NCBI GenBank assembly: GCA_964522165.1
Contig: CAZFVV010000001.1
Location: 23,394-87,393 of the forward strand
Direction: 5' to 3'
DNA: 64,000 nucleotides
Origin: an uncultured Calditrichaceae bacterium
GTDB taxonomy: Bacteria; Calditrichota; Calditrichia; RBG-13-44-9; J075
Shown: piece by piece, positions 1-64,000 of the stretch
Layout of the letters: the number at the start of each line of letters is the position of its first letter
Position numbering within the stretch: position 1 is the stretch's first letter
Notes under the pieces: model-generated
Databases searched by the model: none
What the model was told of the DNA's origin: nothing
Seen by the model: the letters and a program-made list of their open reading frames with translations, nothing else
Translations under genes and position numbers: made by a program

Positions 1-1
1 G

Positions 2-736
2 AATACCCGGGTTTTTCTGGAAGGAGCCTACCTGGGACACGACACCATGCGTACGACCCTGGCTGATAACGGGTGGCTGCCGATGGAACAGCCGTTTAAC
101 ACCGCTCCCTGGCATTACCCGGGAAACGAAGCGGTCGAAAGCCCACCGGAAGAGGTGGTCGATTGGGTTCTCCTGGCGTTGCGAACCTCTCCCGAAGGCC
201 CCAATGAAACCTTTCGCGCTGCTCTCCTCAAAAACGACGGAACGGTGGCGGATATAGGCGGGGCTGCCCCGGTCAGCTTTGTTGACCAGGCCCCGGGAGA
301 ATACTACATCGTGGTGTATCATCGCAATCACCTGACCATCATGAGCAGCTCTGCGGTGGCATTGGATGGCAATTCTCCCCTGTATGATTTTACAGCCGAC
401 CCGGCCATGGCGTATGGAACAGACGCTTTGAAAGAATTGGAACGGGAGATATATGGAATGTATTGCGGCGACGCGAACGCCGACGGGCGGGTAACCCTAG
501 AGGATAAAGAGCTTTCCTGGCGGCCGCAAAACGGGACCGCCTGGGAGTATGGTAAATACGGGGACCTTAACCTGGACGGCGGGATTGATGTAAAAGACCT
601 CAACCTGTGCTGGCGCCATAATATCGATCAAATCTCGCAGGTTCCCGAAGCAGCCGCCGCTGCAAAACCCGCCCGGCTTCCGGCGGCTCCCCGGCAAGGC
701 GAAGGCCGCGCCCGGGGCGGCAGACAGGAGCAGTGA
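2..736 (+). CDS. Dockerin-repeat protein, 3' part. The reading frame is open from the window edge, so the gene probably starts upstream.
   Basis: Frame is open from nt 2 with no stop before the first ATG at 47. Two dockerin type I-like Ca-binding repeats are present (GDANADGRVTLED and GDLNLDGGIDVKDL). Stop codon at 734-736. Confidence 0.55.
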   Translation, partial: NTRVFLEGAYLGHDTMRTTLADNGWLPMEQPFNTAPWHYPGNEAVESPPEEVVDWVLLALRTSPEGPNETFRAALLKNDGTVADIGGAAPVSFVDQAPGEYYIVVYHRNHLTIMSSSAVALDGNSPLYDFTADPAMAYGTDALKELEREIYGMYCGDANADGRVTLEDKELSWRPQNGTAWEYGKYGDLNLDGGIDVKDLNLCWRHNIDQISQVPEAAAAAKPARLPAAPRQGEGRARGGRQEQ

Positions 737-886
737 GCAGAAGCGGAAGCAGGGGCAGGAGCAGGTATAGATAGGAGTGCAAATTTTAATTTGCACTAAC
801 CACTCCCGCACTAACTCTGGCTGTCCCCGATCCTGCTCCTGCCCCTGCCGCCTGCAAAACTGAAGTTTTGCACTCCTGCCCCTGTT
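727..886. repeat. Composite intergenic repeat: GCAGG-rich tandem units, then the palindromes GTGCAAATTTTAATTTGCAC (777-796) and TGCAAAACTGAAGTTTTGCA (853-872), then a C-rich complement
   Basis: Perfect inverted repeats are readable in the sequence. The same motif recurs at 8815-8885, 21615-21665, 30482-30505, 54182-54532 and 57325-57385. Confidence 0.6.
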
Positions 887-1951
887 TCACGGGGCGCTCT
901 CTCCCGGTTTATGCTCGAACAGGCCCAGGTAAAATTCCTTCATCGCCTCCTCCATTTGGCGCACTAAGTTGTTGGCAATGGATTTTTCCGCCAATAGCAC
1001 TGCATTCATAATCGCCTTGGCTTTGGAGCGCCCGTGCGCTTTGATGATCAGCTTTTGGAAGCCCAGGATCGGCGCGCCGCCGTACTCGGAATAGTCCAGG
1101 CGCTTTTTGAGCTTTTTGAGCTTGGGCGCCAGCATCATGATGCCCACTTTGGAGAGAATGCCCCGTTTCCAGATTTGCTTGCCGGTTTGCAGGGTCAATT
1201 CCGCCATGCCTTCTAAGCTCTTCAGCACCGTGTTGCCGGTGTAGCCTTCGGTCACGATCACGTCGGCGATGCCGCGCAGCACGTCCTTCCCCTCCACGTT
1301 GCCGATGAAATTTACCTGCGGCGTGCGCCGTAAAGTCTGATGGGTTTCCACTAACACGCTGTGCCCCTTGGTCTCCTCCTCCCCGATGTTCAGCAAGCCC
1401 ACCCGGGGATTCTCGATGCCCAGCACTCCCCTGGCATAGTGCAAACCCATAATCGCAAAACTGACCAGTTGGTTGACGGTTCCGTGCAGGGTCGCCCCAA
1501 CGTCGAGCATCACCGTCTTGCCGGGGTCGCCGAGTTTATGCCTGACCGCCGGGAGCACCGCCGCCAGCACCGCCCGCTCGATGCTGCCGATGCGGGAAAT
1601 CGCGTTGGAGCAGGCCAGCAGGGTGGCCCCGGTGCTGCCCGCGCTCACCAGGGCCTCGCCGTAGCCGTCGCGCAGCAGCCGCGCCGCCACGTTGATGGAA
1701 GCGTTGGGTTTGCTTAGAATCGCATCTTTAGGCGGGTCTTCCATGGAGATCACCTCCGGGGCGTGGATGATCTCCCAGCGGCTCTCGCGCAGCTTCTCCT
1801 TCTTCAGCAGGCTGCGCACGCCTAATTCATCACCCACAAAAATGCAATGGATGGTGGAACTCTTCCGGCACGCCTCCGCCGCGCCTTTCACGATTTCCTC
1901 GGGAGCGTGGTCGCCGCCCATGGCGTCTATCACGATGCGATTCCATTTCAT
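887..1951 (-). CDS. plsX: Phosphate acyltransferase PlsX
   Basis: 354 aa ORF. N-terminal IVIDAMGGDHAPEEIVKGA and the overall PlsX architecture match (established family knowledge). Confidence 0.88.
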   Translation of the reverse strand: MKWNRIVIDAMGGDHAPEEIVKGAAEACRKSSTIHCIFVGDELGVRSLLKKEKLRESRWEIIHAPEVISMEDPPKDAILSKPNASINVAARLLRDGYGEALVSAGSTGATLLACSNAISRIGSIERAVLAAVLPAVRHKLGDPGKTVMLDVGATLHGTVNQLVSFAIMGLHYARGVLGIENPRVGLLNIGEEETKGHSVLVETHQTLRRTPQVNFIGNVEGKDVLRGIADVIVTEGYTGNTVLKSLEGMAELTLQTGKQIWKRGILSKVGIMMLAPKLKKLKKRLDYSEYGGAPILGFQKLIIKAHGRSKAKAIMNAVLLAEKSIANNLVRQMEEAMKEFYLGLFEHKPGESAP

Positions 1952-2332
1952 ACTCGGTTCCCCAGTTTTTTCTAAGCAATATACGATTGGTAAACTGATA
2001 TTTCAAGAGTAGCAGAAACCGAACCTAAAACACAGTAACTGAGGTAAGTCGGACAATAATCTAACTGCTATACTCGTTAAAGGTTAGTTTGTAGCACTCT
2101 GATATTACAAAAAATGCTTTAAAATATGGGTTTTATCAAAAGTGAGGTGTTACAAAATCACCCTTTTCTGGTATATTACAACTCTACTATTCACCACTCT
2201 ACCACTCACCGCTCTTCAATCATCCACCCACTACCGCTGTTTTTTATGACAAAAATCATATTTTAAGCTGATAAAAGTCATTGAAATTAGGGAGAAGGAT
2301 TAGTTACGCTTAATCGAAATCAGGAGAACAAA

Positions 2333-4420
2333 ATGCAATTCCTTCGCTTTATCTCATTTTTATTGGGTTTAATGCTGTTGATTGGTTGGAGTAATATATT
2401 GAAAGGCAATTGGGGAAAAGGAAATCATAGTAATCAGTATGTTGATATAGATCCGAGTTCTTGTTCAGTTTTATTTAAAGATGGGAGAGTTCATATAATA
2501 GAGAACAGATTATCTAACTCTCTGCATAAATCCGTTCATAATTCGACCAACGCTTTTACCATTGACTTATTCCCGTTGAAAATCATGTCTGATTTTATAA
2601 TGAGTTATCTCTGGTTTTATGATGAATTAGGAAACGGGAACGATACCCTCATCTTTTTGGAAGATTCAGTAGCAAGTGTATTACGGCCTGCTGGCCGGTA
2701 CAGTCTCTTTGCGGGATATTGGCCTGATCAATATCAACACACCCTCATCGTAAAAGATCATATTCATTTAAGTGCCCCATCACAAGTTCAGATAACGGAA
2801 GAAGAAGCGGATCAGGCGCTGAATTTCAATTTACGTAAAGAGACTGGTAACCCTTTGGGAATTAGTGTTATCTCGTTTTATTTTTACAGCAAAATGAATG
2901 ATTCTAAGTTCAGGATTACCAGCTTCAATGATGGTTATAATACTTTTAGGTTAAAATACAATTTTATGCCTCAGTCATTTGAAAAAGAATGGGCAGTTAA
3001 GGGTAAACAACTCCATAATGGAGGGAATTTATACTTGTTAAGTGGTGAAATAACGGATGACCTACCGCCGACTACTAATATTACTAACAACCCGGCTAAT
3101 TTAGTTCATGCCGATTTTTATTATCATTTTCCAGATTCCCTAACCAATGGAAGCTATTTTCAAATATCCACTTTATTTCCTGATTTCCATTGGGCGGGAG
3201 CCGGCGATCCAATTTACACCCATCCGATTCAGTTAAGAGTATACCAGGATACTACTCTTAGTATTGCATTTCGAGCTTCTACGTTCATTCAATTTGTCTC
3301 AAGTAATGCCCTTTTTTACATTACAACTCATGAAGTTCGAATTGATAATCAAATGGTTACAGGATATTTCCTTTCCGATAGAAATGCTAGTTCATTCATT
3401 ATTTCAAATAAATTGGAAAAAACAAATTTGGGGTTGACACCGACTTACTGGTTTGGAAAATTTATGAATCAAGCAGACACTATTAAGATTCGTTCACCTC
3501 ACGGGAAATTTCAACATCTTTTTCTATCTCAGAGTAACGATATACTACTGCATTACAACGTAGATTTCCAAATTTTTAGTAATGGAGTAATCATTAAGGA
3601 AGGGAAGTTTCCCTATGCTGCTGGGAGTCCTATTATGTTTCTCGGATTTAATCCAGATAGCCTTACCATCCCGGTTTCACCAGGAACTTACGAGATGGTG
3701 ATCACCGATAACGATTATGAACTCAACGCACAGCCAGGCATTTCCCGCGTCAAAGCGAGATTTAATCTTAATCAATTAGATAGAAACCCGCCCAACATAA
3801 CACTTTTCCAAATTCTGGCTGAAGATGAATTAACTTATGCTTTGAATCCTTTCAATAACAATAGAGTGCGATTTACTTTGGAAGAAGAGGGAGTCGTAAA
3901 TGGCATTCAACTATTCTATGGAGCATGGAATGATAGCATTTGGCATGAAATCCCTCTCAACCATAATGCACCCTTTTGGGATGGTTCAATTCCTTATTTA
4001 AGCGAGGGTTTATATTCGTTAAGATTACTCGCCTGTGATGGTTTTCAAAATTATATTGATTGTATAATGTCGCCTGCATTTGTGATGGAAGAGAGCACCG
4101 CTATAAAGAATAATTCTCTTGGGATAAATTCTTTACAACAAATTCAGCTTTATCCGAATTATCCTAATCCTTTTAATGAACAGACATTAATCTCTTACGT
4201 AATTCCCAATAACTTTTCCAGTGAAATACAAATTGCTATTTACAACCTGCTTGGGCAAAAAGTGGCGATTTTATATGAAGGAAGGACAACGTCGGGGCAT
4301 CATCAACTTTATTGGAACGGAACAGACAGTGATGATAAGCAAACTGCGTCAGGTATTTATTATTTAGTATTGAAAGGAGGTGATCTAATCATTAAACAAA
4401 AATTGATAGTGATTCATTGA
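2333..4420 (+). CDS. Secreted hypothetical protein with a T9SS (Por) C-terminal sorting domain
   Basis: RBS AGGAGA 8 nt upstream and an N-terminal signal peptide. C-terminus reads YPNYPNPFNEQTLISY...IYNLLGQKVAIL...SGIYYLVLK, typical of a T9SS CTD. The gene is clearly AT-rich relative to its flanks. Confidence 0.8.
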   Translation: MQFLRFISFLLGLMLLIGWSNILKGNWGKGNHSNQYVDIDPSSCSVLFKDGRVHIIENRLSNSLHKSVHNSTNAFTIDLFPLKIMSDFIMSYLWFYDELGNGNDTLIFLEDSVASVLRPAGRYSLFAGYWPDQYQHTLIVKDHIHLSAPSQVQITEEEADQALNFNLRKETGNPLGISVISFYFYSKMNDSKFRITSFNDGYNTFRLKYNFMPQSFEKEWAVKGKQLHNGGNLYLLSGEITDDLPPTTNITNNPANLVHADFYYHFPDSLTNGSYFQISTLFPDFHWAGAGDPIYTHPIQLRVYQDTTLSIAFRASTFIQFVSSNALFYITTHEVRIDNQMVTGYFLSDRNASSFIISNKLEKTNLGLTPTYWFGKFMNQADTIKIRSPHGKFQHLFLSQSNDILLHYNVDFQIFSNGVIIKEGKFPYAAGSPIMFLGFNPDSLTIPVSPGTYEMVITDNDYELNAQPGISRVKARFNLNQLDRNPPNITLFQILAEDELTYALNPFNNNRVRFTLEEEGVVNGIQLFYGAWNDSIWHEIPLNHNAPFWDGSIPYLSEGLYSLRLLACDGFQNYIDCIMSPAFVMEESTAIKNNSLGINSLQQIQLYPNYPNPFNEQTLISYVIPNNFSSEIQIAIYNLLGQKVAILYEGRTTSGHHQLYWNGTDSDDKQTASGIYYLVLKGGDLIIKQKLIVIH

Positions 4421-4514
4421 TTTACATTTTGGAGGTCAAACAAGAGAGGGGGAGAAAAAGCTTTTAGTCAGAAGCAGGGAAGATTCATTTAAAAGCGAAG
4501 TATCCAACACACAA

Positions 4515-4811
4515 ATGAATTCAAGAGAGATTACAATGAAAACTTTGTATTTTCAACTGATGGCTCTATTATGCATCTACCTTTCAGGTTACGCTCAAGG
4601 CACCATTACATCTGTGGTTCATCATGGCCCTTATAATGACTTTGATGCTGTAGTGGTTGATCTTACTCAAACGCAAATTATAATTTTTTTATCTATGTTT
4701 TTTATCGACCCCAAAAATGGGAGTCAGGGCAATGGAATGACTTATATGCGTGGGATTATTTTGGGCCTTTTTATACAGCGGGTTCCTGGAGTGTGGTCAA
4801 TAAACCAATAA
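4515..4811 (+). CDS. 5' fragment of a T9SS cargo gene carrying the signal peptide (MKTLYFQLMALLCIYLSGYAQG); likely the same gene as 4793-5611 after a frameshift
   Basis: Signal-peptide ORF in frame 0. Frame 2 opens at 4661 and continues into the next ORF. A T7 homopolymer lies at 4684-4690. Confidence 0.45.
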   Translation: MNSREITMKTLYFQLMALLCIYLSGYAQGTITSVVHHGPYNDFDAVVVDLTQTQIIIFLSMFFIDPKNGSQGNGMTYMRGIILGLFIQRVPGVWSINQ

Positions 4812-5611
4812 ACATCTTTCGGGGTGAAGATTATTCGGGAAATTTTGCTCCATTGTACATTAACCCTGCCGGAAATGGAACATATCGAATTCAGGTTGCT
4901 CTGTATGTAGATTTTGAGCCCGATATCACTGAATATTCCGGTTCGTTTACCGTGACCGATGTAGTCGCCCCTTCTGCTCCAACTGGCATCACTAGATCTA
5001 TTGTGGGTTCGCAGAACAATCCCCGTATTGACTGGAATCAGAACCCTGAAGGAGATATTCAAAACTATGAAATCTATAAAAGAGTGGGCAGTGATCCCTG
5101 GGGAACTTCTCCAATCGCTACTGTAAGTAACACTACAAAATATTACGTGGATCAGACAGTGACAGGGGCCAGTTTTTACCAATATAGCAATAATGTGGAG
5201 ATTCCCTACCGGGTAAAAGCAGTTGATTTTAACGCCAATAAATCGGCTCATTCCAGTTCAGTTAGTTTTAATGTGCAGGGCGGGGATCAGAGCAAAATTG
5301 TGGGTCCGAATCTGGTTGAACAAGTCATTCCGGACAATTATGTCCTAATGCAAAACTACCCAAATCCTTTTAACCCGGTTACAACCATTCAATTCGGGCT
5401 GAAAGAAGCCGGGCCGGCAGAAGTAGCGATCTATTCCATAGACGGGCGGAAAATCGCAACCCTGGTGAATGAATTCATGGAAGCGGGGACGTATCAAGTG
5501 CATTGGGATGGGACGGATCAACAAGGCAACCCGGCCAGCTCTGGCGTGTACCTCTATCAACTAAAAGCAGGGAATCAAAGGCTGGTGAAGAAGATGATGC
5601 TCGTCAGATAA
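4793..5611 (+). CDS. T9SS C-terminal-domain protein (3' part, or a separate ORF with a GTG start)
   Basis: C-terminus YPNPFNPVTTIQFGL...VAIYSIDGRKIATL...SGVYLYQLKAGN is a canonical T9SS CTD. The reading frame is open upstream back to 4661. Confidence 0.75.
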   Translation: MVNKPINIFRGEDYSGNFAPLYINPAGNGTYRIQVALYVDFEPDITEYSGSFTVTDVVAPSAPTGITRSIVGSQNNPRIDWNQNPEGDIQNYEIYKRVGSDPWGTSPIATVSNTTKYYVDQTVTGASFYQYSNNVEIPYRVKAVDFNANKSAHSSSVSFNVQGGDQSKIVGPNLVEQVIPDNYVLMQNYPNPFNPVTTIQFGLKEAGPAEVAIYSIDGRKIATLVNEFMEAGTYQVHWDGTDQQGNPASSGVYLYQLKAGNQRLVKKMMLVR

Positions 5612-5706
5612 ACTGCCAGTGATGCAGGCCGCTCCTTTAGAGCCGCTTTTTACGGACCCCACATAATCGGCCAACTTAGGAAAAGCTTCCGGCAGTCGGT
5701 TCGATC

Positions 5707-5758
5707 AATAAACTCCGCTCATCCCGGTTTCCGCCAGGGGGAGCGGAGTTTATTTCTT
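5707..5758 (+). terminator. Rho-independent terminator-like hairpin after the T9SS gene
   Basis: AATAAACTCCGCTC...GAGCGGAGTTTATT forms a 14 bp stem, followed by TCTT. Confidence 0.55.
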
Positions 5759-6055
5759 ATAAGCATTTATAAGCAGCTTATATTCGGCGTTTTGCTCGAA
5801 ACGTCATCCCGAATAAGTCGGGATGGCGGAAAAGCTGCTTCTTTCCGTAGAAATATTTCTCGAAGGAATCTAAGATCGGAGCACTCCCCGAAGCCTTGCA
5901 TTTTTTTATTTTTTTGCAAAGGGTAGGGGTAAGCATTAAATTTCTCACTTGTTTAAAAAAAAATCGAATTTTGATTCATCTATCACGGTTTTTTTGCTTG
6001 AATTATGCGTAATTGTTAATATTCAGATGCGAACGCGGTAAAAAAAGGAGATTCG

Positions 6056-8833
6056 ATGGCTAAGAAGTACGTCTATTATTTCGGTTCCAACGGCGCAGAT
6101 GGCCGCGCAGACATGAAAGAATTGTTGGGAGGCAAGGGCGCCAACCTGGCGGAGATGGTTAACTTAGGTATGCCGGTGCCTTCCGGTTTTACCATTTCTA
6201 CCGAAGTGTGTACTTACTACTACAAAAACAACCGCACCTACCCCAAGGAGCTTTCCGGCCAGGTGCTGCAAGCGCTGCGGAAAATGGAAAAAGAGATGGG
6301 CGCCAAATTCGGCGACAAAAACAATCCCCTGCTGATATCGGTTCGTTCCGGGGCGCGCAGCTCCATGCCCGGGATGATGGAAACGGTTCTGAACGTGGGA
6401 TTGAACGATACCACCCGCGAGGGATTGATCAAAAAGTCCAAAAATCCCCGCTTCGTGTACGATTCCCAGCGCCGCCTGATCCAGATGTATTCCGACGTGG
6501 TGATGGAAAAGGCCGCCGGCGTCGAGCCGAAAGAGGGCAAAGGTATTCGCCAGCAGTTGGAACACGAGTTGGAAAAGATGAAACACGCCAAAGGCTGCAA
6601 AAGCGACACGGACCTGACCGCCGATGATTTGCAAGAATTGATCGAAATTTACAAGCGGAAAGTGCGGGAAGTGCTCGGCAAACCCTTCCCGGAAGACGCC
6701 CTGGAGCAGTTATGGGGCGGGATCGGGGCGGTTTTCCAAAGTTGGAACGGCAAACGCGCCGTGGCCTACCGGCGGATCGAGGGCATCCCGGATTGGTGGG
6801 GCACCGCGGTCAACGTGCAGGCCATGGTGTTCGGAAACATGGGCGACTCCTCAGCCACCGGGGTGGGATTTACCCGCAACCCGGCCACCGGCGAGAACTA
6901 TTTCTACGGCGAATGGCTGCCCAACGCCCAGGGCGAAGACGTTGTCGCCGGCATTCGCACCCCCAACCCGGTCAACGAGGTGGGAAAATCCGAGCATACC
7001 CACCACCTGCCCTCCCTGGAAACCGCCATGCCCAAAGCGTATAAACAACTTCACCGGATTCAGAAGCAGTTGGAAAAGCATTACAAGGATATGCTCGACA
7101 TCGAATTCACCATCCAGGACGGCACGCTGTACATGCTGCAGTGCCGGGTGGGGAAACGGAACGGCCCCGCGGCGCTGAAAATGGCGTTGGACATGATGCA
7201 CGAAAAACTGATCGACGCAAAAACCGCGGTTGCCCGGGTGAAGCCGGAGCAATTGGATGAATTACTGCACCCGATTTTAGACCCCAAGGCGGAAAAAGCG
7301 GCTACCTCCATCGCCAAAGGTTTGCCTGCCGGCCCCGGCGGCGGAACCGGCAGGGTGGTGTTCAGCGCTAATGAGGCCGTGGAATGGGCTAAAAAAGGCG
7401 AAAAGGTCATTTTGGTGCGCGAAGAGACCAACCCGGAAGACATCGAAGGGATGCGCGCGGCGCAAGCCATCCTCACCGCCCGCGGGGGGATGACCAGCCA
7501 CGCCGCGCTGGTGGCGCGCGGCTGGGGAAAATGCTGCATCGTCGGCGCGAGCAGCATCAAGGTAAATTTCAAAGAGAAATATTTGATGGCCGGGGAGCAT
7601 AAGGTTAAAGAAGGCGACTGGATTTCCCTGAACGGCAGCAAGGGCGTGGTCTATCTCGGCCAGCTGGGCATGGTGAAGACCACCGAGGACAACCCCCTGT
7701 TCCAGGAGTTGATGAAACTGTGCGATAAATTCCGTCGCCTGAAAGTTCGCACCAACGCCGATACCCCGGAAGACGCCCGGAAGGCGCGGGCCTTCGGGGC
7801 GGAAGGAATCGGGCTGTTCAGAACCGAGCACATGTTCTACGGCAAAGGCTCCGAAGCTCCCTTGTTCAAGCTTCGCAAAATGATCATCTCCAAGACCGAA
7901 GCCGAACGCCGGGCGGCGTTGGAGGAGTTGTTTTCCCACGTGAAGAGCGACATCAAAGGCACCCTGGAAGCGATGGACGGCTTCCCGGTGACCATCCGCA
8001 CCCTGGATCCGCCTTTGCATGAATTTGTGCCCAATCACCACGAAGAGCAGGAAAAGCTCGCCAAAAGCCTCAATATCAGCCTGGAAGAATTCGAGAAACG
8101 CGCCAATGCGCTGCATGAAAACAACCCCATGATGGGGCATCGCGGGGTGCGGCTGGGCGTGACCTACCCGGAAGTGACCGAGATGCAAATCCGGGCGATC
8201 TTCGAGGCCACTGCGGAATTGCTGCAAAAAGGAAAAAAACCTTATCCCGAAATCATGATTCCGGTTACCTGCACCAGCGCTGAATTGAAGCACCAGTTCG
8301 ATCTGATTGCCCAGGTACACCAGGAGGTATGCGCGAAGTTCAAGATGAAAGCGATTCCCCACCTGGTGGGAACCATGATCGAAATTCCCCGCGCGGCGCT
8401 GACCGCGGATAAAATGGCCGAATATGCGCAGTTCTTCTCGTTCGGAACGAATGATTTGACCCAAATGACCTTCGGCTTCTCGCGGGACGACATCGGCGGG
8501 TTTTTACCCGATTACCTGGAGAAGCGCATCCTGCCGGGGGACCCGTTCCAACAGGTTGATCGCGATGCGGTGGGCGAGCTGATGAAGGTCGCCTGCGAAA
8601 AAGGGCGCAGCGCCCGGCCGGATATTAAACTGGGCATCTGCGGGGAGCACGGCGGCGACCCGGCTTCCGTGGAGTTTTGCCACCAATTAGGATTGTCGTA
8701 TGTCAGTTGCTCCCCCTTCCGGGTGCCGATTGCCCGGCTGGCCGCGGCGCAGGCGGCGCTGCGCGACTCCGCGCCGGCGCCCAAAAAGCAGAAAAAGGGG
8801 GCAGCGAGAGCCAGCCGGAGTGCAAAACTTTAG
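6056..8833 (+). CDS. ppdK: Pyruvate, phosphate dikinase
   Basis: 925 aa. RBS AGGAGA upstream. N-terminal KYVYYFGSNGADG...GGKGANLAEM, a central phosphohistidine region and the PEP-utilising C-terminal domain. Ends in a Lys/Arg-rich tail. Confidence 0.93.
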   Translation: MAKKYVYYFGSNGADGRADMKELLGGKGANLAEMVNLGMPVPSGFTISTEVCTYYYKNNRTYPKELSGQVLQALRKMEKEMGAKFGDKNNPLLISVRSGARSSMPGMMETVLNVGLNDTTREGLIKKSKNPRFVYDSQRRLIQMYSDVVMEKAAGVEPKEGKGIRQQLEHELEKMKHAKGCKSDTDLTADDLQELIEIYKRKVREVLGKPFPEDALEQLWGGIGAVFQSWNGKRAVAYRRIEGIPDWWGTAVNVQAMVFGNMGDSSATGVGFTRNPATGENYFYGEWLPNAQGEDVVAGIRTPNPVNEVGKSEHTHHLPSLETAMPKAYKQLHRIQKQLEKHYKDMLDIEFTIQDGTLYMLQCRVGKRNGPAALKMALDMMHEKLIDAKTAVARVKPEQLDELLHPILDPKAEKAATSIAKGLPAGPGGGTGRVVFSANEAVEWAKKGEKVILVREETNPEDIEGMRAAQAILTARGGMTSHAALVARGWGKCCIVGASSIKVNFKEKYLMAGEHKVKEGDWISLNGSKGVVYLGQLGMVKTTEDNPLFQELMKLCDKFRRLKVRTNADTPEDARKARAFGAEGIGLFRTEHMFYGKGSEAPLFKLRKMIISKTEAERRAALEELFSHVKSDIKGTLEAMDGFPVTIRTLDPPLHEFVPNHHEEQEKLAKSLNISLEEFEKRANALHENNPMMGHRGVRLGVTYPEVTEMQIRAIFEATAELLQKGKKPYPEIMIPVTCTSAELKHQFDLIAQVHQEVCAKFKMKAIPHLVGTMIEIPRAALTADKMAEYAQFFSFGTNDLTQMTFGFSRDDIGGFLPDYLEKRILPGDPFQQVDRDAVGELMKVACEKGRSARPDIKLGICGEHGGDPASVEFCHQLGLSYVSCSPFRVPIARLAAAQAALRDSAPAPKKQKKGAARASRSAKL

Positions 8834-8885
8834 TTTTGCCACTCACGTTGCCTGCCGACAGTGCAAAGCTGAAGCTTTGCACTCC
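8815..8885. repeat. Palindromic intergenic repeat GAGTGCAAAACTTTAGTTTTGCCACTC plus AGTGCAAAGCTGAAGCTTTGCACTCC
   Basis: Two imperfect palindromes of the TGCAAAAC-NNN-GTTTTGCA family sit immediately after the ppdK stop. Confidence 0.6.
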
Positions 8886-9038
8886 GGCGTACTTCATTTT
8901 CGGTTAGCGGTTCGTTGATCTTTATCAATTCAATTGCCGGTGATGGGAATAACTTGCGTGGCCGGTTTTTCTGTCGCCAGCACCGATTAAACCAGGGAAG
9001 TTATCGGCACTTTTCATCAATCTAACAAGGAGAGCAAG

Positions 9039-9494
9039 ATGGCGAAGAAGAAGGAACGTCAATTTGCCATTAAGCAGATCGTTCAAGAGGAACAGATTTC
9101 GAACCAATCCGAACTGCTATCCAGGCTGCAAGGCAAAGGTTACAACACCACCCAGGCCACATTGTCGCGGGACCTCCACGAGATGGGAATCATCCGGGTT
9201 CCAACCCCGGAGGGATACCGCTATGTTATTTCCGAGCAGGAGAGCAGCCACTCGTTTGTGAAGTTAGTGGGAATGGAAATTTTAGGAATTTACAATAACG
9301 AATCGGTTCTGGTGGTCAGAACCATCACCGGGCGAGCGACCGGGGTGGCCCTGTTTATCGATCAGATCAAACACCGCAACATCCTCGGCACCGTCGCGGG
9401 AGAAAATTCGATTATTGTAGTTCCGGATTCCGTGGCCAACCTGCCCAAGATTAAAACCGATCTGGAGAACATCGCCTGTCAGAAATGGAGCTAA
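9039..9494 (+). CDS. argR: Arginine repressor ArgR
   Basis: 151 aa. RBS AAGGAGAG upstream. The TQATLSRDL DNA-binding motif and the C-terminal oligomerisation domain with GTVAGENSIIVV are present. Confidence 0.85.
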   Translation: MAKKKERQFAIKQIVQEEQISNQSELLSRLQGKGYNTTQATLSRDLHEMGIIRVPTPEGYRYVISEQESSHSFVKLVGMEILGIYNNESVLVVRTITGRATGVALFIDQIKHRNILGTVAGENSIIVVPDSVANLPKIKTDLENIACQKWS

Positions 9495-12121
9495 AGGCCA
9501 GGATCGATACGGAATTCTTGCCCTTTGTCAGCAAGCCTGCGCGATACCTGGGAAACGAGTATAACGCCGTTCTGAAATCCCCCCGGCCGGGGGAACTGCG
9601 CGTGGCCCTGTGTTTTTCCGATTTGTACGAAGCGGGAATTCGCAATACTGCATTTGAGACGTTATACCACTGTTTGAACAGCCAGCCGAAAATTTCCGCG
9701 GAACGGGTTTATACTCCCTGGACCGACGCGGAAACGGTTCTGCACGCTGCCGCTATCCCACTGTTTTCGCTGGAATCCAAATTCCCCCTGAACAAGTTTG
9801 ATCTGCTCGTTTTCTACCTCCCGGATGTATTATCATTTACCAACCTCTTAACCATGTTGCATCTCGGCGGCGTTCCGCTTCGCTCCCGGGAGCGGAACGC
9901 CGGGGAACCGCCGGTGATTGGCGTCGGCCCCGCGCTCATCAATCCCGAACCGCCGGCTGTTTTCCTGGATGCGGCCGTTCCCGGGGACCCCGTAGCCGCC
10001 CTGTGGGAAATTGCCGCGGCGGCGGAACGCGCAAAGAGCGAGCGCCGAGACAGGCAGGAGTTCCTCCGGGCTATCGCGGCAATCCCCGGGGTGTATGTTC
10101 CTTCATTTTATGAGCCGTTGTATAACGATTTTAAGGAATTCCAGGGAATTACCCGCTTAGAGACTACCGCGCCGGAGCGTATCCGCAGCGCTGCCGCCGG
10201 GTCCGGCGCTAAGGATGAAAAAATCTGCCCGCTGAAACCGCTGCAGCCCCCGGGAGATTTGCCCAACAATCGCCCCGCGGCCGGCCAGTACGAACGCTTT
10301 ACGGGGGAAAATAACCGTTTCGCTCCCGGGCGGGTATTTCCCCCGGCGGTGCAGCAATCCGCGGAAAATTTGTACCGGGAATTGCAAAAATGCTTGCAGG
10401 GAAGCGGCGCGGAGCCGGCGGCGCGGTTATTATCCAATGATTCGCTTTTCCGGGAAACCGGTTGGGGATTCGCCAAGGAGAAATGCCTTGCAGAAGAGCA
10501 CCTGATAAGCGTCTCCGTTCCTTCTGCGGAATTAGCGCTGCGCCTGCCGGCAACCGGGGAGCTGGCCAACGCGCTGAAGGAGAATGGGTTCGCCCTCTCG
10601 CCCCTGGCTGGCAGCCCGCGCCTGCGCAGCGTGTTGAACCTGAACCTGCGCGACCAGGATATTTTAGACGCGGTCAAATTGGCGCTGGAGAGCGGCTGGC
10701 AAACCATCCGGCTGAATTTTATGCTCGGCCTGCCCGCCGAAAAGCCGGAAGATGCCGAGGCCATCGCCGCCCTGGCCAAAAAATGCCTGGATCTCGCCAA
10801 ATCCTATCCGGAAGCGCAGCTGCTGGTCTCGGCGCAGGGGTTTTCGCCGAAAGCTCATACGCCTTTCCAGTGGGAAAAACAGGAATCCGCGGCGCTGCTG
10901 GAAGAGAAATTCGAGCAGCTCCGGCAAAGCTTAGCCGACCTCCCGGTAAAAACCGTTTTTCAAAATCCCCGCCTGGCCAGCTTAGAAACCGCCCTCTCCC
11001 GGGGCGACCGCAGGATGGGCGAGGTGATCGAGAGCGCCTGGCAGCGGGGAGCGCGCCTCGACGCCTACAAGGAAACTTTTCGCGGGGAGGCCTGGGAGCG
11101 GGCGTTCCGGGAAAAGGAGATCGACTGGGAGGCCTGCCTCTCGCCCATCTCCGTTACCGTGGCGCTGCCCTGGGACCACATCGACCTGGGCGTCTCCAAA
11201 GCGGATCTCAAAGAAGAAAAGTTGCGGGCTTACCAGGGGCAGTTGCACCCCCGGAACAAGGATATGGTTTCGTTAGGCTACGGGGGATTGCCGCGAACGG
11301 AGTTCGAGGCGCTGCTGTGGAGCAATCTACCGGCGGAGCGGGGAAATAGCGCGGGGACGGTTTCCCGGCCCCGGCTCGAGGCGATGGCTGATTCGCAGGG
11401 GGAGGCCATCCAGTACGGCCGCCGGGAACGCAAGCGCCAGGCCCCAGTGCAGGTGATCAAGCGAAAAATCCGCATCCGCTATTCCAAATCCGGCCCGGCG
11501 CGGTTCCTTTCGCACCTGGACATCGTGCGGGTGTTCGACTTTTCCGCGCGGCTGGCGAAAATTCCCTTAGTATATTCACAAGGACTGCGCCCGAATCCCA
11601 AAATTTCGTACGCGCTTCCCCTAAGCCCCGGGGTCGCTTCCACTGCGGAGTACCTGGATATGGAAGTGGAAATCGGGCGGGAGACCGATATCCAGGGGCG
11701 TTTCAACCGGTTTTTGCCCGGCGGCATCCAGATTCTGCAATACCAGGGCATTTTCGCCAAAGTGCCGGCCCTGGCCGCGGTGATCAACCGCTCCACTTAT
11801 GAAACGCTGCTAACGGATTTCAGCCTGCCGGAAGAATGGGTTGCGGAGTGGCTGGCCCAACCGGAAGCGCCGGTTCGCCGGGAGACCAAGGAGGGGATGA
11901 AGGAGGTCGATATTCGCCCCTACGTACGCCAAATGAAGCGCACGCAGAGCAATTTAAATGTAACGATTGACATCATCGAAGGAAGAACTGCTAAAATAAC
12001 CGAAGTATTGGAATCGCTGCTTTCCCCCCGAGGGATCGAGTATCGAAAATTCCAGGTTCAGCGAACGGGACAATATATCGTCGAGAACGATTCGATTTTA
12101 ACACCTTTTGATATTATTTAG
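9485..12121 (+). CDS. Fusion protein: TIGR03960-like radical-SAM-family protein (N-terminal B12-binding-like domain) joined to a DUF2344/TIGR03936 'radical SAM-linked' domain. The canonical CX3CX2C motif is not detectable.
   Basis: N-terminus FVSKPARYLGNEYN...LRVALCFSDLYEAG matches TIGR03960. The C-terminal RIRYSKSGPARFLSHLDIVRVFDFSARLAKIPLVYSQGLRPNPKISYALPLSPGV matches DUF2344. The start overlaps the argR stop by 10 nt. Confidence 0.75.
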   Translation: MELKARIDTEFLPFVSKPARYLGNEYNAVLKSPRPGELRVALCFSDLYEAGIRNTAFETLYHCLNSQPKISAERVYTPWTDAETVLHAAAIPLFSLESKFPLNKFDLLVFYLPDVLSFTNLLTMLHLGGVPLRSRERNAGEPPVIGVGPALINPEPPAVFLDAAVPGDPVAALWEIAAAAERAKSERRDRQEFLRAIAAIPGVYVPSFYEPLYNDFKEFQGITRLETTAPERIRSAAAGSGAKDEKICPLKPLQPPGDLPNNRPAAGQYERFTGENNRFAPGRVFPPAVQQSAENLYRELQKCLQGSGAEPAARLLSNDSLFRETGWGFAKEKCLAEEHLISVSVPSAELALRLPATGELANALKENGFALSPLAGSPRLRSVLNLNLRDQDILDAVKLALESGWQTIRLNFMLGLPAEKPEDAEAIAALAKKCLDLAKSYPEAQLLVSAQGFSPKAHTPFQWEKQESAALLEEKFEQLRQSLADLPVKTVFQNPRLASLETALSRGDRRMGEVIESAWQRGARLDAYKETFRGEAWERAFREKEIDWEACLSPISVTVALPWDHIDLGVSKADLKEEKLRAYQGQLHPRNKDMVSLGYGGLPRTEFEALLWSNLPAERGNSAGTVSRPRLEAMADSQGEAIQYGRRERKRQAPVQVIKRKIRIRYSKSGPARFLSHLDIVRVFDFSARLAKIPLVYSQGLRPNPKISYALPLSPGVASTAEYLDMEVEIGRETDIQGRFNRFLPGGIQILQYQGIFAKVPALAAVINRSTYETLLTDFSLPEEWVAEWLAQPEAPVRRETKEGMKEVDIRPYVRQMKRTQSNLNVTIDIIEGRTAKITEVLESLLSPRGIEYRKFQVQRTGQYIVENDSILTPFDII

Positions 12122-12196
12122 TGTTCGAGTGTTATAGTGTTCTGGTGTTATAGTGCTTTAGTTTCTTCGCACTAAAACACTAAAACACCTGAACAC
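12121..12196. repeat. Long imperfect palindrome made of 8-nt periodic units: GTGTTCGA GTGTTATA GTGTTCTG ... AACACTAAAACACCTGAACAC
   Basis: Tandem GTGTTNNN units are mirrored by NNNAACAC units. Related copies lie at 13797-14052, 19648-19745, 35513-35595 and 62625-62660. Confidence 0.6.
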
Positions 12197-12261
12197 TTTT
12201 CCCCCGTTCTGTACCGTGATACAGCGACATCCGACGCCGCGGTTACCGCAATGAGGATACC

Positions 12262-13794
12262 ATGGCTATACGAAAAGAAATTGTTATCAATTCGACCAAT
12301 GAAGATACACGAATTGCGCTCCTGGAGGACGGGAAGTTAGTGGAGTTGTTTGTAGAACGCCCGGATAACGAACGCATGGTGGGGGACATTTATAAAGGGC
12401 GGGTAAGGAAAGTAGTGAAAGGAATGCAGGCGGCTTTTATAGATATCGGTTTTCAGCAGGACGGATTTCTGCACTTCTCGGACATGGGGAGTAACGTTAA
12501 CCAGCTCTTTGCCGATATCGAGGAAGAGGAAACCGAGGGAGGCGGCAAATCCCGCCCCGACATGGAACCTTCGGAGCTGCTGCGCAACGGGCAGGAAGTT
12601 TCCGTTCAAATCATCAAAGAACCGATCAGCAGCAAGGGTCCCCGGGTCACCACGGAATTGACCCTGCCGGGGCGCTTTTTGGTGCTGGTACCTAACCAGC
12701 ACCGGGTGGGGGTTTCCCGCAAGATCAGCACCAGCCAGGAACGGCGGCGGTTGCGCCAACTGGTGCGCAAAATGCTGCCGAAGAATTTCGGGTTGATCGT
12801 GCGCACCGTGGCGGAGGGAAAATCCGATGACGTGCTCAAGCAGGATTTGAACAGGCTGCTGAAAGAGTGGCAGGTCATCGAAGAAAAAATGCGCACCGCC
12901 AAACCGCCCATGCTGCTGTTCAAGGACTTAGGAATGGCCTCCAGCGTTATCCGCGACCTGTTTACCAGCGACGTTAAACGGGTGGTGGTAGATTCCCGGA
13001 AAATGCACCGCGAGATTACCCGCTACCTCAAGGAAGCCGGTTCGGAACTGCTGGAGCGGGTGGAATATTTCAAATCCAGGCGCCCGATTTTCGACGTCTT
13101 CAACGTCGAAGAAGAAATTCAAAAGAGCTTGCAGAAAAAAGTGTGGATGAAAAACGGCGGGTACGTCATTATCGAGCATACCGAGGCGCTTACCGTGGTG
13201 GACGTAAACAGCGGGCGGTATTTCGGAAGGAAAGACCACGAGAAGAATTCCCTGAAGATCAACCTGGAGGCGGCGCGGGAGATAGCCCGGCAATTGCGCC
13301 TGCGTGACGTCGGGGGATTGATCGTCATCGATTTCATCGACATGGAAGAAGAGGGAAACAAGCGCCGGTTATTTATGGAACTATTGAAAGAATTCAGCCG
13401 CGACCGCGCCGCCAGCAACATCCAGGAATTGAGCAAATTCAGCATCGTGGAAATGACCCGGGAGCGCATCCGCCCCAGCCTGATCTACAATATTACCGAG
13501 CCTTGCGCGGTGTGCGAAGGCACCGGGCTGGTGCCGACCCGGGGAACCGTGCTGGCGCACATCGAGCGCGCCCTTCGCCGCTACGTGGCTACCCGTTTGG
13601 ACCGGCGGGTGATTCTGCAAGTTCACCCGAGCATGGCGGAGTTCCTGAACAACAAGCCCTTCGGGCGGCGCTTCCGCTTGATGTGGAAATACTGGGTAAA
13701 GATCATTTTAGAACAAGATACAACCCTGGCGCCGCACCAGTTCCGGCTGCTGGTGAAGCGCAACCGCGAAGACGTGACCGGGAAATTCTCATAA
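12262..13794 (+). CDS. rng: Ribonuclease G (RNase E/G family)
   Basis: 510 aa. The S1 domain with GDIYKGRV...AAFIDIG, a DNase-I-like catalytic core and a C-terminal Zn-link CAVCEGTG are present. Confidence 0.88.
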   Translation: MAIRKEIVINSTNEDTRIALLEDGKLVELFVERPDNERMVGDIYKGRVRKVVKGMQAAFIDIGFQQDGFLHFSDMGSNVNQLFADIEEEETEGGGKSRPDMEPSELLRNGQEVSVQIIKEPISSKGPRVTTELTLPGRFLVLVPNQHRVGVSRKISTSQERRRLRQLVRKMLPKNFGLIVRTVAEGKSDDVLKQDLNRLLKEWQVIEEKMRTAKPPMLLFKDLGMASSVIRDLFTSDVKRVVVDSRKMHREITRYLKEAGSELLERVEYFKSRRPIFDVFNVEEEIQKSLQKKVWMKNGGYVIIEHTEALTVVDVNSGRYFGRKDHEKNSLKINLEAAREIARQLRLRDVGGLIVIDFIDMEEEGNKRRLFMELLKEFSRDRAASNIQELSKFSIVEMTRERIRPSLIYNITEPCAVCEGTGLVPTRGTVLAHIERALRRYVATRLDRRVILQVHPSMAEFLNNKPFGRRFRLMWKYWVKIILEQDTTLAPHQFRLLVKRNREDVTGKFS

Positions 13795-13796
13795 AA

Positions 13797-14052
13797 CTGT
13801 GTTCGGGTGTCATGGTGTTCGGGCGTTATAGTGTTCGAGTGTTTTAGTTTCGGGTTTTACGTTTTAAGTTTTGGTTCTCTATCATAATTTTACGTGAATT
13901 AAGGGTTGAAATATCTGATTGGATTCGGAGGGGACAGGGGGGAGGTCATAAACCGATTTTACGATAAGTTCTATACCGTGCTTCCAACCCTTAATTGGCA
14001 TTAAAACACCAAAACACTTGAACACTAAAACACTAAAACACCATAGCACCGC
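13797..14052. repeat. Nested composite repeat: a GTGTTNNN-type left arm (13797-13860), an inner element bounded by GAATTAAGGGTTG...CAACCCTTAATTGG (13888-14000) containing GGGGACAGGGGGGAGGTCATAA, and an NNNAACAC right arm (14000-14052)
   Basis: Read directly from the sequence. The inner element recurs at 62650-62800 attached to only a left arm. Confidence 0.6.
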
Positions 14053-14092
14053 AACACTTTTTATCAACCTTTTATCGAAGGAGATTTTTTTA

Positions 14093-15253
14093 ATGGATTA
14101 CTATCGTTTCGGAAGAGTGTTAGTGCCGGAAGGCGGCATATTCGATGATATTCAGAGCGCGCTCCAGTTTGCCGACCGGGTGGAGGCGGAGCCGCTTGCG
14201 GAGCAAATTCAGCAGCTGAGCTTCACCACCGACGAAGAGGGGCTTCTCACCGTGCTGATCAACAACAAACGCTATTTCATTACCCTCTCGGCCCTGAAGG
14301 AGTTGTGCAAACTGTTGAAAGTTCCGGCCAGTTACATCAACAAGTTCCCGGGGCGGAGCCTGGTGCTGGAAAATTTGAATAATAATCCCTATCTGAAAGA
14401 GAACGCCGATCCCATCAAACTGGTGATCTGGAACCATGAAGAGCAGCCGGTCATTGCCGGGGTGCTGCCGGGGAACGACCCGGGCATGTCATTGAAAGCG
14501 TATTTCGAGCTGCTGCACGATGAGAAAGTGTTCGAGCGGGAGAGCACCCAGCTCGACCAGATCGTCATCACCGGGGAAGAAGCGGCGCTCTACTTTTATT
14601 TGACCGATGAGATCACCCGGGAGGGTTTCGGGTTCAACCTCGGCTACGCTTTCCACTATTCGCCTACCCTCTCCGCGGATTTTGTGGTGCAGCCGTTTTG
14701 CAAAATGTCCGTGGTGGCGCCCAGTGGGGAGCCGTTCGATTTCGATTTCGAGAGCACGAAGAAACTGCACGCGGCCAAACGCAAAAAAGAGGATTTTTTG
14801 CAGAAAACCCTGGAGCTGAGCCAGACCTACCAGGGGCAGGACCTGGGCATGTACGCAGAAGAAGTGCTCAAATTCGGCACCGTGTCGCGCAACCTCGACA
14901 CCGTTAAATACGCCCTGCTGAAATATTTCAAATCCCGCGCCCTTTCCATCTACAATTACGGCGGGGTAAAGGTGGACGGCAACGAGGTGGCCCAGGAAGT
15001 GATCCCGGAGTACAAACAGTTCTACAGCGCCAACCAGGAGGACCTCAAGCAGATGGAAACCTACGCGGCCAACAACTTGCCGGTAAGTTTCTACCTGCCG
15101 GTCTATTTGAACCGCATTTTCACCTTCCAGGCCAATATCGAAAACCCCAATTTTCTGATTCGCTACCGCAAAGCCATCGGGGCGACCCTGAACAAGGTTT
15201 TAGATGAAGTGGGAGACGTGATGGTGGACGTGGAGAGAGACGAGGATAAATAA
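14093..15253 (+). CDS. Hypothetical protein (386 aa). The start is taken at MDYYRFGR with an AAGGAG RBS; the upstream ATG at 14018 lies inside the repeat.
   Basis: Long ORF with a good RBS (GAAGGAGATTTTTTTAATG). No recognisable motif. Confidence 0.65.
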   Translation: MDYYRFGRVLVPEGGIFDDIQSALQFADRVEAEPLAEQIQQLSFTTDEEGLLTVLINNKRYFITLSALKELCKLLKVPASYINKFPGRSLVLENLNNNPYLKENADPIKLVIWNHEEQPVIAGVLPGNDPGMSLKAYFELLHDEKVFERESTQLDQIVITGEEAALYFYLTDEITREGFGFNLGYAFHYSPTLSADFVVQPFCKMSVVAPSGEPFDFDFESTKKLHAAKRKKEDFLQKTLELSQTYQGQDLGMYAEEVLKFGTVSRNLDTVKYALLKYFKSRALSIYNYGGVKVDGNEVAQEVIPEYKQFYSANQEDLKQMETYAANNLPVSFYLPVYLNRIFTFQANIENPNFLIRYRKAIGATLNKVLDEVGDVMVDVERDEDK

Positions 15254-15332
15254 GTTGACCAACGATGTTTGAATTTTTCATCGGCGTGATTAATTGCCAA
15301 TTGGCAATTGGCAATTATGTCCTGGCCGGTTT

Positions 15333-15806
15333 TCAGGGCAGTTGGGCGGGGAAATTGGGGAATAACCGGGAACGGTCTGACTCTCCTCCCGGGCCAAAAA
15401 AGCGTAATTGGCCGGATTCATCGCACAGCCAGACCTCTTTTGCCCCGGCCTTGAAATACAATTGCATTTTGTGCTGCATTTCTTCAGGGGTGTTGGAAGG
15501 AGAGAGAATTTCGATGCAGAGTTCCGGGGCCTGCATGTATGGTGTATGATAGCCATGCGCCTTTAAAAATTGATCCGATACCCAGGCAGCATCCGCCACT
15601 TTAACGCCTTCAGGGGTTTGTACAGAGCATTCTGCAATAAGATCCCCTGCCGATATTTTCTGTCCTAGATAGCGGATAATCTTCGATTGGTAATGCCCGT
15701 GTTTATTGGACGCCGGCGTCATAACGATTTGCCCCCACTCGTTAAGCTCGATCTTGAAGGGGAGATCCTTCAAAAGCGGATTGTCGCACACTTCCTGCCA
15801 GTTCAT
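15333..15806 (-). CDS. Uma2-family (DUF820) putative restriction-endonuclease-fold protein
   Basis: 157 aa. The conserved block ELCIEILSPSNTPEEMQHKMQLYFKAGAKEVWLCD and the family's N-terminal layout match. Confidence 0.78.
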   Translation of the reverse strand: MNWQEVCDNPLLKDLPFKIELNEWGQIVMTPASNKHGHYQSKIIRYLGQKISAGDLIAECSVQTPEGVKVADAAWVSDQFLKAHGYHTPYMQAPELCIEILSPSNTPEEMQHKMQLYFKAGAKEVWLCDESGQLRFFGPGGESDRSRLFPNFPAQLP

Positions 15807-15933
15807 CTTTCCATTCCTTCCGAATTGATTCGCTTAAAGATAACCGCCCTGCCGGGCTTTTGCAATTCAAAAAACCGCTCCGCCGGAAATCTTCCGGAGA
15901 AAAAATTCCCGCTCAAAACTTAACGGCATATCT

Positions 15934-17010
15934 TCACTCCTCTTCCTCTTCTTCCCCCGCCTCGCCGGTTAACTCCGCATATTCTTCCCGGCACTCTTCG
16001 ATGCGCTCCAATACCGGCTCCGCCGCTTCCAGATATCCCATTTCCCTTGCAAACGTGAAAAAACCGGCGAAGGAATCCGGCAGGATCGCCTCGCCTTCCG
16101 GACGGTGCTCTACCTTGCGGAGGTAGTAATCTAACAGGTATTCCTCCACATGGTCGGCGGTGCAGTTCAACAGGGTGGCGCGGTGGGATTCTTTCAAGAA
16201 GGGATCGAGAAAAGGCTGTAAATTGCCCCGGTGCGCGGCAATCTCTTCCTCCGGCAGTTGGAGATATTCCAGGTAGCGCCGGAAGAGGTCTAACACCCGG
16301 TTTTGGAAATCCAGCGCTTTGGGCAGCACCGGGTTATCCGGGGCGATGAAGTCGATCTGCGAATAGTTGGCTTTCAAATAATCCTGCAACGCCGCCAGGT
16401 TCGCCTGTTCTTCCGGGCTGAGCAGGGAGCGCGCTGCTTCCGGATCCGGGGCGGGGATGGCGGTTGCGGCGCCGATTTCCCACTCCTGCGGAAATTCTCC
16501 TTCCGGCAAAAAGGTTGCAAGCTCCATGGCCGCCTTGAATTCCTCCGCGGTATAGCGGCTGCGCTCTTCCGGGTCGTGGGCCATGGGAAAAACCTGAATA
16601 TGGCGCTTGAGCAGCAACTCCGCCAACTCCTCGAAATCTTGTTCCGCGCGGGCCAGTTGGGAATAGGCTTCCCGCACCGGCAGCAGCAGGGATGCCCGCT
16701 TTTGCAGGTCCTTTTCGGAAAAGGCTTTATGGAAGCCCTGAACCACGAACGCGGTTCGCTCGGCCTGGGAGACGTCATTGGGGTCGCCGGCTAAAAACAG
16801 CGGCTGGGCAAAATCAAAAATTTTCTGCATTTGTCCCTGCATGGCCGGGGGAATACTGCCGGGCAGCCCTCCCGGCATACCGGGCATTCCCGGGAATTGC
16901 GGGGCTGCTTGCTTTGGCCGGAGTTTGCGCCACTCCTTTTTCTCGCTGCGCCGTTTCAGCGATTTGGCCTGGCGGCGTTTCTGGCTCTGCTTTTTGTTCT
17001 TCTTGCCCAT
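15934..17010 (-). CDS. Hypothetical protein with a Lys/Arg-rich N-terminus, a PGMPGMPGG repeat and a poly-Glu C-terminus
   Basis: 358 aa ORF with coding-like composition. No family recognised. Confidence 0.6.
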   Translation of the reverse strand: MGKKNKKQSQKRRQAKSLKRRSEKKEWRKLRPKQAAPQFPGMPGMPGGLPGSIPPAMQGQMQKIFDFAQPLFLAGDPNDVSQAERTAFVVQGFHKAFSEKDLQKRASLLLPVREAYSQLARAEQDFEELAELLLKRHIQVFPMAHDPEERSRYTAEEFKAAMELATFLPEGEFPQEWEIGAATAIPAPDPEAARSLLSPEEQANLAALQDYLKANYSQIDFIAPDNPVLPKALDFQNRVLDLFRRYLEYLQLPEEEIAAHRGNLQPFLDPFLKESHRATLLNCTADHVEEYLLDYYLRKVEHRPEGEAILPDSFAGFFTFAREMGYLEAAEPVLERIEECREEYAELTGEAGEEEEEE

Positions 17011-17088
17011 GTTCGCTCCTCTTTCGTCACTTTCGTAGCTGGCGAAGCCACCACTTTGTAGCCGGTTTAACCCCCCTGCCCCCCTCTT

Positions 17089-17793
17089 TCACCTTACCCG
17101 CCCGGTCATCTCTCTCATCCAATGGTGCAGGGGCGATAAATCTTTGAATTTAGCAAAGCAAAAATCCGCAAAAGCGGGAGAGTGCAGCTCCGCGGGGTGG
17201 CCGCCTTCCCAGTAGGCGTACAGCCCTTTGTAGAGCAGCCAATCTGCCAGGGGATGGCCGGCGTCGTAACCGCGGGGCGTTTTTTTATATTTGTCGCCGC
17301 CGATTTTGCAAGCGGGATGTTTGGCAACCGCCTGGGCCGCTTTTGCCAGCGCCGGGCCGTGAACGGGATGCACCACGGACTGGCGGTAGGTTTCCATGAT
17401 GTAAGGCGGAAACATGTACAGCCCCGCGCCTAAGAAAATTCCCGAACCGTCCAATTGAAAGTAGTACCCCGAATTTTCCATCTTTTTATGCGGCCCCTCC
17501 CAGAATAAGATGCCCAGGTGGGTTTTGAAAGGCGCTTTATCCTTGCTGAAGCGAACGTCGCGGTAGAGGCGGAAGATCGACTGGTCGATGCGGGGGTCGG
17601 CCACCACTTTCGGGGAGATGGCGGCCAGGCGCTTGCCCAGCGCAATCACGAACGCCTGCGCGGGAGCCAGCACCTGGGTTTCATACACTTTCCGGTGCGC
17701 CTCGAACCATTGTTTATCATTATTGCCGGAGAGGTCCCGGAAAAACTGCGCCGCTGCTTTCGGGAAGCCGGTGAATTCGGAAGATAGCGCCAT
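17089..17793 (-). CDS. DUF2461 / TIGR02453 family protein
   Basis: Start taken at MALSSEFTGF. Conserved FFRDLSGNNDKQWFEAHR and YRDVRFSKDKAPFKTHLGI blocks are present. The longer upstream ORF is a translation of the tandem repeat. Confidence 0.75.
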   Translation of the reverse strand: MALSSEFTGFPKAAAQFFRDLSGNNDKQWFEAHRKVYETQVLAPAQAFVIALGKRLAAISPKVVADPRIDQSIFRLYRDVRFSKDKAPFKTHLGILFWEGPHKKMENSGYYFQLDGSGIFLGAGLYMFPPYIMETYRQSVVHPVHGPALAKAAQAVAKHPACKIGGDKYKKTPRGYDAGHPLADWLLYKGLYAYWEGGHPAELHSPAFADFCFAKFKDLSPLHHWMREMTGRVR

Positions 17794-17810
17794 GGCAGGT
17801 TCCTCTTTAA

Positions 17811-17874
17811 TAGTTTCGAGTTTTGAGTTTTGAGTTTTGAGTTTTGGGTTTTGGGTTTTGGGTTTTGGGTTGGG
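17811..17874. repeat. Tandem 8-nt repeat (GTTTTGAG x3 then GTTTTGGG x4) immediately upstream of the DUF2461 gene
   Basis: Direct tandem array readable in the sequence. Confidence 0.75.
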
Positions 17875-17895
17875 AAACACCCCAATACTTTGAAT

Positions 17896-18606
17896 TCAGG
17901 CTCTAAAAACCTTCAAAACCGCTTCGGTGTCGGCAAAGTTCGGCAGCGCGGCGTCGGGGGAATGTTCCATTAAGTCGGCGACGCTCCAGGCGCTGGTGGC
18001 CACGGCCAGGCTGCGCAGCCGGTTCACTTTGGCGCACTCCACGTCTTTGGGCGTGTCGCCGATGATCCAGACGTTCTGCGGGGGAAAACTTTCTCCGCAG
18101 AGCGTTTCCGCCCGCCGCAGGGCAAACCCGGGCAGTTGATTGCGGTCGGCGTGGTCGTCTCCATAAGCGCCGAAAGAGAAAAAGGAATTCAATCCCGCCG
18201 CTTCCAATTTGATCCGCGCTCCCTGCTCGATATTGCCGGTGAGCAGCGCCGGCACGAATTCTCCGTTGTGCGAGACCGTTTCCAACAGGGTTTTTACCCC
18301 GGGCAGAATTTCCACGGTGTCGGGAGAGCTCATCAGCGGTTGCAGCTTTTCCAGGTAGCGCGCCAGCACCCGCTTCAGGGCAGTTTCCGGTTCCTCCACC
18401 TCGATGCCGTTTTTCGCCAGCATTTCGGCGATGATCCGGCGGTCGGTAGAGCCGGCAAAATCTTTGAACTCCATCCGGATCGAGCGCCCGAACTCCGCCT
18501 CCGCCGCGGCGACCATGGCCTGGCGCCCCCGCCCGCGGGTCAAAATCAGGGTTCCGTCAACATCGAACAGCAGCAACTTGCGCTGAGAGCGGTAAGAATT
18601 CATCAA
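17896..18606 (-). CDS. HAD-family hydrolase (phosphoglycolate phosphatase-like)
   Basis: LLLFDVDGTLI (motif I) and IIGDTPKDVECAKVNRL (motif IV) are present. Confidence 0.8.
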   Translation of the reverse strand: MMNSYRSQRKLLLFDVDGTLILTRGRGRQAMVAAAEAEFGRSIRMEFKDFAGSTDRRIIAEMLAKNGIEVEEPETALKRVLARYLEKLQPLMSSPDTVEILPGVKTLLETVSHNGEFVPALLTGNIEQGARIKLEAAGLNSFFSFGAYGDDHADRNQLPGFALRRAETLCGESFPPQNVWIIGDTPKDVECAKVNRLRSLAVATSAWSVADLMEHSPDAALPNFADTEAVLKVFRA

Positions 18607-18621
18607 ACTCCTTTCAGAAGT

Positions 18622-18712
18622 GAGACGTGATGCGTGAAGCGTAATGCATAAAAAACGGAATACGCAATACGGAATACTTATTACGAGTTACGCATCACGT
18701 TTCACGCTTCGG
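18622..18712. repeat. Hairpin repeat of the CGTGAAGCG/CGTAATGC family
   Basis: GTGATGCGTGAAGCGTAATGCAT...ACGAGTTACGCATCACGTTTCACGCTTC forms an inverted repeat. A related copy is at 49143-49240. Confidence 0.55.
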
Positions 18713-18717
18713 CTCCA

Positions 18718-19644
18718 TCAATACCCCATTCGCCGGAGCAGGCCCTCTTTGCGCCGCCAGTCCTCCGCCACTTTTACGAACAGTTCCAGGAAGACCGGCC
18801 GCCCCAAAAAGGTTTCGATCTCCTGGCGCGCCAGCGAACCCACTTTTTTCAACGCCTGGCCCTTCCTGCCGATCAGGATGCCCTTTTGGGAGGGCTTTTC
18901 CACCAGGATCAGCGCCCGGATGTAGTCTTTGCCCCCTTCCGGTTCCTCCGGCGAAGCGTCGGCTTCCCGGAATTCCTCGATCTCCACGTGGCAGGAATAG
19001 GGAATCTCCTCCCCGTAGAGCCTGAAAATTTTCTCCCGTACGATCTCCGCCACAAAAAAGCGCTCCTGCTGGTCGCTGATATAATCGCTGGGATAGAAGG
19101 GGTGGCCGGCCGGCAGGTATTTGGCAATTTCTTCAAGAAGCCGGCCTAAACCGTCGCTCTTCTCTGCGGAGATGGGAATGATAGCCTTGAAGGGGTGAAT
19201 TTTGGAGTACTGCTCAATGAGCGGCAAAAGCTGCCGTTTTTCGAGCAGGTCGATCTTGTTCAGCGCCAGGATTACTGCTTTGTTCTGGGTTAGCGCCATT
19301 TGCTTTTGCACTTCCTGCGGCGCTTGCCGCCGCTCCGCGACGTCCACCATGTACACTAACACATCCGCATCCGCTATAGCGGATTTAACGCTTTTGAGCA
19401 TCTTCTCCTGCAAAGTATAGCGCGGCTCCAGGATTCCCGGGGTGTCGATGAACACCATCTGGTAATGCGGAGCGTTGAGAATGCCCAGTACGTTTTTCCG
19501 GGTGGTTTGCGGCTTGGGGGTAACGATGGAAATCTTGAAATGCAGCAACCGGTTCAACAAAGTCGATTTGCCCACGTTGGGCAGGCCCACCACGGCAATG
19601 TAACCGGCGCGAAAATTTTCAACAGGGTTCATGGTTCTCAACAA
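18718..19644 (-). CDS. era: GTPase Era
   Basis: G1 motif GLPNVGKSTL, G3 DTPG, G4 NKID and a C-terminal KH domain are present. Confidence 0.88.
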   Translation of the reverse strand: MLRTMNPVENFRAGYIAVVGLPNVGKSTLLNRLLHFKISIVTPKPQTTRKNVLGILNAPHYQMVFIDTPGILEPRYTLQEKMLKSVKSAIADADVLVYMVDVAERRQAPQEVQKQMALTQNKAVILALNKIDLLEKRQLLPLIEQYSKIHPFKAIIPISAEKSDGLGRLLEEIAKYLPAGHPFYPSDYISDQQERFFVAEIVREKIFRLYGEEIPYSCHVEIEEFREADASPEEPEGGKDYIRALILVEKPSQKGILIGRKGQALKKVGSLARQEIETFLGRPVFLELFVKVAEDWRRKEGLLRRMGY

Positions 19645-19647
19645 TTT

Positions 19648-19745
19648 GCGTGTTCATGTGTTCGAGTGTTATAGTGTTCTTGTGTTTTAGTATTTGGGTA
19701 GGATTCGCAGGTGCTAAAACACTAAAACACTTGAACACCATCGCA
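19648..19745. repeat. GTGTTNNN/NNNAACAC 8-nt periodic palindrome
   Basis: GTGTTCATGTGTTCGAGTGTTATAGTGTTCTTGTGTTTTAG...CTAAAACACTAAAACACTTGAACAC. Confidence 0.6.
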
Positions 19746-20336
19746 CTATTCCAACGCCGCTTTCAATTGATACATCCCCTCGAATACCGGGCGCATGGCC
19801 TCTAATTTGGTATCATCCAAAATCCGCTGGGAGATGCGCTCTAATAGCATCCGGCTGTTGCCGATCAAAATGTAGGCAAAGGGAGGCAAATTGGCGACTA
19901 ACTTCTCGAAAATTGCCAGATCGACCTTTTTTAAGTCCGCGGAGCTTCTCGCTTCCAGCAAATATTGCCCGTTCAGGATCGAAAGGGTGCGCTCTTTCTG
20001 ATCTTCGGCCACTTCCTTTTTCCCCAGCCAATCGGTTGACTTGATAAAAAAGTTGAGCCGGGATGCGGCTTCCATGGAAACGGCGATATAGTAGCGGCGC
20101 TCCCCTTCAGTTTTCTCGGTGCTGATCGACACCACGATATCCTGCCCTTTGAACCTGCCGGCATAGCGGGGCCGCACCGCAAACCCGCCCCGGATTACCT
20201 GCCCGCCATAGGCGTCTTCCAAATCCAAAAAGTTCTGATGAATGGCGTCAAACTGGGCTTTGCGCAGGAAAAGCAGCATCAGGAGCACTAAAAAAATGGC
20301 CGTCATGGCCAGGGCGATGGCCCATAAAATCGTCAC
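19746..20336 (-). CDS. Hypothetical membrane-anchored protein (single N-terminal TM helix)
   Basis: 196 aa ORF. N-terminus ILWAIALAMTAIFLVLLMLLFL is hydrophobic. Confidence 0.6.
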   Translation of the reverse strand: MTILWAIALAMTAIFLVLLMLLFLRKAQFDAIHQNFLDLEDAYGGQVIRGGFAVRPRYAGRFKGQDIVVSISTEKTEGERRYYIAVSMEAASRLNFFIKSTDWLGKKEVAEDQKERTLSILNGQYLLEARSSADLKKVDLAIFEKLVANLPPFAYILIGNSRMLLERISQRILDDTKLEAMRPVFEGMYQLKAALE

Positions 20337-20352
20337 GAAAAGTCCTCCCCGG

Positions 20353-21351
20353 TTAAAAGTAGATCGGGAGCGGGATGAAACTGATCACAAAAATGAACAG
20401 GCACAGCCAGCCCAGGGAACGGCGGTCGGGGGTCAGCTCGATCTCGTCATTGTGGGTGGGGGGATGGCGGAAACCGATCAGGCTGAGGATGATCATCCAG
20501 GGCAGCCAGATCGTCCCGGCCGGCCCGCGCTGTAGGTAGAGGAAAATGGTCAACCCGGCCAGCCCGGCAAATACCGTCCAGCTCATCAGGCTGGCCCGGC
20601 GTCCCAACAGGGCATACATAATGTGCCCCCCGTCCAACTGCCCGATGGGCAGCAAATTGATGGCCGTGACCAGCAGCCCCACCCACCCGGCAAAGATGAA
20701 CGGAAAGTGGTACACCTCGCTCATGGGCAGCCGCCCCCCCCCGGCCAGGTCGTTGAAAAAATAGAACAGCAGCGATTTTCCCAGGATGAGCGTGGCCACG
20801 TCCTCCCCCGGGGAGGTGTCCCAGGGGTGAATGGTCTCCACGTGGGCGATGATGCCGTTCAAGCCCGGGAGGGTGAGGTATCCGTAAGCCAGAAATATCA
20901 AACTGACTGCGAATCCCGCCAGGGGGCCGCCCACGGCCACGTCCATCAACGCCCGGCGGTCCGGAATGGGCGATTTGATGCGGATGAATGCCCCCATGGT
21001 GCCGAAATGAAAGGCGTAGGGAATGGGCAGGGGAATGTAAAACGGCAGGGTCACGTTGATTTTATGCCAGCGCGCCGCCAGGTAATGCCCCATTTCGTGG
21101 CAGGTGAGGATCAGCAGCACGGCAAAGGAATATTGCCAACCCTTGAGCAGCAGGGAATAATCGCGCAGGATCGCGTCGATCTGGTAGCCCAACAGGCTGG
21201 CGCCCATCATCATGGTAGTTAGAATGGTTACGAGGAACAACAGCGCGTTCAGCCAGGGACGCTTATGCCGCACGGTCTCCCAGCGCGGCGGCGGAAGGGG
21301 AGGCAGGGCGGTGAGGTTGCCGTTATCATCGAATGAAGGATTTTTTTCCAT
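20353..21351 (-). CDS. Site-2 protease-like M50 family metallopeptidase
   Basis: HEMGHYLAARWH (HExxH) lies inside a polytopic membrane protein with M50-like topology. Confidence 0.8.
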   Translation of the reverse strand: MEKNPSFDDNGNLTALPPLPPPRWETVRHKRPWLNALLFLVTILTTMMMGASLLGYQIDAILRDYSLLLKGWQYSFAVLLILTCHEMGHYLAARWHKINVTLPFYIPLPIPYAFHFGTMGAFIRIKSPIPDRRALMDVAVGGPLAGFAVSLIFLAYGYLTLPGLNGIIAHVETIHPWDTSPGEDVATLILGKSLLFYFFNDLAGGGRLPMSEVYHFPFIFAGWVGLLVTAINLLPIGQLDGGHIMYALLGRRASLMSWTVFAGLAGLTIFLYLQRGPAGTIWLPWMIILSLIGFRHPPTHNDEIELTPDRRSLGWLCLFIFVISFIPLPIYF

Positions 21352-21435
21352 GCAAAAGCCTCAATGTAAGCGTCAATAATACAAAATGATTCCGCCGTTC
21401 TCAACCGCAAAAAGCGCGGGGAGCAGTGGAAGCCG

Positions 21436-21660
21436 GGGTGCCACGGACGCAGCACAAATTGCACTGGAGGCAGAGCCTCCAAGAGTGCGTTACACAGCAG
21501 AGCTGTGTAACGAGTAATTTGATATATCTCGTTCCAGTGCTCTGCACGGAACGGATTCTTTCGAGGTTCCGCCTCGAATTTGTGCAATTTGTGCTGCGCC
21601 CAGTGCCACGAAGTGGCTCCTTTGAAGCAAAACTTCAGTTTTGCCCCTGCCCCCGCTCCC
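21436..21660. repeat. Structured intergenic element flanked by CACAAATTGCACTG ... GTGCAATTTGTG inverted repeats; contains the perfect palindrome GTTACACAGCAGAGCTGTGTAAC and ends in the GCAAAACTTCAGTTTTGC palindrome
   Basis: Inverted repeats are readable. A second copy with the same ends is at 24690-24830. Confidence 0.5.
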
Positions 21661-21664
21661 GGCG

Positions 21665-23170
21665 TTACGCGCCATAGAGGTAATACACGCTCTCGCGCGG
21701 GACAATGGCGTCGAAAATCTCTTCGTTGTGAGAGATCATCAAAATCGCCTTTCCTTCCCGCTGCTTTTCCTGCAGGGCGGCGATCACTTTTTGAATGCTC
21801 AGGAAATCCAGCCCGTTGAGCGGCTCATCGAAGATCAGCAGGTCGGTGTCGAGCACCAGGGTGCGCAGCAGGTTGAGGCGCTGCTTCTGGCCCCCGCTGA
21901 GGTGGGCGACTTTTTTGTTCAAAAAAGCGCCGTCGATCTCCATGTCGAACAATTCCCGCAAGCGCATGCGAATGTAGGCGTCGTTCAGTTCTACCCGCGA
22001 GGGCAGCCCGCCGAATACCTCTTTGACCTTCGCTTTCAAGTTCAGGGCTTCGTCCGCGTGTTGAAAGGCCATCCCGGCCAGTTTTCCCCACACCAGCTTG
22101 CGCCAGGCGGCCCCGGGAGTTCGCTCGCTGAATTTCCAGCGCCCGATGACCATTTCCAGGTTTTTACACTCCTGCAATCCCATGATAATCTTCGCCAGGG
22201 TGGTTTTGCCCACCCCGCTGGCGGCTTTTAAATAGATGATTTCTCCCGGTAGAACGTGTAACATCCCGTAATCCTTGCGGCTGCCGTCGTTGGAGATGAT
22301 CATCTTTTTCCCGAAAACCTCGTAGCCGCCGCGGATTTGCAGCAGCGGCTTTGCTGCCGGATTTTGGGGCGCAGCGACCGGTTTTTCCGCCCGCAGCCAC
22401 TCTAAGTAGGCCCGGGGGGCGAAATCGCGCAGCGCCAGCCCGCCCCCCCGAAGGGATAATTCTTTATAAGCGATTTGTTCCCGCAGACCGGCATATTTTT
22501 CGTACACTTCGCTGATAATCGAATAATCGTGGGTGATCAGCAGGGCGGTAAACGGGAACCGCTGGAATTGTTCGAATAATAATTTCAGGAAGAGGTTGCG
22601 GAAATTGTTGTCGAGACTGCCGGTAGGCTCGTCGAAGATGAATAAATTGGTTTCACCGCCGCCGGAAGGCTGCGGATTGGACTGCGCCAGGCCGATCTTT
22701 TTGAAGGCCATGGCCAGCAGGATGCGCTGTTTTTCTCCCCCGCTGGGGCGGTACGGTTTGGGATAGACGTTCAGGATATTTTGAATGGGTTCATCGCGCC
22801 CGGTATTCCAGAGGCGGCGCAGGATTTCCTGCTCCCCGGGGGCGGTTTTCAGGCTGCCCTCTTTCAGTTGCTCGCTGAGCCGGAGCAGGGGATTCAGATG
22901 GGTGGAAGGCTCCTGGAACACGAAAAACCCGTTTTGCTGAATGCGCCGGGTGGATTCCTGCTCCAGGTAGGCGGGGTAATCCATGCCGTTGATCTGCACC
23001 TCTAAGAGCGCGGGATCCAGCAGTCCGAAAACCGCTTTGGAGAGGATGGTTTTGCCAATGCCGGATTCTCCGAACAAAAAGGTGATTTTATGATCGGGAA
23101 TATCGAACCGGTCGATGGAAACGATGGTCTTGTTCAGCCGGGCGATGTGAATTCGGAATTCCAGGGGCAT
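21665..23170 (-). CDS. ABC transporter ATP-binding protein with duplicated ATPase domains (YejF/OppDF-like)
   Basis: Two Walker A boxes (GESGIGKT and AASGVGKT) and two signature motifs (SGGEKQR and LSGGQKQR). Confidence 0.85.
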   Translation of the reverse strand: MPLEFRIHIARLNKTIVSIDRFDIPDHKITFLFGESGIGKTILSKAVFGLLDPALLEVQINGMDYPAYLEQESTRRIQQNGFFVFQEPSTHLNPLLRLSEQLKEGSLKTAPGEQEILRRLWNTGRDEPIQNILNVYPKPYRPSGGEKQRILLAMAFKKIGLAQSNPQPSGGGETNLFIFDEPTGSLDNNFRNLFLKLLFEQFQRFPFTALLITHDYSIISEVYEKYAGLREQIAYKELSLRGGGLALRDFAPRAYLEWLRAEKPVAAPQNPAAKPLLQIRGGYEVFGKKMIISNDGSRKDYGMLHVLPGEIIYLKAASGVGKTTLAKIIMGLQECKNLEMVIGRWKFSERTPGAAWRKLVWGKLAGMAFQHADEALNLKAKVKEVFGGLPSRVELNDAYIRMRLRELFDMEIDGAFLNKKVAHLSGGQKQRLNLLRTLVLDTDLLIFDEPLNGLDFLSIQKVIAALQEKQREGKAILMISHNEEIFDAIVPRESVYYLYGA

Positions 23171-23188
23171 ATTGGGATATGGTATTTT

Positions 23189-23959
23189 CTATTTCCCGGC
23201 CGCCTCTCTCAGGGCGTCGCACATGGAAAATTCGATCTCGAGGTTTTGGCTCTCCATCCACACGGTGATGTAAACCCGGTTTAAACATCCCCAGCCGGTA
23301 TAAGTAAAACGGAAACCGGTGGAAGGGTCTGTTGCGTCATTCTCTTTCCGGGCAAAACTGGGGTGGTTGAAGAAGTAGGTCACTTTTTGAACTTTGCCTT
23401 GAAGCTCCCGGGGAATATCTAACCAGAGGGAAAAATTATAGCGTTTGTCGCCGATTTTGGCATATTCCGTGTTGGGAACCACCCGGTAAACCGCGCCTAA
23501 CACGATCGGGGGGATTTCCCCCGGCGCGGAAATTTCCTGCTGCCAGACCTGCTGCCGCCAATCCCGCCCGGCCAGGTACACGCGCAGCAGATGCCGGCCT
23601 TCTTGCAACCCCTGGAAAGCATAACGCCCGTAAGCGTCGCTGATGCTGGGGCCGAGCCATTTTTTCGATTCCGAATGATAGAGATAGACCTCGTACCCCG
23701 CCAGGGGAATGGGAGCCTTTCCGGAGGCGTTATAGAGGTACAGCGAGCCGGTAACACTCAACGATTCGGATTGGGCCGTTAGCACCCCGCTGCACAGCAG
23801 TAAAAAGCTCACCCAGGCGGCAAGGAAAAAGCGCCCCGGGCGCCGGGTTTCTTTTTGGCGTTCAAATCCGCAGCCGCGCTTGCCTTCCCGGGACATCCCC
23901 CATCCCCGATCAGAAATCATAAATCCTCCATCCGCAATCTTAATCGTGCGTCTCATCAT
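23189..23959 (-). CDS. Secreted hypothetical protein with a carboxypeptidase-regulatory-like (Cna B-type) beta-sandwich
   Basis: A signal peptide comes after a charged N-region. GYEVYLYHSESKKWLGPSISDAYGRYAF resembles a CarbopepD_reg-like fold. The start codon is uncertain. Confidence 0.55.
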   Translation of the reverse strand: MMRRTIKIADGGFMISDRGWGMSREGKRGCGFERQKETRRPGRFFLAAWVSFLLLCSGVLTAQSESLSVTGSLYLYNASGKAPIPLAGYEVYLYHSESKKWLGPSISDAYGRYAFQGLQEGRHLLRVYLAGRDWRQQVWQQEISAPGEIPPIVLGAVYRVVPNTEYAKIGDKRYNFSLWLDIPRELQGKVQKVTYFFNHPSFARKENDATDPSTGFRFTYTGWGCLNRVYITVWMESQNLEIEFSMCDALREAAGK

Positions 23960-23961
23960 GT

Positions 23962-24666
23962 TTACCTCCCCTCCGGCGCTGAGAGCATGGCAGCTTCTTC
24001 CGGCGCGCCCGGCGAGGCCGGCTCTTCCATCTCCGCGCTGAGGCCGGGGGCTTCCGAGGGCCGGTTGGCCACGGTTTCCCCGGCCGGCGGCGCGATGGGC
24101 ATCAAGGTGATCCTCTGTTTCAGGGGGTAATTCCAGCGCCCCGGCTCCAATTTAATGGTTTCTTCTCCCAATTCGGCGTTGGAGAAGGTGACCGTCATCT
24201 GGTTGTTCTGCTTGTCCAGGGAGATGCTGATGGTCAAGGGCGCGTAGTAGAGGCTCTCGAAATTGATGGTCTGGCGCCGCCCGGTATAATTGACCGGCAG
24301 CTCGAACAGCCCGCTCTCTTCGATGCCCATCTCCTTGGGCGCCACGTACACTTTTTTATCCGGGTCTTTTTGAACCTGTCCGGAGAGGGAGATGATTTGA
24401 ACCTCCTGCTGAAGCTGCCAGAAAGAGAATACCGGCAAACCGATGGCCACGATGGCCGCCACCACGTATAATCCCACGATCGGGATGGTGGAGCTGAGCT
24501 TGACCTTGTCGAAGATCTCCAGCCGGATGGCCTCGGCATTCTCGAATTTCTGGGATTTCAGGATATCGCTGATAGTATTTCCCCGCCGGGTGGACAGCCA
24601 GGCCGCGATGCCGGCAAAGAGAATCCCGCTGGCCAGGCAGGAGACTAAAATCCATATAAAATTCAT
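23962..24666 (-). CDS. Hypothetical membrane protein (two TM helices; Pro/Ala/Glu-rich tail)
   Basis: 234 aa ORF, 3 nt upstream of the next gene. Confidence 0.6.
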   Translation of the reverse strand: MNFIWILVSCLASGILFAGIAAWLSTRRGNTISDILKSQKFENAEAIRLEIFDKVKLSSTIPIVGLYVVAAIVAIGLPVFSFWQLQQEVQIISLSGQVQKDPDKKVYVAPKEMGIEESGLFELPVNYTGRRQTINFESLYYAPLTISISLDKQNNQMTVTFSNAELGEETIKLEPGRWNYPLKQRITLMPIAPPAGETVANRPSEAPGLSAEMEEPASPGAPEEAAMLSAPEGR

Positions 24667-24689
24667 AATAAACCTCCGTGAAGGAGGGG

Positions 24690-24830
24690 CACGACAAATT
24701 GCACTGAATTGACTGATTTAATCAACACGCTGAAGCGTGGCAATCTATAATTATTTCGCTTCAGATTGCCTCACTTCAGTGAGCAGTACTCCAAAAATAT
24801 GCAATTTGTCATGCGCCCTGTGAAGGCTCT
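24690..24830. repeat. Second copy of the element flanked by GACAAATTGCACTG ... TGCAATTTGTC; has internal hairpins CTGAAGCG..CGCTTCAG and CTCACTTCAGTGAG
   Basis: Read directly from the sequence; see 21436-21660. Confidence 0.45.
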
Positions 24831-24835
24831 GATGG

Positions 24836-25363
24836 TTAAGAGTAAATTGCCATCCCTTCTTTTATCAAATGCTTATTCTCTTCCGTATTGAATGTTGCCA
24901 CCGGTTTTCCGTTCCGGAGGCAGTCCTGCACCAGCTTTTCAACGTTGCCCCCGGCGGCGGCATGGGCGACAAATACCCGGTCGGCCAAATCCGCCATCAA
25001 GCGGTTGCGCTTCAGCGCCCTTCCCGCGCTGACTCGCCTGACTGTTTCATCAAAAGGGGTAACAATCAGCAGCCGGTTTTCCCGGAGCGCCTGTTTTATT
25101 TCCGGCTCGATGCGCTGCTTTATTCCCCTGGCCAGGGCTAATATAATCGGCTGCCGGCCCTTGAGCAGGTAATGCAGCACGTCTCTCTCGATTTGGGAAT
25201 GAAAACCGGAGATAACGCAATGGCCCTTATCGCGCTGCTCGCTAGCCCAGTCGTAAGCTTTCAGGATAATGTGCGCCGGGCAGGCGCGGGAGCACAGGAA
25301 GGCAATTTTATGGTGCTTCAAAATTTCGGAATTGCCGTAGCTGTAGAAGTGGAAGGGTTTCAT
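24836..25363 (-). CDS. DprA/Smf-like Rossmann-fold (SLOG-type) protein, stand-alone, 175 aa
   Basis: KIAFLCSRACP...VISGFHSQIERDVLHYLL...LALARGI...KRNRLMADLADRVFV follows the DprA core layout (SG...ARGID...RNR). Its start overlaps the upstream PIN-like gene's stop by 4 nt. Confidence 0.65.
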   Translation of the reverse strand: MKPFHFYSYGNSEILKHHKIAFLCSRACPAHIILKAYDWASEQRDKGHCVISGFHSQIERDVLHYLLKGRQPIILALARGIKQRIEPEIKQALRENRLLIVTPFDETVRRVSAGRALKRNRLMADLADRVFVAHAAAGGNVEKLVQDCLRNGKPVATFNTEENKHLIKEGMAIYS

Positions 25364-25695
25364 TCATAAATTTCCATGCACGCTGTTTCTGGATCTGAAA
25401 TAAACTCTTCTATTTCAAGCGAGTGTTTTCGAAGCAATTCTGCAATGACCTCAGTGGGTTGGTTCCCGCATCGCAACCAGATGATCTTTGGGGGCGCGCC
25501 TCTCAGCAGGCTGAGTTCATAGAAATCGGCATCCAGGGTAACGATCACAAAATCGGTTTGGCGGGCGTATTCCCAAATTTGTAAATCTTCCGCGCGCGCC
25601 ATGTTTAACAATCGCACTTGCTGCGATCTGGGAAACATATCTTTCAATGCTGTACAGAGCCGGAAGCTTAGATTTTGGTCAAATAACAACTTCAT
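25360..25695 (-). CDS. DUF5615-family PIN-like protein (usual partner of DUF433)
   Basis: 111 aa. The MKLLFDQNLS start and acidic residues at D6, D48 and D66 match DUF5615. It overlaps the DUF433 gene by 4 nt. Confidence 0.72.
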   Translation of the reverse strand: MKLLFDQNLSFRLCTALKDMFPRSQQVRLLNMARAEDLQIWEYARQTDFVIVTLDADFYELSLLRGAPPKIIWLRCGNQPTEVIAELLRKHSLEIEEFISDPETACMEIYE

Positions 25696-25919
25696 CCAGC
25701 CACAACCCGGGCTTTGTTATGCCGATCCGCGGCAAACGCTAAACAGGCCAGGATGTCGTCTATAGTTAATTCCGGGAAATCCGCTAAAATTTCCTCATAG
25801 GTCATACCGGCGGAAAGCCAGCCTAACACGTCCCCCACGGTGATGCGCATCCCCCGGATACAGGGCTTGCCCCCCCGCTTGCCCGGCTCGATGGTAATAA
25901 TATCTTGATAGCGATTCAT
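25692..25919 (-). CDS. DUF433 domain protein (antitoxin-like)
   Basis: 75 aa. EPGKRGGKPCIRGMRITVGDVLGWLSAGMTYEEILADFPELTIDDILACLAFA is the canonical DUF433. Confidence 0.8.
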   Translation of the reverse strand: MNRYQDIITIEPGKRGGKPCIRGMRITVGDVLGWLSAGMTYEEILADFPELTIDDILACLAFAADRHNKARVVAG

Positions 25920-25948
25920 TTATATTGTCCTCATGCTTTTCAAATTTC

Positions 25949-26149
25949 CTAAACAACTTCAAATTGCAGCTTCTTCAAATTGTTTAATGGGACACGCGCA
26001 GTCACTTTTAAAATTTCGATGCCAACCACATGTTCCTTACCATCAAAATCGAAAATGATACCGTGTTTGATCTCCTCTGACTCGATTATTTTCGATTCAT
26101 CAAAGCAGATGTAGATTGCGTCGGCTTTTTCATCAAACATGACTTTCAT
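25949..26149 (-). CDS. DUF2283 domain protein
   Basis: MKVMFDEKADAIYICF...GKEHVVGIEIL matches DUF2283. Start chosen at the MKV with a GAAGGA RBS. Confidence 0.7.
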   Translation of the reverse strand: MKVMFDEKADAIYICFDESKIIESEEIKHGIIFDFDGKEHVVGIEILKVTARVPLNNLKKLQFEVV

Positions 26150-26386
26150 AGTATATCCTTCATTCATGAAGGGGCTTTCTGTCTTTGGCGGTGTAAATAT
26201 CTTTCTTTTAAAAAATTGACCGGCTAAAAGTTAGCCCGTAACCGGGGAGAATTGCAAGAAGTTTATTACCGCAGATTGGCGATGGGTTTCTGCGGCGTTT
26301 GCATACTAATCAAACAAACTCAACTGGCCGTGATCGTCCAGGGGAAGGTAGCGATAGCGCCTTTTGTTCCAGGCTCCCTCCCCGCC

Positions 26387-27250
26387 TCACAACTCATACC
26401 GCCGGGCAAATCCATTGGAAATTTTGTAAATGCACAAGAGGGTGAATACGATCAAAAACGCCGCGGTAACCCCCTGCAAGTGGGTAAAAAACAGGCGGCT
26501 GACGTAGCCGGGGTGGGTGAGGGTATGCCCGATGGCTAAGATATCCTGCTTGCTGTCGATTTTAGCCAGCAGGCTTCCCAGGGTTACCGGCAGGTTTACC
26601 GCGCTGACCTCGGTGGACAACCCCACGGAGACGATGAAATCGATACTGCACAATAGAAAAATGGTAATCCCGAAAACCGCAATCAGTTTGTTGACGATAT
26701 GCGCCAGACTGTTTTTCCAGAGAATTTCCCGGTTGATGATACGGCTTTCCCGGATGCCGCACACCAGCATGGCGTTGTAGAAATCCAGTTTTTTATAATA
26801 GTCGATCCGTTCCCGCACCAGGTCGGCGATTTCCAGGAAGATGAATACGCTGATGGTGAAGGCGATGAGCAGGATGATCGCCGCGGTGCTGCGCAACACC
26901 CCGCCCTGGATACCCAGGGTGATCAGCACGTACCCCAACAGGATGCCCACGATCTGGGGAACGGAGCGAATCAGGTTGAGCAAAAACGCAGCGGTGAGAT
27001 AGGGCGCGGGAGTGCGCAGCTTCTCCAGAAAGTACATTCCCAGCGCGGTTGACCAGCCTAACAACAGGGAGAAGACGATCCCGAACAGGGCGATTACCAG
27101 GGTATAGAAAAATCCCGCTTCGATCTTTTCCAACGCCGGGCGGTTGAGATGGAGGATGTTCCATAGCCACGCCAATCCCACCCCGGCCAGCCAGATCAGC
27201 AGCCAAAGCTTGTCTTTATCGCGATAAATGGTGGTTGCCAATGCTTTCAT
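26387..27250 (-). CDS. ABC transporter permease (Opp/Dpp/Yej-type inner membrane component)
   Basis: Six predicted TM helices and a permease-like conserved loop region. Start taken at MKALATT; the upstream extension is a translation of the repeat. Confidence 0.72.
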   Translation of the reverse strand: MKALATTIYRDKDKLWLLIWLAGVGLAWLWNILHLNRPALEKIEAGFFYTLVIALFGIVFSLLLGWSTALGMYFLEKLRTPAPYLTAAFLLNLIRSVPQIVGILLGYVLITLGIQGGVLRSTAAIILLIAFTISVFIFLEIADLVRERIDYYKKLDFYNAMLVCGIRESRIINREILWKNSLAHIVNKLIAVFGITIFLLCSIDFIVSVGLSTEVSAVNLPVTLGSLLAKIDSKQDILAIGHTLTHPGYVSRLFFTHLQGVTAAFLIVFTLLCIYKISNGFARRYEL

Positions 27251-27261
27251 TTTTGCCTCGG

Positions 27262-27354
27262 AAGGCGCATGGCGCAGAGCGCGGAGGGCAGAGCGCAAAA
27301 GGTAATGCGTACGGGGCGTGAAAAGCTTTCTCTATGCGCCATGCGCCATGCGCC
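27262..27354. repeat. GCGCATGGCGCAGAGCGC-family hairpin repeat
   Basis: GGCGCATGGCGCAGAGCGCGGAGGGCAGAGCGC ... TGCGCCATGCGCCATGCGCC; copies also at 29581-29752 and 32370-32485. Confidence 0.6.
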
Positions 27355-28554
27355 TCAACGGTTTTCATACTTCCGCGTTTCCGCCTCCAGCCAATAATCG
27401 GCGGCGATTTCCGTGGCCTTGACCACCCAGAAAATGCCTAACCCGATGGCGAACACCACGTCGAACTGCTTATAAAGGATATTTTGCAGCATTTCGTAGC
27501 ACAAGTGCCCCTGGATATTCAGCGCCATCTCGATGATCACCAGCCCGGTGATCAAAAAGGAGGCTTGCTCCTTGAGCGTGGATAGATATTGATAACGGGC
27601 GTTCAGGTAAATGTGCTGGAACACGTGCCCGGGGAACCGCTTTTCCCAGCGCAATATGGAGAGGGTAGAAATGCCCTCCGTGGCGCCGGGCAAGTAATTG
27701 TTGTTCAATCCCTTGACGATGGCGGTTTCTACGTACCCCTTGCGGCTTTCCGCCACTAAGAAGGTGTAAAATTTCTGGGCGTAGGTGATCAATAATCCGT
27801 TGGAAATAACGCCCAACAGCACCAGGAAGAAAAATGTATCGGTATTGAACCCGGTGCGGAAGGAATACGCGATCACGTACGCGGGGGAGAACAATACCAG
27901 GTAAGCGATGCCTTTCCCCGCGGCTTTGGCCAGCAGGCCGGCGGAACGGGCCAGGTCGCGGAGAATTTGCGGAAGGTCTTTTTGCCGGGGAATTCCGGCC
28001 AGGCAGGCCGCTAATTCCGCCAGGTAAGACGTACGGTTTTGCTTCATGCGCACGAAGCGCAGAACCGCCAGGGTTTGCACGCCGTAGTAGGTCAGCAGCA
28101 TCACCACCAGGTAGGCGAGGATGAATTTGAAATACATTCCGGTAAGCTGCCAGAGCTTGCCGCCGCTCAGCCCCTGGTACAATCCCGCTTTCCGGGCGAT
28201 TTCCTTCGCACGCCCGGCGCGATAGCGGTCGATGGCCCGCAGCAGGGAATCCGCTCGCCCGGGATGATCGGGATAGTACACATTCAGGGTCTCGCGCAGG
28301 AGCGCCCGGTGCAGGGGGTTGGTGATATCGAGGGACTCCAGCCTCAGCAGGGCCTCGATCTCCGCGTTTCCGGCGGGATTCCCAGGTTTATTCTCCGCTT
28401 CAACGCTGAAGATCAGCGCCAGAAAAATAAGCGAGACGAAAGCGATGCTGAGGAGGTGCTCGGTTAATTTGCGTTTCATGGAAAAGCCATTTGCTTGCGC
28501 GGCAATAGTGGTCATTTGCCCCTGCCGGGGCGTCAATTGCGCTGCGCGCGTCAT
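27355..28554 (-). CDS. ABC transporter permease (DppB/YejB-like)
   Basis: Polytopic membrane ORF with a C-terminal permease core. The start is ambiguous between 28554, 28515 and 28479. Confidence 0.7.
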   Translation of the reverse strand: MTRAAQLTPRQGQMTTIAAQANGFSMKRKLTEHLLSIAFVSLIFLALIFSVEAENKPGNPAGNAEIEALLRLESLDITNPLHRALLRETLNVYYPDHPGRADSLLRAIDRYRAGRAKEIARKAGLYQGLSGGKLWQLTGMYFKFILAYLVVMLLTYYGVQTLAVLRFVRMKQNRTSYLAELAACLAGIPRQKDLPQILRDLARSAGLLAKAAGKGIAYLVLFSPAYVIAYSFRTGFNTDTFFFLVLLGVISNGLLITYAQKFYTFLVAESRKGYVETAIVKGLNNNYLPGATEGISTLSILRWEKRFPGHVFQHIYLNARYQYLSTLKEQASFLITGLVIIEMALNIQGHLCYEMLQNILYKQFDVVFAIGLGIFWVVKATEIAADYWLEAETRKYENR

Positions 28555-28559
28555 TTATA

Positions 28560-28735
28560 GTCATTTTTACCCGGCATTACCGGGAAAAACTGTCTCACTT
28601 TTCACTGTTCACCCTTCGACCTGCTCGATTCGTCGTTCAGGCGGGCAAGCTCGGGGCATGTTTTTCACTTCCCATTTTTCACTTTTCATCCCCGCATTCG
28701 CGGGGACAAGCTTTGCACTTTCCACTTCCCTCACT
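28560..28735. repeat. TTTTCACTT-unit repeat region with two C-rich hairpins (CCCGGCATTACCGGG and CCCCGCATTCGCGGGG)
   Basis: Read directly; this is the only copy in the window. Confidence 0.45.
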
Positions 28736-29750
28736 CCTTCCCGCGCACTTCGATGGCGCCCTGGCGCCGGGAGACCCGGTAGGGCGCGCCGAGCAATGCG
28801 TTCTCCAAATGATCCACGAGTTGCCCGGCGCTTTCCGGGAAGACCTGGGGAGAGGGCGCGCCTTCCAAAACACAGTGAACCCGGTTCGCCTCTACCTCTA
28901 CGATCCAGCGGGGCGGGGTGCGGCGCTGGCCGGTTTGCGCGTTGAGATACGCAAAAAGCTCCGCCAGCACCCGGTTTGTTTCCGCAATCCGGCTTTCGAC
29001 CCTTTGCACGATTTCGGGGGGAATGCTCTCCGCGACCGCCGCAGTTCTGCGGTAGATGCGCCAGGAGCGCTCCCGGGATTCATTCGCCAGGTTCGACCAG
29101 CCATAGCGCGGTTCTCCGCCCGGATTTTTGACATACACCCGGCCGCGGTAAGCAAATAAGCGCAGCAGCCGCTCCCCCTTTTCCAGGTAGAATCGCTGCG
29201 CGCGCGGGGTGGATTCGGGCGCAGGATTTTGCGTGATAAACAACGCCTGGTTCGCCAACACCTCTACCGTATCCCGCAGCAGGGTGCAATTATCGAAAAC
29301 CCGGTGGAAACCGATGCGATCCGCGTGCATAAGCTGCCGGCGCTCGTCGGCGAGGAGGAAATAGAGCGAATGGTCGGCCTGCACCTTTATACAGGGAGTG
29401 AATCCGTCGCTCAAATACCCATCGGCGTCTATGATTTGCAAGGGCTGATAGGGTGCCAGGGGGGTTTCCTGCCGGGCATCGATGCGCTGCTGGAATTTGT
29501 CATAAATGACCAGCTCGCGGGGATTTTCAACGGTCAGGAAGTCTGCGGTCTGGGCGGGGAGAAGGCCGCTAAGCGCAAAGAGCAGGGCGCAGAGCGCAGA
29601 GCGCAGAGTGCATGGCGCATAGCGCATGGAGCAAGGAGCAGAACGCAGAGTGCATGGTGCAAAGGGGGAATCGGAGAGCCGGCAGCACGTACGCCCCACG
29701 CTCTGCGCCATGCGCCATACGCTCTGCGTCATGCGCTTTGCTCCCCTCAC
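28731..29750 (-). CDS. Hypothetical secreted protein. The first roughly 40 codons, including a plausible signal peptide (LCALLFALSGLLPAQTADF), are encoded by the GCGCATGG repeat.
   Basis: Long ORF. A believable start is the ATG near 29624 (MRYAPCTLRSALCALLFAL...). Confidence 0.5.
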   Translation of the reverse strand: MRGAKRMTQSVWRMAQSVGRTCCRLSDSPFAPCTLRSAPCSMRYAPCTLRSALCALLFALSGLLPAQTADFLTVENPRELVIYDKFQQRIDARQETPLAPYQPLQIIDADGYLSDGFTPCIKVQADHSLYFLLADERRQLMHADRIGFHRVFDNCTLLRDTVEVLANQALFITQNPAPESTPRAQRFYLEKGERLLRLFAYRGRVYVKNPGGEPRYGWSNLANESRERSWRIYRRTAAVAESIPPEIVQRVESRIAETNRVLAELFAYLNAQTGQRRTPPRWIVEVEANRVHCVLEGAPSPQVFPESAGQLVDHLENALLGAPYRVSRRQGAIEVRGKE

Positions 29751-29752
29751 TT
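29581..29752. repeat. GCGCATGGCGCAGAGCGC-family repeat, largest copy
   Basis: GCGCAGAGCGCAGAGCGCAGAGTGCATGGCGCATAGCGCATGG ... CGCTCTGCGCCATGCGCCATACGCTCTGCGTCATGCGC. Confidence 0.6.
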
Positions 29753-30403
29753 CAACATCCTCTTTAGAAAGTTCAGGTTTTCCTCGGGGCTGAAAATCGC
29801 CGGGATGGGAATCTCGAACCCGTCGATTACCAGGCTTTTCACCGTTCCCGATCCGGATTTGCTGAGCAGTTGGTACTCCTCGCCTTTCAGAACGTATTGC
29901 TCTAAGATTTGCTGATCCGGGTCGATGATCCAGTACTCGCCGACGCCGTGGGCGGCGTAATCCTCGAATTTGATCTCGCGGTCGAAATGCTCAGTGCCGG
30001 GGGACAATACTTCCGCGATAAAATCCGGCGCCGGGAACTTAACCTGGTTTGGCTGGAAGAATTTAGATTTCTCGCGCTTAAAAAAGCAGATATCCGGTTC
30101 GTAATCATTGCGAGTAAATGAAACCATGATTTTTTCGATTCCTACGTAACCGAGATCGTTGATTCGAGCGTAGTTGTCAAGGAGAATTGCCAGTAGTTTT
30201 ACTGCGTTATTGTGGCTCAACCTTACCGGGGTATGATAGACAATTTCCCCGTTGATAAATTCAGCCTTATCATCTTCCTTGATTTGCCGGTAAAACTGTT
30301 TCCGCTTTTCCTGCTCCGCGGAAAGAATCTCCTGGATTTCCTCCAGGTAGAGTTTCAGCTTTGGAGAGTTGCGCAGTTTTTCTAACAAAGCGGTTTCCAT
30401 CAT
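29747..30403 (-). CDS. Uma2-family (DUF820) endonuclease-fold protein, second copy
   Basis: 218 aa. AEFINGEIVYHTP...PDICFF...PDFIAEVLSPGTEHFDREIKFEDYAAHGVGEYWIIDP is the Uma2 core. Confidence 0.8.
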   Translation of the reverse strand: MMETALLEKLRNSPKLKLYLEEIQEILSAEQEKRKQFYRQIKEDDKAEFINGEIVYHTPVRLSHNNAVKLLAILLDNYARINDLGYVGIEKIMVSFTRNDYEPDICFFKREKSKFFQPNQVKFPAPDFIAEVLSPGTEHFDREIKFEDYAAHGVGEYWIIDPDQQILEQYVLKGEEYQLLSKSGSGTVKSLVIDGFEIPIPAIFSPEENLNFLKRMLK

Positions 30404-30481
30404 TCAACTCCCTGGCTTATGTATGCTGATGTAACAGAAATCCTTCGCCGAAGACGAAATCTGCCTCCCGGCCCCTGCCCC

Positions 30482-30505
30482 GGCAAAACTGAAGTTTTGC
30501 ACTCC
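30482..30505. repeat. Palindrome GGCAAAACTGAAGTTTTGCACTCC
   Basis: Same family as 853-872 and 54184-54204. Confidence 0.6.
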
Positions 30506-30599
30506 TAATCCACCCGCTCACGCCATTTGAGTCTGGAAGACGAAATCCCGACATGCGGCCAGGGAAGGCCGCGTCTTTGTCGGGATTCTCACCCAGCCC

Positions 30600-32339
30600 C
30601 TAATCCACCCGCTCTCTCCATTTCTCAATCGTAGAAAGCTGCGAGGCCACCCCGTAGAGATCGATGCTGCCGGCCTCGAACTGGGTGCGAAAATAGGCCA
30701 GTGAGGGCAGGGAGAATAACCACGCGCCCAGGGCCAGCTCCTGTTCGACCTGGTCCACGTACTGGGCGTACACCTGTTTGTCGCCGATATGGTTGGTGTG
30801 CATAAATCCGTACGTGTATTCCAAGAATTTCAGGGTCGCTTCCTGTTCGGGGCCGCCGCGGGCGGCGTCGAGGCGGCAGAAATTGTTGTTCGCCTGTAAC
30901 GATTGGGGAGCGGCGACGGAAGCGCCTTTAGCGTCCATCTGGGTCGCCAGGCTGATTTTGTAGGTTTCCAAATCCGGTTCCCGCAAAAAGATATTGTAGA
31001 GATCGAACAAAAAGGTGCTGCGATAGCCGTCGATGGCGATCAGCAGGGCGTCGTAATCGCCCTGTTTGACGGCGTCGTTGGTCACCGCCAGGGCGCGAAC
31101 CCGTCCACGGGTCAGGGCCGGGTCGTTCAGGATATCGAGCAAATCCGCGTATTCCTCGCGGTGGCCGTAATTCAGGCATCCCACGATACGCAAAGTGTCC
31201 GGCAGCAGGGAGAAGTCCGGCGAGGAGGTATCCTGTGGCGGCGGCAATACGATTTCTTCTTCCACGTAATAGGTGGTGGAGGGGAAAACGCTGCGGTTCA
31301 GATAGTCGGAATAATTATCGGAGTTGCCTTTATAGTCGGTGATATGGCGCTGCTGGGGCGTGTTCACCTTGTAGAAGCGCTCCACAATAGCGCGGTTGTT
31401 GAAGAGCTTTCGCGCTTCTTTCCGTTGCGCCTGGTTCAGGCGCTGGGTGTTGAACAGCAGGGCGAAAAAAGTGGTGCTGATATTGGATTTATAGAAATAC
31501 TTCTCGGGATTTTCCAGAATCGGGGAAAGGCTACCGAAGGGAGTGCTCAACAGCACGTTGAAGTTATTGTTTTTGAATTCCGTGGTATAGGTGCTGTTGT
31601 CGATATAGGGTTTCAGGTTTACCCGGGTGATGGTGGCGCTGCCGGCGGGGCTGCGGTAGTAATTGGAGGTTTCGGCCAGTGGCGTGAGGGCCAGGTACGG
31701 GCCGCTGCCGTTATAGAAATTCAGGGCGTTCAGATCGGAGTTGGCCGGGATGATTTTAAAAGAGAGCACTTCCATGATGTCCGCGTCGGTCCAAATCCGG
31801 TCGCTCTTGAATTGGAAGCGAATCTCCCCATTGGCGTCCGGCCCCTCGAAATCCCAGGATTGTAGCGCCTGGGAAACCAGGATGTAATCCGGCGACAGGC
31901 TTCCTAAGTCACGGATACGCCGCAGGGTAAAGCGCAAATCTTCCGCGGAAAAATAACGATCCTGCGCATCGGTGATCGTCACCTCATCATCTTTCACCTG
32001 CACGTTAAAACTGCTGTGCCATTTTTTCTTGATATTCAGACGTACGGTAACGACGTTGTTCGCGTCAATGCCGATGAATTCTCCTAAGCCGTCCTCGTAA
32101 ATGATGCCGCTGGGGTTGGCGGAAATATTGAACAGCCCGTCGAAGAGCACCTCATCTAACTTGTCGGAGAGGTCCACCGCATGGGGCAGGTGCGGATCGA
32201 TGACCGGTTTCTGGTGCGAAATGTAAGGAATGGCGATCTGGTCCGATAAATCCTTGCGCAATACCAGCCAGAGAACCAACACTAACAATGCCACCCCCAG
32301 TACGGTCCCCCCGATGATGAAAATGTTCTTTTTCTGCAT
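30600..32339 (-). CDS. ABC transporter substrate-binding protein, family 5 (peptide/oligopeptide-binding), membrane-anchored
   Basis: 579 aa, N-terminal TM anchor, size and layout of SBP_bac_5. Permeases lie downstream on the same strand. Confidence 0.72.
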   Translation of the reverse strand: MQKKNIFIIGGTVLGVALLVLVLWLVLRKDLSDQIAIPYISHQKPVIDPHLPHAVDLSDKLDEVLFDGLFNISANPSGIIYEDGLGEFIGIDANNVVTVRLNIKKKWHSSFNVQVKDDEVTITDAQDRYFSAEDLRFTLRRIRDLGSLSPDYILVSQALQSWDFEGPDANGEIRFQFKSDRIWTDADIMEVLSFKIIPANSDLNALNFYNGSGPYLALTPLAETSNYYRSPAGSATITRVNLKPYIDNSTYTTEFKNNNFNVLLSTPFGSLSPILENPEKYFYKSNISTTFFALLFNTQRLNQAQRKEARKLFNNRAIVERFYKVNTPQQRHITDYKGNSDNYSDYLNRSVFPSTTYYVEEEIVLPPPQDTSSPDFSLLPDTLRIVGCLNYGHREEYADLLDILNDPALTRGRVRALAVTNDAVKQGDYDALLIAIDGYRSTFLFDLYNIFLREPDLETYKISLATQMDAKGASVAAPQSLQANNNFCRLDAARGGPEQEATLKFLEYTYGFMHTNHIGDKQVYAQYVDQVEQELALGAWLFSLPSLAYFRTQFEAGSIDLYGVASQLSTIEKWRERVD

Positions 32340-32369
32340 ATTTTTCCTTTCTATCGCTCAGTTTTTTTT

Positions 32370-32485
32370 CGCATGGCGCATGGCGCAGAGTGCATAGCGC
32401 ATAGTGTAGAATTTTCATACGCCACAAGCCCTGCCCCATGCGCTCTGCTGTATGCTCTATGCGCCACGCGCTTTGCGCTATGCTA
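32370..32485. repeat. GCGCATGGCGCAGAG-family hairpin repeat
   Basis: GCATGGCGCATGGCGCAGAGTGCATAGCGCATAG ... CATGCGCTCTGCTGTATGCTCTATGCGCCACGCGC. Confidence 0.6.
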
Positions 32486-34843
32486 ATTTTTCTTGATCAA
32501 CGGGCGCTGGCACATCACGCTCACTTCCAACACCTTGAACGCGGAGTGCTTGAAGCGCACTTCCAGAATGTTGTCGCGGTTTTTGACCATTTGCACCGGG
32601 GTAAGCTGGCACTCATAGTCGTTGTCCGGGGTGGGGGAGGTGATGGTAAAGCGCCCTTCGTTTTTCAGCACGTTGCCGTTCATGGTGATGCGTTCGTACC
32701 ACTGCTCCTGCCCGGCCCGGCTTGCAACCTCCCGGGGCAGTTTGATGTTCACGTCGAAGACCGGGAACTGGGCGTCGGATTCGATCTGGATGTTCAACTT
32801 GAACATGTATTCATTGCCGGCCTGCGAATTGGCGTTCACCGGGAGCACGTAGATTTTGCGGTACTCCGTAGGTTTGGTGATCCACTTGGCGGCCTGGGGA
32901 TCGCATTCCGCCACCAGGTTGCGGATTTTCCGGTCGCTGCCCTTGTAATATTTGCCGTGGGTGACAATCGCCCGCGCCCTTGCAACCCCGTTATCGCCGG
33001 GATTGCGCTCGAATTCCCGGTAGAGGTTTTCAATCGACATTTTCGGGAATTGATCGTACTTGAAGGAGTCTAAGTAATTCTGAATCCGTTTTTTGTTCGC
33101 TTCCAGAACGGAAGCGCCGCCGGAAGAAAAGGTCAATTCATGTACCGGGCTGAACGCCGGGTTTGCATAGAGGGAGTCCACCTTCTGGTACACCGCCTTG
33201 TTGGCCTCGATGAAAACGTTGATGCGCTTGCGGGATTCCTCTTCCACGGTGCTGACCAGGCGCTCCTCGGCGTTTTTCACGGTCTGGTTTTTTCGCGGCA
33301 GCGCGGCGTCATAATCCAGGAAGTTGCGGTCTTCGTATAACGCCCGGATTTTACTCTCCGCGACGCTCCACAACTGGTTCTCCAGGGCGATGTTGATGTC
33401 GCTTTCCTGCTGCTGGAGCGAAAGCTGGTCGATGTTGCCGTACTGCCGGGTTAGAAAATCCAGGCCGGGGTTCAGTTTCAGCAACCGGATAATTTCGCTG
33501 TAATTCGATTGGGCTTTCAGACGGTTGATTTGCGGAACCAGGGCTGCGGCGGTCTGGAAACCGAGCTGCAAAGTGCGAATTTCTTCGCCGGTGGCGCGGG
33601 CGGCCTGGTCTAACCGGGTAACGCAGCGGTAAGCGGCAAATTTCCCGTAGGTGGTTGCGGAAACCCGCGGCAGCGACGCCGCCAGTTTGTCGATTTGCGA
33701 CTGCAAGCGGGGATAAAAGTTGTCCGAAGGCCATTCCCCGGTTCCTTCGAGGCTTGCCTTGATATCCTCCAGGCCGCCGCGGGCGTTTGCCACCGCCTCC
33801 GCGTCGCGGTTAAAAGTTCGGATCGCGCCGGACACGGCTTTAAAACGGGCGTCGGGCTGCTGGTTGCACTCCCGGAAAAGCGCCTCGGCTTTATCTAACG
33901 GGTAATCGACCGGGGAAATGTCGGTTTTCTGTTGCAGCACTTTTTCCAGGTACGGGGCAAGCTCCGGCAGCCGGTTGCCGATATTCTGCCGCGCTTCCTG
34001 CACCACGTTTTCCGCAAACTCATCTTTGCGCTCAAAAAAAGCCATAAAATCCGGCACCGCCAGGGCAAAGGCGTCGGCATCGGAGCGGCTTGCGCTCTCT
34101 TTGTTGAGGGCGTTCAGCATCACCTGGTAATTTTCCTGGAAACGCAGCTCGCTTTCCAGCTCGTTTTTCAGCCCCACGTAATCCAGGTACGCCTTGTCAT
34201 CGGAATTTTTGATTTCCGGGGGAAAGATGGCTTCGATTTTCTGCAATTCGCTTTGCAGCGATTTCAGGGTTTGATTTTTCCGGCGGGTATCGGCCAACTC
34301 CTCATCGAAGCGTAAATCCTGCGCCCGGAGGGTGCTGCCCAGGGCCTCGTAATTTCCCCGGTCCACTTTGTTCCTCGCCAGGGTAAGCTGAAATTCGGCG
34401 CTGCGAGTTTCGAACTGGTAGCGCCAGATCGGCACGTAACGGTAATCCAGGGTGAGTTCCAGGTTTTGCCGAACATCTTCCACCACCCAGTAGTAAGCAG
34501 TGGCCGCCCGCCCGATTTTATACACATTGACATTGTCATCTGCGGCGCTCTCATCGTTTACCGGGATGTCGCCTTTGCCCTTGGTGAATTGTTCCGTCAG
34601 GTGGGAAGTGAGCGAGGGGAGATCATTTCCCCGCAAGACCAGGTACATGTTGTCCGCCTGGGTGCCGGGGAAAATCATGTAATATTTTTTTCCTTTTTTG
34701 AGCTTGAAGCGTTTATCCTTATTGAGTAATTGAATGTATTCGCCTTCCCGGGAAAAAATTTCCGGTTTTGGCGTCAGTTGCTTGTAGGGGCTGCATGAAC
34801 TCAAAAAAATCAGAATAGCCAATAATGCAACGCTCAGTTTCAT
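32483..34843 (-). CDS. Large lipoprotein (787 aa, lipobox LSSC), hypothetical, coiled-coil rich
   Basis: Start taken at MKLSVALLAILIFLSSC. No known domain recognised. Confidence 0.68.
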   Translation of the reverse strand: MKLSVALLAILIFLSSCSPYKQLTPKPEIFSREGEYIQLLNKDKRFKLKKGKKYYMIFPGTQADNMYLVLRGNDLPSLTSHLTEQFTKGKGDIPVNDESAADDNVNVYKIGRAATAYYWVVEDVRQNLELTLDYRYVPIWRYQFETRSAEFQLTLARNKVDRGNYEALGSTLRAQDLRFDEELADTRRKNQTLKSLQSELQKIEAIFPPEIKNSDDKAYLDYVGLKNELESELRFQENYQVMLNALNKESASRSDADAFALAVPDFMAFFERKDEFAENVVQEARQNIGNRLPELAPYLEKVLQQKTDISPVDYPLDKAEALFRECNQQPDARFKAVSGAIRTFNRDAEAVANARGGLEDIKASLEGTGEWPSDNFYPRLQSQIDKLAASLPRVSATTYGKFAAYRCVTRLDQAARATGEEIRTLQLGFQTAAALVPQINRLKAQSNYSEIIRLLKLNPGLDFLTRQYGNIDQLSLQQQESDINIALENQLWSVAESKIRALYEDRNFLDYDAALPRKNQTVKNAEERLVSTVEEESRKRINVFIEANKAVYQKVDSLYANPAFSPVHELTFSSGGASVLEANKKRIQNYLDSFKYDQFPKMSIENLYREFERNPGDNGVARARAIVTHGKYYKGSDRKIRNLVAECDPQAAKWITKPTEYRKIYVLPVNANSQAGNEYMFKLNIQIESDAQFPVFDVNIKLPREVASRAGQEQWYERITMNGNVLKNEGRFTITSPTPDNDYECQLTPVQMVKNRDNILEVRFKHSAFKVLEVSVMCQRPLIKKN

Positions 34844-35084
34844 AATCAACCCTTTCTGTATGTGGTTTACGGGCGCTTCCGGCGCATTTCCGGATGCTTT
34901 GCAATCGTGCTTGTTCCTGGCGCATGTCAAATTGCACGCGGTCTAATAAGAAGCTGTTTACGAGCAAAAAGTTTACCAACTGGCTGAGCTTCTGCAATTT
35001 GGACGACTCCACCCCCGAACCCTACGAAATTCAAATATACTTAATAAATCAAGGGCGGAATAGCAACTTGATAATAAAAATCGA

Positions 35085-35165
35085 GGGTGGGGAGCGTGGG
35101 GCGGGAGGGGTAGGCAGTGGCAATAGGCAGTAGGCAATTACTCCTGCTAACTGCTCCTGCGCCTT
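35085..35165. repeat. Hairpin repeat GGTAGGCAGTGGCAATAGGCAGTAGGCAAT ... CTCCTGCTAACTGCTCCTGC
   Basis: 8-nt periodic units; read directly. Confidence 0.45.
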
Positions 35166-35512
35166 AAAAACGAGGAAAAACATTTTGTCGTTTGCAACAC
35201 AATTGTCAAGTAATAATTCACGTACTTGAATAAAAATTGAACGCGGATTAGGCTTTAGTCAGTTAACCGGGAGAAACCGGGTGAGAACGGGAATGCCGGT
35301 CAGCAAATACAAAATTTCATTGAAAGCTTCTCAAAACCATATCCATCGGAACGTTTTGGAAAGCGCACGGAAGGCGGGAGTTCGGTTCCGTCCCCTGCGG
35401 AGTGGGTTGCTGCGAGATTTTTCGCGTGGCGGAAATCACGTATTGAATTTATAAAAATCAATTTTCATTAACCGAAGCTCCCCGCCTGGCCGGCACGGGA
35501 AATATGCAAAAA

Positions 35513-35595
35513 AGTGTTATGGTGTTTTGGTGTTATAGTGTTTGGGTAATTGAACATCTGTACACCGGAACACCATCGCACTAAAATATTACATC
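35513..35595. repeat. GTGTTNNN/NNNAACAC periodic palindrome
   Basis: GTGTTATGGTGTTTTGGTGTTATAGTGTTTGG ... ACACCGGAACACCATCGCAC. Confidence 0.55.
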
Positions 35596-35669
35596 ACTAT
35601 AACCCGAATTTTCTTCAAAACGTCACATAAGCCATAACGGTATTCTACACAAACAGCGAGGTTCGGATC

Positions 35670-36143
35670 ATGGAGCAGTATCACTCGACGATTGGCAGTG
35701 TTGCCCGGGAAATGTTACAAAATTTCACCCGGAAAGAAACCGGTAACGGGGCGCCGTTCTGGGATTTGCGGGAAAATGTAGCCTGGCAGCATCAATTAGT
35801 GATGGATGCCTGCGGAGAAAGGGTAGCGGGGCCGGCAGTGTATTCCGCGGTGTTCAAAATCTTGCTGGAAATTTACCTTGCGGAAAACAAGGAACAGGCG
35901 GAAGATTTCCTGTATGAGATCGACCCCTGCACCGAGGTTTCCGAATTGACCGCCTGGCTGCACATTTCGGACCGGAATATGGATTATCTCAACCGGGTGC
36001 TCTACCATGGGAAACCGGCAGACGCTCGCAATATGTTGGCGGAAGCGCACAAATTGTATCTCCAGGATATTGGCGCTCGCTTAATCGAAGCGATTGACGG
36101 CTACATCCTTCAATATATCTATAATGGAAGGGCGGCGAATTAG
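35670..36143 (+). CDS. Hypothetical protein (157 aa)
   Basis: ORF with an RBS-like GCGAGG upstream. No recognisable motif. Confidence 0.5.
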   Translation: MEQYHSTIGSVAREMLQNFTRKETGNGAPFWDLRENVAWQHQLVMDACGERVAGPAVYSAVFKILLEIYLAENKEQAEDFLYEIDPCTEVSELTAWLHISDRNMDYLNRVLYHGKPADARNMLAEAHKLYLQDIGARLIEAIDGYILQYIYNGRAAN

Positions 36144-36527
36144 CCGCAGTGGAATGGGTGTTCGAGCGGTGCGGCGAACAATGATGTTCGTCGCACCTCC
36201 ATAAGTTTGACGCTGAATGGCATCTCAATCTTAATCGATTTTAAATTTGCAAATCGTGATCTGGCTGCCATGATAAACTATATCCATTTGTTCTCTTAAA
36301 ATCGCCAGGGGACTTTGATGTCCGAAAAAAATGGCATATTGAGCGCCTTCCCGGTGTTGTTCTAAAAGCAGTTCGGCATCCACATTTTTAGGAAATCGCC
36401 ACCCGAAACGACCCACCCGGTATAATTGGATGGCCGGCAAGGGTCTTCCACCGTCACCCTTGCACTTTGAGGAACATATTGATCAATCAGCTTTCGCGTA
36501 GCGATGAAATCTTTTTCCGAATAATCA

Positions 36528-37070
36528 TCATACCAGGGTCAAAGAGAATATTAAATATTTATTAGATTTTTGCATTTCGGCTTTGATGAAAAAGTATAAA
36601 GCCCAAACCGTGGCGGTTAGAATGATAATATCGGGTTGGATTTTCCGGGTATAGAAAAAGAATAGCGGTGAGCAGGCAGTTAAATAAACGGCTAAAAGTG
36701 CGCCTTTGCCATGGAGGTAGAGTTTAGACAGCTTATAGATACCCCATAGTCCTGATATTCCGATGAACACCGAAAGAAGCCGGGGCACTAAATGGCGAAA
36801 TCCGAATACATGATACAGTAAGCCGGTAATATAGTTGTAAACCGGAAACTCCATCCCGGTAATGCCAATCTTGTCTTTTCGTTGATGGGTTCTCGGCTCA
36901 AAGATGTTCTTGCTTTCTCTATAGAAAGCTTCCGCAACTGCCGCAGTATCGGATTCACGCCAGGTGTGATAACCGTTCGGAGGATCGGTAATTCCATATA
37001 GATGGCTTAGAAGGTGAAAAAATAGCATTCCTGCCAAGATTGGCCTTTCTTTTTGTACGGCACTCGGCAT
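36528..37070 (-). pseudogene. Truncated GT39/ArnT-PMT-like glycosyltransferase: N-terminal 180 aa only
   Basis: The N-terminal TM helices and periplasmic loop (PNGYHTWRESDTAAVAEAF) resemble the GT-C ArnT/PMT family. The ORF ends after about 4 TM helices; full-length members are about 500 aa. The surrounding DNA is AT-rich. Confidence 0.45.
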
Positions 37071-37120
37071 ATGATCAAGACCTCAAACCTGCAGCAAGGG
37101 AAGTAATTAAATCAGTAACC

Positions 37121-38086
37121 TTAAAACACTTCGATCTTCACATAGCGCCCGGGGTTCTTCTTCAAATCTGTGCTCAGGGAGTCCAGGGAGCGGCTCAGGT
37201 TCACCAGGTTTTGATACAACTGCTTGTCGTTCAACAACTGCGCCGCGGTTCCGCCGCCGTACTGCAGCCGGTAGAGCAGGGAATCGGTTTTAGTTGAGAT
37301 CGCCTTGACCCGGGGGAAAAACGCGGTGTCCGCCAGCAATTGCGCGAAGGTTCCTTTGCCGTTGTGCAAACTGTCTAAAATCGCCTGGAAGTTCGCGGAG
37401 CTGCGGTTCAGGCGGGCGTAGAGGGTGGTGTCCTGCAGGATTTTGCCGGCCGTGCCCTCCCCGCGCGCCAGCCGCCCGGAAATTTTGTCCACATTGGCCA
37501 TCAGGTGCATGAAATTGCCTTCCGCCGCCGGGTCCTTGAACAGCTTCCCGATAATCCCCTTTCCTTGCTTCGCTTCCGCGGTCAGGGAATCCACGTTGTA
37601 AAGGGTTCTCTTCAATCCGGTAAGCATTTCCGAGGCGTCATCGAAAAACGCATAGGGATCTACACCGGGATCGCTGGTAATAAAAGTTTCCGGCTGCAGC
37701 GCCGGCTCCTCGGGGTTGCCGATGTCGATATCCACGTATTTGTCGCCTAAAATGCCCATGGTTTTGATCATGGCCACGGAAGAGGCGGTAATGTGATGGG
37801 AATATTCCTGACCGATTTTCAGCTCCGCGATGATTCCCCGCCGCCCCTCTTCCAGGCTGATGTGCATTTTTCCCACCACCCCGATCTTCAAGCCGGAAAG
37901 GGACACGAACGCGCCGCTATTCAGCCCCTGGGCGTTGGGCAAATACATGTACAGGGAATACTTTTTGTCGAGCAATTTCTGGTTCTTGGCAATGATGAAC
38001 ACGATGAACCCGATCAGGAGAAAACCGAGCAGGAACATCAGGAATACGCCAAGGGAAACGTTGCGGTCTTTACGTGCGAAGGCCAT
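37121..38086 (-). CDS. mlaD: MCE/MlaD-family protein
   Basis: N-terminal TM anchor, then an MCE domain (LSGLKIGVVGKMHISLEEG) and a long C-terminal helical region. Confidence 0.78.
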   Translation of the reverse strand: MAFARKDRNVSLGVFLMFLLGFLLIGFIVFIIAKNQKLLDKKYSLYMYLPNAQGLNSGAFVSLSGLKIGVVGKMHISLEEGRRGIIAELKIGQEYSHHITASSVAMIKTMGILGDKYVDIDIGNPEEPALQPETFITSDPGVDPYAFFDDASEMLTGLKRTLYNVDSLTAEAKQGKGIIGKLFKDPAAEGNFMHLMANVDKISGRLARGEGTAGKILQDTTLYARLNRSSANFQAILDSLHNGKGTFAQLLADTAFFPRVKAISTKTDSLLYRLQYGGGTAAQLLNDKQLYQNLVNLSRSLDSLSTDLKKNPGRYVKIEVF

Positions 38087-38107
38087 GGGGACTGCGCTCC
38101 ACTGGTT

Positions 38108-38830
38108 TCAATTTTGGACGTTTTTGAAGTGGGGATCTTCATACCATTCGTGAATATCCGCCACGGGCGCCCCGTCGTACACGATGCGGCCGTCTTTCAA
38201 CATCATCAGCCGCTTCACTTTGTTCAGGAAGAAATGAATTTCATGAGTCACCACCACGGAGGTAATGTTGAGCTGCCGGTGCAGGTCGCTGATCAAATCG
38301 ACCACTCGCTGCGCGGCAATGGGGTCCAGCCCGGCAGTAGGCTCATCGTAAAGCATGATGCGGGGGTTGGCGATGGCCGCCCGCGCCACCGCGACGCGCT
38401 TTTTCATTCCCCCGCTCAACTGGGACGGATAGTAATGCAGAAAGTCCTCTAAGCCTAAGAAAGCCAATTCCTCCACCACCTGTTTGTGCACCTCTTCCTC
38501 CGGCATGTTGAGGTTTTCTTTGAGAAAAAAGCCCACGTTCTCTTCCACGGTGAGGGAGTCGAACAGCGCGCCCTCCTGAAAAACGATCCCGCAATCCCGG
38601 CGCACTTTCAGCAAGTGGCGCTCCCGCATGGAAGCAATTTCCTGCCCGTTGATATAAATTTCCCCCTTTTCCGGCCTTGCCAATCCTAAGATCAGCTTCA
38701 AAATGGTGCTCTTGCCGCTGCCGCTGCCCCCCACCAGGAGGATCAACTCCCCCGTTTCGATGGTAAAGGAGACGTTGTCGAGCACCTTTCGCTCGCCCAG
38801 GGTCAGGGTAACGTCTTTGAACCGGATCAT
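38108..38830 (-). CDS. mlaF: ABC transporter ATP-binding protein (MlaF-like)
   Basis: Walker A GGSGSGKST, signature LSGGMKKR, Walker B MLYDEPTAGLD. Confidence 0.85.
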   Translation of the reverse strand: MIRFKDVTLTLGERKVLDNVSFTIETGELILLVGGSGSGKSTILKLILGLARPEKGEIYINGQEIASMRERHLLKVRRDCGIVFQEGALFDSLTVEENVGFFLKENLNMPEEEVHKQVVEELAFLGLEDFLHYYPSQLSGGMKKRVAVARAAIANPRIMLYDEPTAGLDPIAAQRVVDLISDLHRQLNITSVVVTHEIHFFLNKVKRLMMLKDGRIVYDGAPVADIHEWYEDPHFKNVQN

Positions 38831-38839
38831 CAGGCTATC

Positions 38840-39643
38840 CTAATACAGTGCGATCACCAGTTTGGTCAACACAAAATCCATCAATAATACCGAAAGAGAG
38901 GTAAACATGGCCGTGAGAGTGGCTGCTTTTCCCAATCCTACCGATCCGCCCCTGACGGTGTAGCCCATGTAACAACCCACCAGCCCCACCAGCAATCCGT
39001 AAAAGGGCGGTTTAAGCCCGCCCACAAACAGATCTTTAAAGGTCAATCCGTTGAAGACCGACAACCAGAAAAATTCCGAATCCACCGCCAGGGTGTTTAC
39101 CGCGATGAACCAGCCGGCAATGATGCCCACGGCGTCAGCGAGGGCGGTGAGGGGGGCCATCAGCAGCACCGAGGCGAACACCCGGGGCACGATCAGGCGT
39201 TTGATGGGATCGGTGCCGAAGGCGCGCAGGGCGTCCACCTGCTCGGTAAGCACCATGTTGCCGATCTCCGAGACCAGCTTGGCCCCGCTGCGGGCGGCGA
39301 TCATCAGCCCGGTAATGGTGGGGCCGATCACCCGGATCACCGAGATCGCCACCATTCGCCCGGTCATCAGTTTGGCGCCGAACTGCTCCAGCTTGGTGCC
39401 CCATTCCAGGGTCATCACCATCCCGATGCTGGCCGCGGCGGCGAGCACCAGCGGGAGGGCCTGGTTGCCCATGATGTGCATTTGCGCCAGGGTATCCTGC
39501 CAGTACACGAAGACGTACTTCACGCCCCGGAGGGTGCGGAAAGAGAACCGCATGAAGCGAATGCACTCAATAGCCGCAGTTTTGATTTTTCCCGGAATTG
39601 CCAGTAACATGAATGCTCTTTTTACCCCCAAGTGATTCAGCAA
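38840..39643 (-). CDS. mlaE: ABC transporter permease (MlaE-like)
   Basis: 267 aa MlaE-family permease topology and conserved motifs. Confidence 0.82.
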   Translation of the reverse strand: MLNHLGVKRAFMLLAIPGKIKTAAIECIRFMRFSFRTLRGVKYVFVYWQDTLAQMHIMGNQALPLVLAAAASIGMVMTLEWGTKLEQFGAKLMTGRMVAISVIRVIGPTITGLMIAARSGAKLVSEIGNMVLTEQVDALRAFGTDPIKRLIVPRVFASVLLMAPLTALADAVGIIAGWFIAVNTLAVDSEFFWLSVFNGLTFKDLFVGGLKPPFYGLLVGLVGCYMGYTVRGGSVGLGKAATLTAMFTSLSVLLMDFVLTKLVIALY

Positions 39644-39702
39644 ATCAGCGATAAAGTTAAGAGAAAAGCGGGAATAATCAAAATTGTATTTGGGCGGCGC
39701 GT

Positions 39703-41223
39703 TCAGGGTGTATTCGCGAGCACCCGCCCCTGCCGGGCGGGAATGTTAACCTCGATCTTCCCGCTTTTTCCGGTTTTGAGATGCGCATCTTCTCCCCACA
39801 CGGTCCGGAACACCTCTCCCGCCCCGGAAAAATCGCCCAAAGGCAGGGAGAGTGATTTCGCTTTTTGGCGGGTATTGAAGAGGATGATCATGCGCCGGGC
39901 TTTTAGCTTGCGGCCCAAAGCCAGTATCCCTTCCCCGGCGTGGAGCAGGTGATATTCCCCGCTGCGCAGGCAGGGGTGCTGATGGCGCAGGGCGATTGCT
40001 TCGCGGTAAAATTTCAGCAAATCCTTATCCCAAACGCTCTCGTCCTGCCAGGGGAAAGCCCCGCGGCAGCCGGGATCGTGTCCCCCGCTCATCCCGATCT
40101 CGTCCCCGTAATAGATGCAGGGCGCGCCGGGCATGGTCATTTGGAAGAGGGCGCAGAGGCGCAGGGCGCTTTTATCGCCGCCCAACATCCAGAGGGCCCG
40201 GGCGGTGTCGTGGCTGTCGAGCAGGTTGAGCTGCGCCTGGCTGGCTTCCCAATCGTAGGCGGCGTGGGTGGCTTCGATCCGCCGGGAAAACCGCCCCGCG
40301 TCCAGGGCGCGCAGCTTTTTGCCCCCGGCGCGGTAGTGTTTGGCCAGGGTTTTCGCGCCGAAGAACCCTAACGCGGCAAATCCTAACGGGTAATTCATCA
40401 GCGCGTCGAAGCGGTCGCCTTGCAGCCATTTGGGAGCTAATTTCCAGATTTCCCCGCACAAGTAGGCCTCCGGATTTGCCTCCTTCACGGTGCGGCGGAA
40501 TTCCTGCCAGAAGGTTTTATCTTTGATCTCTTCCGCCACGTCCAACCGCCAGCCGTCGATGCCGAACTCGATCCAGTGCCGGGCAGCTCTCAGCAAATAT
40601 TCCCGCACTCCGGGATTTTTAATGTTGAATTTTGGCAGCGCCGGCAACCCCCACCAGCAGGCGTAATTAGGAGGATTCGCCTTGTCGCTGTGATAAGCGC
40701 GCAGGGGCCAGTCCCGGACGAGAAACCAGTCTAAGTAGGGAGAGTTCCCTTTGGTTTCCAATATGTGGTGAAATGCCCAGAAGCCCCGGCTGGCGTGGTT
40801 GAACACCCCGTCCAATATGATGCGGATGTTCCGGGCGTGCGCCACATCCAACAGCTCCCGCAGCGCCTCGTTGCCGCCCAACAGCGGGTCCACCTGGAAA
40901 TAATCGTAAGTGTGGTAGCGGTGGTTGGAAGCGGAAGCGAAGATGGGATTGAGATAAATGGCGTTGATGCCTAACGCCTGCAAGTAATCAAGTTTTTCAA
41001 TGATTCCCCACAAATCGCCGCCCTGGAAGCCCTGCTCCTCCGGGGGCGTTCCCCAGGGTTTCAGGGTGAGGCCCGGGGGAAGATGGCTGCGGGCGCCGCG
41101 GGCGAAGCGGTCCGGGAAAATCTGGTAAAAAACGGCGTGTTTGGCCCAGTCGGGGGTGTGGATTGGCAAGGGGAGCCTCCTGTATGCTGGTATATATAGT
41201 GGTGTATGGACGGTCGGCAGCAA
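39703..41223 (-). CDS. Glycoside hydrolase family 13 alpha-amylase-family enzyme
   Basis: FYQIFPDRFA, GGDLWGIIEKLDYLQALGINAIYLNPIF, ILDGVFNHAS and GWRLDVA are GH13 conserved regions. Confidence 0.85.
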   Translation of the reverse strand: MLPTVHTPLYIPAYRRLPLPIHTPDWAKHAVFYQIFPDRFARGARSHLPPGLTLKPWGTPPEEQGFQGGDLWGIIEKLDYLQALGINAIYLNPIFASASNHRYHTYDYFQVDPLLGGNEALRELLDVAHARNIRIILDGVFNHASRGFWAFHHILETKGNSPYLDWFLVRDWPLRAYHSDKANPPNYACWWGLPALPKFNIKNPGVREYLLRAARHWIEFGIDGWRLDVAEEIKDKTFWQEFRRTVKEANPEAYLCGEIWKLAPKWLQGDRFDALMNYPLGFAALGFFGAKTLAKHYRAGGKKLRALDAGRFSRRIEATHAAYDWEASQAQLNLLDSHDTARALWMLGGDKSALRLCALFQMTMPGAPCIYYGDEIGMSGGHDPGCRGAFPWQDESVWDKDLLKFYREAIALRHQHPCLRSGEYHLLHAGEGILALGRKLKARRMIILFNTRQKAKSLSLPLGDFSGAGEVFRTVWGEDAHLKTGKSGKIEVNIPARQGRVLANTP

Positions 41224-41264
41224 CCTCCCGGAGGTTCCGAACCTCCGGGAGGGTTTAAATCAAT

Positions 41265-44200
41265 TCATCGCATCAACAGCATTTTGCGGGTCTCCACAAA
41301 ACCCTGCCCTGGGCCGCTCGAAGGGGCCGCCGTGAGCCGGTAGAAATACACTCCTGAAGCCGCACCGCTGCCATCCCACTGTACGCTGTGGTAGCCCGCT
41401 GCTTTGCGCTCGTCAACTAACAGGGCTACCCCCTGGCCGAGGATGTTGAAGATTTCCAGTTTCACCTGCGCTGTTTTAGGCAGGCCGAAGCGGATGGTGG
41501 TGGCCGGGTTGAAGGGGTTGGGGTAGTTCTCGACTGTAAAGCTCTGCGGCACGTTTTCCATGGCCGGGACAGAACCTTGGTCGGATAGTTTTAGATAAGG
41601 CAACAAGTCCGTAAATGTACCCGCCGCAGCCATGGCGCTGAAGCTGAGAGAAACCGGCTTGTCGGGAAGCGACGGGGCGTTGCCCAGTATCTTGAACTTC
41701 AGGTTCAAGATGTTCACCACTCCAACGGCGCCGTGCGGATAGGCGTGGGCGGCCGCCAGCCGACCTTCTTTCACTTTCAAGTCATTGATCATTGGTGCGG
41801 CAAAACCTTCGGTGGTGCCGCTGCTGTAACCGGTGAGTTGCAGCAGAGAGGGGTCCCAACTCAGGGCGACGGTATAGCTGCCCAGCTTTTCGCCGGTTTT
41901 GGTCATGTCGATCATCACCGGAACTTCTAGTACCTGCCCGGTAAGGTTCGGAGCCGCGTAAGCCTGTACTTCATTTCCTTTCGCTGGCGGGGCAACGGTT
42001 GACTTACCGGGAGCAACCGGCGCGGGCAGGCATACCACCGTTCCAATCGGGAAGGGTACCGGGAGTCCGACTTCCCAGGTCAGGGTCACCAGTGCATCGG
42101 TAGAGTTGGTCAAACCGTCATCGTTCACGTCGCCAAATCCGATGGCAATACGATCCAGAAACGGCTGGGGAAGCGGTAAGCCAGCGTCGTAGGATAGGAG
42201 CACTAGGGCGTCGATGGAGTTGGTTGCGCCGTCACCGGTAACGTCGCCCAGCACGCCGCTCAGTTGGTCAGCACCGCAAACCAGCATATGCGCAGTGACC
42301 ACATCGGAGGGATTATTCGGATCGTTGCCGCTCACCATAATGTCAGTGGAGTAATCGCCTGGCAGGGTGTCGGCGTTGAAGGTTACCGTCACATCCATGC
42401 TGCCGCCTGCGGGAACCGTGCCGGCCGTAGAGGCTACCTCCAACCACTCAACCATCGGAACCACGCTGATGCTCCAGATCAGCTCGCCTCCCCCGGAATT
42501 GAAGATGGTGATGGTCTCATCCCCGGTTTGGCCCTGCGAGAGAGCAACATTCAGCATTTGCGGGCTCACCACCATCACCCCAGCGGACTGTAACGCGCTG
42601 ATCCCGGCAATTCCGGCATGGGGCAAATTACCTATGCGGATAAACGCTCCCCCGGCATATACCGTGGAACCGCTCACCGCCAGGGCATCTACCCCGGGGT
42701 AGGCATTGGGATCCCAGGCGGTAGCGCTGCCGGTAGCGGCATTCAGCGCGGCAATGTAGTTGCGCTCCTGCCCGCCGATGCTGCCAAAAGATCCCCCGGC
42801 ATAGACCGTAGAGCCGCTCACCGCCAGGGCAGATACCCAGTTGTTGGCATTGGGATTCCAGGCCGTGGCGCTGCCGGTCGTGGCATCCAGCGCGGCAATG
42901 TAGTTTCGCGCCTGCCCGCCAATGCTGGTAAACCCTCCCCCGGCATAGACCGTGGAGCCGCTCACCGCCAGGGTCACTACTTCGCCATTGGCATCAGGAT
43001 TCCAGGCGGTGGCGCTGCCAGTAGCGGCATCCAGCGCAGCGATGTAGTCTCGCGGCTGCCCGCCGATGTGGTGAAAGTTTCCCCCGGTATAGACCGTGGA
43101 GCCGCTCACCGCCAGGGCAAGAACCGGACCGAAGATGGAGTTGGGATTCCAGGCGGTTGCGCTGCCGGTAGCGGAATCCAGTGCCGCAATGCGGCTGCGC
43201 TGCTGCCCGCCAATATTGAAAAAGTCTCCCCCGGCATAGACTGTGGAGCCGCTCACCGCCAGAGCGGTTACTAGTTCATCGGCATCTGGATTCCAGGCGG
43301 TGACGCTGCCGCTAACGGCATCCAGCGCGGCAATGCGGTTGCGCTCCTGCCCGCCAATGCTGGTAAACCCTCCCCCGGCATAGACCGTGGAGCCACTCAC
43401 CGCCAGGGCCAATACCCCGATATTGGCATTGGGATTCCAGGCGGTGGCGCTGCCAGTAGCGGCATCTAACGCGGCAATGCGGTTACGTGCCTGCCCGTCG
43501 ATGCTGGTAAATTCTCCCCCGGCATAGACCGTGGAGCCGCTCAGCGCCAGGGCCCATACCACGCTGTTGGCATTGGGATTCCAGGGGGTAGCGCTGCCGG
43601 TAGCAGCATCCAGCGCGGCAATGCGGTTTCGCGGCTGCCCGCCAATATTAGTAAAATACCCCCCGGCATAGGCCGTGGAGCTGCTTACTGCCAGGGCACT
43701 TACAGGGTTGTTGGCATTAGGATTCCAGGGGGTAGCGCTGCCGGTAGCGGCATCCAGCGCGGTGATGTAGTTTCGCGCTTGCCCCCCGATGCTGGTAAAA
43801 AATCCCCCGGCATAGATGGTGGAGCCGCTCACTGCCAGGGCATTTACAGGGTTGTTGGCATTAGGATTCCAGGGGGTAGCGCTGCCGCTAACAGCATCCA
43901 GCGCGGTGATGTAGTTTCGCGGCTGCCCGCCGATGCTGGTAAACCCTCCCCCGGCATAGACCGTGGAGCCGCTCACCACCAGGGTCCATACTCCGTCGTT
44001 AGCATCGGGATTCCAGGTTGTGGCGCTGCCGGTAGCGGCATCCAGTGCGGCAATGTAGTTTCGCGCCTGCCCGCCAATGCTGATAAAGGCTCCCCCGGCA
44101 TAGATGGTGGAGCCGCTCACCGCAAGGGTTGCTACCGGACCGTTGGCATCAGGATCCCAGGGAGAGAGGGTATGGTCCGCCTGAATATGGGCGATGTTAT

Positions 44201-44528
44201 TGCGCGGTACCCCGTTTACATGGGTAAATATTCCTCCGATATACCAACCGCCCATCCCGTCTGGAACCACCGCATTCACAGTTCCTAGCACCTTCGGCAG
44301 AGAAATATCTGGCGCGCCGGTAACAACGTCGATGGCCGCCCCGCCGCCCGTGGCGGGACCCACTTCGGTAAAGTCTCCCCCAATGTAGATGGTGCTTCCC
44401 GAAACCACCAATGCTCTCACCGGAGCATTGGTGATCCACAAATTGGGGTCAATGGTCTGCGCCGCTCCCGGCAGGCTGCCCAGGAGCAATGCGCCCAGCG
44501 TGAACCAGAGCCGGATTATGCGTTTCAT
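41265..44528 (-). CDS. Large secreted protein (1087 aa): about 17 tandem delta-60-type repeats, two dockerin-like modules and a T9SS C-terminal sorting domain
   Basis: Repeated SGSTVYAGGxFTSIGGQxRNYIAALDAATGSATxWNPNAN blocks. Dockerin-like modules GDVTGDGATNSIDALVLLSYDAG and GDVNDDGLTNSTDAL. C-terminal YPNPFNPATTIRFGLP...ILGQGVALL...SGVYFYRL. Confidence 0.8.
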   Translation of the reverse strand: MKRIIRLWFTLGALLLGSLPGAAQTIDPNLWITNAPVRALVVSGSTIYIGGDFTEVGPATGGGAAIDVVTGAPDISLPKVLGTVNAVVPDGMGGWYIGGIFTHVNGVPRNNIAHIQADHTLSPWDPDANGPVATLAVSGSTIYAGGAFISIGGQARNYIAALDAATGSATTWNPDANDGVWTLVVSGSTVYAGGGFTSIGGQPRNYITALDAVSGSATPWNPNANNPVNALAVSGSTIYAGGFFTSIGGQARNYITALDAATGSATPWNPNANNPVSALAVSSSTAYAGGYFTNIGGQPRNRIAALDAATGSATPWNPNANSVVWALALSGSTVYAGGEFTSIDGQARNRIAALDAATGSATAWNPNANIGVLALAVSGSTVYAGGGFTSIGGQERNRIAALDAVSGSVTAWNPDADELVTALAVSGSTVYAGGDFFNIGGQQRSRIAALDSATGSATAWNPNSIFGPVLALAVSGSTVYTGGNFHHIGGQPRDYIAALDAATGSATAWNPDANGEVVTLAVSGSTVYAGGGFTSIGGQARNYIAALDATTGSATAWNPNANNWVSALAVSGSTVYAGGSFGSIGGQERNYIAALNAATGSATAWDPNAYPGVDALAVSGSTVYAGGAFIRIGNLPHAGIAGISALQSAGVMVVSPQMLNVALSQGQTGDETITIFNSGGGELIWSISVVPMVEWLEVASTAGTVPAGGSMDVTVTFNADTLPGDYSTDIMVSGNDPNNPSDVVTAHMLVCGADQLSGVLGDVTGDGATNSIDALVLLSYDAGLPLPQPFLDRIAIGFGDVNDDGLTNSTDALVTLTWEVGLPVPFPIGTVVCLPAPVAPGKSTVAPPAKGNEVQAYAAPNLTGQVLEVPVMIDMTKTGEKLGSYTVALSWDPSLLQLTGYSSGTTEGFAAPMINDLKVKEGRLAAAHAYPHGAVGVVNILNLKFKILGNAPSLPDKPVSLSFSAMAAAGTFTDLLPYLKLSDQGSVPAMENVPQSFTVENYPNPFNPATTIRFGLPKTAQVKLEIFNILGQGVALLVDERKAAGYHSVQWDGSGAASGVYFYRLTAAPSSGPGQGFVETRKMLLMR

Positions 44529-44941
44529 GGCTTTCCTCCGTTTTGTTTGTTTCTTCTGACAATGGTTGTTGCTGCAAACTTACGGAAAGCAAAGGGAGGG
44601 TTCAAGGGGAATTTGTGGCATAATAATACCGCCGGGGGGGATTCCAATTAAACTGATCGATAACGAAGTTGCATCCAGGCGCAGCTATACTTAGATTTGC
44701 ACCGGCATCTCAATTTCAGCAAATGGAGGATTCGATGTATATCGCCATCAGAGGGCTTTTTAGATAAAATGACTTGAAATTTGCCAGGAAACTCCGGACC
44801 CAATGGGAAAGAGACCATGAAAGATAAAGTCAGGAGCATTGTTTGGTAAATATTATTACGGTTGTAGAATTGTACTGTGGATAGGTTTTCCCTCCTTGAT
44901 TTCCCTGGATATTTGAAATATTTTACCAACGGGCGAAAATT

Positions 44942-45331
44942 ATGAAACTTCAAGAACATATCGATTATTGGCTGAAATCAGCCGCCCATGACCTGGAGAG
45001 TGCTGAGACGCTGTTTGAGCACGGACGCTACGATTGGTGTCTGTTCCTGGGGCACCTGGTAATTGAAAAAATGCTGAAAGCCTTTTTTGTGCGAGACACT
45101 CAGAATCAAACCCCACCCTTTACCCACAATCTTTCCATGATAGCCGCCCACACCAGCCTGAACCTCACATTACAACAAGAAAATTTACTGCTTGAGCTAA
45201 ACCAGTTTAACCTGCGAACCCGTTATCCAGACTATAAGTTAGAATTCTACCAAAAGTGTACCCGGCAGTTTGCCGAACCATATTTTGCCAAAATCAAGGA
45301 GCTATACCAATGGCTGTTGCAACAGATATAG
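44942..45331 (+). CDS. HEPN domain protein (PF05168 type)
   Basis: WLKSAAHDLESAETLFEHGRYDWCLFLGHLVIEKMLKAF...THNLSMI...RTRYPDY matches the HEPN layout of HEPN/MNT pairs. Confidence 0.78.
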   Translation: MKLQEHIDYWLKSAAHDLESAETLFEHGRYDWCLFLGHLVIEKMLKAFFVRDTQNQTPPFTHNLSMIAAHTSLNLTLQQENLLLELNQFNLRTRYPDYKLEFYQKCTRQFAEPYFAKIKELYQWLLQQI

Positions 45332-45621
45332 ACAACAAGGTTCACTTGTTTCTCGATCTCATCTCCAAAAAAATCGAGATTGTTCAGGCATATCTTTTTG
45401 GTTCATCCGTAAAAGGCAAATCGCACGAATGGAGCGACATCGACTTGGCCATCGTGTCGCCAGATTTTTCCGGCGATAGTTTTGAAGACAGCAAAATGCT
45501 GTTCCCTTTTATCCTGCAAATAGATCGCTCCATCGAAGTGCATCCTTTCCGCCCGGGCGATTTTTCCCTTGACAATCCTTTCATCAAAGAAATTGTTGAA
45601 ACCGGCCTGAGAATTGTTTAG
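45310..45621 (+). CDS. Nucleotidyltransferase (MNT) domain protein, partner of the HEPN gene
   Basis: AYLFGSSVKGKSHEWSDIDLAIV (GS...DxD) is a minimal nucleotidyltransferase. The start overlaps the HEPN gene's end by 22 nt. Confidence 0.78.
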   Translation: MAVATDIDNKVHLFLDLISKKIEIVQAYLFGSSVKGKSHEWSDIDLAIVSPDFSGDSFEDSKMLFPFILQIDRSIEVHPFRPGDFSLDNPFIKEIVETGLRIV

Positions 45622-45739
45622 CGCAGAAAAAACCTTCCCTGGCATGCCGAGGTCATCCGGGATTCGGAAGGTTTACTTGAACATTTGCGCACCTTAACAC
45701 CCTGCCTGCCTGAAATCCGGCAGTCAGGCAGGCAAAATC

Positions 45740-47713
45740 CTACAGTCTTTCCTTCACCCAATTCTCCAACCCCCCGGCCAGCACCAGCTCCTGCGCGGCA
45801 ATTCCCACCGGATCGATGGGGTAGCTTTTACCGCCCGCCTCTACCACGGATTTGCGGAAATTCACCTTCGCGGGGATGCCGCTGCGCACGGTCAGTTTTT
45901 CTTTTCCGAAGCGCTGTTTGAGATCGTTCACCAGATCCGGCGCTTCCACGGCCAGGTAGCCGTTGTTCAGGGCGTTGCGCTTGTAGGTTTCGTTGAAAGA
46001 ACCGGCCAGCACCAATTGCAATCCGCGGTATTTCAGGGCCGTGGCGGCCTGCTCCCGGGAGCTGCCGGTACCGAAGTTGAAACCGCCTACTAAAATATCC
46101 CCTTCCCTGGCGATTTTGCCGAATTCGGGATCGTAGTTCTCCATCACCACCTGCGCCTGCTGCTGCGGGGTGAAATCGTCGATGTAAGTGTATTTGCCGG
46201 GGAAGATGCCGTCGGTGTTGAGATTATCCTGGTGGCAGAAGATCAACTCTCCTTCCAGCGTTTCCGGGAACCCCTTCAGGATGCGCACTTCCCCGCCCGC
46301 CGCGGTTTTTTTGAGATTCACCCGGATTTCTCCCCGGGGCATTTCCGAAGCCCATTCCCCGGGAAAGTCGATCTTTCCGGCGATGGCGGAGGCGGCCACC
46401 ACCGCGGGAGATGCCAAATAGGCCTGCGCGTTGGGAGAGCCCATGCGCCCCTTGAAATTGCGGTTAGTGGCGGAGATGCCCACCTCGCCATCCTGCAGCA
46501 GCCCCCGCCCTAACCCGATGCAAGGCCCGCAGCCGGGCGGCAGGGGAATTGCCCTCGCCGCTAACAGTTTTTGCCAGTCGCCCCGTCTTTCGCTCTCCGC
46601 CTGCACCTCGCTGGAGGCCGCGGCGATGTAGAATTCCACTCCCTCCGCCACCTTTTTTCCGGCCACCACCCGCGCCGCTTCCGCGAGGTCTTCCACCCGG
46701 CTGTTGACGCAGGAAACCAGGTAGGCTTTGTGGATTTTGAGATTCTTCCGGCGCAGCTCTCCCACCCCGGCCATCACCTTGACCCCGTTGGGGCCGGAGA
46801 CGAACGGCTGCACCGCGGAGAGATCCAATGCCAATTCCTTCGCGTAATAGGCATCTTTGTCCGCCCGCAGCTCCGGCAGCCGTTTTTCCAGCTCCACGAT
46901 GCGTTTCTCGTTCAGGCGGGGGTGAATTCCGTTTCCGTCGGCGTCCGAGGGCGCGCCCGCCAGCCCGCGCCGGGCGATGAACGCGGCGCGCTCCCGCAGC
47001 CAGGCCAGGGTGATTTCATCCACCGGGAAAACCCCGGCCAGCGCGCCCCATTCCGTGCTCATGTTGGCGATGGTCAGGCGCTCGTCGATGCTCAGGCTCT
47101 TCACGCCCTCGCCCACGAATTCCACCGCGTGGTTGAGCACTTCATCTTTGTTGAACACCCCGCACAGGGCGATGATCACGTCTTTTCCGGTTACGCCGGC
47201 GCGCAGTTTTCCCTGCAATTCCACCTTTGCCGCCGGGGGAACCTGCCACCAGGTGCGCCCGGTGGCCCAGAGGGCCGCGGCGTCGGTGCGCACGATGGGC
47301 GTGCCTAAGCAGCCCAGCCCGCCGTACATGTTGGAGTGGCTGTCCGAGGCCACCACCAGGGTTCCTGGCCAGGCGTAGCCTTCCTCGCACATGATCTGGT
47401 GCCCGATGCCCCTTCCGGCGGGATAGAAATCCACGCCCATCTGTTTGGCAAACGCTTCGATCTTTCCATATTTTTGCAGGTTCTGCTCGCTGGTATCCTG
47501 CACATTATGATCGAGGGTAAAAACCGGCTGGCGGGGATTGGCGATTTTGCTTGCCCCGATGCTGCGGAATTTGGGGATCACCGCGCCGGTGTTGTCGTGA
47601 GTCATCACGTAAGCGGGCTGGATGGACAGGTAGTCGCCGCTGCGCACGGTGTGGCCTTCTTCCAATCCCACCGCGAAGGCCCGGGCGATTTTCTCGACAA
47701 AGTTTTGCGACAT
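45740..47713 (-). CDS. Aconitase-family hydro-lyase with fused large and small subunits (3-isopropylmalate dehydratase / homoaconitase-like)
   Basis: 657 aa. Aconitase catalytic-domain motifs (VASDSHSNMYGGLGCLGT, cluster Cys in CVNSR and GCGPCIGLG) plus a C-terminal swivel domain. Confidence 0.82.
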   Translation of the reverse strand: MSQNFVEKIARAFAVGLEEGHTVRSGDYLSIQPAYVMTHDNTGAVIPKFRSIGASKIANPRQPVFTLDHNVQDTSEQNLQKYGKIEAFAKQMGVDFYPAGRGIGHQIMCEEGYAWPGTLVVASDSHSNMYGGLGCLGTPIVRTDAAALWATGRTWWQVPPAAKVELQGKLRAGVTGKDVIIALCGVFNKDEVLNHAVEFVGEGVKSLSIDERLTIANMSTEWGALAGVFPVDEITLAWLRERAAFIARRGLAGAPSDADGNGIHPRLNEKRIVELEKRLPELRADKDAYYAKELALDLSAVQPFVSGPNGVKVMAGVGELRRKNLKIHKAYLVSCVNSRVEDLAEAARVVAGKKVAEGVEFYIAAASSEVQAESERRGDWQKLLAARAIPLPPGCGPCIGLGRGLLQDGEVGISATNRNFKGRMGSPNAQAYLASPAVVAASAIAGKIDFPGEWASEMPRGEIRVNLKKTAAGGEVRILKGFPETLEGELIFCHQDNLNTDGIFPGKYTYIDDFTPQQQAQVVMENYDPEFGKIAREGDILVGGFNFGTGSSREQAATALKYRGLQLVLAGSFNETYKRNALNNGYLAVEAPDLVNDLKQRFGKEKLTVRSGIPAKVNFRKSVVEAGGKSYPIDPVGIAAQELVLAGGLENWVKERL

Positions 47714-47739
47714 GAAACTCTCCTTTGGTTGCGATAATG

Positions 47740-47815
47740 GATGCGGGTATAGGGTATAAGGCGTTGCTCTCCTTATACCCTATACCTCTATACCCTATAC
47801 CTTATACCTAAACCT
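47740..47815. repeat. GGTATAGGGTATAAGG-family hairpin repeat
   Basis: GGGTATAGGGTATAAGGCG...CCTTATACCCTATACCTCTATACCCTATACCTTATACC; a related copy is at 60210-60335. Confidence 0.6.
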
Positions 47816-47816
47816 C

Positions 47817-49094
47817 TCACCCCGCAAAGCGGTTCAGTTTTTTCAAGAACAGTAGCACTAACAGCGAGGCGGCGAAGAGCAGCCCCGCCAGGAGCATGAA
47901 ATATTCATGGTGCGCCAGGGAGCTGTAAAACCGCCCTAACAGCCCCGAGGAATAAGCGCCCAGGGCGGTAGCGCCAAACCAGCAGCCCATCATCAGCCCG
48001 CCCATGCGCGGGGGGGCGACTTTGGAAACGTAAGAAAGCCCCATGGGGCTGACCAGGATTTCCGCTACCGTGATCACCAGGTACGAGCTGATCAGCCAGG
48101 CGGGGGACATGATGTTTTGATCCAGGTTCCCGCCCATCAAAGAGGCGAATACCATCACGATCAGCGAGGCCCCGGCGATAAAAATACCCAGGAAAATCTT
48201 GCTCGCGCTGGAAGGCTCCTTCCCGCGCTTGCGCAAGGCGTTGAAAATCGAGACGATCACCGGGGTCAGGATCACGATGAAAAAGGGGCCGAAAAACTGG
48301 TAGGTTTCCGGGCGCAGAAAGGAGTATTCAACCGTGGAGCGCTGGGCGAAGAGGGTCAGGGCGAAACCGTTCTGGTAAAAAGCCATCCAGAAGAAAATCG
48401 CGATCAAAAACAGGATGCCCAGGGAGGCCAGCCGCTCCCACTCTTCCTTTTTGCTCATGGCCGCCTGCTGCTGGGGGTTGGAAACGGTCGCAGCAGGGGA
48501 TTCCGGCGCTTCGCTGACCTGGTAGGTTCCCCGTCCCAGTTGAAAAATGGCCATGGAAACGATCATACCCAGGGAAGCCGTCCCGAAAGAGACATTGTAG
48601 TTTTCGAACCGGTTGTGCAGCGCGGTGGCGGCCAGGGGCGCGATGAACGCGCCGATATTGATCCCCATGTAGAAAATATTATATCCCACGTCCTTCAGTT
48701 TGCTGCCCGGCGGGTAGAGCTTGCCCACCAGCACGGAGATGTTGGCCTTGAACAGCCCGTTGCCAAAGGCGATCATTACCAGCCCGCCGTAAAACAGCGC
48801 CAGGCGGTTCAGGGCCGAAAAAGCCAGCAGCGCGTAACCGCACATCATAATCACCGCTCCCACCCGGATGGTATTGCGATAACCGAGGAACTTATCGGCG
48901 ATCCACCCGCCTAAGATGGGGAAGAAATATACCGCCCCTAAAAACAGGCCGTACACGTCCGCCTTGTCCGCGTCGCTCCATTTGAAACTCTCGTCCATGT
49001 ACAGCGTGAACACCGCCATCATGGTATAAAATCCGAACCGCTCCCACATCTCGGTAAAGAACAGGGTGGTCAATCCCCGGGGGTGATTTTTGAA
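47817..49094 (-). CDS. POT/PTR2-family di-/tripeptide:proton symporter (MFS)
   Basis: TLFFTEMWERFGFYTMMAVFTLYM is the POT signature. Start taken at MFKNHPRG with an AAGGAG RBS; the upstream extension crosses the repeat. Confidence 0.85.
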   Translation of the reverse strand, partial: FKNHPRGLTTLFFTEMWERFGFYTMMAVFTLYMDESFKWSDADKADVYGLFLGAVYFFPILGGWIADKFLGYRNTIRVGAVIMMCGYALLAFSALNRLALFYGGLVMIAFGNGLFKANISVLVGKLYPPGSKLKDVGYNIFYMGINIGAFIAPLAATALHNRFENYNVSFGTASLGMIVSMAIFQLGRGTYQVSEAPESPAATVSNPQQQAAMSKKEEWERLASLGILFLIAIFFWMAFYQNGFALTLFAQRSTVEYSFLRPETYQFFGPFFIVILTPVIVSIFNALRKRGKEPSSASKIFLGIFIAGASLIVMVFASLMGGNLDQNIMSPAWLISSYLVITVAEILVSPMGLSYVSKVAPPRMGGLMMGCWFGATALGAYSSGLLGRFYSSLAHHEYFMLLAGLLFAASLLVLLFLKKLNRFAG

Positions 49095-49142
49095 CATAGG
49101 GTCTCCTTCTGAGAGTTCATCGCCGACTGTTTTTAGTGTGTA

Positions 49143-49240
49143 ATTCGTTAAAGCGTAATGCATGAAACGTGAAGCGGGGAGCGGGAAGCGTAAAAGCCTT
49201 ACCCCAAAGACATCACGCATTACGCAACGCGCTTCACGCC
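49143..49240. repeat. CGTGAAGCG/CGTAATGC-family hairpin repeat
   Basis: GCGTAATGCATGAAACGTGAAGCG...CACGCATTACGCAACGCGCTTCACGC. Confidence 0.55.
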
Positions 49241-50622
49241 CCCGCCAGCCCCTCCACTTCTTCAATGGTTTTAGGAATGGGCTTGCCTAACACCCGGTTT
49301 CCGGTATCGGTGATCAGGATGTTGTCTTCTACCCGGATGCCCCCGAAGCTGCGGTATTTTTCCACTGCTTCATAATTGATGAATTGGGGAAACTTGTTCT
49401 CCGCTTTCCAGCGGTCGATCAGTTGCGGGATGAAATACAGCCCCGGCTCCACGGTGAGTACGAAGCCGGGCTCCAGGGCCCTGGCTAAGCGCAGGGAGCG
49501 GATGCCGAATTGAGGATTGCGTTGGATGGTCTCCGTGTAACCGACGTATTCCTCTCCCAGCCCCTCCATGTCGTGCACGTCTAACCCTAACATGTGGCCC
49601 AGCCCGCACTGGAAAAACAGCGCGTGCGCCCCGGCGGGAACCGCTTCTTCCGGGTCGCCTTTCATCAATCCTAACGCTTTTAAGCCGCTGGCGAGGCGCT
49701 TGCAGGCGAGCAGGTGCACGCTGCGGAACTCCACCCCCGGCTTGCAGGCTTCGATGGCCTTTTGCTGGGCGTCGAGCACGATTTCATACACCTCCCGCTG
49801 GCGCGGATCGAATTTGCCGCCGATGGGAATGGTGCGGGTGATGTCCCCCGCGTAATGGCGAGCGGATTCCGCGCCGGAATCGTTTACCGCCATGTCCCCT
49901 GCTTTCATGCGGTTGCCGTGGTAGTGGTTGTGCAGGGTCTCCCCGTGAATGGAAAAAATGATCGGAAAGGAGAGCCGCCCGCCTAAGGCATAGGCGATTC
50001 CTTCCATCAACCCGGCGACCTCGCGCTCGTACACCCCCGGGCGAGCCTGTTTCATGGCCAGCAGGTGCATTTCCCGGGTAATCTCCAGCGCGGCTTCGAT
50101 CTCGGCCACTTCTTCCGCGGATTTGCGGGAGCGCTGCGCCACCATCGCCTTGATGAAGGGAGCGGAAGCCTGTTGATCGGCCGCGTCCGGGTGCAGCCCC
50201 AATAGTTTTTGCAGCTTGATAACGTTCTCCGCGCGATACTGGGGCAGAAAATGGATCTTCTTCCCGGCCTGAAGCGCTTTTTTCAGGGCATCTTCCAATT
50301 GGCGCATCGGGGCGCTCTCTTTCACCCCCGCCTGGCGGCTTTTTTCCGCGATGGTGGGCTGCGGCCCCATCCAGACGATCTCTTCCACGGTCAGGTCGTT
50401 TCCGAAGACGATCTCCCGGTCTTCCTCCACGTCGATCAGCGCTGCCAGGCCCGGTGCATCGATGCCCCAGAAGTAGAGGAAGGAGCTGTCCTGCCGGAAA
50501 TGAAAGGCGTTGTCGGCGTAATTCATGGGGCTTTCCTCATTGCCGAGGAACAAGAGCACCCCGGAACCAAGCTGCTGTTTCAGGCGGTTTCTGCGTTCGA
50601 TATAGGTTTGGGCGGGGAACAT
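49234..50622 (-). CDS. pepP: Xaa-Pro aminopeptidase (M24B)
   Basis: N-terminal AMP_N-like domain, then an M24 core with HGLGHMLGLDVHD and other metal-ligand blocks. Confidence 0.82.
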   Translation of the reverse strand: MFPAQTYIERRNRLKQQLGSGVLLFLGNEESPMNYADNAFHFRQDSSFLYFWGIDAPGLAALIDVEEDREIVFGNDLTVEEIVWMGPQPTIAEKSRQAGVKESAPMRQLEDALKKALQAGKKIHFLPQYRAENVIKLQKLLGLHPDAADQQASAPFIKAMVAQRSRKSAEEVAEIEAALEITREMHLLAMKQARPGVYEREVAGLMEGIAYALGGRLSFPIIFSIHGETLHNHYHGNRMKAGDMAVNDSGAESARHYAGDITRTIPIGGKFDPRQREVYEIVLDAQQKAIEACKPGVEFRSVHLLACKRLASGLKALGLMKGDPEEAVPAGAHALFFQCGLGHMLGLDVHDMEGLGEEYVGYTETIQRNPQFGIRSLRLARALEPGFVLTVEPGLYFIPQLIDRWKAENKFPQFINYEAVEKYRSFGGIRVEDNILITDTGNRVLGKPIPKTIEEVEGLAGA

Positions 50623-50665
50623 GCGCGTCTCCTGGTTGGGATTTTAGAGAATATGAGCAGAGTGA

Positions 50666-51256
50666 TTATTTTTTGAGAGGAAACGCCTTCTGCACCGTGT
50701 AAATCGCGCCCCGGGGGGTGAGGTCGCTTTTCATCACCAATACGTTGCCGGCGGCGAATTCGACCTCCGGGAAGGGGTATTCCATAAAGGTTTTGGAAAC
50801 CGTTTCGATGTTTTTCATCCCCTTCACCCTCCCGACCGTTAAATGGGGTTTGAAGCCGCGTTCCTCCTTGGGGAAGCCGGCGAGGTGCAACTCTTCCTCG
50901 ATTTTTCGTTGCAGGGCCGTTAAATGATCGCCGCCCGGTTCCGCCAGTCCCACCCAGAATACCCGCGGGCGCTGCAAAGAGGGGAACGCGCCTTTGCTTG
51001 CGGCTTTCAGGGAAAAGGGGGGGATTCCGTTTGCCGCCCGCTCCACGGCGGCAAATACTTCCCGCGCCTGTGCCGGGGTAATCTCTCCCAAAAATTTCAA
51101 GGTAAGGTGAATGGATTTAGGGTCCACCCAGCGCACCTCCCCGGGAAGTTTGCGCATTGCGCGCGCCAGCGCTTCGAAGGCGGTTTCTAATTCGGGAGAA
51201 ATTTTGATGGCGACGAAGGTTCTGATGGCGGGCATGGTTGAAGGGCCTTTGGTCAA
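50666..51256 (-). CDS. thpR: RNA 2',3'-cyclic phosphodiesterase (2H family, ThpR/LigT-like)
   Basis: Two H-x-T-x motifs (HLTLKFLG and HLTVGRV). Confidence 0.8.
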   Translation of the reverse strand: MTKGPSTMPAIRTFVAIKISPELETAFEALARAMRKLPGEVRWVDPKSIHLTLKFLGEITPAQAREVFAAVERAANGIPPFSLKAASKGAFPSLQRPRVFWVGLAEPGGDHLTALQRKIEEELHLAGFPKEERGFKPHLTVGRVKGMKNIETVSKTFMEYPFPEVEFAAGNVLVMKSDLTPRGAIYTVQKAFPLKK

Positions 51257-51266
51257 AATTCATTAA

Positions 51267-52457
51267 TTATGTCTCAATTGTATCAAAATCTATTTCGAGC
51301 TTTTTACATAAATCACTCAATATTTTAAGCCCTCTCTCTCGACCATAATGACTTTCCATGGTATATCCTTCATACTTCACAGGATAAAAAAATTCTCTGC
51401 CATTTGGATGAACGGGCGGAATTTCATTTGTTACGATATATCTGTGCTTGCTGCTTCCCCAGGGAAGTGGAAGTTTCAAGATATATTTTTTTTCAACGAT
51501 ATACTTCAGAATATCTCCGAAAAGTAGGCGTAAAGTTTCATTAGAAAAAACTTTGTTATCAAGCTTAACAGCTATTCTTCCAGTGGTTCGCCCCTTAGTA
51601 TCTGCAACATCCGAAGTACTATAATCGATGGTTCCTGTTGCTACTAAGACATCATAAATCGAATCAAACACATCATTGTATTTCTCGTAAAGAGCAATAG
51701 CCATTTTCTTTTCTTCATTCGTAATTGCCATTTTGATTCCCTTATATCTAATCTTCAGGTTTTTAATATATTGAATAATGAAAGGTTTAACTTTATCATT
51801 TAGATTGGGGTGGTCGAGCAATGGCATTAATAGTTTATCATTCAACAATTGATAATCCAAACAGTACCATCTCATATCCCCAACCGTAGATTTAGAATCC
51901 AATGAAAGATTTGGCGTTAAATATATTAACAAGTTTACATCATTGGGGTGACTTTTATAGAGCCAATCTGCATACTTTTTTGACTGTTTCCCATCAGGTT
52001 TTGAATCAATTTTTAATTCAAATACAATGTTTAGCTTACCTTTATTGCCCAAACTGTCTTCAAAATTTGCTGTGAGAAAGATGTCAAATCTACCTACGCC
52101 AATAATACTGGTCTCATTTGGAGTATTCTCATTCGGTGTAACTTCCACGTCATAAAACTCAACAGTTGGAAGTATCGTTAATAAAAACTGCTTTGAATGA
52201 TCACTCGCTTTAAGACATCGTTCGTCAAAGAGCAACAACAAAAACCTTTTTAGAGAATAATCTGAAAGTAAATGTGAACCACTGGGATCCAATAACCACC
52301 CGAAAAAACATGAATGCCATCTTTCATAATGAGTTCTGCCGACTATTTTAAAAAAATTCGGTTCGCTAAGGATGTTTTCAAACTTTATGAACGCTGGTTC
52401 TGAGATTAAACTCAATAGTCTTTGTGTAAAGCTGGCTTTCGTTTTTTCCCTTGGCAC
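51267..52457 (-). CDS. PD-(D/E)xK nuclease-superfamily protein (396 aa), stand-alone, in an AT-rich islet
   Basis: N-terminal E..HS..FGWLLDP..SH block, then GRFDIF...VFELKIDSK (D...E-x-K). GC is far below the flanks. Confidence 0.65.
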   Translation of the reverse strand: MPREKTKASFTQRLLSLISEPAFIKFENILSEPNFFKIVGRTHYERWHSCFFGWLLDPSGSHLLSDYSLKRFLLLLFDERCLKASDHSKQFLLTILPTVEFYDVEVTPNENTPNETSIIGVGRFDIFLTANFEDSLGNKGKLNIVFELKIDSKPDGKQSKKYADWLYKSHPNDVNLLIYLTPNLSLDSKSTVGDMRWYCLDYQLLNDKLLMPLLDHPNLNDKVKPFIIQYIKNLKIRYKGIKMAITNEEKKMAIALYEKYNDVFDSIYDVLVATGTIDYSTSDVADTKGRTTGRIAVKLDNKVFSNETLRLLFGDILKYIVEKKYILKLPLPWGSSKHRYIVTNEIPPVHPNGREFFYPVKYEGYTMESHYGRERGLKILSDLCKKLEIDFDTIET

Positions 52458-52692
52458 TCTTCACCTTCAGTGATCAGGATTCTACTTGAAAAAACTATGG
52501 ACTCCAATGTATCAACTTTTCAATTTCCCTACAATTGAGGAAAAATTTAATCCAATTTCTCTTTGATGACAATTCAAAGATTCATAATGATTTATTTTGT
52601 AGCGTGTCGTTAATCAGGTTGATTTTCACAGCGAAGACTGATATATTTCTTACGTTTTACGTAATACGTGGCAAAAACATCCAGAGAAGGCT

Positions 52693-54171
52693 ATGCCCTC
52701 ACAAAATCCCTACCAGGCGCTTTTATCCATCAGCGAGCAAATCAACGCCGTGCACGACACCTCCACGCTGTTCGACCGCATCATGGACCTCGCCATGGAG
52801 GCGCTAAAGGCGGAGCGGGGGTTTATCCTTCTGAAATCTCCCGCCGGCAAGAAAGAGTTTGAGGCGGTCACCGCCCGGAATATCAGCAAGGAGACCATCT
52901 CCTCCATCCGGGAGCTGTCCAGCAGCGTGGTGAACCAGGTGCTGGAGAAAGGGGAGCCGGTGCTGACCATGGATGCCCGGGCGGATGAGCGCTTTTCCGG
53001 GGCGGAGAGCGTGCTGCTGCAAAATATCCGCTCCGTGGTATGCACCCCGCTGCTGCGCCAGGATGAGCTGATCGGGGCGATTTATATGGATAACCGCGCC
53101 GGCGCCGGGCATTTCGATGAAGAGAGCCTGCGCTTTCTGCAAGCCTTTGCCGGACAGGCCGCCATCGCCATCGAGAACGCCCGGCTATTCGAGAAATTGC
53201 AATCGGAAAACCAGCGTTTGAAGCAGCAGATTTCGCTCAACACTATCTTCCCGGAGATCATCGGGACAAGCGCCCCCATCGTACACATCCTGGAAATGGT
53301 GCGCGACGTGGCCGGTTCCACGGCCACGGTGCTGATCGAAGGGGAAAGCGGCACCGGCAAGGAGTTGGTCGCCAGGGCGCTGCACTATCACTCTCCCCGA
53401 AAGGAGAATCTCTTCATCCCGATTTTCTGCGGCAGCCTCTCGGAAAATTTGTTAGAGAGCGAGCTTTTCGGCCACAAAAAAGGCGCTTTTACCGGGGCCA
53501 TCGAAAACAAGGCCGGCCTCTTCGAGCAGGCGCACCAGGGCACCCTGTTTCTCGATGAAATCGCGGACATCAACAAGAACATCCAAACCAAGCTGCTGCG
53601 GGTGCTGCAGGAAGGGGAGATCAAGCGGGTGGGCGAGACCGCCATCCGCAACGTGGACGTACGGATTATCTCCGCGGCCAATAAGGATCTCTGGCAGGAA
53701 GTGCAGGCGGGAAATTTCCGGGAAGACCTCTATTACCGCCTGAACGTCATCAATATCAAAATGCCCCCGCTGCGGGAACGGAAGGATGACATTCCCCTGC
53801 TGGCGGAGCATTTTTTGCAAAAATTCGCCTTGCAGAACAAGAAAAAAATCAGCGGGTTCACCATGGAGGCGCTGGAATTGCTCAAAAGTTATCACTGGCC
53901 GGGGAACATCCGGGAGCTGGAAAATTCCATCGAGCGGGCGGTGATCCTGGCCCGGGAGCCGAAAATTCCCGCCGGCCTGTTCAATTTGCACCGCCCCCGC
54001 CCGGAATCCGACCTGGCCGGCAAACCGCTGCAGGAAATCGAGAAATACGCCATCCTGAAAACCTTAGAGCTGACCGGGAATAATCGCACCAAAACCGCCC
54101 AGATGCTGGACGTTTCCCGTCGCTGGCTGCAATACCGCCTGAAAGAGTGGGGGATTGGGGAGGATCTATAG
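52693..54171 (+). CDS. Sigma-54-dependent transcriptional activator with an N-terminal GAF sensor domain
   Basis: GAF region, then AAA+ with GESGTGKELVARALH and the GAFTGA loop, then a C-terminal Fis-type HTH. Confidence 0.88.
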   Translation: MPSQNPYQALLSISEQINAVHDTSTLFDRIMDLAMEALKAERGFILLKSPAGKKEFEAVTARNISKETISSIRELSSSVVNQVLEKGEPVLTMDARADERFSGAESVLLQNIRSVVCTPLLRQDELIGAIYMDNRAGAGHFDEESLRFLQAFAGQAAIAIENARLFEKLQSENQRLKQQISLNTIFPEIIGTSAPIVHILEMVRDVAGSTATVLIEGESGTGKELVARALHYHSPRKENLFIPIFCGSLSENLLESELFGHKKGAFTGAIENKAGLFEQAHQGTLFLDEIADINKNIQTKLLRVLQEGEIKRVGETAIRNVDVRIISAANKDLWQEVQAGNFREDLYYRLNVINIKMPPLRERKDDIPLLAEHFLQKFALQNKKKISGFTMEALELLKSYHWPGNIRELENSIERAVILAREPKIPAGLFNLHRPRPESDLAGKPLQEIEKYAILKTLELTGNNRTKTAQMLDVSRRWLQYRLKEWGIGEDL

Positions 54172-54181
54172 GCAGAAGCAG

Positions 54182-54532
54182 GAGTGCAAAACTTCAGTTT
54201 TGCAGGGGCAGGAGCAGTGGGCAGGGACAAGAGCAGGAGGCAGGGGCAGGGGCGGCAGGAGCAGGAGGCAGGGGCAGGAGCAGGAGGCAGGGGCAGGGGC
54301 AGGAGTAGGGGCAGGGGCAGGAGTAGGGGCAGGAGTAGGGGCAGGGGCAGGAGTAGGGGCAGGGGCAGGAGTAGGGGCAGGAGCAGGGGCAGGAGCAGGG
54401 GCAGCCGCGTTAGCGGTGGTTTACCCCTTTTCCAAAGGAAGCACTTTGTGCCGGGGCTTCGCCATAGGCAATATTTGTGCTCCTTCCCTGCCACCTGCCT
54501 CCGCTCCTGCCCCTGCCTACTGCTCCCTTTTC
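54182..54532. repeat. Palindrome GAGTGCAAAACTTCAGTTTTGCA, then about 200 bp of GGGGCAGGAG(C/T)A tandem repeats (54205-54410), then a complementary C-rich copy (54478-54530)
   Basis: Tandem 12-mers are readable. Many GGGG runs lie on the + strand between the activator and kinase genes. Confidence 0.7.
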
Positions 54533-54552
54533 GCCATTAGAATTAGAAACCG

Positions 54553-56280
54553 ATGAAGATCGAAGGCTACGAAATCCTCAAAGAGATCAGCCGGGGGCCG
54601 ATTACCACGGTATTCCTGGGGAAGCAGTTGGCGTTGGAACGCCTGGTGCTCATCAAGCTGCTGAACGCCCAGTGGCAGCGAGAGGCGGACCTGATCGAGC
54701 GTTTTCGCCGCGAAGCAATTATATGCGCCCGCCTGAAGCATCCCAATATCGTCAGCATCTATGATGTCGGTACCCATTCCGACAACCTCTACCTGGTAAT
54801 CGAATATATCGAAGGGGAGGATTTAGGGCAGTTTCTGAAACGGCATCATCCCCTGCCGGTTGAGCTGGCGCTGTTCATCAGCAGAGAGCTGATCGCCGGG
54901 CTGGCTTACGCCCATTCCCAGGGAATCATCCACCGCGACATCAAGCCGGGCAATATTATGGTGAGCCGGGAGGGCGCGGTCAAAATCACCGATTTCGGGC
55001 TGGCGCGCACGGAGGATTTGCCTTCGATCACCGCGCAGGGGGGAACGGTGGGCACCCCGGCGTATATGTCGCCGGAGCAAACCCGGGGGGAGAAGCTGGA
55101 TCAGCGTTCGGATATTTTCAGCTTAGGCGCTACCCTCTACGCGCTGGCCAGCGGGGAATCGCCTTTCCGGGGAGAAAATTTCGCCGATTCCATCCAAAAA
55201 GTATTGAGAAACAATCCCCCGCCTCTCCGGCAAATCCGGCCGGACATTCCCGACTGGTTCTCCGGCCTGGCGGCGGGAATGCTGCACAAAGATCCCCGGA
55301 AGCGCCCCGCTTCCGCCAAAGAGGTTCTCAGCCATTTCGGTTTTCATAACCTGCCGGCCAATCGCGACCGCCTGGCGGCTTTCATCATTGATCCCGCGGG
55401 TTTCCGGCCGCGCGAAAAAGCTGCTGACAAAACGGGCAGGAGTTCCTTTCTGCGCCCCTCTTACCGGCTGCCGGCAGTGATTTTGGGAGCAATGATCATA
55501 GCGCTGGTCATCCTGTTCAGCCGCAATGGAGGGCAAGAACCGTCCGCCGGGAAGCAACCCCTGGGGAATCCGGCGGCGCCCGCCCGGCTTCCCGACTCGT
55601 TGAATTCAAGTGATACTTTTTTCTCCTCGCTGGAACAAGATAGCACAGGCCAACCCTCATCAATCGCCCGTAATTCTGCTGCGAAAAATCGCCGTGGCGA
55701 TATACCGGCGCAAACGCTTTCTCGCGGCGCTGCCGGGAGCGACCATCAAGAGGCTCGACCGGGGACGACATCCCCCGCGGGAAATTTATCCCCGGAAAGC
55801 GATAGCGCAGAGCGCCCGCCAGCGTTGCGGGATTCTCTGGCGGAAAGCGCCTCCGCTGGCCCGGGCGGGCTTTTTATCGTCTGCGCTCCCTGGGCGGATA
55901 TATTTATCGACGGGCAGAAAAAGGATACTACCCCGCTGCGCCAGCCGCTGTTGTTGCCGCCCGCAGTATATAACCTGGAATTGAAGAATCCCGGCTTCGA
56001 GACCTACCGCCGCCAGGTGGCCGTTGAACCCGGTAAAACCGATTCCCTGGTGGTCAATCTCCGGCCCCGGGCCGGTTACCTGGCCCTGCGGGTAACTCCC
56101 TGGGCGGAGGTGTACCTCAACGGAGAATATTACGACACCACTCCCCTGAAACACCCCATTTCCCTGCCCTCCGGAAAGTACGAAATCAAACTGGTCAACC
56201 CCAATTTCTCCGCCTGGGCCGACAGCGTGGTAATTACCGCCGGAGAAACGGCCTCCCGCCAGGTAACGTTGAGCAAATGA
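54553..56280 (+). CDS. Serine/threonine protein kinase with a TM segment and C-terminal PEGA domains
   Basis: Kinase subdomains (HRDIKPGNIM, DFGLA, GTPAYMSPE), a TM helix near residue 300 and two PEGA-like repeats. Confidence 0.88.
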   Translation: MKIEGYEILKEISRGPITTVFLGKQLALERLVLIKLLNAQWQREADLIERFRREAIICARLKHPNIVSIYDVGTHSDNLYLVIEYIEGEDLGQFLKRHHPLPVELALFISRELIAGLAYAHSQGIIHRDIKPGNIMVSREGAVKITDFGLARTEDLPSITAQGGTVGTPAYMSPEQTRGEKLDQRSDIFSLGATLYALASGESPFRGENFADSIQKVLRNNPPPLRQIRPDIPDWFSGLAAGMLHKDPRKRPASAKEVLSHFGFHNLPANRDRLAAFIIDPAGFRPREKAADKTGRSSFLRPSYRLPAVILGAMIIALVILFSRNGGQEPSAGKQPLGNPAAPARLPDSLNSSDTFFSSLEQDSTGQPSSIARNSAAKNRRGDIPAQTLSRGAAGSDHQEARPGTTSPAGNLSPESDSAERPPALRDSLAESASAGPGGLFIVCAPWADIFIDGQKKDTTPLRQPLLLPPAVYNLELKNPGFETYRRQVAVEPGKTDSLVVNLRPRAGYLALRVTPWAEVYLNGEYYDTTPLKHPISLPSGKYEIKLVNPNFSAWADSVVITAGETASRQVTLSK

Positions 56281-56300
56281 CATTTACTGGGGTAAATCAA

Positions 56301-56340
56301 AGACCTCAAAGGTTTTCAAAACCTTTGAGGTCTTTTTTTA
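56301..56340 (+). terminator. Rho-independent terminator
   Basis: AGACCTCAAAGGTTTT-C-AAAACCTTTGAGGTCT forms a 16 bp stem, followed by TTTTTTT. Confidence 0.8.
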
Positions 56341-56415
56341 TTGGCCGTATCTCGTCCAACCGTTGTTTATAATCCCATAATTGCTTAGATTCCCGCTCAT
56401 CGAAATAAACTACGA

Positions 56416-57258
56416 ATGATACCGATGCGAATGAATTTAGCCCGATCCCATGGCCCATTTCGATCTGCCGGCTTGCTTTCCACTTTCCTCCTGGCTTTTG
56501 CCTTTTACCTTTTTCCTTTTTCCTTCCTCGCGCTTCAAGCCCAATCTTCTACCGCGGATATTTTGCAGGTAAAATTCTATTACGATGCGGTGGAGTTTGA
56601 AAAAGCAATCTCTACCGGCAAGGAAATACTAACCTCCGGCCAACCATTCGCCCCTGACGAATTGTTGTTTTTGCACCGTTACGTCGCGCTCTCCTATTAC
56701 AACGTCGGGCAGGTGGATTCCGCGCGAACCCATTTCCTGAGCCTGCTCTCGGTCGATCCCGGTTACGAGTTGGACCCGGTGACGGTATCTCCTAAAATCA
56801 TCGATTTCTTCAACGACATCAAAAAAGATTACCAGGCGCTGGCCGGTTCGGGGCCGGGGGCGGCTTATACCCGCTACGTTTTTGTGGAGGACCTGCGCCC
56901 CGGCGCGGCCTGGCGCTCCATGATCCTCCCCGGCTGGGGGCAGTTTTACAAACATCAGAAAACTAAGGGATATTTATTGGGAGGGGCGTTTTGGGGCAGT
57001 TTGCTGGCCACGGGAATTTCACTGCTTCAAGAGAATGCCGCTCGTGAGAAATACCTGGACAGCAACACCCCGGAAGATATCGAGCGCACTTATTCCGATT
57101 ACGACCAATGGCACAAAACCCGCCAGGTATTCACCATCGCCAGTGCGGCGCTCTGGGCGGTGGCGGTGGGCGACGCGCTGTGGAGCCCTTATTCCCGGGC
57201 CTCCCTGGCCGCCCGCCCGGAAGGCGGCGTACTGATGACCCTGCAAATTCAGTTTTGA
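56416..57258 (+). CDS. DUF5683-like membrane protein
   Basis: N-terminal signal/TM, then ILPGWGQFYKHQKTKGYLLGGAFWGSLLATGI and a second TM, resembling DUF5683. Confidence 0.6.
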   Translation: MIPMRMNLARSHGPFRSAGLLSTFLLAFAFYLFPFSFLALQAQSSTADILQVKFYYDAVEFEKAISTGKEILTSGQPFAPDELLFLHRYVALSYYNVGQVDSARTHFLSLLSVDPGYELDPVTVSPKIIDFFNDIKKDYQALAGSGPGAAYTRYVFVEDLRPGAAWRSMILPGWGQFYKHQKTKGYLLGGAFWGSLLATGISLLQENAAREKYLDSNTPEDIERTYSDYDQWHKTRQVFTIASAALWAVAVGDALWSPYSRASLAARPEGGVLMTLQIQF

Positions 57259-57324
57259 GAAACGATCGCCTGGGCTATGGCCGCAATTTATTTAGCCGGG
57301 TAATGCCGGCTTGCAGGCAGAAAA

Positions 57325-57385
57325 CAGGAGTGCAAAATTTATTTTGCACCCCCAGCGCCAGTGCAGAATCAATTCTGCACTCCTG
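57325..57385. repeat. Two palindromes: GGAGTGCAAAATTTATTTTGCAC and GTGCAGAATCAATTCTGCACTCC
   Basis: Same family as 777-796 and 853-872. Confidence 0.6.
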
Positions 57386-57440
57386 ATTTTGTACTCGCGC
57401 AGTATTTTGGCAACTTCGCAACCCGCAACTTCAACCCTTC

Positions 57441-58808
57441 CTACTTCACGTACACCGTTTTGATGTTCACGAATTCCTTGATGCCGTAATGGGAGAGCTC
57501 CCGGCCGTAGCCGCTTTCTTTGACGCCCCCGAAGGGCAGGCGCGGGTCGGATTTGATAAAGGCGTTGACGAAGCAGCTGCCCGCCTCCAGTTCTTCCGCC
57601 GCGATGCGCTCGCCCCTCTCAACGTCGCGGGTGAAGATGGCCGCCCCCAACCCGAAAACGGAATTATTCGCCGTGCGGATCGCCTCCGCCTCATCCTTCA
57701 CCCGGATGATCGCCGCGGCCGGGCCGAAAAGCTCCTCGTCGAACGCGGGCATCCCCTCGCGCACCGCGCTGAGCACCGTGGGGGGATAAAACGCGCCGTC
57801 CCCCGGGGGAATTTCCCCGCCTAAAAGGCATTTAGCGCCCAACTTGATGCTTTCCGCCACCTGGCGGTGCAAATCGTCGCGCAAATCGCGGCGCGCCTGG
57901 GGGCCGACCTCGGTATCCTCTTCTAAAGGATCGCCCATCTTTTTAACGCGCATTTTTTCCACGTAAAGACGCTCGAATTCATCGGCGATGGATTGGGGAA
58001 CGATGAAGCGCTTGGCGGCGATGCAGCTTTGCCCGGAATTGATCAAGCGGCTGTTTACGCAGGCGCTCACCGCCGCCTCCAGGTCCGCGTCTTCCAGCAC
58101 GATGTAGGGATCGCTGCCGCCCAATTCCAAAACCGACTTTTTGAGCATTTCCCCGGCTTTTTTCGCAACCGCCCTGCCCGCGGGGGTGCTGCCGGTGAGG
58201 GTAACCGCCGCCACCAGGGGATTTTCGATAATCGCGGAAACCTGCCCGCTGCCCACCGGCAGTGTGGTAAAGCAATGTTCGGGGAAACCGGCCTCGCGGA
58301 AAACCGCCTCGATGGCCAGGGCGCAGCCGGTCACGTTGGAAGAGTGCTTCAGCAGACCTACGTTGCCGGCCATCAGCCCCGGGGCGGCAAAGCGGAACAC
58401 CTGCCAGAAAGGGAAATTCCAGGGCATCACCGCCAGCACCACTCCCAACGGCTGGAAGGTGACGAAACTTTTGCGGGCGTCGGTCGCGATGATTTCCGGC
58501 TGCAAGAATTTCTCCCCGTTTTCCGCGTAGTACTCGCACACCCAGGCGCATTTTTCCGCCTCGGCGCGCCCTTCCCGCACCGGCTTGCCCATCTCCTCGG
58601 CCATCAGGCGGGCGTACTCCGCGCTTTTGTGGCGCAGCAGCAGGGCTGATTTTTTCAGCAGCAACGCACGATCGGAAAAGCCGCTTCGCCTCCATTCCAA
58701 AAAGGTGCGATGGGCTTGCCGGATATTTTTTTCCACTGCCTGCGGCGACATTTCTTCGTAGGTTTTAATGGTTTTTCCCGTTGCCGGGTTGATGGACATG
58801 AGCGCCAT
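57441..58808 (-). CDS. NAD(P)-dependent aldehyde dehydrogenase (succinate-semialdehyde dehydrogenase-like)
   Basis: Start taken at MALMSINPATGK. ALDH glutamate (LELGGSDP) and catalytic Cys (GQSCIAA) regions are present. Confidence 0.85.
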   Translation of the reverse strand: MALMSINPATGKTIKTYEEMSPQAVEKNIRQAHRTFLEWRRSGFSDRALLLKKSALLLRHKSAEYARLMAEEMGKPVREGRAEAEKCAWVCEYYAENGEKFLQPEIIATDARKSFVTFQPLGVVLAVMPWNFPFWQVFRFAAPGLMAGNVGLLKHSSNVTGCALAIEAVFREAGFPEHCFTTLPVGSGQVSAIIENPLVAAVTLTGSTPAGRAVAKKAGEMLKKSVLELGGSDPYIVLEDADLEAAVSACVNSRLINSGQSCIAAKRFIVPQSIADEFERLYVEKMRVKKMGDPLEEDTEVGPQARRDLRDDLHRQVAESIKLGAKCLLGGEIPPGDGAFYPPTVLSAVREGMPAFDEELFGPAAAIIRVKDEAEAIRTANNSVFGLGAAIFTRDVERGERIAAEELEAGSCFVNAFIKSDPRLPFGGVKESGYGRELSHYGIKEFVNIKTVYVK

Positions 58809-59112
58809 AGCTCCTCCGCGTGTTTTGGGGTGTTTGAAAAATCTCCTGCATAAAAACCTTCGACTCCTGATTGGCATTTAAGATAAAAAGGAACGTTGCG
58901 GCAGATAAAGGAGATAAAAATTTTGCATAACGGTTCGGGTTGTTTTTCGGGTTGTGGTTAAGTTTTGATTGATGAAAGAGTGATTGCCACATCTCCGTCG
59001 GATAAGACGGATCAAGCGGCCGATTAAATTTCCGATAATGGGGAAGTGCAGAGTATCACAGTAAAAACGGCATTTAACGCCGATTATTGCGTTTCGTAAA
59101 TAAGGAAGGAAT

Positions 59113-60207
59113 ATGAAACGAATTTTGAACGTGGTGGGCGCGCGGCCCAATTTTATGAAGATCGCCCCGATCCAGCGCGCCATGCAGCAATATCCCCGGG
59201 AGTTCGAGCCGCTGCTGGTGCATACCGGCCAGCATTACGACGAGCGCATGAGCAAGCTGTTCTTCGAAGATTTGCAGCTTCCTCAGCCGGATATTTATTT
59301 GGGGGTAGGCTCCGGTTCCCACGCGGAACAGACCGCCCGGATTATGATCGATTTTGAAAAAATCTGCTTAGAACGGAAGCCGGACCTGGTGCTGGTGGTG
59401 GGCGACGTGAATTCCACGGTGGCGTGCAGCCTGGTGGCCTCCAAATTGTGGATTCCGGTGGCGCACGTGGAAGCGGGCCTGCGCAGCTACGACCGGAAAA
59501 TGCCCGAGGAGATCAACCGGCTGATGACCGACGCGGTCTCGGATTATCTGTTCGTCACTGAACAGAGCGGGATCGACAACCTGCTGAAAGAGGGCATCGA
59601 CCGGGGCAAAATCCATTTCGTGGGCAACGTGATGATCGATTCCCTGGCCTATTTCTTAGAAAAGGCCAACGGCTCCCCGGTGCTGAAGCACTTAGAATTG
59701 CAGCCCCGCGGCTACGCCCTGGTGACCCTGCACCGCCCCTCCAACGTGGATGAACCGGGGAACTTCCTGAAAATTATCTCTGCTTTCGAGGAAATTCAGC
59801 GCCATTTGCCGATCATCTTTCCCATCCATCCCCGCACCGAGAAAAATATCAAGCTGTTCGGGCTGGAAGAGAAAGTCAAATCCCTGAAGAATTTGAAACT
59901 GCTGCCCCCGGTCGGCTACCTGGACTTCATGCAGTTGACCCAGAAGTGCAAATTCGTGATGACCGATTCCGGCGGCATCCAGGAGGAAACCACTTACTTA
60001 GGCATTCCTTGCCTCACCCTGCGGGAAAACACCGAGCGCCCGGTTACCGTGGAGGTGGGCACTAACGAGATCGTGGGCACGGATACGGAGAAAATCATCG
60101 CGTTGGGCGAGCGGATTCTCGCCGGCAAATGGAAAGCCGGACGCGTGCCGGAGTTGTGGGACGGCCGGGCCGCGGAGCGGATTGTGGAAGTGTTGCGGAA
60201 GGGGTAG
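59113..60207 (+). CDS. wecB: UDP-N-acetylglucosamine 2-epimerase (non-hydrolysing)
   Basis: RBS AAGGAAGGA upstream. ILNVVGARPNFMKIAPI...HTGQHYDERMS...HVEAGLRSYD are conserved WecB blocks. Confidence 0.9.
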   Translation: MKRILNVVGARPNFMKIAPIQRAMQQYPREFEPLLVHTGQHYDERMSKLFFEDLQLPQPDIYLGVGSGSHAEQTARIMIDFEKICLERKPDLVLVVGDVNSTVACSLVASKLWIPVAHVEAGLRSYDRKMPEEINRLMTDAVSDYLFVTEQSGIDNLLKEGIDRGKIHFVGNVMIDSLAYFLEKANGSPVLKHLELQPRGYALVTLHRPSNVDEPGNFLKIISAFEEIQRHLPIIFPIHPRTEKNIKLFGLEEKVKSLKNLKLLPPVGYLDFMQLTQKCKFVMTDSGGIQEETTYLGIPCLTLRENTERPVTVEVGTNEIVGTDTEKIIALGERILAGKWKAGRVPELWDGRAAERIVEVLRKG

Positions 60208-60209
60208 AT

Positions 60210-60335
60210 GAGGGGGAAAGGTAAAAGGTATATGGCATAAGGTATAGGGGTTGGGGTCAGAGAAATTACCCTGCACCCCACTCCCCACTCCCTACTCCCT
60301 TAATACCCTATACCTTATACCCTCCATCCCCCCAT
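60210..60335. repeat. GGTATAGGGTATAAGG-family repeat
   Basis: GGTAAAAGGTATATGGCATAAGGTATAGGGG...CCCTTAATACCCTATACCTTATACCC. Confidence 0.55.
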
Positions 60336-60371
60336 GCTTATTTAAGTCAACCATACTAACCCAAACTAACC

Positions 60372-62621
60372 ATGTCGGTATTGAAATACGCCAGCAAATT
60401 GCGCAAAATGTCCTCTGCGGAGATCTCTTTCCGGCTGCGCCAGCAGGCCCGCAACCGCGCGGAGACTTTGAAGTGGAAGAAAAACGGCAATAATCGCGAG
60501 GCCTTCGTTCCCGCGCACATCCGGGGTTGGGATTTGCGCCAGCATCCTTTCCCGGCCCCGGGGGTGCGCTTTTTCGGGCTGGCAGAGGACGCCGAAGGTT
60601 TGCGGAATGAATTTTCCCGGCTTTTCCCCGGGAAGCTTGCCTCCCTGCAACAGCAGGCCGATCAATTGCTGGGGAACCGTTTCCGTTTTTTAGGCCTGGC
60701 GGTGGAATTGCCCGACCCCATCCCCTGGAACCGCAATCCCCAGACCAGAGCCGAGTATCCGCGCCAGCATCACGCTTTGATGGATACCTTCAATACTGAA
60801 AAATATGGCGACGTGAAATACGCCTGGGAGCTAAACCGCCAGCAGTTTTTCATCGAAGTTGCGAAAGCTTACTTTTTGACCGGGGAAGAAAAATACGCCG
60901 CGAAAATCTGGGCGTGGTTAGAAAGCTGGATTCGCGATAATCCCCACAAGATCGGGATCAACCACACCTCGGTGCTGGAGCACGCGGTGCGGATTTTTTC
61001 CTGGCTGTGGGCCTATTTTTTCACCCGGGAATCCGCGGTATGGACCCCGGAGCGCGTGGAAGTTTTGGCCCGCAACCTGCTGTTGCAGGGAGAGATGATC
61101 GAGGAAAATCTCTCGTATTATTACAGTCCCTACAACCACCTGATCGGGGAATTGGCCGCGCTGGCCTTCCTGGGCACGGTGTACGGCAATTCCCCCAAAA
61201 CCCAAACCTGGCGCGACCGTTACTGGCAGAAGTTGGAGGCGCAGGCCGAAAAACAGTTCCACTCCGACGGGTTCACGGTGGAGCAGGCCGGCTATTACCA
61301 CCATTTTACCCTGGGGTTTTATCTGATGGTAGCCGTGCTGCGGGAGCAAAACGGCCTGCCGGTCTCCGCCCGCTTGTGGGAGATACTGGAACGCGCCATC
61401 GAATTGCCCATGCACCTCACCCGCCCGGACGGGCAATTGCCCATGTCGGGCGACATCGACAGCGCCCGCTCGCTCTATTTTTATGATCCTGAGCCGAAGT
61501 GGGATTTGCGGGCCTTTTTGGCGCTGGGCGCGGCCATTTTTCGCCGCGGCGACATGAAATTCGTGGCCGGGAGCGCCGGGGAAGAGATTCTCTGGCTTTC
61601 CGGTAGCGCGGGTGTGCAGGCATTCGAGCGGTTGAAAGCGGAGAAACCGGCGCAGTTTTCGCGCCAATTTCCCGGCAGCGGCTACGCCGTCATGCGCGAC
61701 GGCTGGGAGAGCGGCAGCAATTACTGCTGCTTCGATTGCGGCGAGATCGCCCATGGAGTTTTCCGCGACGAAACCCCCTCCGCCGCCCACGGCCACGCCG
61801 ACATCCTCTCCTTTGAACTCTGTATCGAGGGCCGACCGCTGGTGATCGATCCCGGTTTTTACACCTATTTCGGGCCCCTGGAGTGGCACCGCTATTTCCG
61901 CTCCACCCGCGGCCACAACGCCATCGAAGTAAACGGGGCCGGGCAGGCGCAGCACCAGGGGCGGCTGGGCTGGTCGAACGTCTCCCTGCCCAAAACGGAA
62001 ATCTTCAAAACTTCCCCGGAGTGGGAATTCGCCGGGGGAGCCATCGACCGCTTTGCCGGGCTGGGGGAGAAGGTTTTCCATCGCCGTTATATCCTGTTCC
62101 GCAAGGGAAAGTATTTCCTGGTAATGGATGAAGTGGCCGGGGAAGGGGGTAAGCCCTTCCGGGTGGAATCCTCGCTGCACTTTTCGCCCGGCAACCTGAT
62201 GTTCCGCAACGACCGCCTGGTGCGCAACGGGCAGGAAGCGGCCCTGCTGGCGCTTCCCGATACCGCGAAAGTGAGCATCGCCGCCGGGGGAGCCGCGCCC
62301 GACCAGGGCTGGATGGCGCAGGGCTACGGCGAAAGAGCGCCGGCCCCGGTCGTGAGAATCACCCTGCAAAAACCCCTCCCGGTGCGGTTGGGAATGCTCT
62401 TTCCCCTGCCGGCGCTGCGCAACCGGGTCAGCCGCCTGCACATCGAGCATGGTGGGGAGAATATTACCGTGTACCGGGTCGCTACAGAGGAGGGGGAAGA
62501 GCGGGTGCATTTGAACCCCCGCCGTAAAAAATTCTGGATCGGCTCCGAAGAAACCGACGCGGTTTGCGTGATCGAAACCAGCGGCCCGGGCAAAGAAAAA
62601 CGCATGATGCTGATTCGATAG
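60372..62621 (+). CDS. Heparinase II/III-family protein (alginate-lyase-superfamily N-domain plus Hepar_II_III C-domain)
   Basis: 749 aa. The central NHTSVLEHAVRIFSWLW region and later HGHADILSFEL are typical of heparinase II/III-like proteins in polysaccharide clusters. Confidence 0.72.
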   Translation: MSVLKYASKLRKMSSAEISFRLRQQARNRAETLKWKKNGNNREAFVPAHIRGWDLRQHPFPAPGVRFFGLAEDAEGLRNEFSRLFPGKLASLQQQADQLLGNRFRFLGLAVELPDPIPWNRNPQTRAEYPRQHHALMDTFNTEKYGDVKYAWELNRQQFFIEVAKAYFLTGEEKYAAKIWAWLESWIRDNPHKIGINHTSVLEHAVRIFSWLWAYFFTRESAVWTPERVEVLARNLLLQGEMIEENLSYYYSPYNHLIGELAALAFLGTVYGNSPKTQTWRDRYWQKLEAQAEKQFHSDGFTVEQAGYYHHFTLGFYLMVAVLREQNGLPVSARLWEILERAIELPMHLTRPDGQLPMSGDIDSARSLYFYDPEPKWDLRAFLALGAAIFRRGDMKFVAGSAGEEILWLSGSAGVQAFERLKAEKPAQFSRQFPGSGYAVMRDGWESGSNYCCFDCGEIAHGVFRDETPSAAHGHADILSFELCIEGRPLVIDPGFYTYFGPLEWHRYFRSTRGHNAIEVNGAGQAQHQGRLGWSNVSLPKTEIFKTSPEWEFAGGAIDRFAGLGEKVFHRRYILFRKGKYFLVMDEVAGEGGKPFRVESSLHFSPGNLMFRNDRLVRNGQEAALLALPDTAKVSIAAGGAAPDQGWMAQGYGERAPAPVVRITLQKPLPVRLGMLFPLPALRNRVSRLHIEHGGENITVYRVATEEGEERVHLNPRRKKFWIGSEETDAVCVIETSGPGKEKRMMLIR

Positions 62622-62624
62622 GTA

Positions 62625-62810
62625 ATGCGGTGTTCAGGTGTTCGTGTGTTTAAGTGAATTAAGGGTTGGAGCCATAGTATTGAATTCGGAGAGAACTCAG
62701 GGTTTAACATCCCCCCTGTCCCCCCCTTCAAAGGGGGGAACTACCCATTCGCCCTTGACTTTCCCCCCTTTGAAGGGGGGACAGGGGGGATGTCATAAGC
62801 CGCTCTTAAA
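62625..62810. repeat. GTGTTNNN left arm, then an AATTAAGGGTTGG inner element containing CCCCCCTTCAAAGGGGGG / CCCCCCTTTGAAGGGGGG hairpins and GACAGGGGGGATGTCATAAGCC
   Basis: Shares both the arm and the inner element with 13797-14052. Confidence 0.6.
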
Positions 62811-62824
62811 ATAAATCCGATTTT

Positions 62825-63901
62825 ATGAACCCTAAAAAGCGCGTCAAAATATTAGAAATCAGTTCCTACCCGCCCCCGCGGGCCGGATGGGGGGTGCGGG
62901 TGGCGTTTGTCAAAGAGGCGCTCATCGAAGCGGGGCACGTTTGCGAGGTGCTCAACATCGCCCCGGAGAGCCGGAAAATCCCCAGCCCGGAGTATTTGAC
63001 GTCGTTGAACGGGCTGGATTACGCCTGGAAGGTGTTCAGCCGCTGCCTGCGCGGCTACCGGGTACACATGCACCTGAACGGCAACTCTCCGAAAGGATTC
63101 GTGCTTACCATTTTAGCGGAAGCGCTCAGCCTGCTCACCTTCAAGCGCCCGGCGCTGACCCTGCACGCCGGGCCGGAGCAGTTGTATTTTCCCAAAACCC
63201 GCGCCCCGCGCTTGATTCCCATGTTCAAATTCATCTTTGGGGTTGCCGGGAAAATTATCTGCAACAACGAGGCGGTGAAGGAGAAGATCGTGGAGTACGG
63301 CGTCAACCCGGAAAAAATCGTACCCATCCAGGCTTTCAGCCGCCAATACCTGCGTTTCGAGCCGGCGCGGTTGAACGGTGCTTTGGCGGGGTTCATGGCG
63401 CAGCGCAAACCCCTGATTAGCTCTTACGTGTTCTTCCGCCCGGAATTTTTCATCGACCGGATGGTGAAAGGCATTGCGGAGCTGGCCAAAACCCACCCCG
63501 AAGTGGGCCTGCTGATCTTAGGTTCGGATGACGGGTCGGAAGAAATCCGCAAGCTGGTGAAAGAGCTAGGAATCTCCGCCAACGTCTATTTTGCCGGCGA
63601 TTTGGAGCACGACGCTTTCCTGACCGCGCTCTCCCGCTCGGATATTTTCCTGCGCACCCCCATCCGCGACGGGGTCAGCTCCTCGGTATTAGAGGCGCTG
63701 GCGCTGCAAGTGCCGGTGGTGGCCAGCGAGAATCGCCGCCGCCCGGAGAGCGTGATCACTTACGACCACGAAGATATTTCCGATATGGTGCAGGCGTTGA
63801 ATACCACCATTGCGAATTTGGCGGCGGTCAAAGCGCAGGTGGTCAAACCGCTCATTAAGGATACCGTGGCGGAAGAAGTTAGAGTGCTGACGGAAAAATA
63901 A
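62825..63901 (+). CDS. Glycosyltransferase family 4 (GT-B, group 1)
   Basis: The C-terminal GT4 motif with ...SSSVLEALALQVPVVASE... and two Rossmann halves. Confidence 0.83.
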   Translation: MNPKKRVKILEISSYPPPRAGWGVRVAFVKEALIEAGHVCEVLNIAPESRKIPSPEYLTSLNGLDYAWKVFSRCLRGYRVHMHLNGNSPKGFVLTILAEALSLLTFKRPALTLHAGPEQLYFPKTRAPRLIPMFKFIFGVAGKIICNNEAVKEKIVEYGVNPEKIVPIQAFSRQYLRFEPARLNGALAGFMAQRKPLISSYVFFRPEFFIDRMVKGIAELAKTHPEVGLLILGSDDGSEEIRKLVKELGISANVYFAGDLEHDAFLTALSRSDIFLRTPIRDGVSSSVLEALALQVPVVASENRRRPESVITYDHEDISDMVQALNTTIANLAAVKAQVVKPLIKDTVAEEVRVLTEK

Positions 63902-63960
63902 TGTAAAACCAGACCTCAAAGGTTTTAGAAACCGAGGTCTTATGCCGCGAAAGAAGATAA

Positions 63961-64000
63961 ATGGCTACGAAACCCTTGAAAGTCTTATTCCTGTCGCAGC
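63961..64000 (+). CDS. 5' end of a further gene (MATKPLKVLFLSQ...); continues beyond the window
   Basis: ATG with an upstream AAGAAG and an open frame to the window end. Only 13 codons are visible. Confidence 0.3.
   Translation, partial: MATKPLKVLFLSQ

Follow-up and report, generated by a model that had tools for sequence, protein, structure and literature searches.

Within a 64,000-nt stretch of DNA from an uncultured Calditrichaceae bacterium, the whole of which is referred to here as the window, a long tandem array of G tracts occupies the spacer between the genes of a sigma-54 activator and a Ser/Thr protein kinase and is followed by a C-rich inverted copy of itself. The question raised by this locus is whether such an array is a device that regulates the kinase gene, or whether it has some other origin and significance. 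An earlier note on this DNA had read the array as a strong G-quadruplex (G4) former with an alternative pairing partner downstream, and had proposed for it a regulatory or attenuator role, or else a hotspot of slipped-strand length variation. These readings make different demands on the anatomy of the spacer, on its alleles in related genomes and on the company that the array keeps elsewhere in the window, each of which is considered below.

The spacer measures 381 nt, from the stop of the activator ORF (52693-54171) to the start of the kinase ORF (54553-56280). A G-tract tandem array of about 200 bp had been described between these genes, and Pfam confirms the identity of both ORFs while TRF delimits an array of 203 nt (54202-54404; period 6, score 223, consensus GCAGGG) with 33.7 copies, although the count of about 34 units comes from the window assembly alone, short-read contigs breaking inside the array. 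The array, whose G-tract repeat can be written (GGGGCAGGGGCAGGAGUA)n, is composed of 119 G, 49 A, 29 C and 6 T (59% G). Superimposed on its base period of 6 are higher-order units of 12 and 18 nt, which are 90-95% identical to one another in the right two-thirds of the array, the left third being degenerate. The 12-mer GGGGCAGGRGYA given in the earlier note has 30 matches in the window at no more than one mismatch compared to 1.9 expected from shuffles, and 21 of these 30 fall inside the array. More than 15 runs of GGGG, spaced 6-12 nt apart, had also been claimed; the number stands, with 16 runs in the array and a 17th outside it at 54453, whereas the spacing (start to start) is right for 54290-54398 only, the runs of the left third being 19-38 nt apart. 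The C-rich inverted copy said to lie about 70 nt downstream is found 73 nt past the end of the array, as an arm of about 47 nt (54478-54526) that shows 77-85% complementarity to the array, in several registers, over 40-48 nt. On the left, the array is abutted by a perfect 20-nt palindrome. The features of the spacer, along with the elements of similar design found elsewhere in the window, are collected in Table 1.

Table 1. Features of the activator/kinase spacer and its flanking genes, and other elements of the same design (positions in the 64-kb window)
Feature	Position	Strand	Basis or remarks
Upstream gene: GAF / sigma-54-interaction AAA+ (Sigma54_activat) / HTH_8 enhancer-binding protein, 492 aa	52693..54171	+	Pfam; stop TAG at 54169-54171
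G-rich lead-in GCAGAAGCAGGAG, left flank of the REP-like module	54172..54184	+	Sequence, module homology
REP-like 20-nt palindrome TGCAAAACTTCAGTTTTGCA, 8-9 bp stem; within the ~47-nt module 54178-54225	54185..54204		Repeat matches
Hexamer array (GCAGGR), ~34 units; units GGGGCAGGAGTA / GGGGCAGGGGCAGGAGTA (12/18 nt); 5' G-rich arm plus ~150 nt surplus	54202..54404	+	TRF
Non-repetitive core with two small hairpins, CCGCGTTAGCGG and CCTTTTCCAAAGG; not conserved in L004, L163, L164	54405..54477	+	Folds, allele comparison
C-rich 3' arm, CCTGCY units, complementary to the G arm	54478..54526	+	Pairs with the array in RNA and DNA folds
TTTT right after the stem (54528-54531), then leader CGCCATTAGAATTAGAAACCG up to the kinase ATG	54528..54552	+	Kept in 5/5 spacer-bearing alleles
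Downstream gene: Ser/Thr protein kinase, C-terminal PEGA domains, 575 aa	54553..56280	+	Pfam (Pkinase and PEGA)
Sister element, GCAGGR unit: G arm 725-765, palindrome 779-794, C arm 832-853, REP-like palindrome 853-872, further CCTGCC units	725..886		Between convergent genes
Octamer-unit elements, GTGTTNNN / NNNAACAC	12119..12197; also 13799-14057, 19650-19745, 35513-35582		TRF, inverted-repeat scan
Heptamer GCGCAKR / YMTGCGC elements	29556..29752 (asymmetric arms, ~105 vs 60 nt); also 27263-27355, 32370-32483		TRF, inverted-repeat scan
Heptamer GGGTATA / TATACCC element	47734..47817; related copy 60220-60323		Arm lengths differ between the window and L002 (14-nt, 3-nt indels)
Heptamer CGTGAWG element	18620..18705		TRF, inverted-repeat scan

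Two kinds of structure are predicted for this spacer. The first is a long hairpin, built from the C arm and a portion of the G arm and predicted in all five spacer-bearing alleles described below (z of -3.6 to -7.6, with no shuffle equal to it); DNA folding parameters return the same hairpin. Support for the stem comes from these folds of single alleles, the repetitive arms being able to pair in many registers. In the window the predicted stem ends at 54527 and is followed by TTTT, with the kinase ATG about 21 nt beyond. The second is the G-quadruplex, for which prediction bears out the potential claimed earlier: G4Hunter scores are at least 2.0 across 54287-54380 and at least 1.5 across 54228-54404, and the G4-aware fold of the window allele (ViennaRNA gquad) reaches -215.5 vs -178.8 kcal/mol, with two G4s placed in the unpaired surplus of G tracts. 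A canonical G4 regular expression with loops of 1-7 nt has no match in the array, because the array loops alternate between 2 and 8 nt. Both predicted G4s coexist with the stem of the G and C arms in the window allele. The proposal that the G tracts could pair with the C-rich arm instead, giving alternative structures, agrees with the folds of the window allele and is right for this allele only, not as a general picture, as two G4s are predicted for the window allele, one for the near-identical strain L002 and none for the related alleles L163, L164 and L004.

The alleles themselves come from orthologous loci that were gathered by way of homologous kinase proteins and then the contigs encoding them, these homologues carrying Calditrichaeota or Calditrichia names from their sources. 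Contig scans seeded with the kinase mostly matched the generic kinase motif DIKPGNIM, the one useful result being L004. A near-identical strain is represented by a JGI contig (L002; sample 3300009873) which is 99.8% identical to the window downstream and encodes an identical activator protein, and in which the spacer is 291 nt long vs 381 nt in the window. The difference amounts to exactly 90 nt, or 15 hexamers, and lies entirely within the array. Two junctions in L002 carry 21-mers that are missing from the window allele, and L002 is thus a separate allele and not a collapsed assembly path. The comparison of repeat copy number among strains that the earlier note had recommended has therefore yielded a genuine length polymorphism, and its suggestion of a slipped-strand hotspot is supported. 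More distant relatives have much shorter G arms. L004, labelled "Deltaproteobacteria bacterium PRO9" and the closest species-representative contig, has a kinase 97% identical over the first 117 residues and a 127-nt spacer in which both the G arm and the C arm are short, without the TGCAAAAC palindrome. L164 (kinase 84% identical), on a contig that starts inside the spacer, has the palindrome, a G arm and a perfectly matching C arm, and L163 (kinase 80% identical) has the palindrome, an arm of GTAGGTA-type units and a matching C arm in a spacer of 150 nt.

Across the five alleles the G arm measures 203 nt (window), about 113 nt (L002), 27 nt (L163), about 23 nt (L004) and 16 nt (L164), and its inverted partner is present in every one. 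The surplus of G tracts is strain-specific and confined to the two near-identical strains. Conservation of the G-tract structure in related genomes, on which the earlier reading depended, was not found, since in the relatives with kinases 80-97% identical the two arms are short and balanced, with G arms of 16-27 nt and no predicted G4. The right-hand 25 nt and the stem are kept in all five alleles, a retention that could reflect function rather than recency; selection for array length is also conceivable, the expanded alleles seen being two in number. Beyond this group, the spacer is absent altogether from four independent outgroups (L165/L166, L167, L168/L169 and L170), whose kinases are 47-57% identical. 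In all four, the end of the activator gene and the beginning of the kinase gene share 11 nt, of the form ATGAAAATTGA, which marks the spacer as a derived insertion into a tightly coupled gene pair.

How readily the array changes can be judged against the remainder of the DNA shared with L002 (about 17 kb). The other indels of at least 3 nt are of 14, 7 and 3 nt, and all are in repeat arrays: the GGGTATA/TATACCC element at 47734-47800 accounts for the 3-nt indel and for the 14-nt one, which equals two heptamers, and the 7-nt indel, a single heptamer, falls in a run of TTTTACG/TAATACG at 52663. A further 8.5 kb, compared through a contig from the same metagenome as L002 (L171; 99.8% identical), has zero indels despite two GTGTT-type elements. 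The longest array is the least stable, which fits what slippage predicts. The possibility that the array is an assembly expansion is not borne out in kind, in that a Logan kinase contig (L001) starts inside the G array, 36 nt from its right end, and agrees with it at every position there, while L002 has the same structure with fewer units. Over 5.7-7.6 kb, other Logan contigs (SRR15237800, SRR15237813 and SRR15237816) reproduce the window with 100% identity, six other repeat elements included, and the window arrays are thus reproducible in general. Arrays and palindromes of this kind nonetheless break short-read assemblies, as seen in kinase contigs of about 1.9 kb, and also create spurious ORFs.

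The palindrome at 54185-54204 ties the locus to a REP-like repeat family. This sequence or its near variants have 10 matches (both strands) at six loci of the 64-kb window compared to none expected, recurring at 853, 8821, 8862, 21626 and 30482 besides 54185. A wider REP-like family (GGAGTGCAAAACTTCAGTTTTGCA...; GGAGTGCAAAAyt..arTTTTGCACTCC) counts nine copies in the 64 kb, eight of them intergenic and one overlapping the last 12 nt of an ORF, and none of the nine lies in a divergent (-+) spacer. The palindrome family is short, conserved, multi-copy, intergenic and absent from divergent promoter spacers, as expected of REP-like sequences. A Y1 transposase (RAYT, IS200/IS605-type TnpA) was sought among the 26 of about 49 window ORFs scanned against Pfam and was not found in these, and no 5' GTAG-type tetranucleotide is evident at the palindrome flank. 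Together with some 20 nt of GCAGGR units, the palindrome forms a 47-nt module that is shared with 89-92% identity among 54178-54225, 832-879 and 30461-30506, so that the array begins as the tail of a REP-like module. The second of these copies falls in the arrangement at 727-886 to which the earlier note had drawn attention as similar, and which is of the same design, its segment 832-879 matching 54178-54225, read in the opposite orientation, with 92% identity over 49 nt.

The design is also not restricted to the GCAGGR unit. At least 12 inverted repeats in the window have both arms periodic in a 6-8-nt unit, falling into five unit families (the GCAGGR members being 725-886 and 54172-54532), and in each of them a core separates one arm of tandem repeats from a second arm in which the repeats are inverted; this census was obtained with a custom local-alignment scan, a BLAST-based census having missed most of the elements. 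The genes that adjoin them are unrelated housekeeping genes, such as those of PlsX, a radical-SAM protein, RNase E/G and Era. The GCAGGR loci, like the elements with periodic arms, fall largely in ++, -- and +- spacers, with one weak case in a -+ spacer. Intergenic folding gives z of -4 to -11 for every convergent spacer and for most of the co-directional ones, compared to only -0.6 to -1.1 for the three divergent spacers that were folded. In every element the G-rich arm is the first of the two. This polarity is a real property of the elements, since an inverted repeat reads G-first on both strands, and its statistical weight is modest, there being just five unit families. The expanded arm of the element at 29556-29752 is the C-rich one in the mRNA sense, which argues against selection for G tracts in RNA. 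The repeat load as a whole is lineage-specific, in that TRF reports 72 rows per 64 kb in the window vs 2-4 weak rows per 14-16 kb at the outgroup loci.

More conventional signals were also considered for the spacer. An intrinsic terminator would show at least five T in the 8 nt after the stem, where TTTT at 54528-54531 is all that is present, and the terminator scan, which does call a canonical terminator after the kinase (56299-56335), makes no call here; the short T tract and the missing call leave a terminator role weak. Rfam 15 has zero matches in the window at gathering thresholds and, at E-value thresholds, only sub-threshold matches resembling miRNA precursors, reflecting the long hairpin. 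As the upstream gene encodes a sigma-54 activator, a sigma-54 promoter in the spacer was an obvious candidate, and was rejected: the sequence AGGCAATATTTGTGCT at 54464-54479 has three mismatches and the core is unconserved, while the sigma-54 consensus at no more than two mismatches has 23 matches in the window against 32 expected, which is not above chance. A Bacteroidetes-type or sigma-70 promoter in the core found no support, as neither is conserved among the alleles.

The array thus probably arose through recent, strain-specific slippage, which lengthened the G-rich 5' arm of an intergenic hairpin element of a generic kind. The element sits in a spacer that was inserted into an ancestral gene overlap, and its hairpin is conserved while its G4 capacity is not; such elements are common in this Calditrichota genome and scarce in divergent promoter spacers, and their arms change by whole units. 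In the mechanism proposed, the element would consist of a short REP-like palindrome, a 6-nt tandem-repeat arm, a variable core and an inverted C-rich arm, of which the G-rich 5' arm would have been lengthened by replication slippage. We infer that the element, if it acts at all, would do so in the manner of REP/BIME or cyanobacterial STRR hairpins, as an intercistronic stem-loop transcribed with the operon. Such a stem-loop would uncouple translation of the kinase from that of the activator, and it might also cause pausing or partial termination of transcription, or shield the 3' end of the upstream mRNA. The surplus of about 150 nt of G tracts, for which there is no C-rich partner, would be a by-product of slippage, with G4 folding possible in the expanded alleles only. 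As the G-rich strand is the sense strand, these surplus tracts could further lower read-through into the kinase gene or its translation, an effect that would be incidental and unstable rather than that of a designed switch.

Such a switch is the essence of a first alternative, a dedicated riboregulator in which mutually exclusive G-quadruplex and hairpin structures attenuate transcription or translation of the kinase on a signal. The high G4Hunter scores and the energy of the G4-aware fold speak for it, as do the G-rich strand being the sense strand of both genes and the position of a stem followed by TTTT about 25 nt from the kinase start codon, but it is unlikely given that three of the five same-clade alleles have no G4 capacity and all four outgroups no spacer whatsoever. 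The same design, moreover, occurs with units that do not form G4s (GTGTTNNN, GCGCAKR and GGGTATA) between housekeeping genes, array length differs between strains that are 99.8% identical, and the C-rich expanded arm at 29556-29752 leaves no consistent selection for G tracts in RNA. The regulatory or attenuator role that the earlier note tied to the activator/kinase context finds no support for these same reasons, namely G tracts that are unconserved, a spacer absent from the outgroups and a design shared by unrelated genes.

Heritable tuning of kinase expression, or of the kinase-to-activator ratio, through gain and loss of units would instead make the array a contingency locus, subject to phase or rheostat variation. 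The polymorphism between near-identical strains is real and comes in unit multiples, and the array is the most indel-prone site in the roughly 26 kb compared across strains; intergenic simple repeats of Haemophilus are reported to act through 5'-UTR structure and RNase III (PMC12721329). Phase-variation SSRs lie within an ORF or between promoter elements, such that changes in unit number switch expression; the present array is outside ORFs, in a spacer to which no promoter could be assigned. Similar arrays, moreover, flank the genes of RNase G, Era and PlsX, which are atypical as contingency genes. For the analogous repeats of Xanthomonas and Nostoc, Rehm et al. likewise concluded against such a role (PMC4692102), and the contingency reading is judged improbable for the present locus.

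A broader proposal extends heritable variation to the genome as a whole and is offered as a doubtful one, with little probability attached to it. It holds that the window samples an undescribed genome-wide system of G-first, tandem-repeat-armed intercistronic hairpins, in which arm length and leftover G4 tracts would serve as a heritable and quickly mutable expression dial for neighbouring genes, the activator/kinase spacer being its most expanded case. On a speculative note, the G-first polarity might keep the C-rich arm from exposure as a Rho loading site; a possible alternative reason for the polarity is a hairpin-directed repeat-generating activity.

It is very unlikely that the hexamers form an array of binding sites that recruit a sequence-specific protein or an RNA-binding factor. 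The short regular unit and the presence of several unit families in one genome would suit such a role, for which the TAACTGA heptamers of Beggiatoaceae provide a precedent hypothesis (PMC4679880), but five unrelated units would demand five factors, the inverted partner array is always present, implying pairing rather than binding, and the number of units is not conserved. Least credible of all, to the point of being nearly negligible, is an assembly artefact or a hidden Gly/Ala/Arg-rich peptide (ORF 54184-54540, 118 aa), for although short-read contigs break in the array, open frames cross it on both strands and the 90-nt indel is divisible by three, two independent assemblies contain either the ends of the array or a shorter allele between identical flanks, the Logan contigs reproduce other window arrays at 100% identity, the candidate coding ORFs (54184-54540 on the + strand and 53892-54494 on the - strand) have no Pfam match and cannot exist in alleles of 127-150 nt, and a 6-nt unit makes every indel a multiple of three.

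A slippage-expanded hairpin arm, the reading preferred here, gives the locus a wider interest on several counts. The loci compared form an unusually clear evolutionary series, from the 11-nt overlap of the outgroups, through the hairpin spacers of 127-150 nt in the relatives, to the spacers of 291 and 381 nt in the two strains. Elements of this kind, as the series shows, are able to enter the junction between tightly coupled genes of an operon and to lengthen there by slippage. The locus also provides a caution for G4 biology, as a G4 signal may be very strong and yet arise as a by-product that is not conserved. Finally, it extends the little-studied structure-forming intergenic repeats with units of 6-9 nt to the Calditrichota.

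The closest known counterparts are the G4-forming intergenic SSRs of Xanthomonas (GGGAATC; GGGNATC) and Nostoc (GGGGAYT), whose flanking genes have no functional bias and to which no function has been assigned (Rehm et al. 2015, PLoS One; PMC4692102). As in those repeats, a G-rich tandem unit of 6-9 nt in non-coding DNA supplies at least four G tracts of at least three G, spacers between co-directional ORFs are favoured and those between divergent ORFs under-represented, and the number of units varies strongly among close relatives while the type of repeat is kept. The Xanthomonas and Nostoc SSRs often occur as convergent inverted pairs with the G-rich arm first, and here, too, either a stem-loop or a G4 is possible, the G4 being a predicted one in the present case. 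The unit described here differs in sequence family, being a hexamer, GCAGGR, with a higher-order periodicity of 12/18 nt, and the array is longer, with about 34 units, whereas in those repeats at most 26 have been reported and the modal number is 4. It is further set apart by its Calditrichota host, by the occurrence of at least five unit families that are mostly not G4-capable, and by the REP-like palindrome that the array abuts.

Other systems resemble the element in part. The heptamer hairpins of cyanobacterial STRRs, such as that of the hupS-hupL spacer, have been proposed to act in transcript stabilisation, in the coupling or uncoupling of translation, and in pausing or termination (PMC2670836). 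They share with the present element short tandem repeats and a potential hairpin in an operon spacer, but their units are of 7 nt, their hosts are filamentous cyanobacteria and no sequence relationship was found; any of the STRR roles would apply here by analogy. Within the same phylum, Caldithrix abyssi has an 18-nt REP-like palindrome, aAACCGTTgaAACGGTTt (Kublanov et al. 2017; PMC5317091), and both this palindrome and the REP/BIME sequences of enterobacteria are like the family described here in being short, conserved, multi-copy palindromes with an asymmetric centre that are intergenic, lie downstream of genes and avoid divergent spacers. The sequence here, GGAGTGCAAAACTTCAGTTTTGCACTCC, is a different one, it merges into the flanking tandem hexamers, and its copy number is drawn from 64 kb. 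In Haemophilus influenzae, a phase-variable 5'-UTR repeat is reported to act with RNase III (PMC12721329), and it is similarly an intergenic array prone to gain and loss of units, upstream of a gene and in a region of structured RNA, which in the present case is predicted; here, however, the neighbours of the array are neither surface nor contingency genes, arrays like it are generic in this genome, and any effect of length would be hypothetical. The activator/kinase element joins, then, a known class of structure-forming intergenic repeats, to which it brings a new unit sequence and a new host phylum.

The C-terminal residues of the activator (the GAF/sigma-54 protein encoded before the Ser/Thr kinase) were rewritten by the spacer insertion. 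They read ...EWGIVDEN* in the outgroups, in which activator and kinase genes overlap without a spacer, and ...EWGIGEDL* in the window. The corresponding ends in two relatives with short spacer alleles are ...EWGIGEEQEQ* (L004) and ...EWGMGEEQGE* (L163), and in both of these the GAGCAG repeat units are themselves translated.

The region 5' of the activator also varies between strains, as a nuclease gene in the window gives way to a restriction-modification pair in L002, the contig of a near-identical strain. Left of the exchanged segment the two strains are 95% identical, and right of it 99.8%, which suggests that a recombination event had its boundary here, at a variable defence islet. The TTTTACG/TAATACG heptamer run that precedes the start codon differs by one unit between the window and L002, and is a repeat within a real promoter or leader region of the activator. 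A sigma-70-like site, TTGATT-17-TATATT, is found just upstream of this run.

Short-read contigs (L001, L164 and L172-L174) end at one of three places, namely the G array, the REP-like palindrome, and either the inverted arms or a perfect 17-bp terminator hairpin 3' of the kinase gene, and it is because of these stops that kinase-only contigs of approximately 1.9 kb recur.

Further repeats occur elsewhere in the window. The 144-nt tandem repeat lies in an ORF that presumably encodes a repeat-domain protein. The (AGTTTTG) array is solitary, bearing no inverted partner. In the low-GC stretch, which may be a horizontally acquired island, two ORFs encode T9SS C-terminal sorting domains (Por_Secre_tail).

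Features of the window and their counterparts
Feature	Window position	Other position	Remark
PD-(D/E)XK nuclease gene (PDDEXK_4)	51267-52457		Within swapped segment 51261-52606, directly 5' of activator
RE_EcoO109I + N6_N4_Mtase pair		L002 8035-9907	In place of nuclease gene
TTTTACG TAATACG [CAATACG] run	52650-52672	L002 9950-9975	~25 nt 5' of activator start codon
Sites tied to short-read contig ends	56299-56335; 14000-14003		
144-nt tandem repeat	42634-44128		10.4 copies, 81% matching; in 1087-aa ORF 41265-44528 (-)
(AGTTTTG) array	17812-17871		8.6 copies, 96% matches; over-extended 5' end of DUF2461 ORF 17089-17880 (-)
Low-GC stretch	2001-6000		GC 0.36-0.41 vs about 0.55 elsewhere
(AATTGGC/AATTGCC)n run	15285-15320	L004 2725-2755 (unit)	
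C7/G7 palindrome	62707-62793		Found again at 13880-14000 (13930-13955)

The self-complementary AATTGGC/AATTGCC heptamers form a hairpin between convergent genes, and in the activator-kinase spacer of L004 this unit takes the place of the TGCAAAAC palindrome. The GTGTT element, an octamer-unit copy of the repeat-armed elements, has a core that repeats the sequence of a long nested palindrome with many C7/G7 runs (ACATCCCCCCTGTCCCCCCCTTCAAAGGGGGGAA...) and of its flanking GTGAATTAAGGGTTG motif, so that the element cores, too, make up a repeat family. This palindrome is C-first and thus differs in polarity from the repeat-armed elements, in which the G-rich arm comes first.
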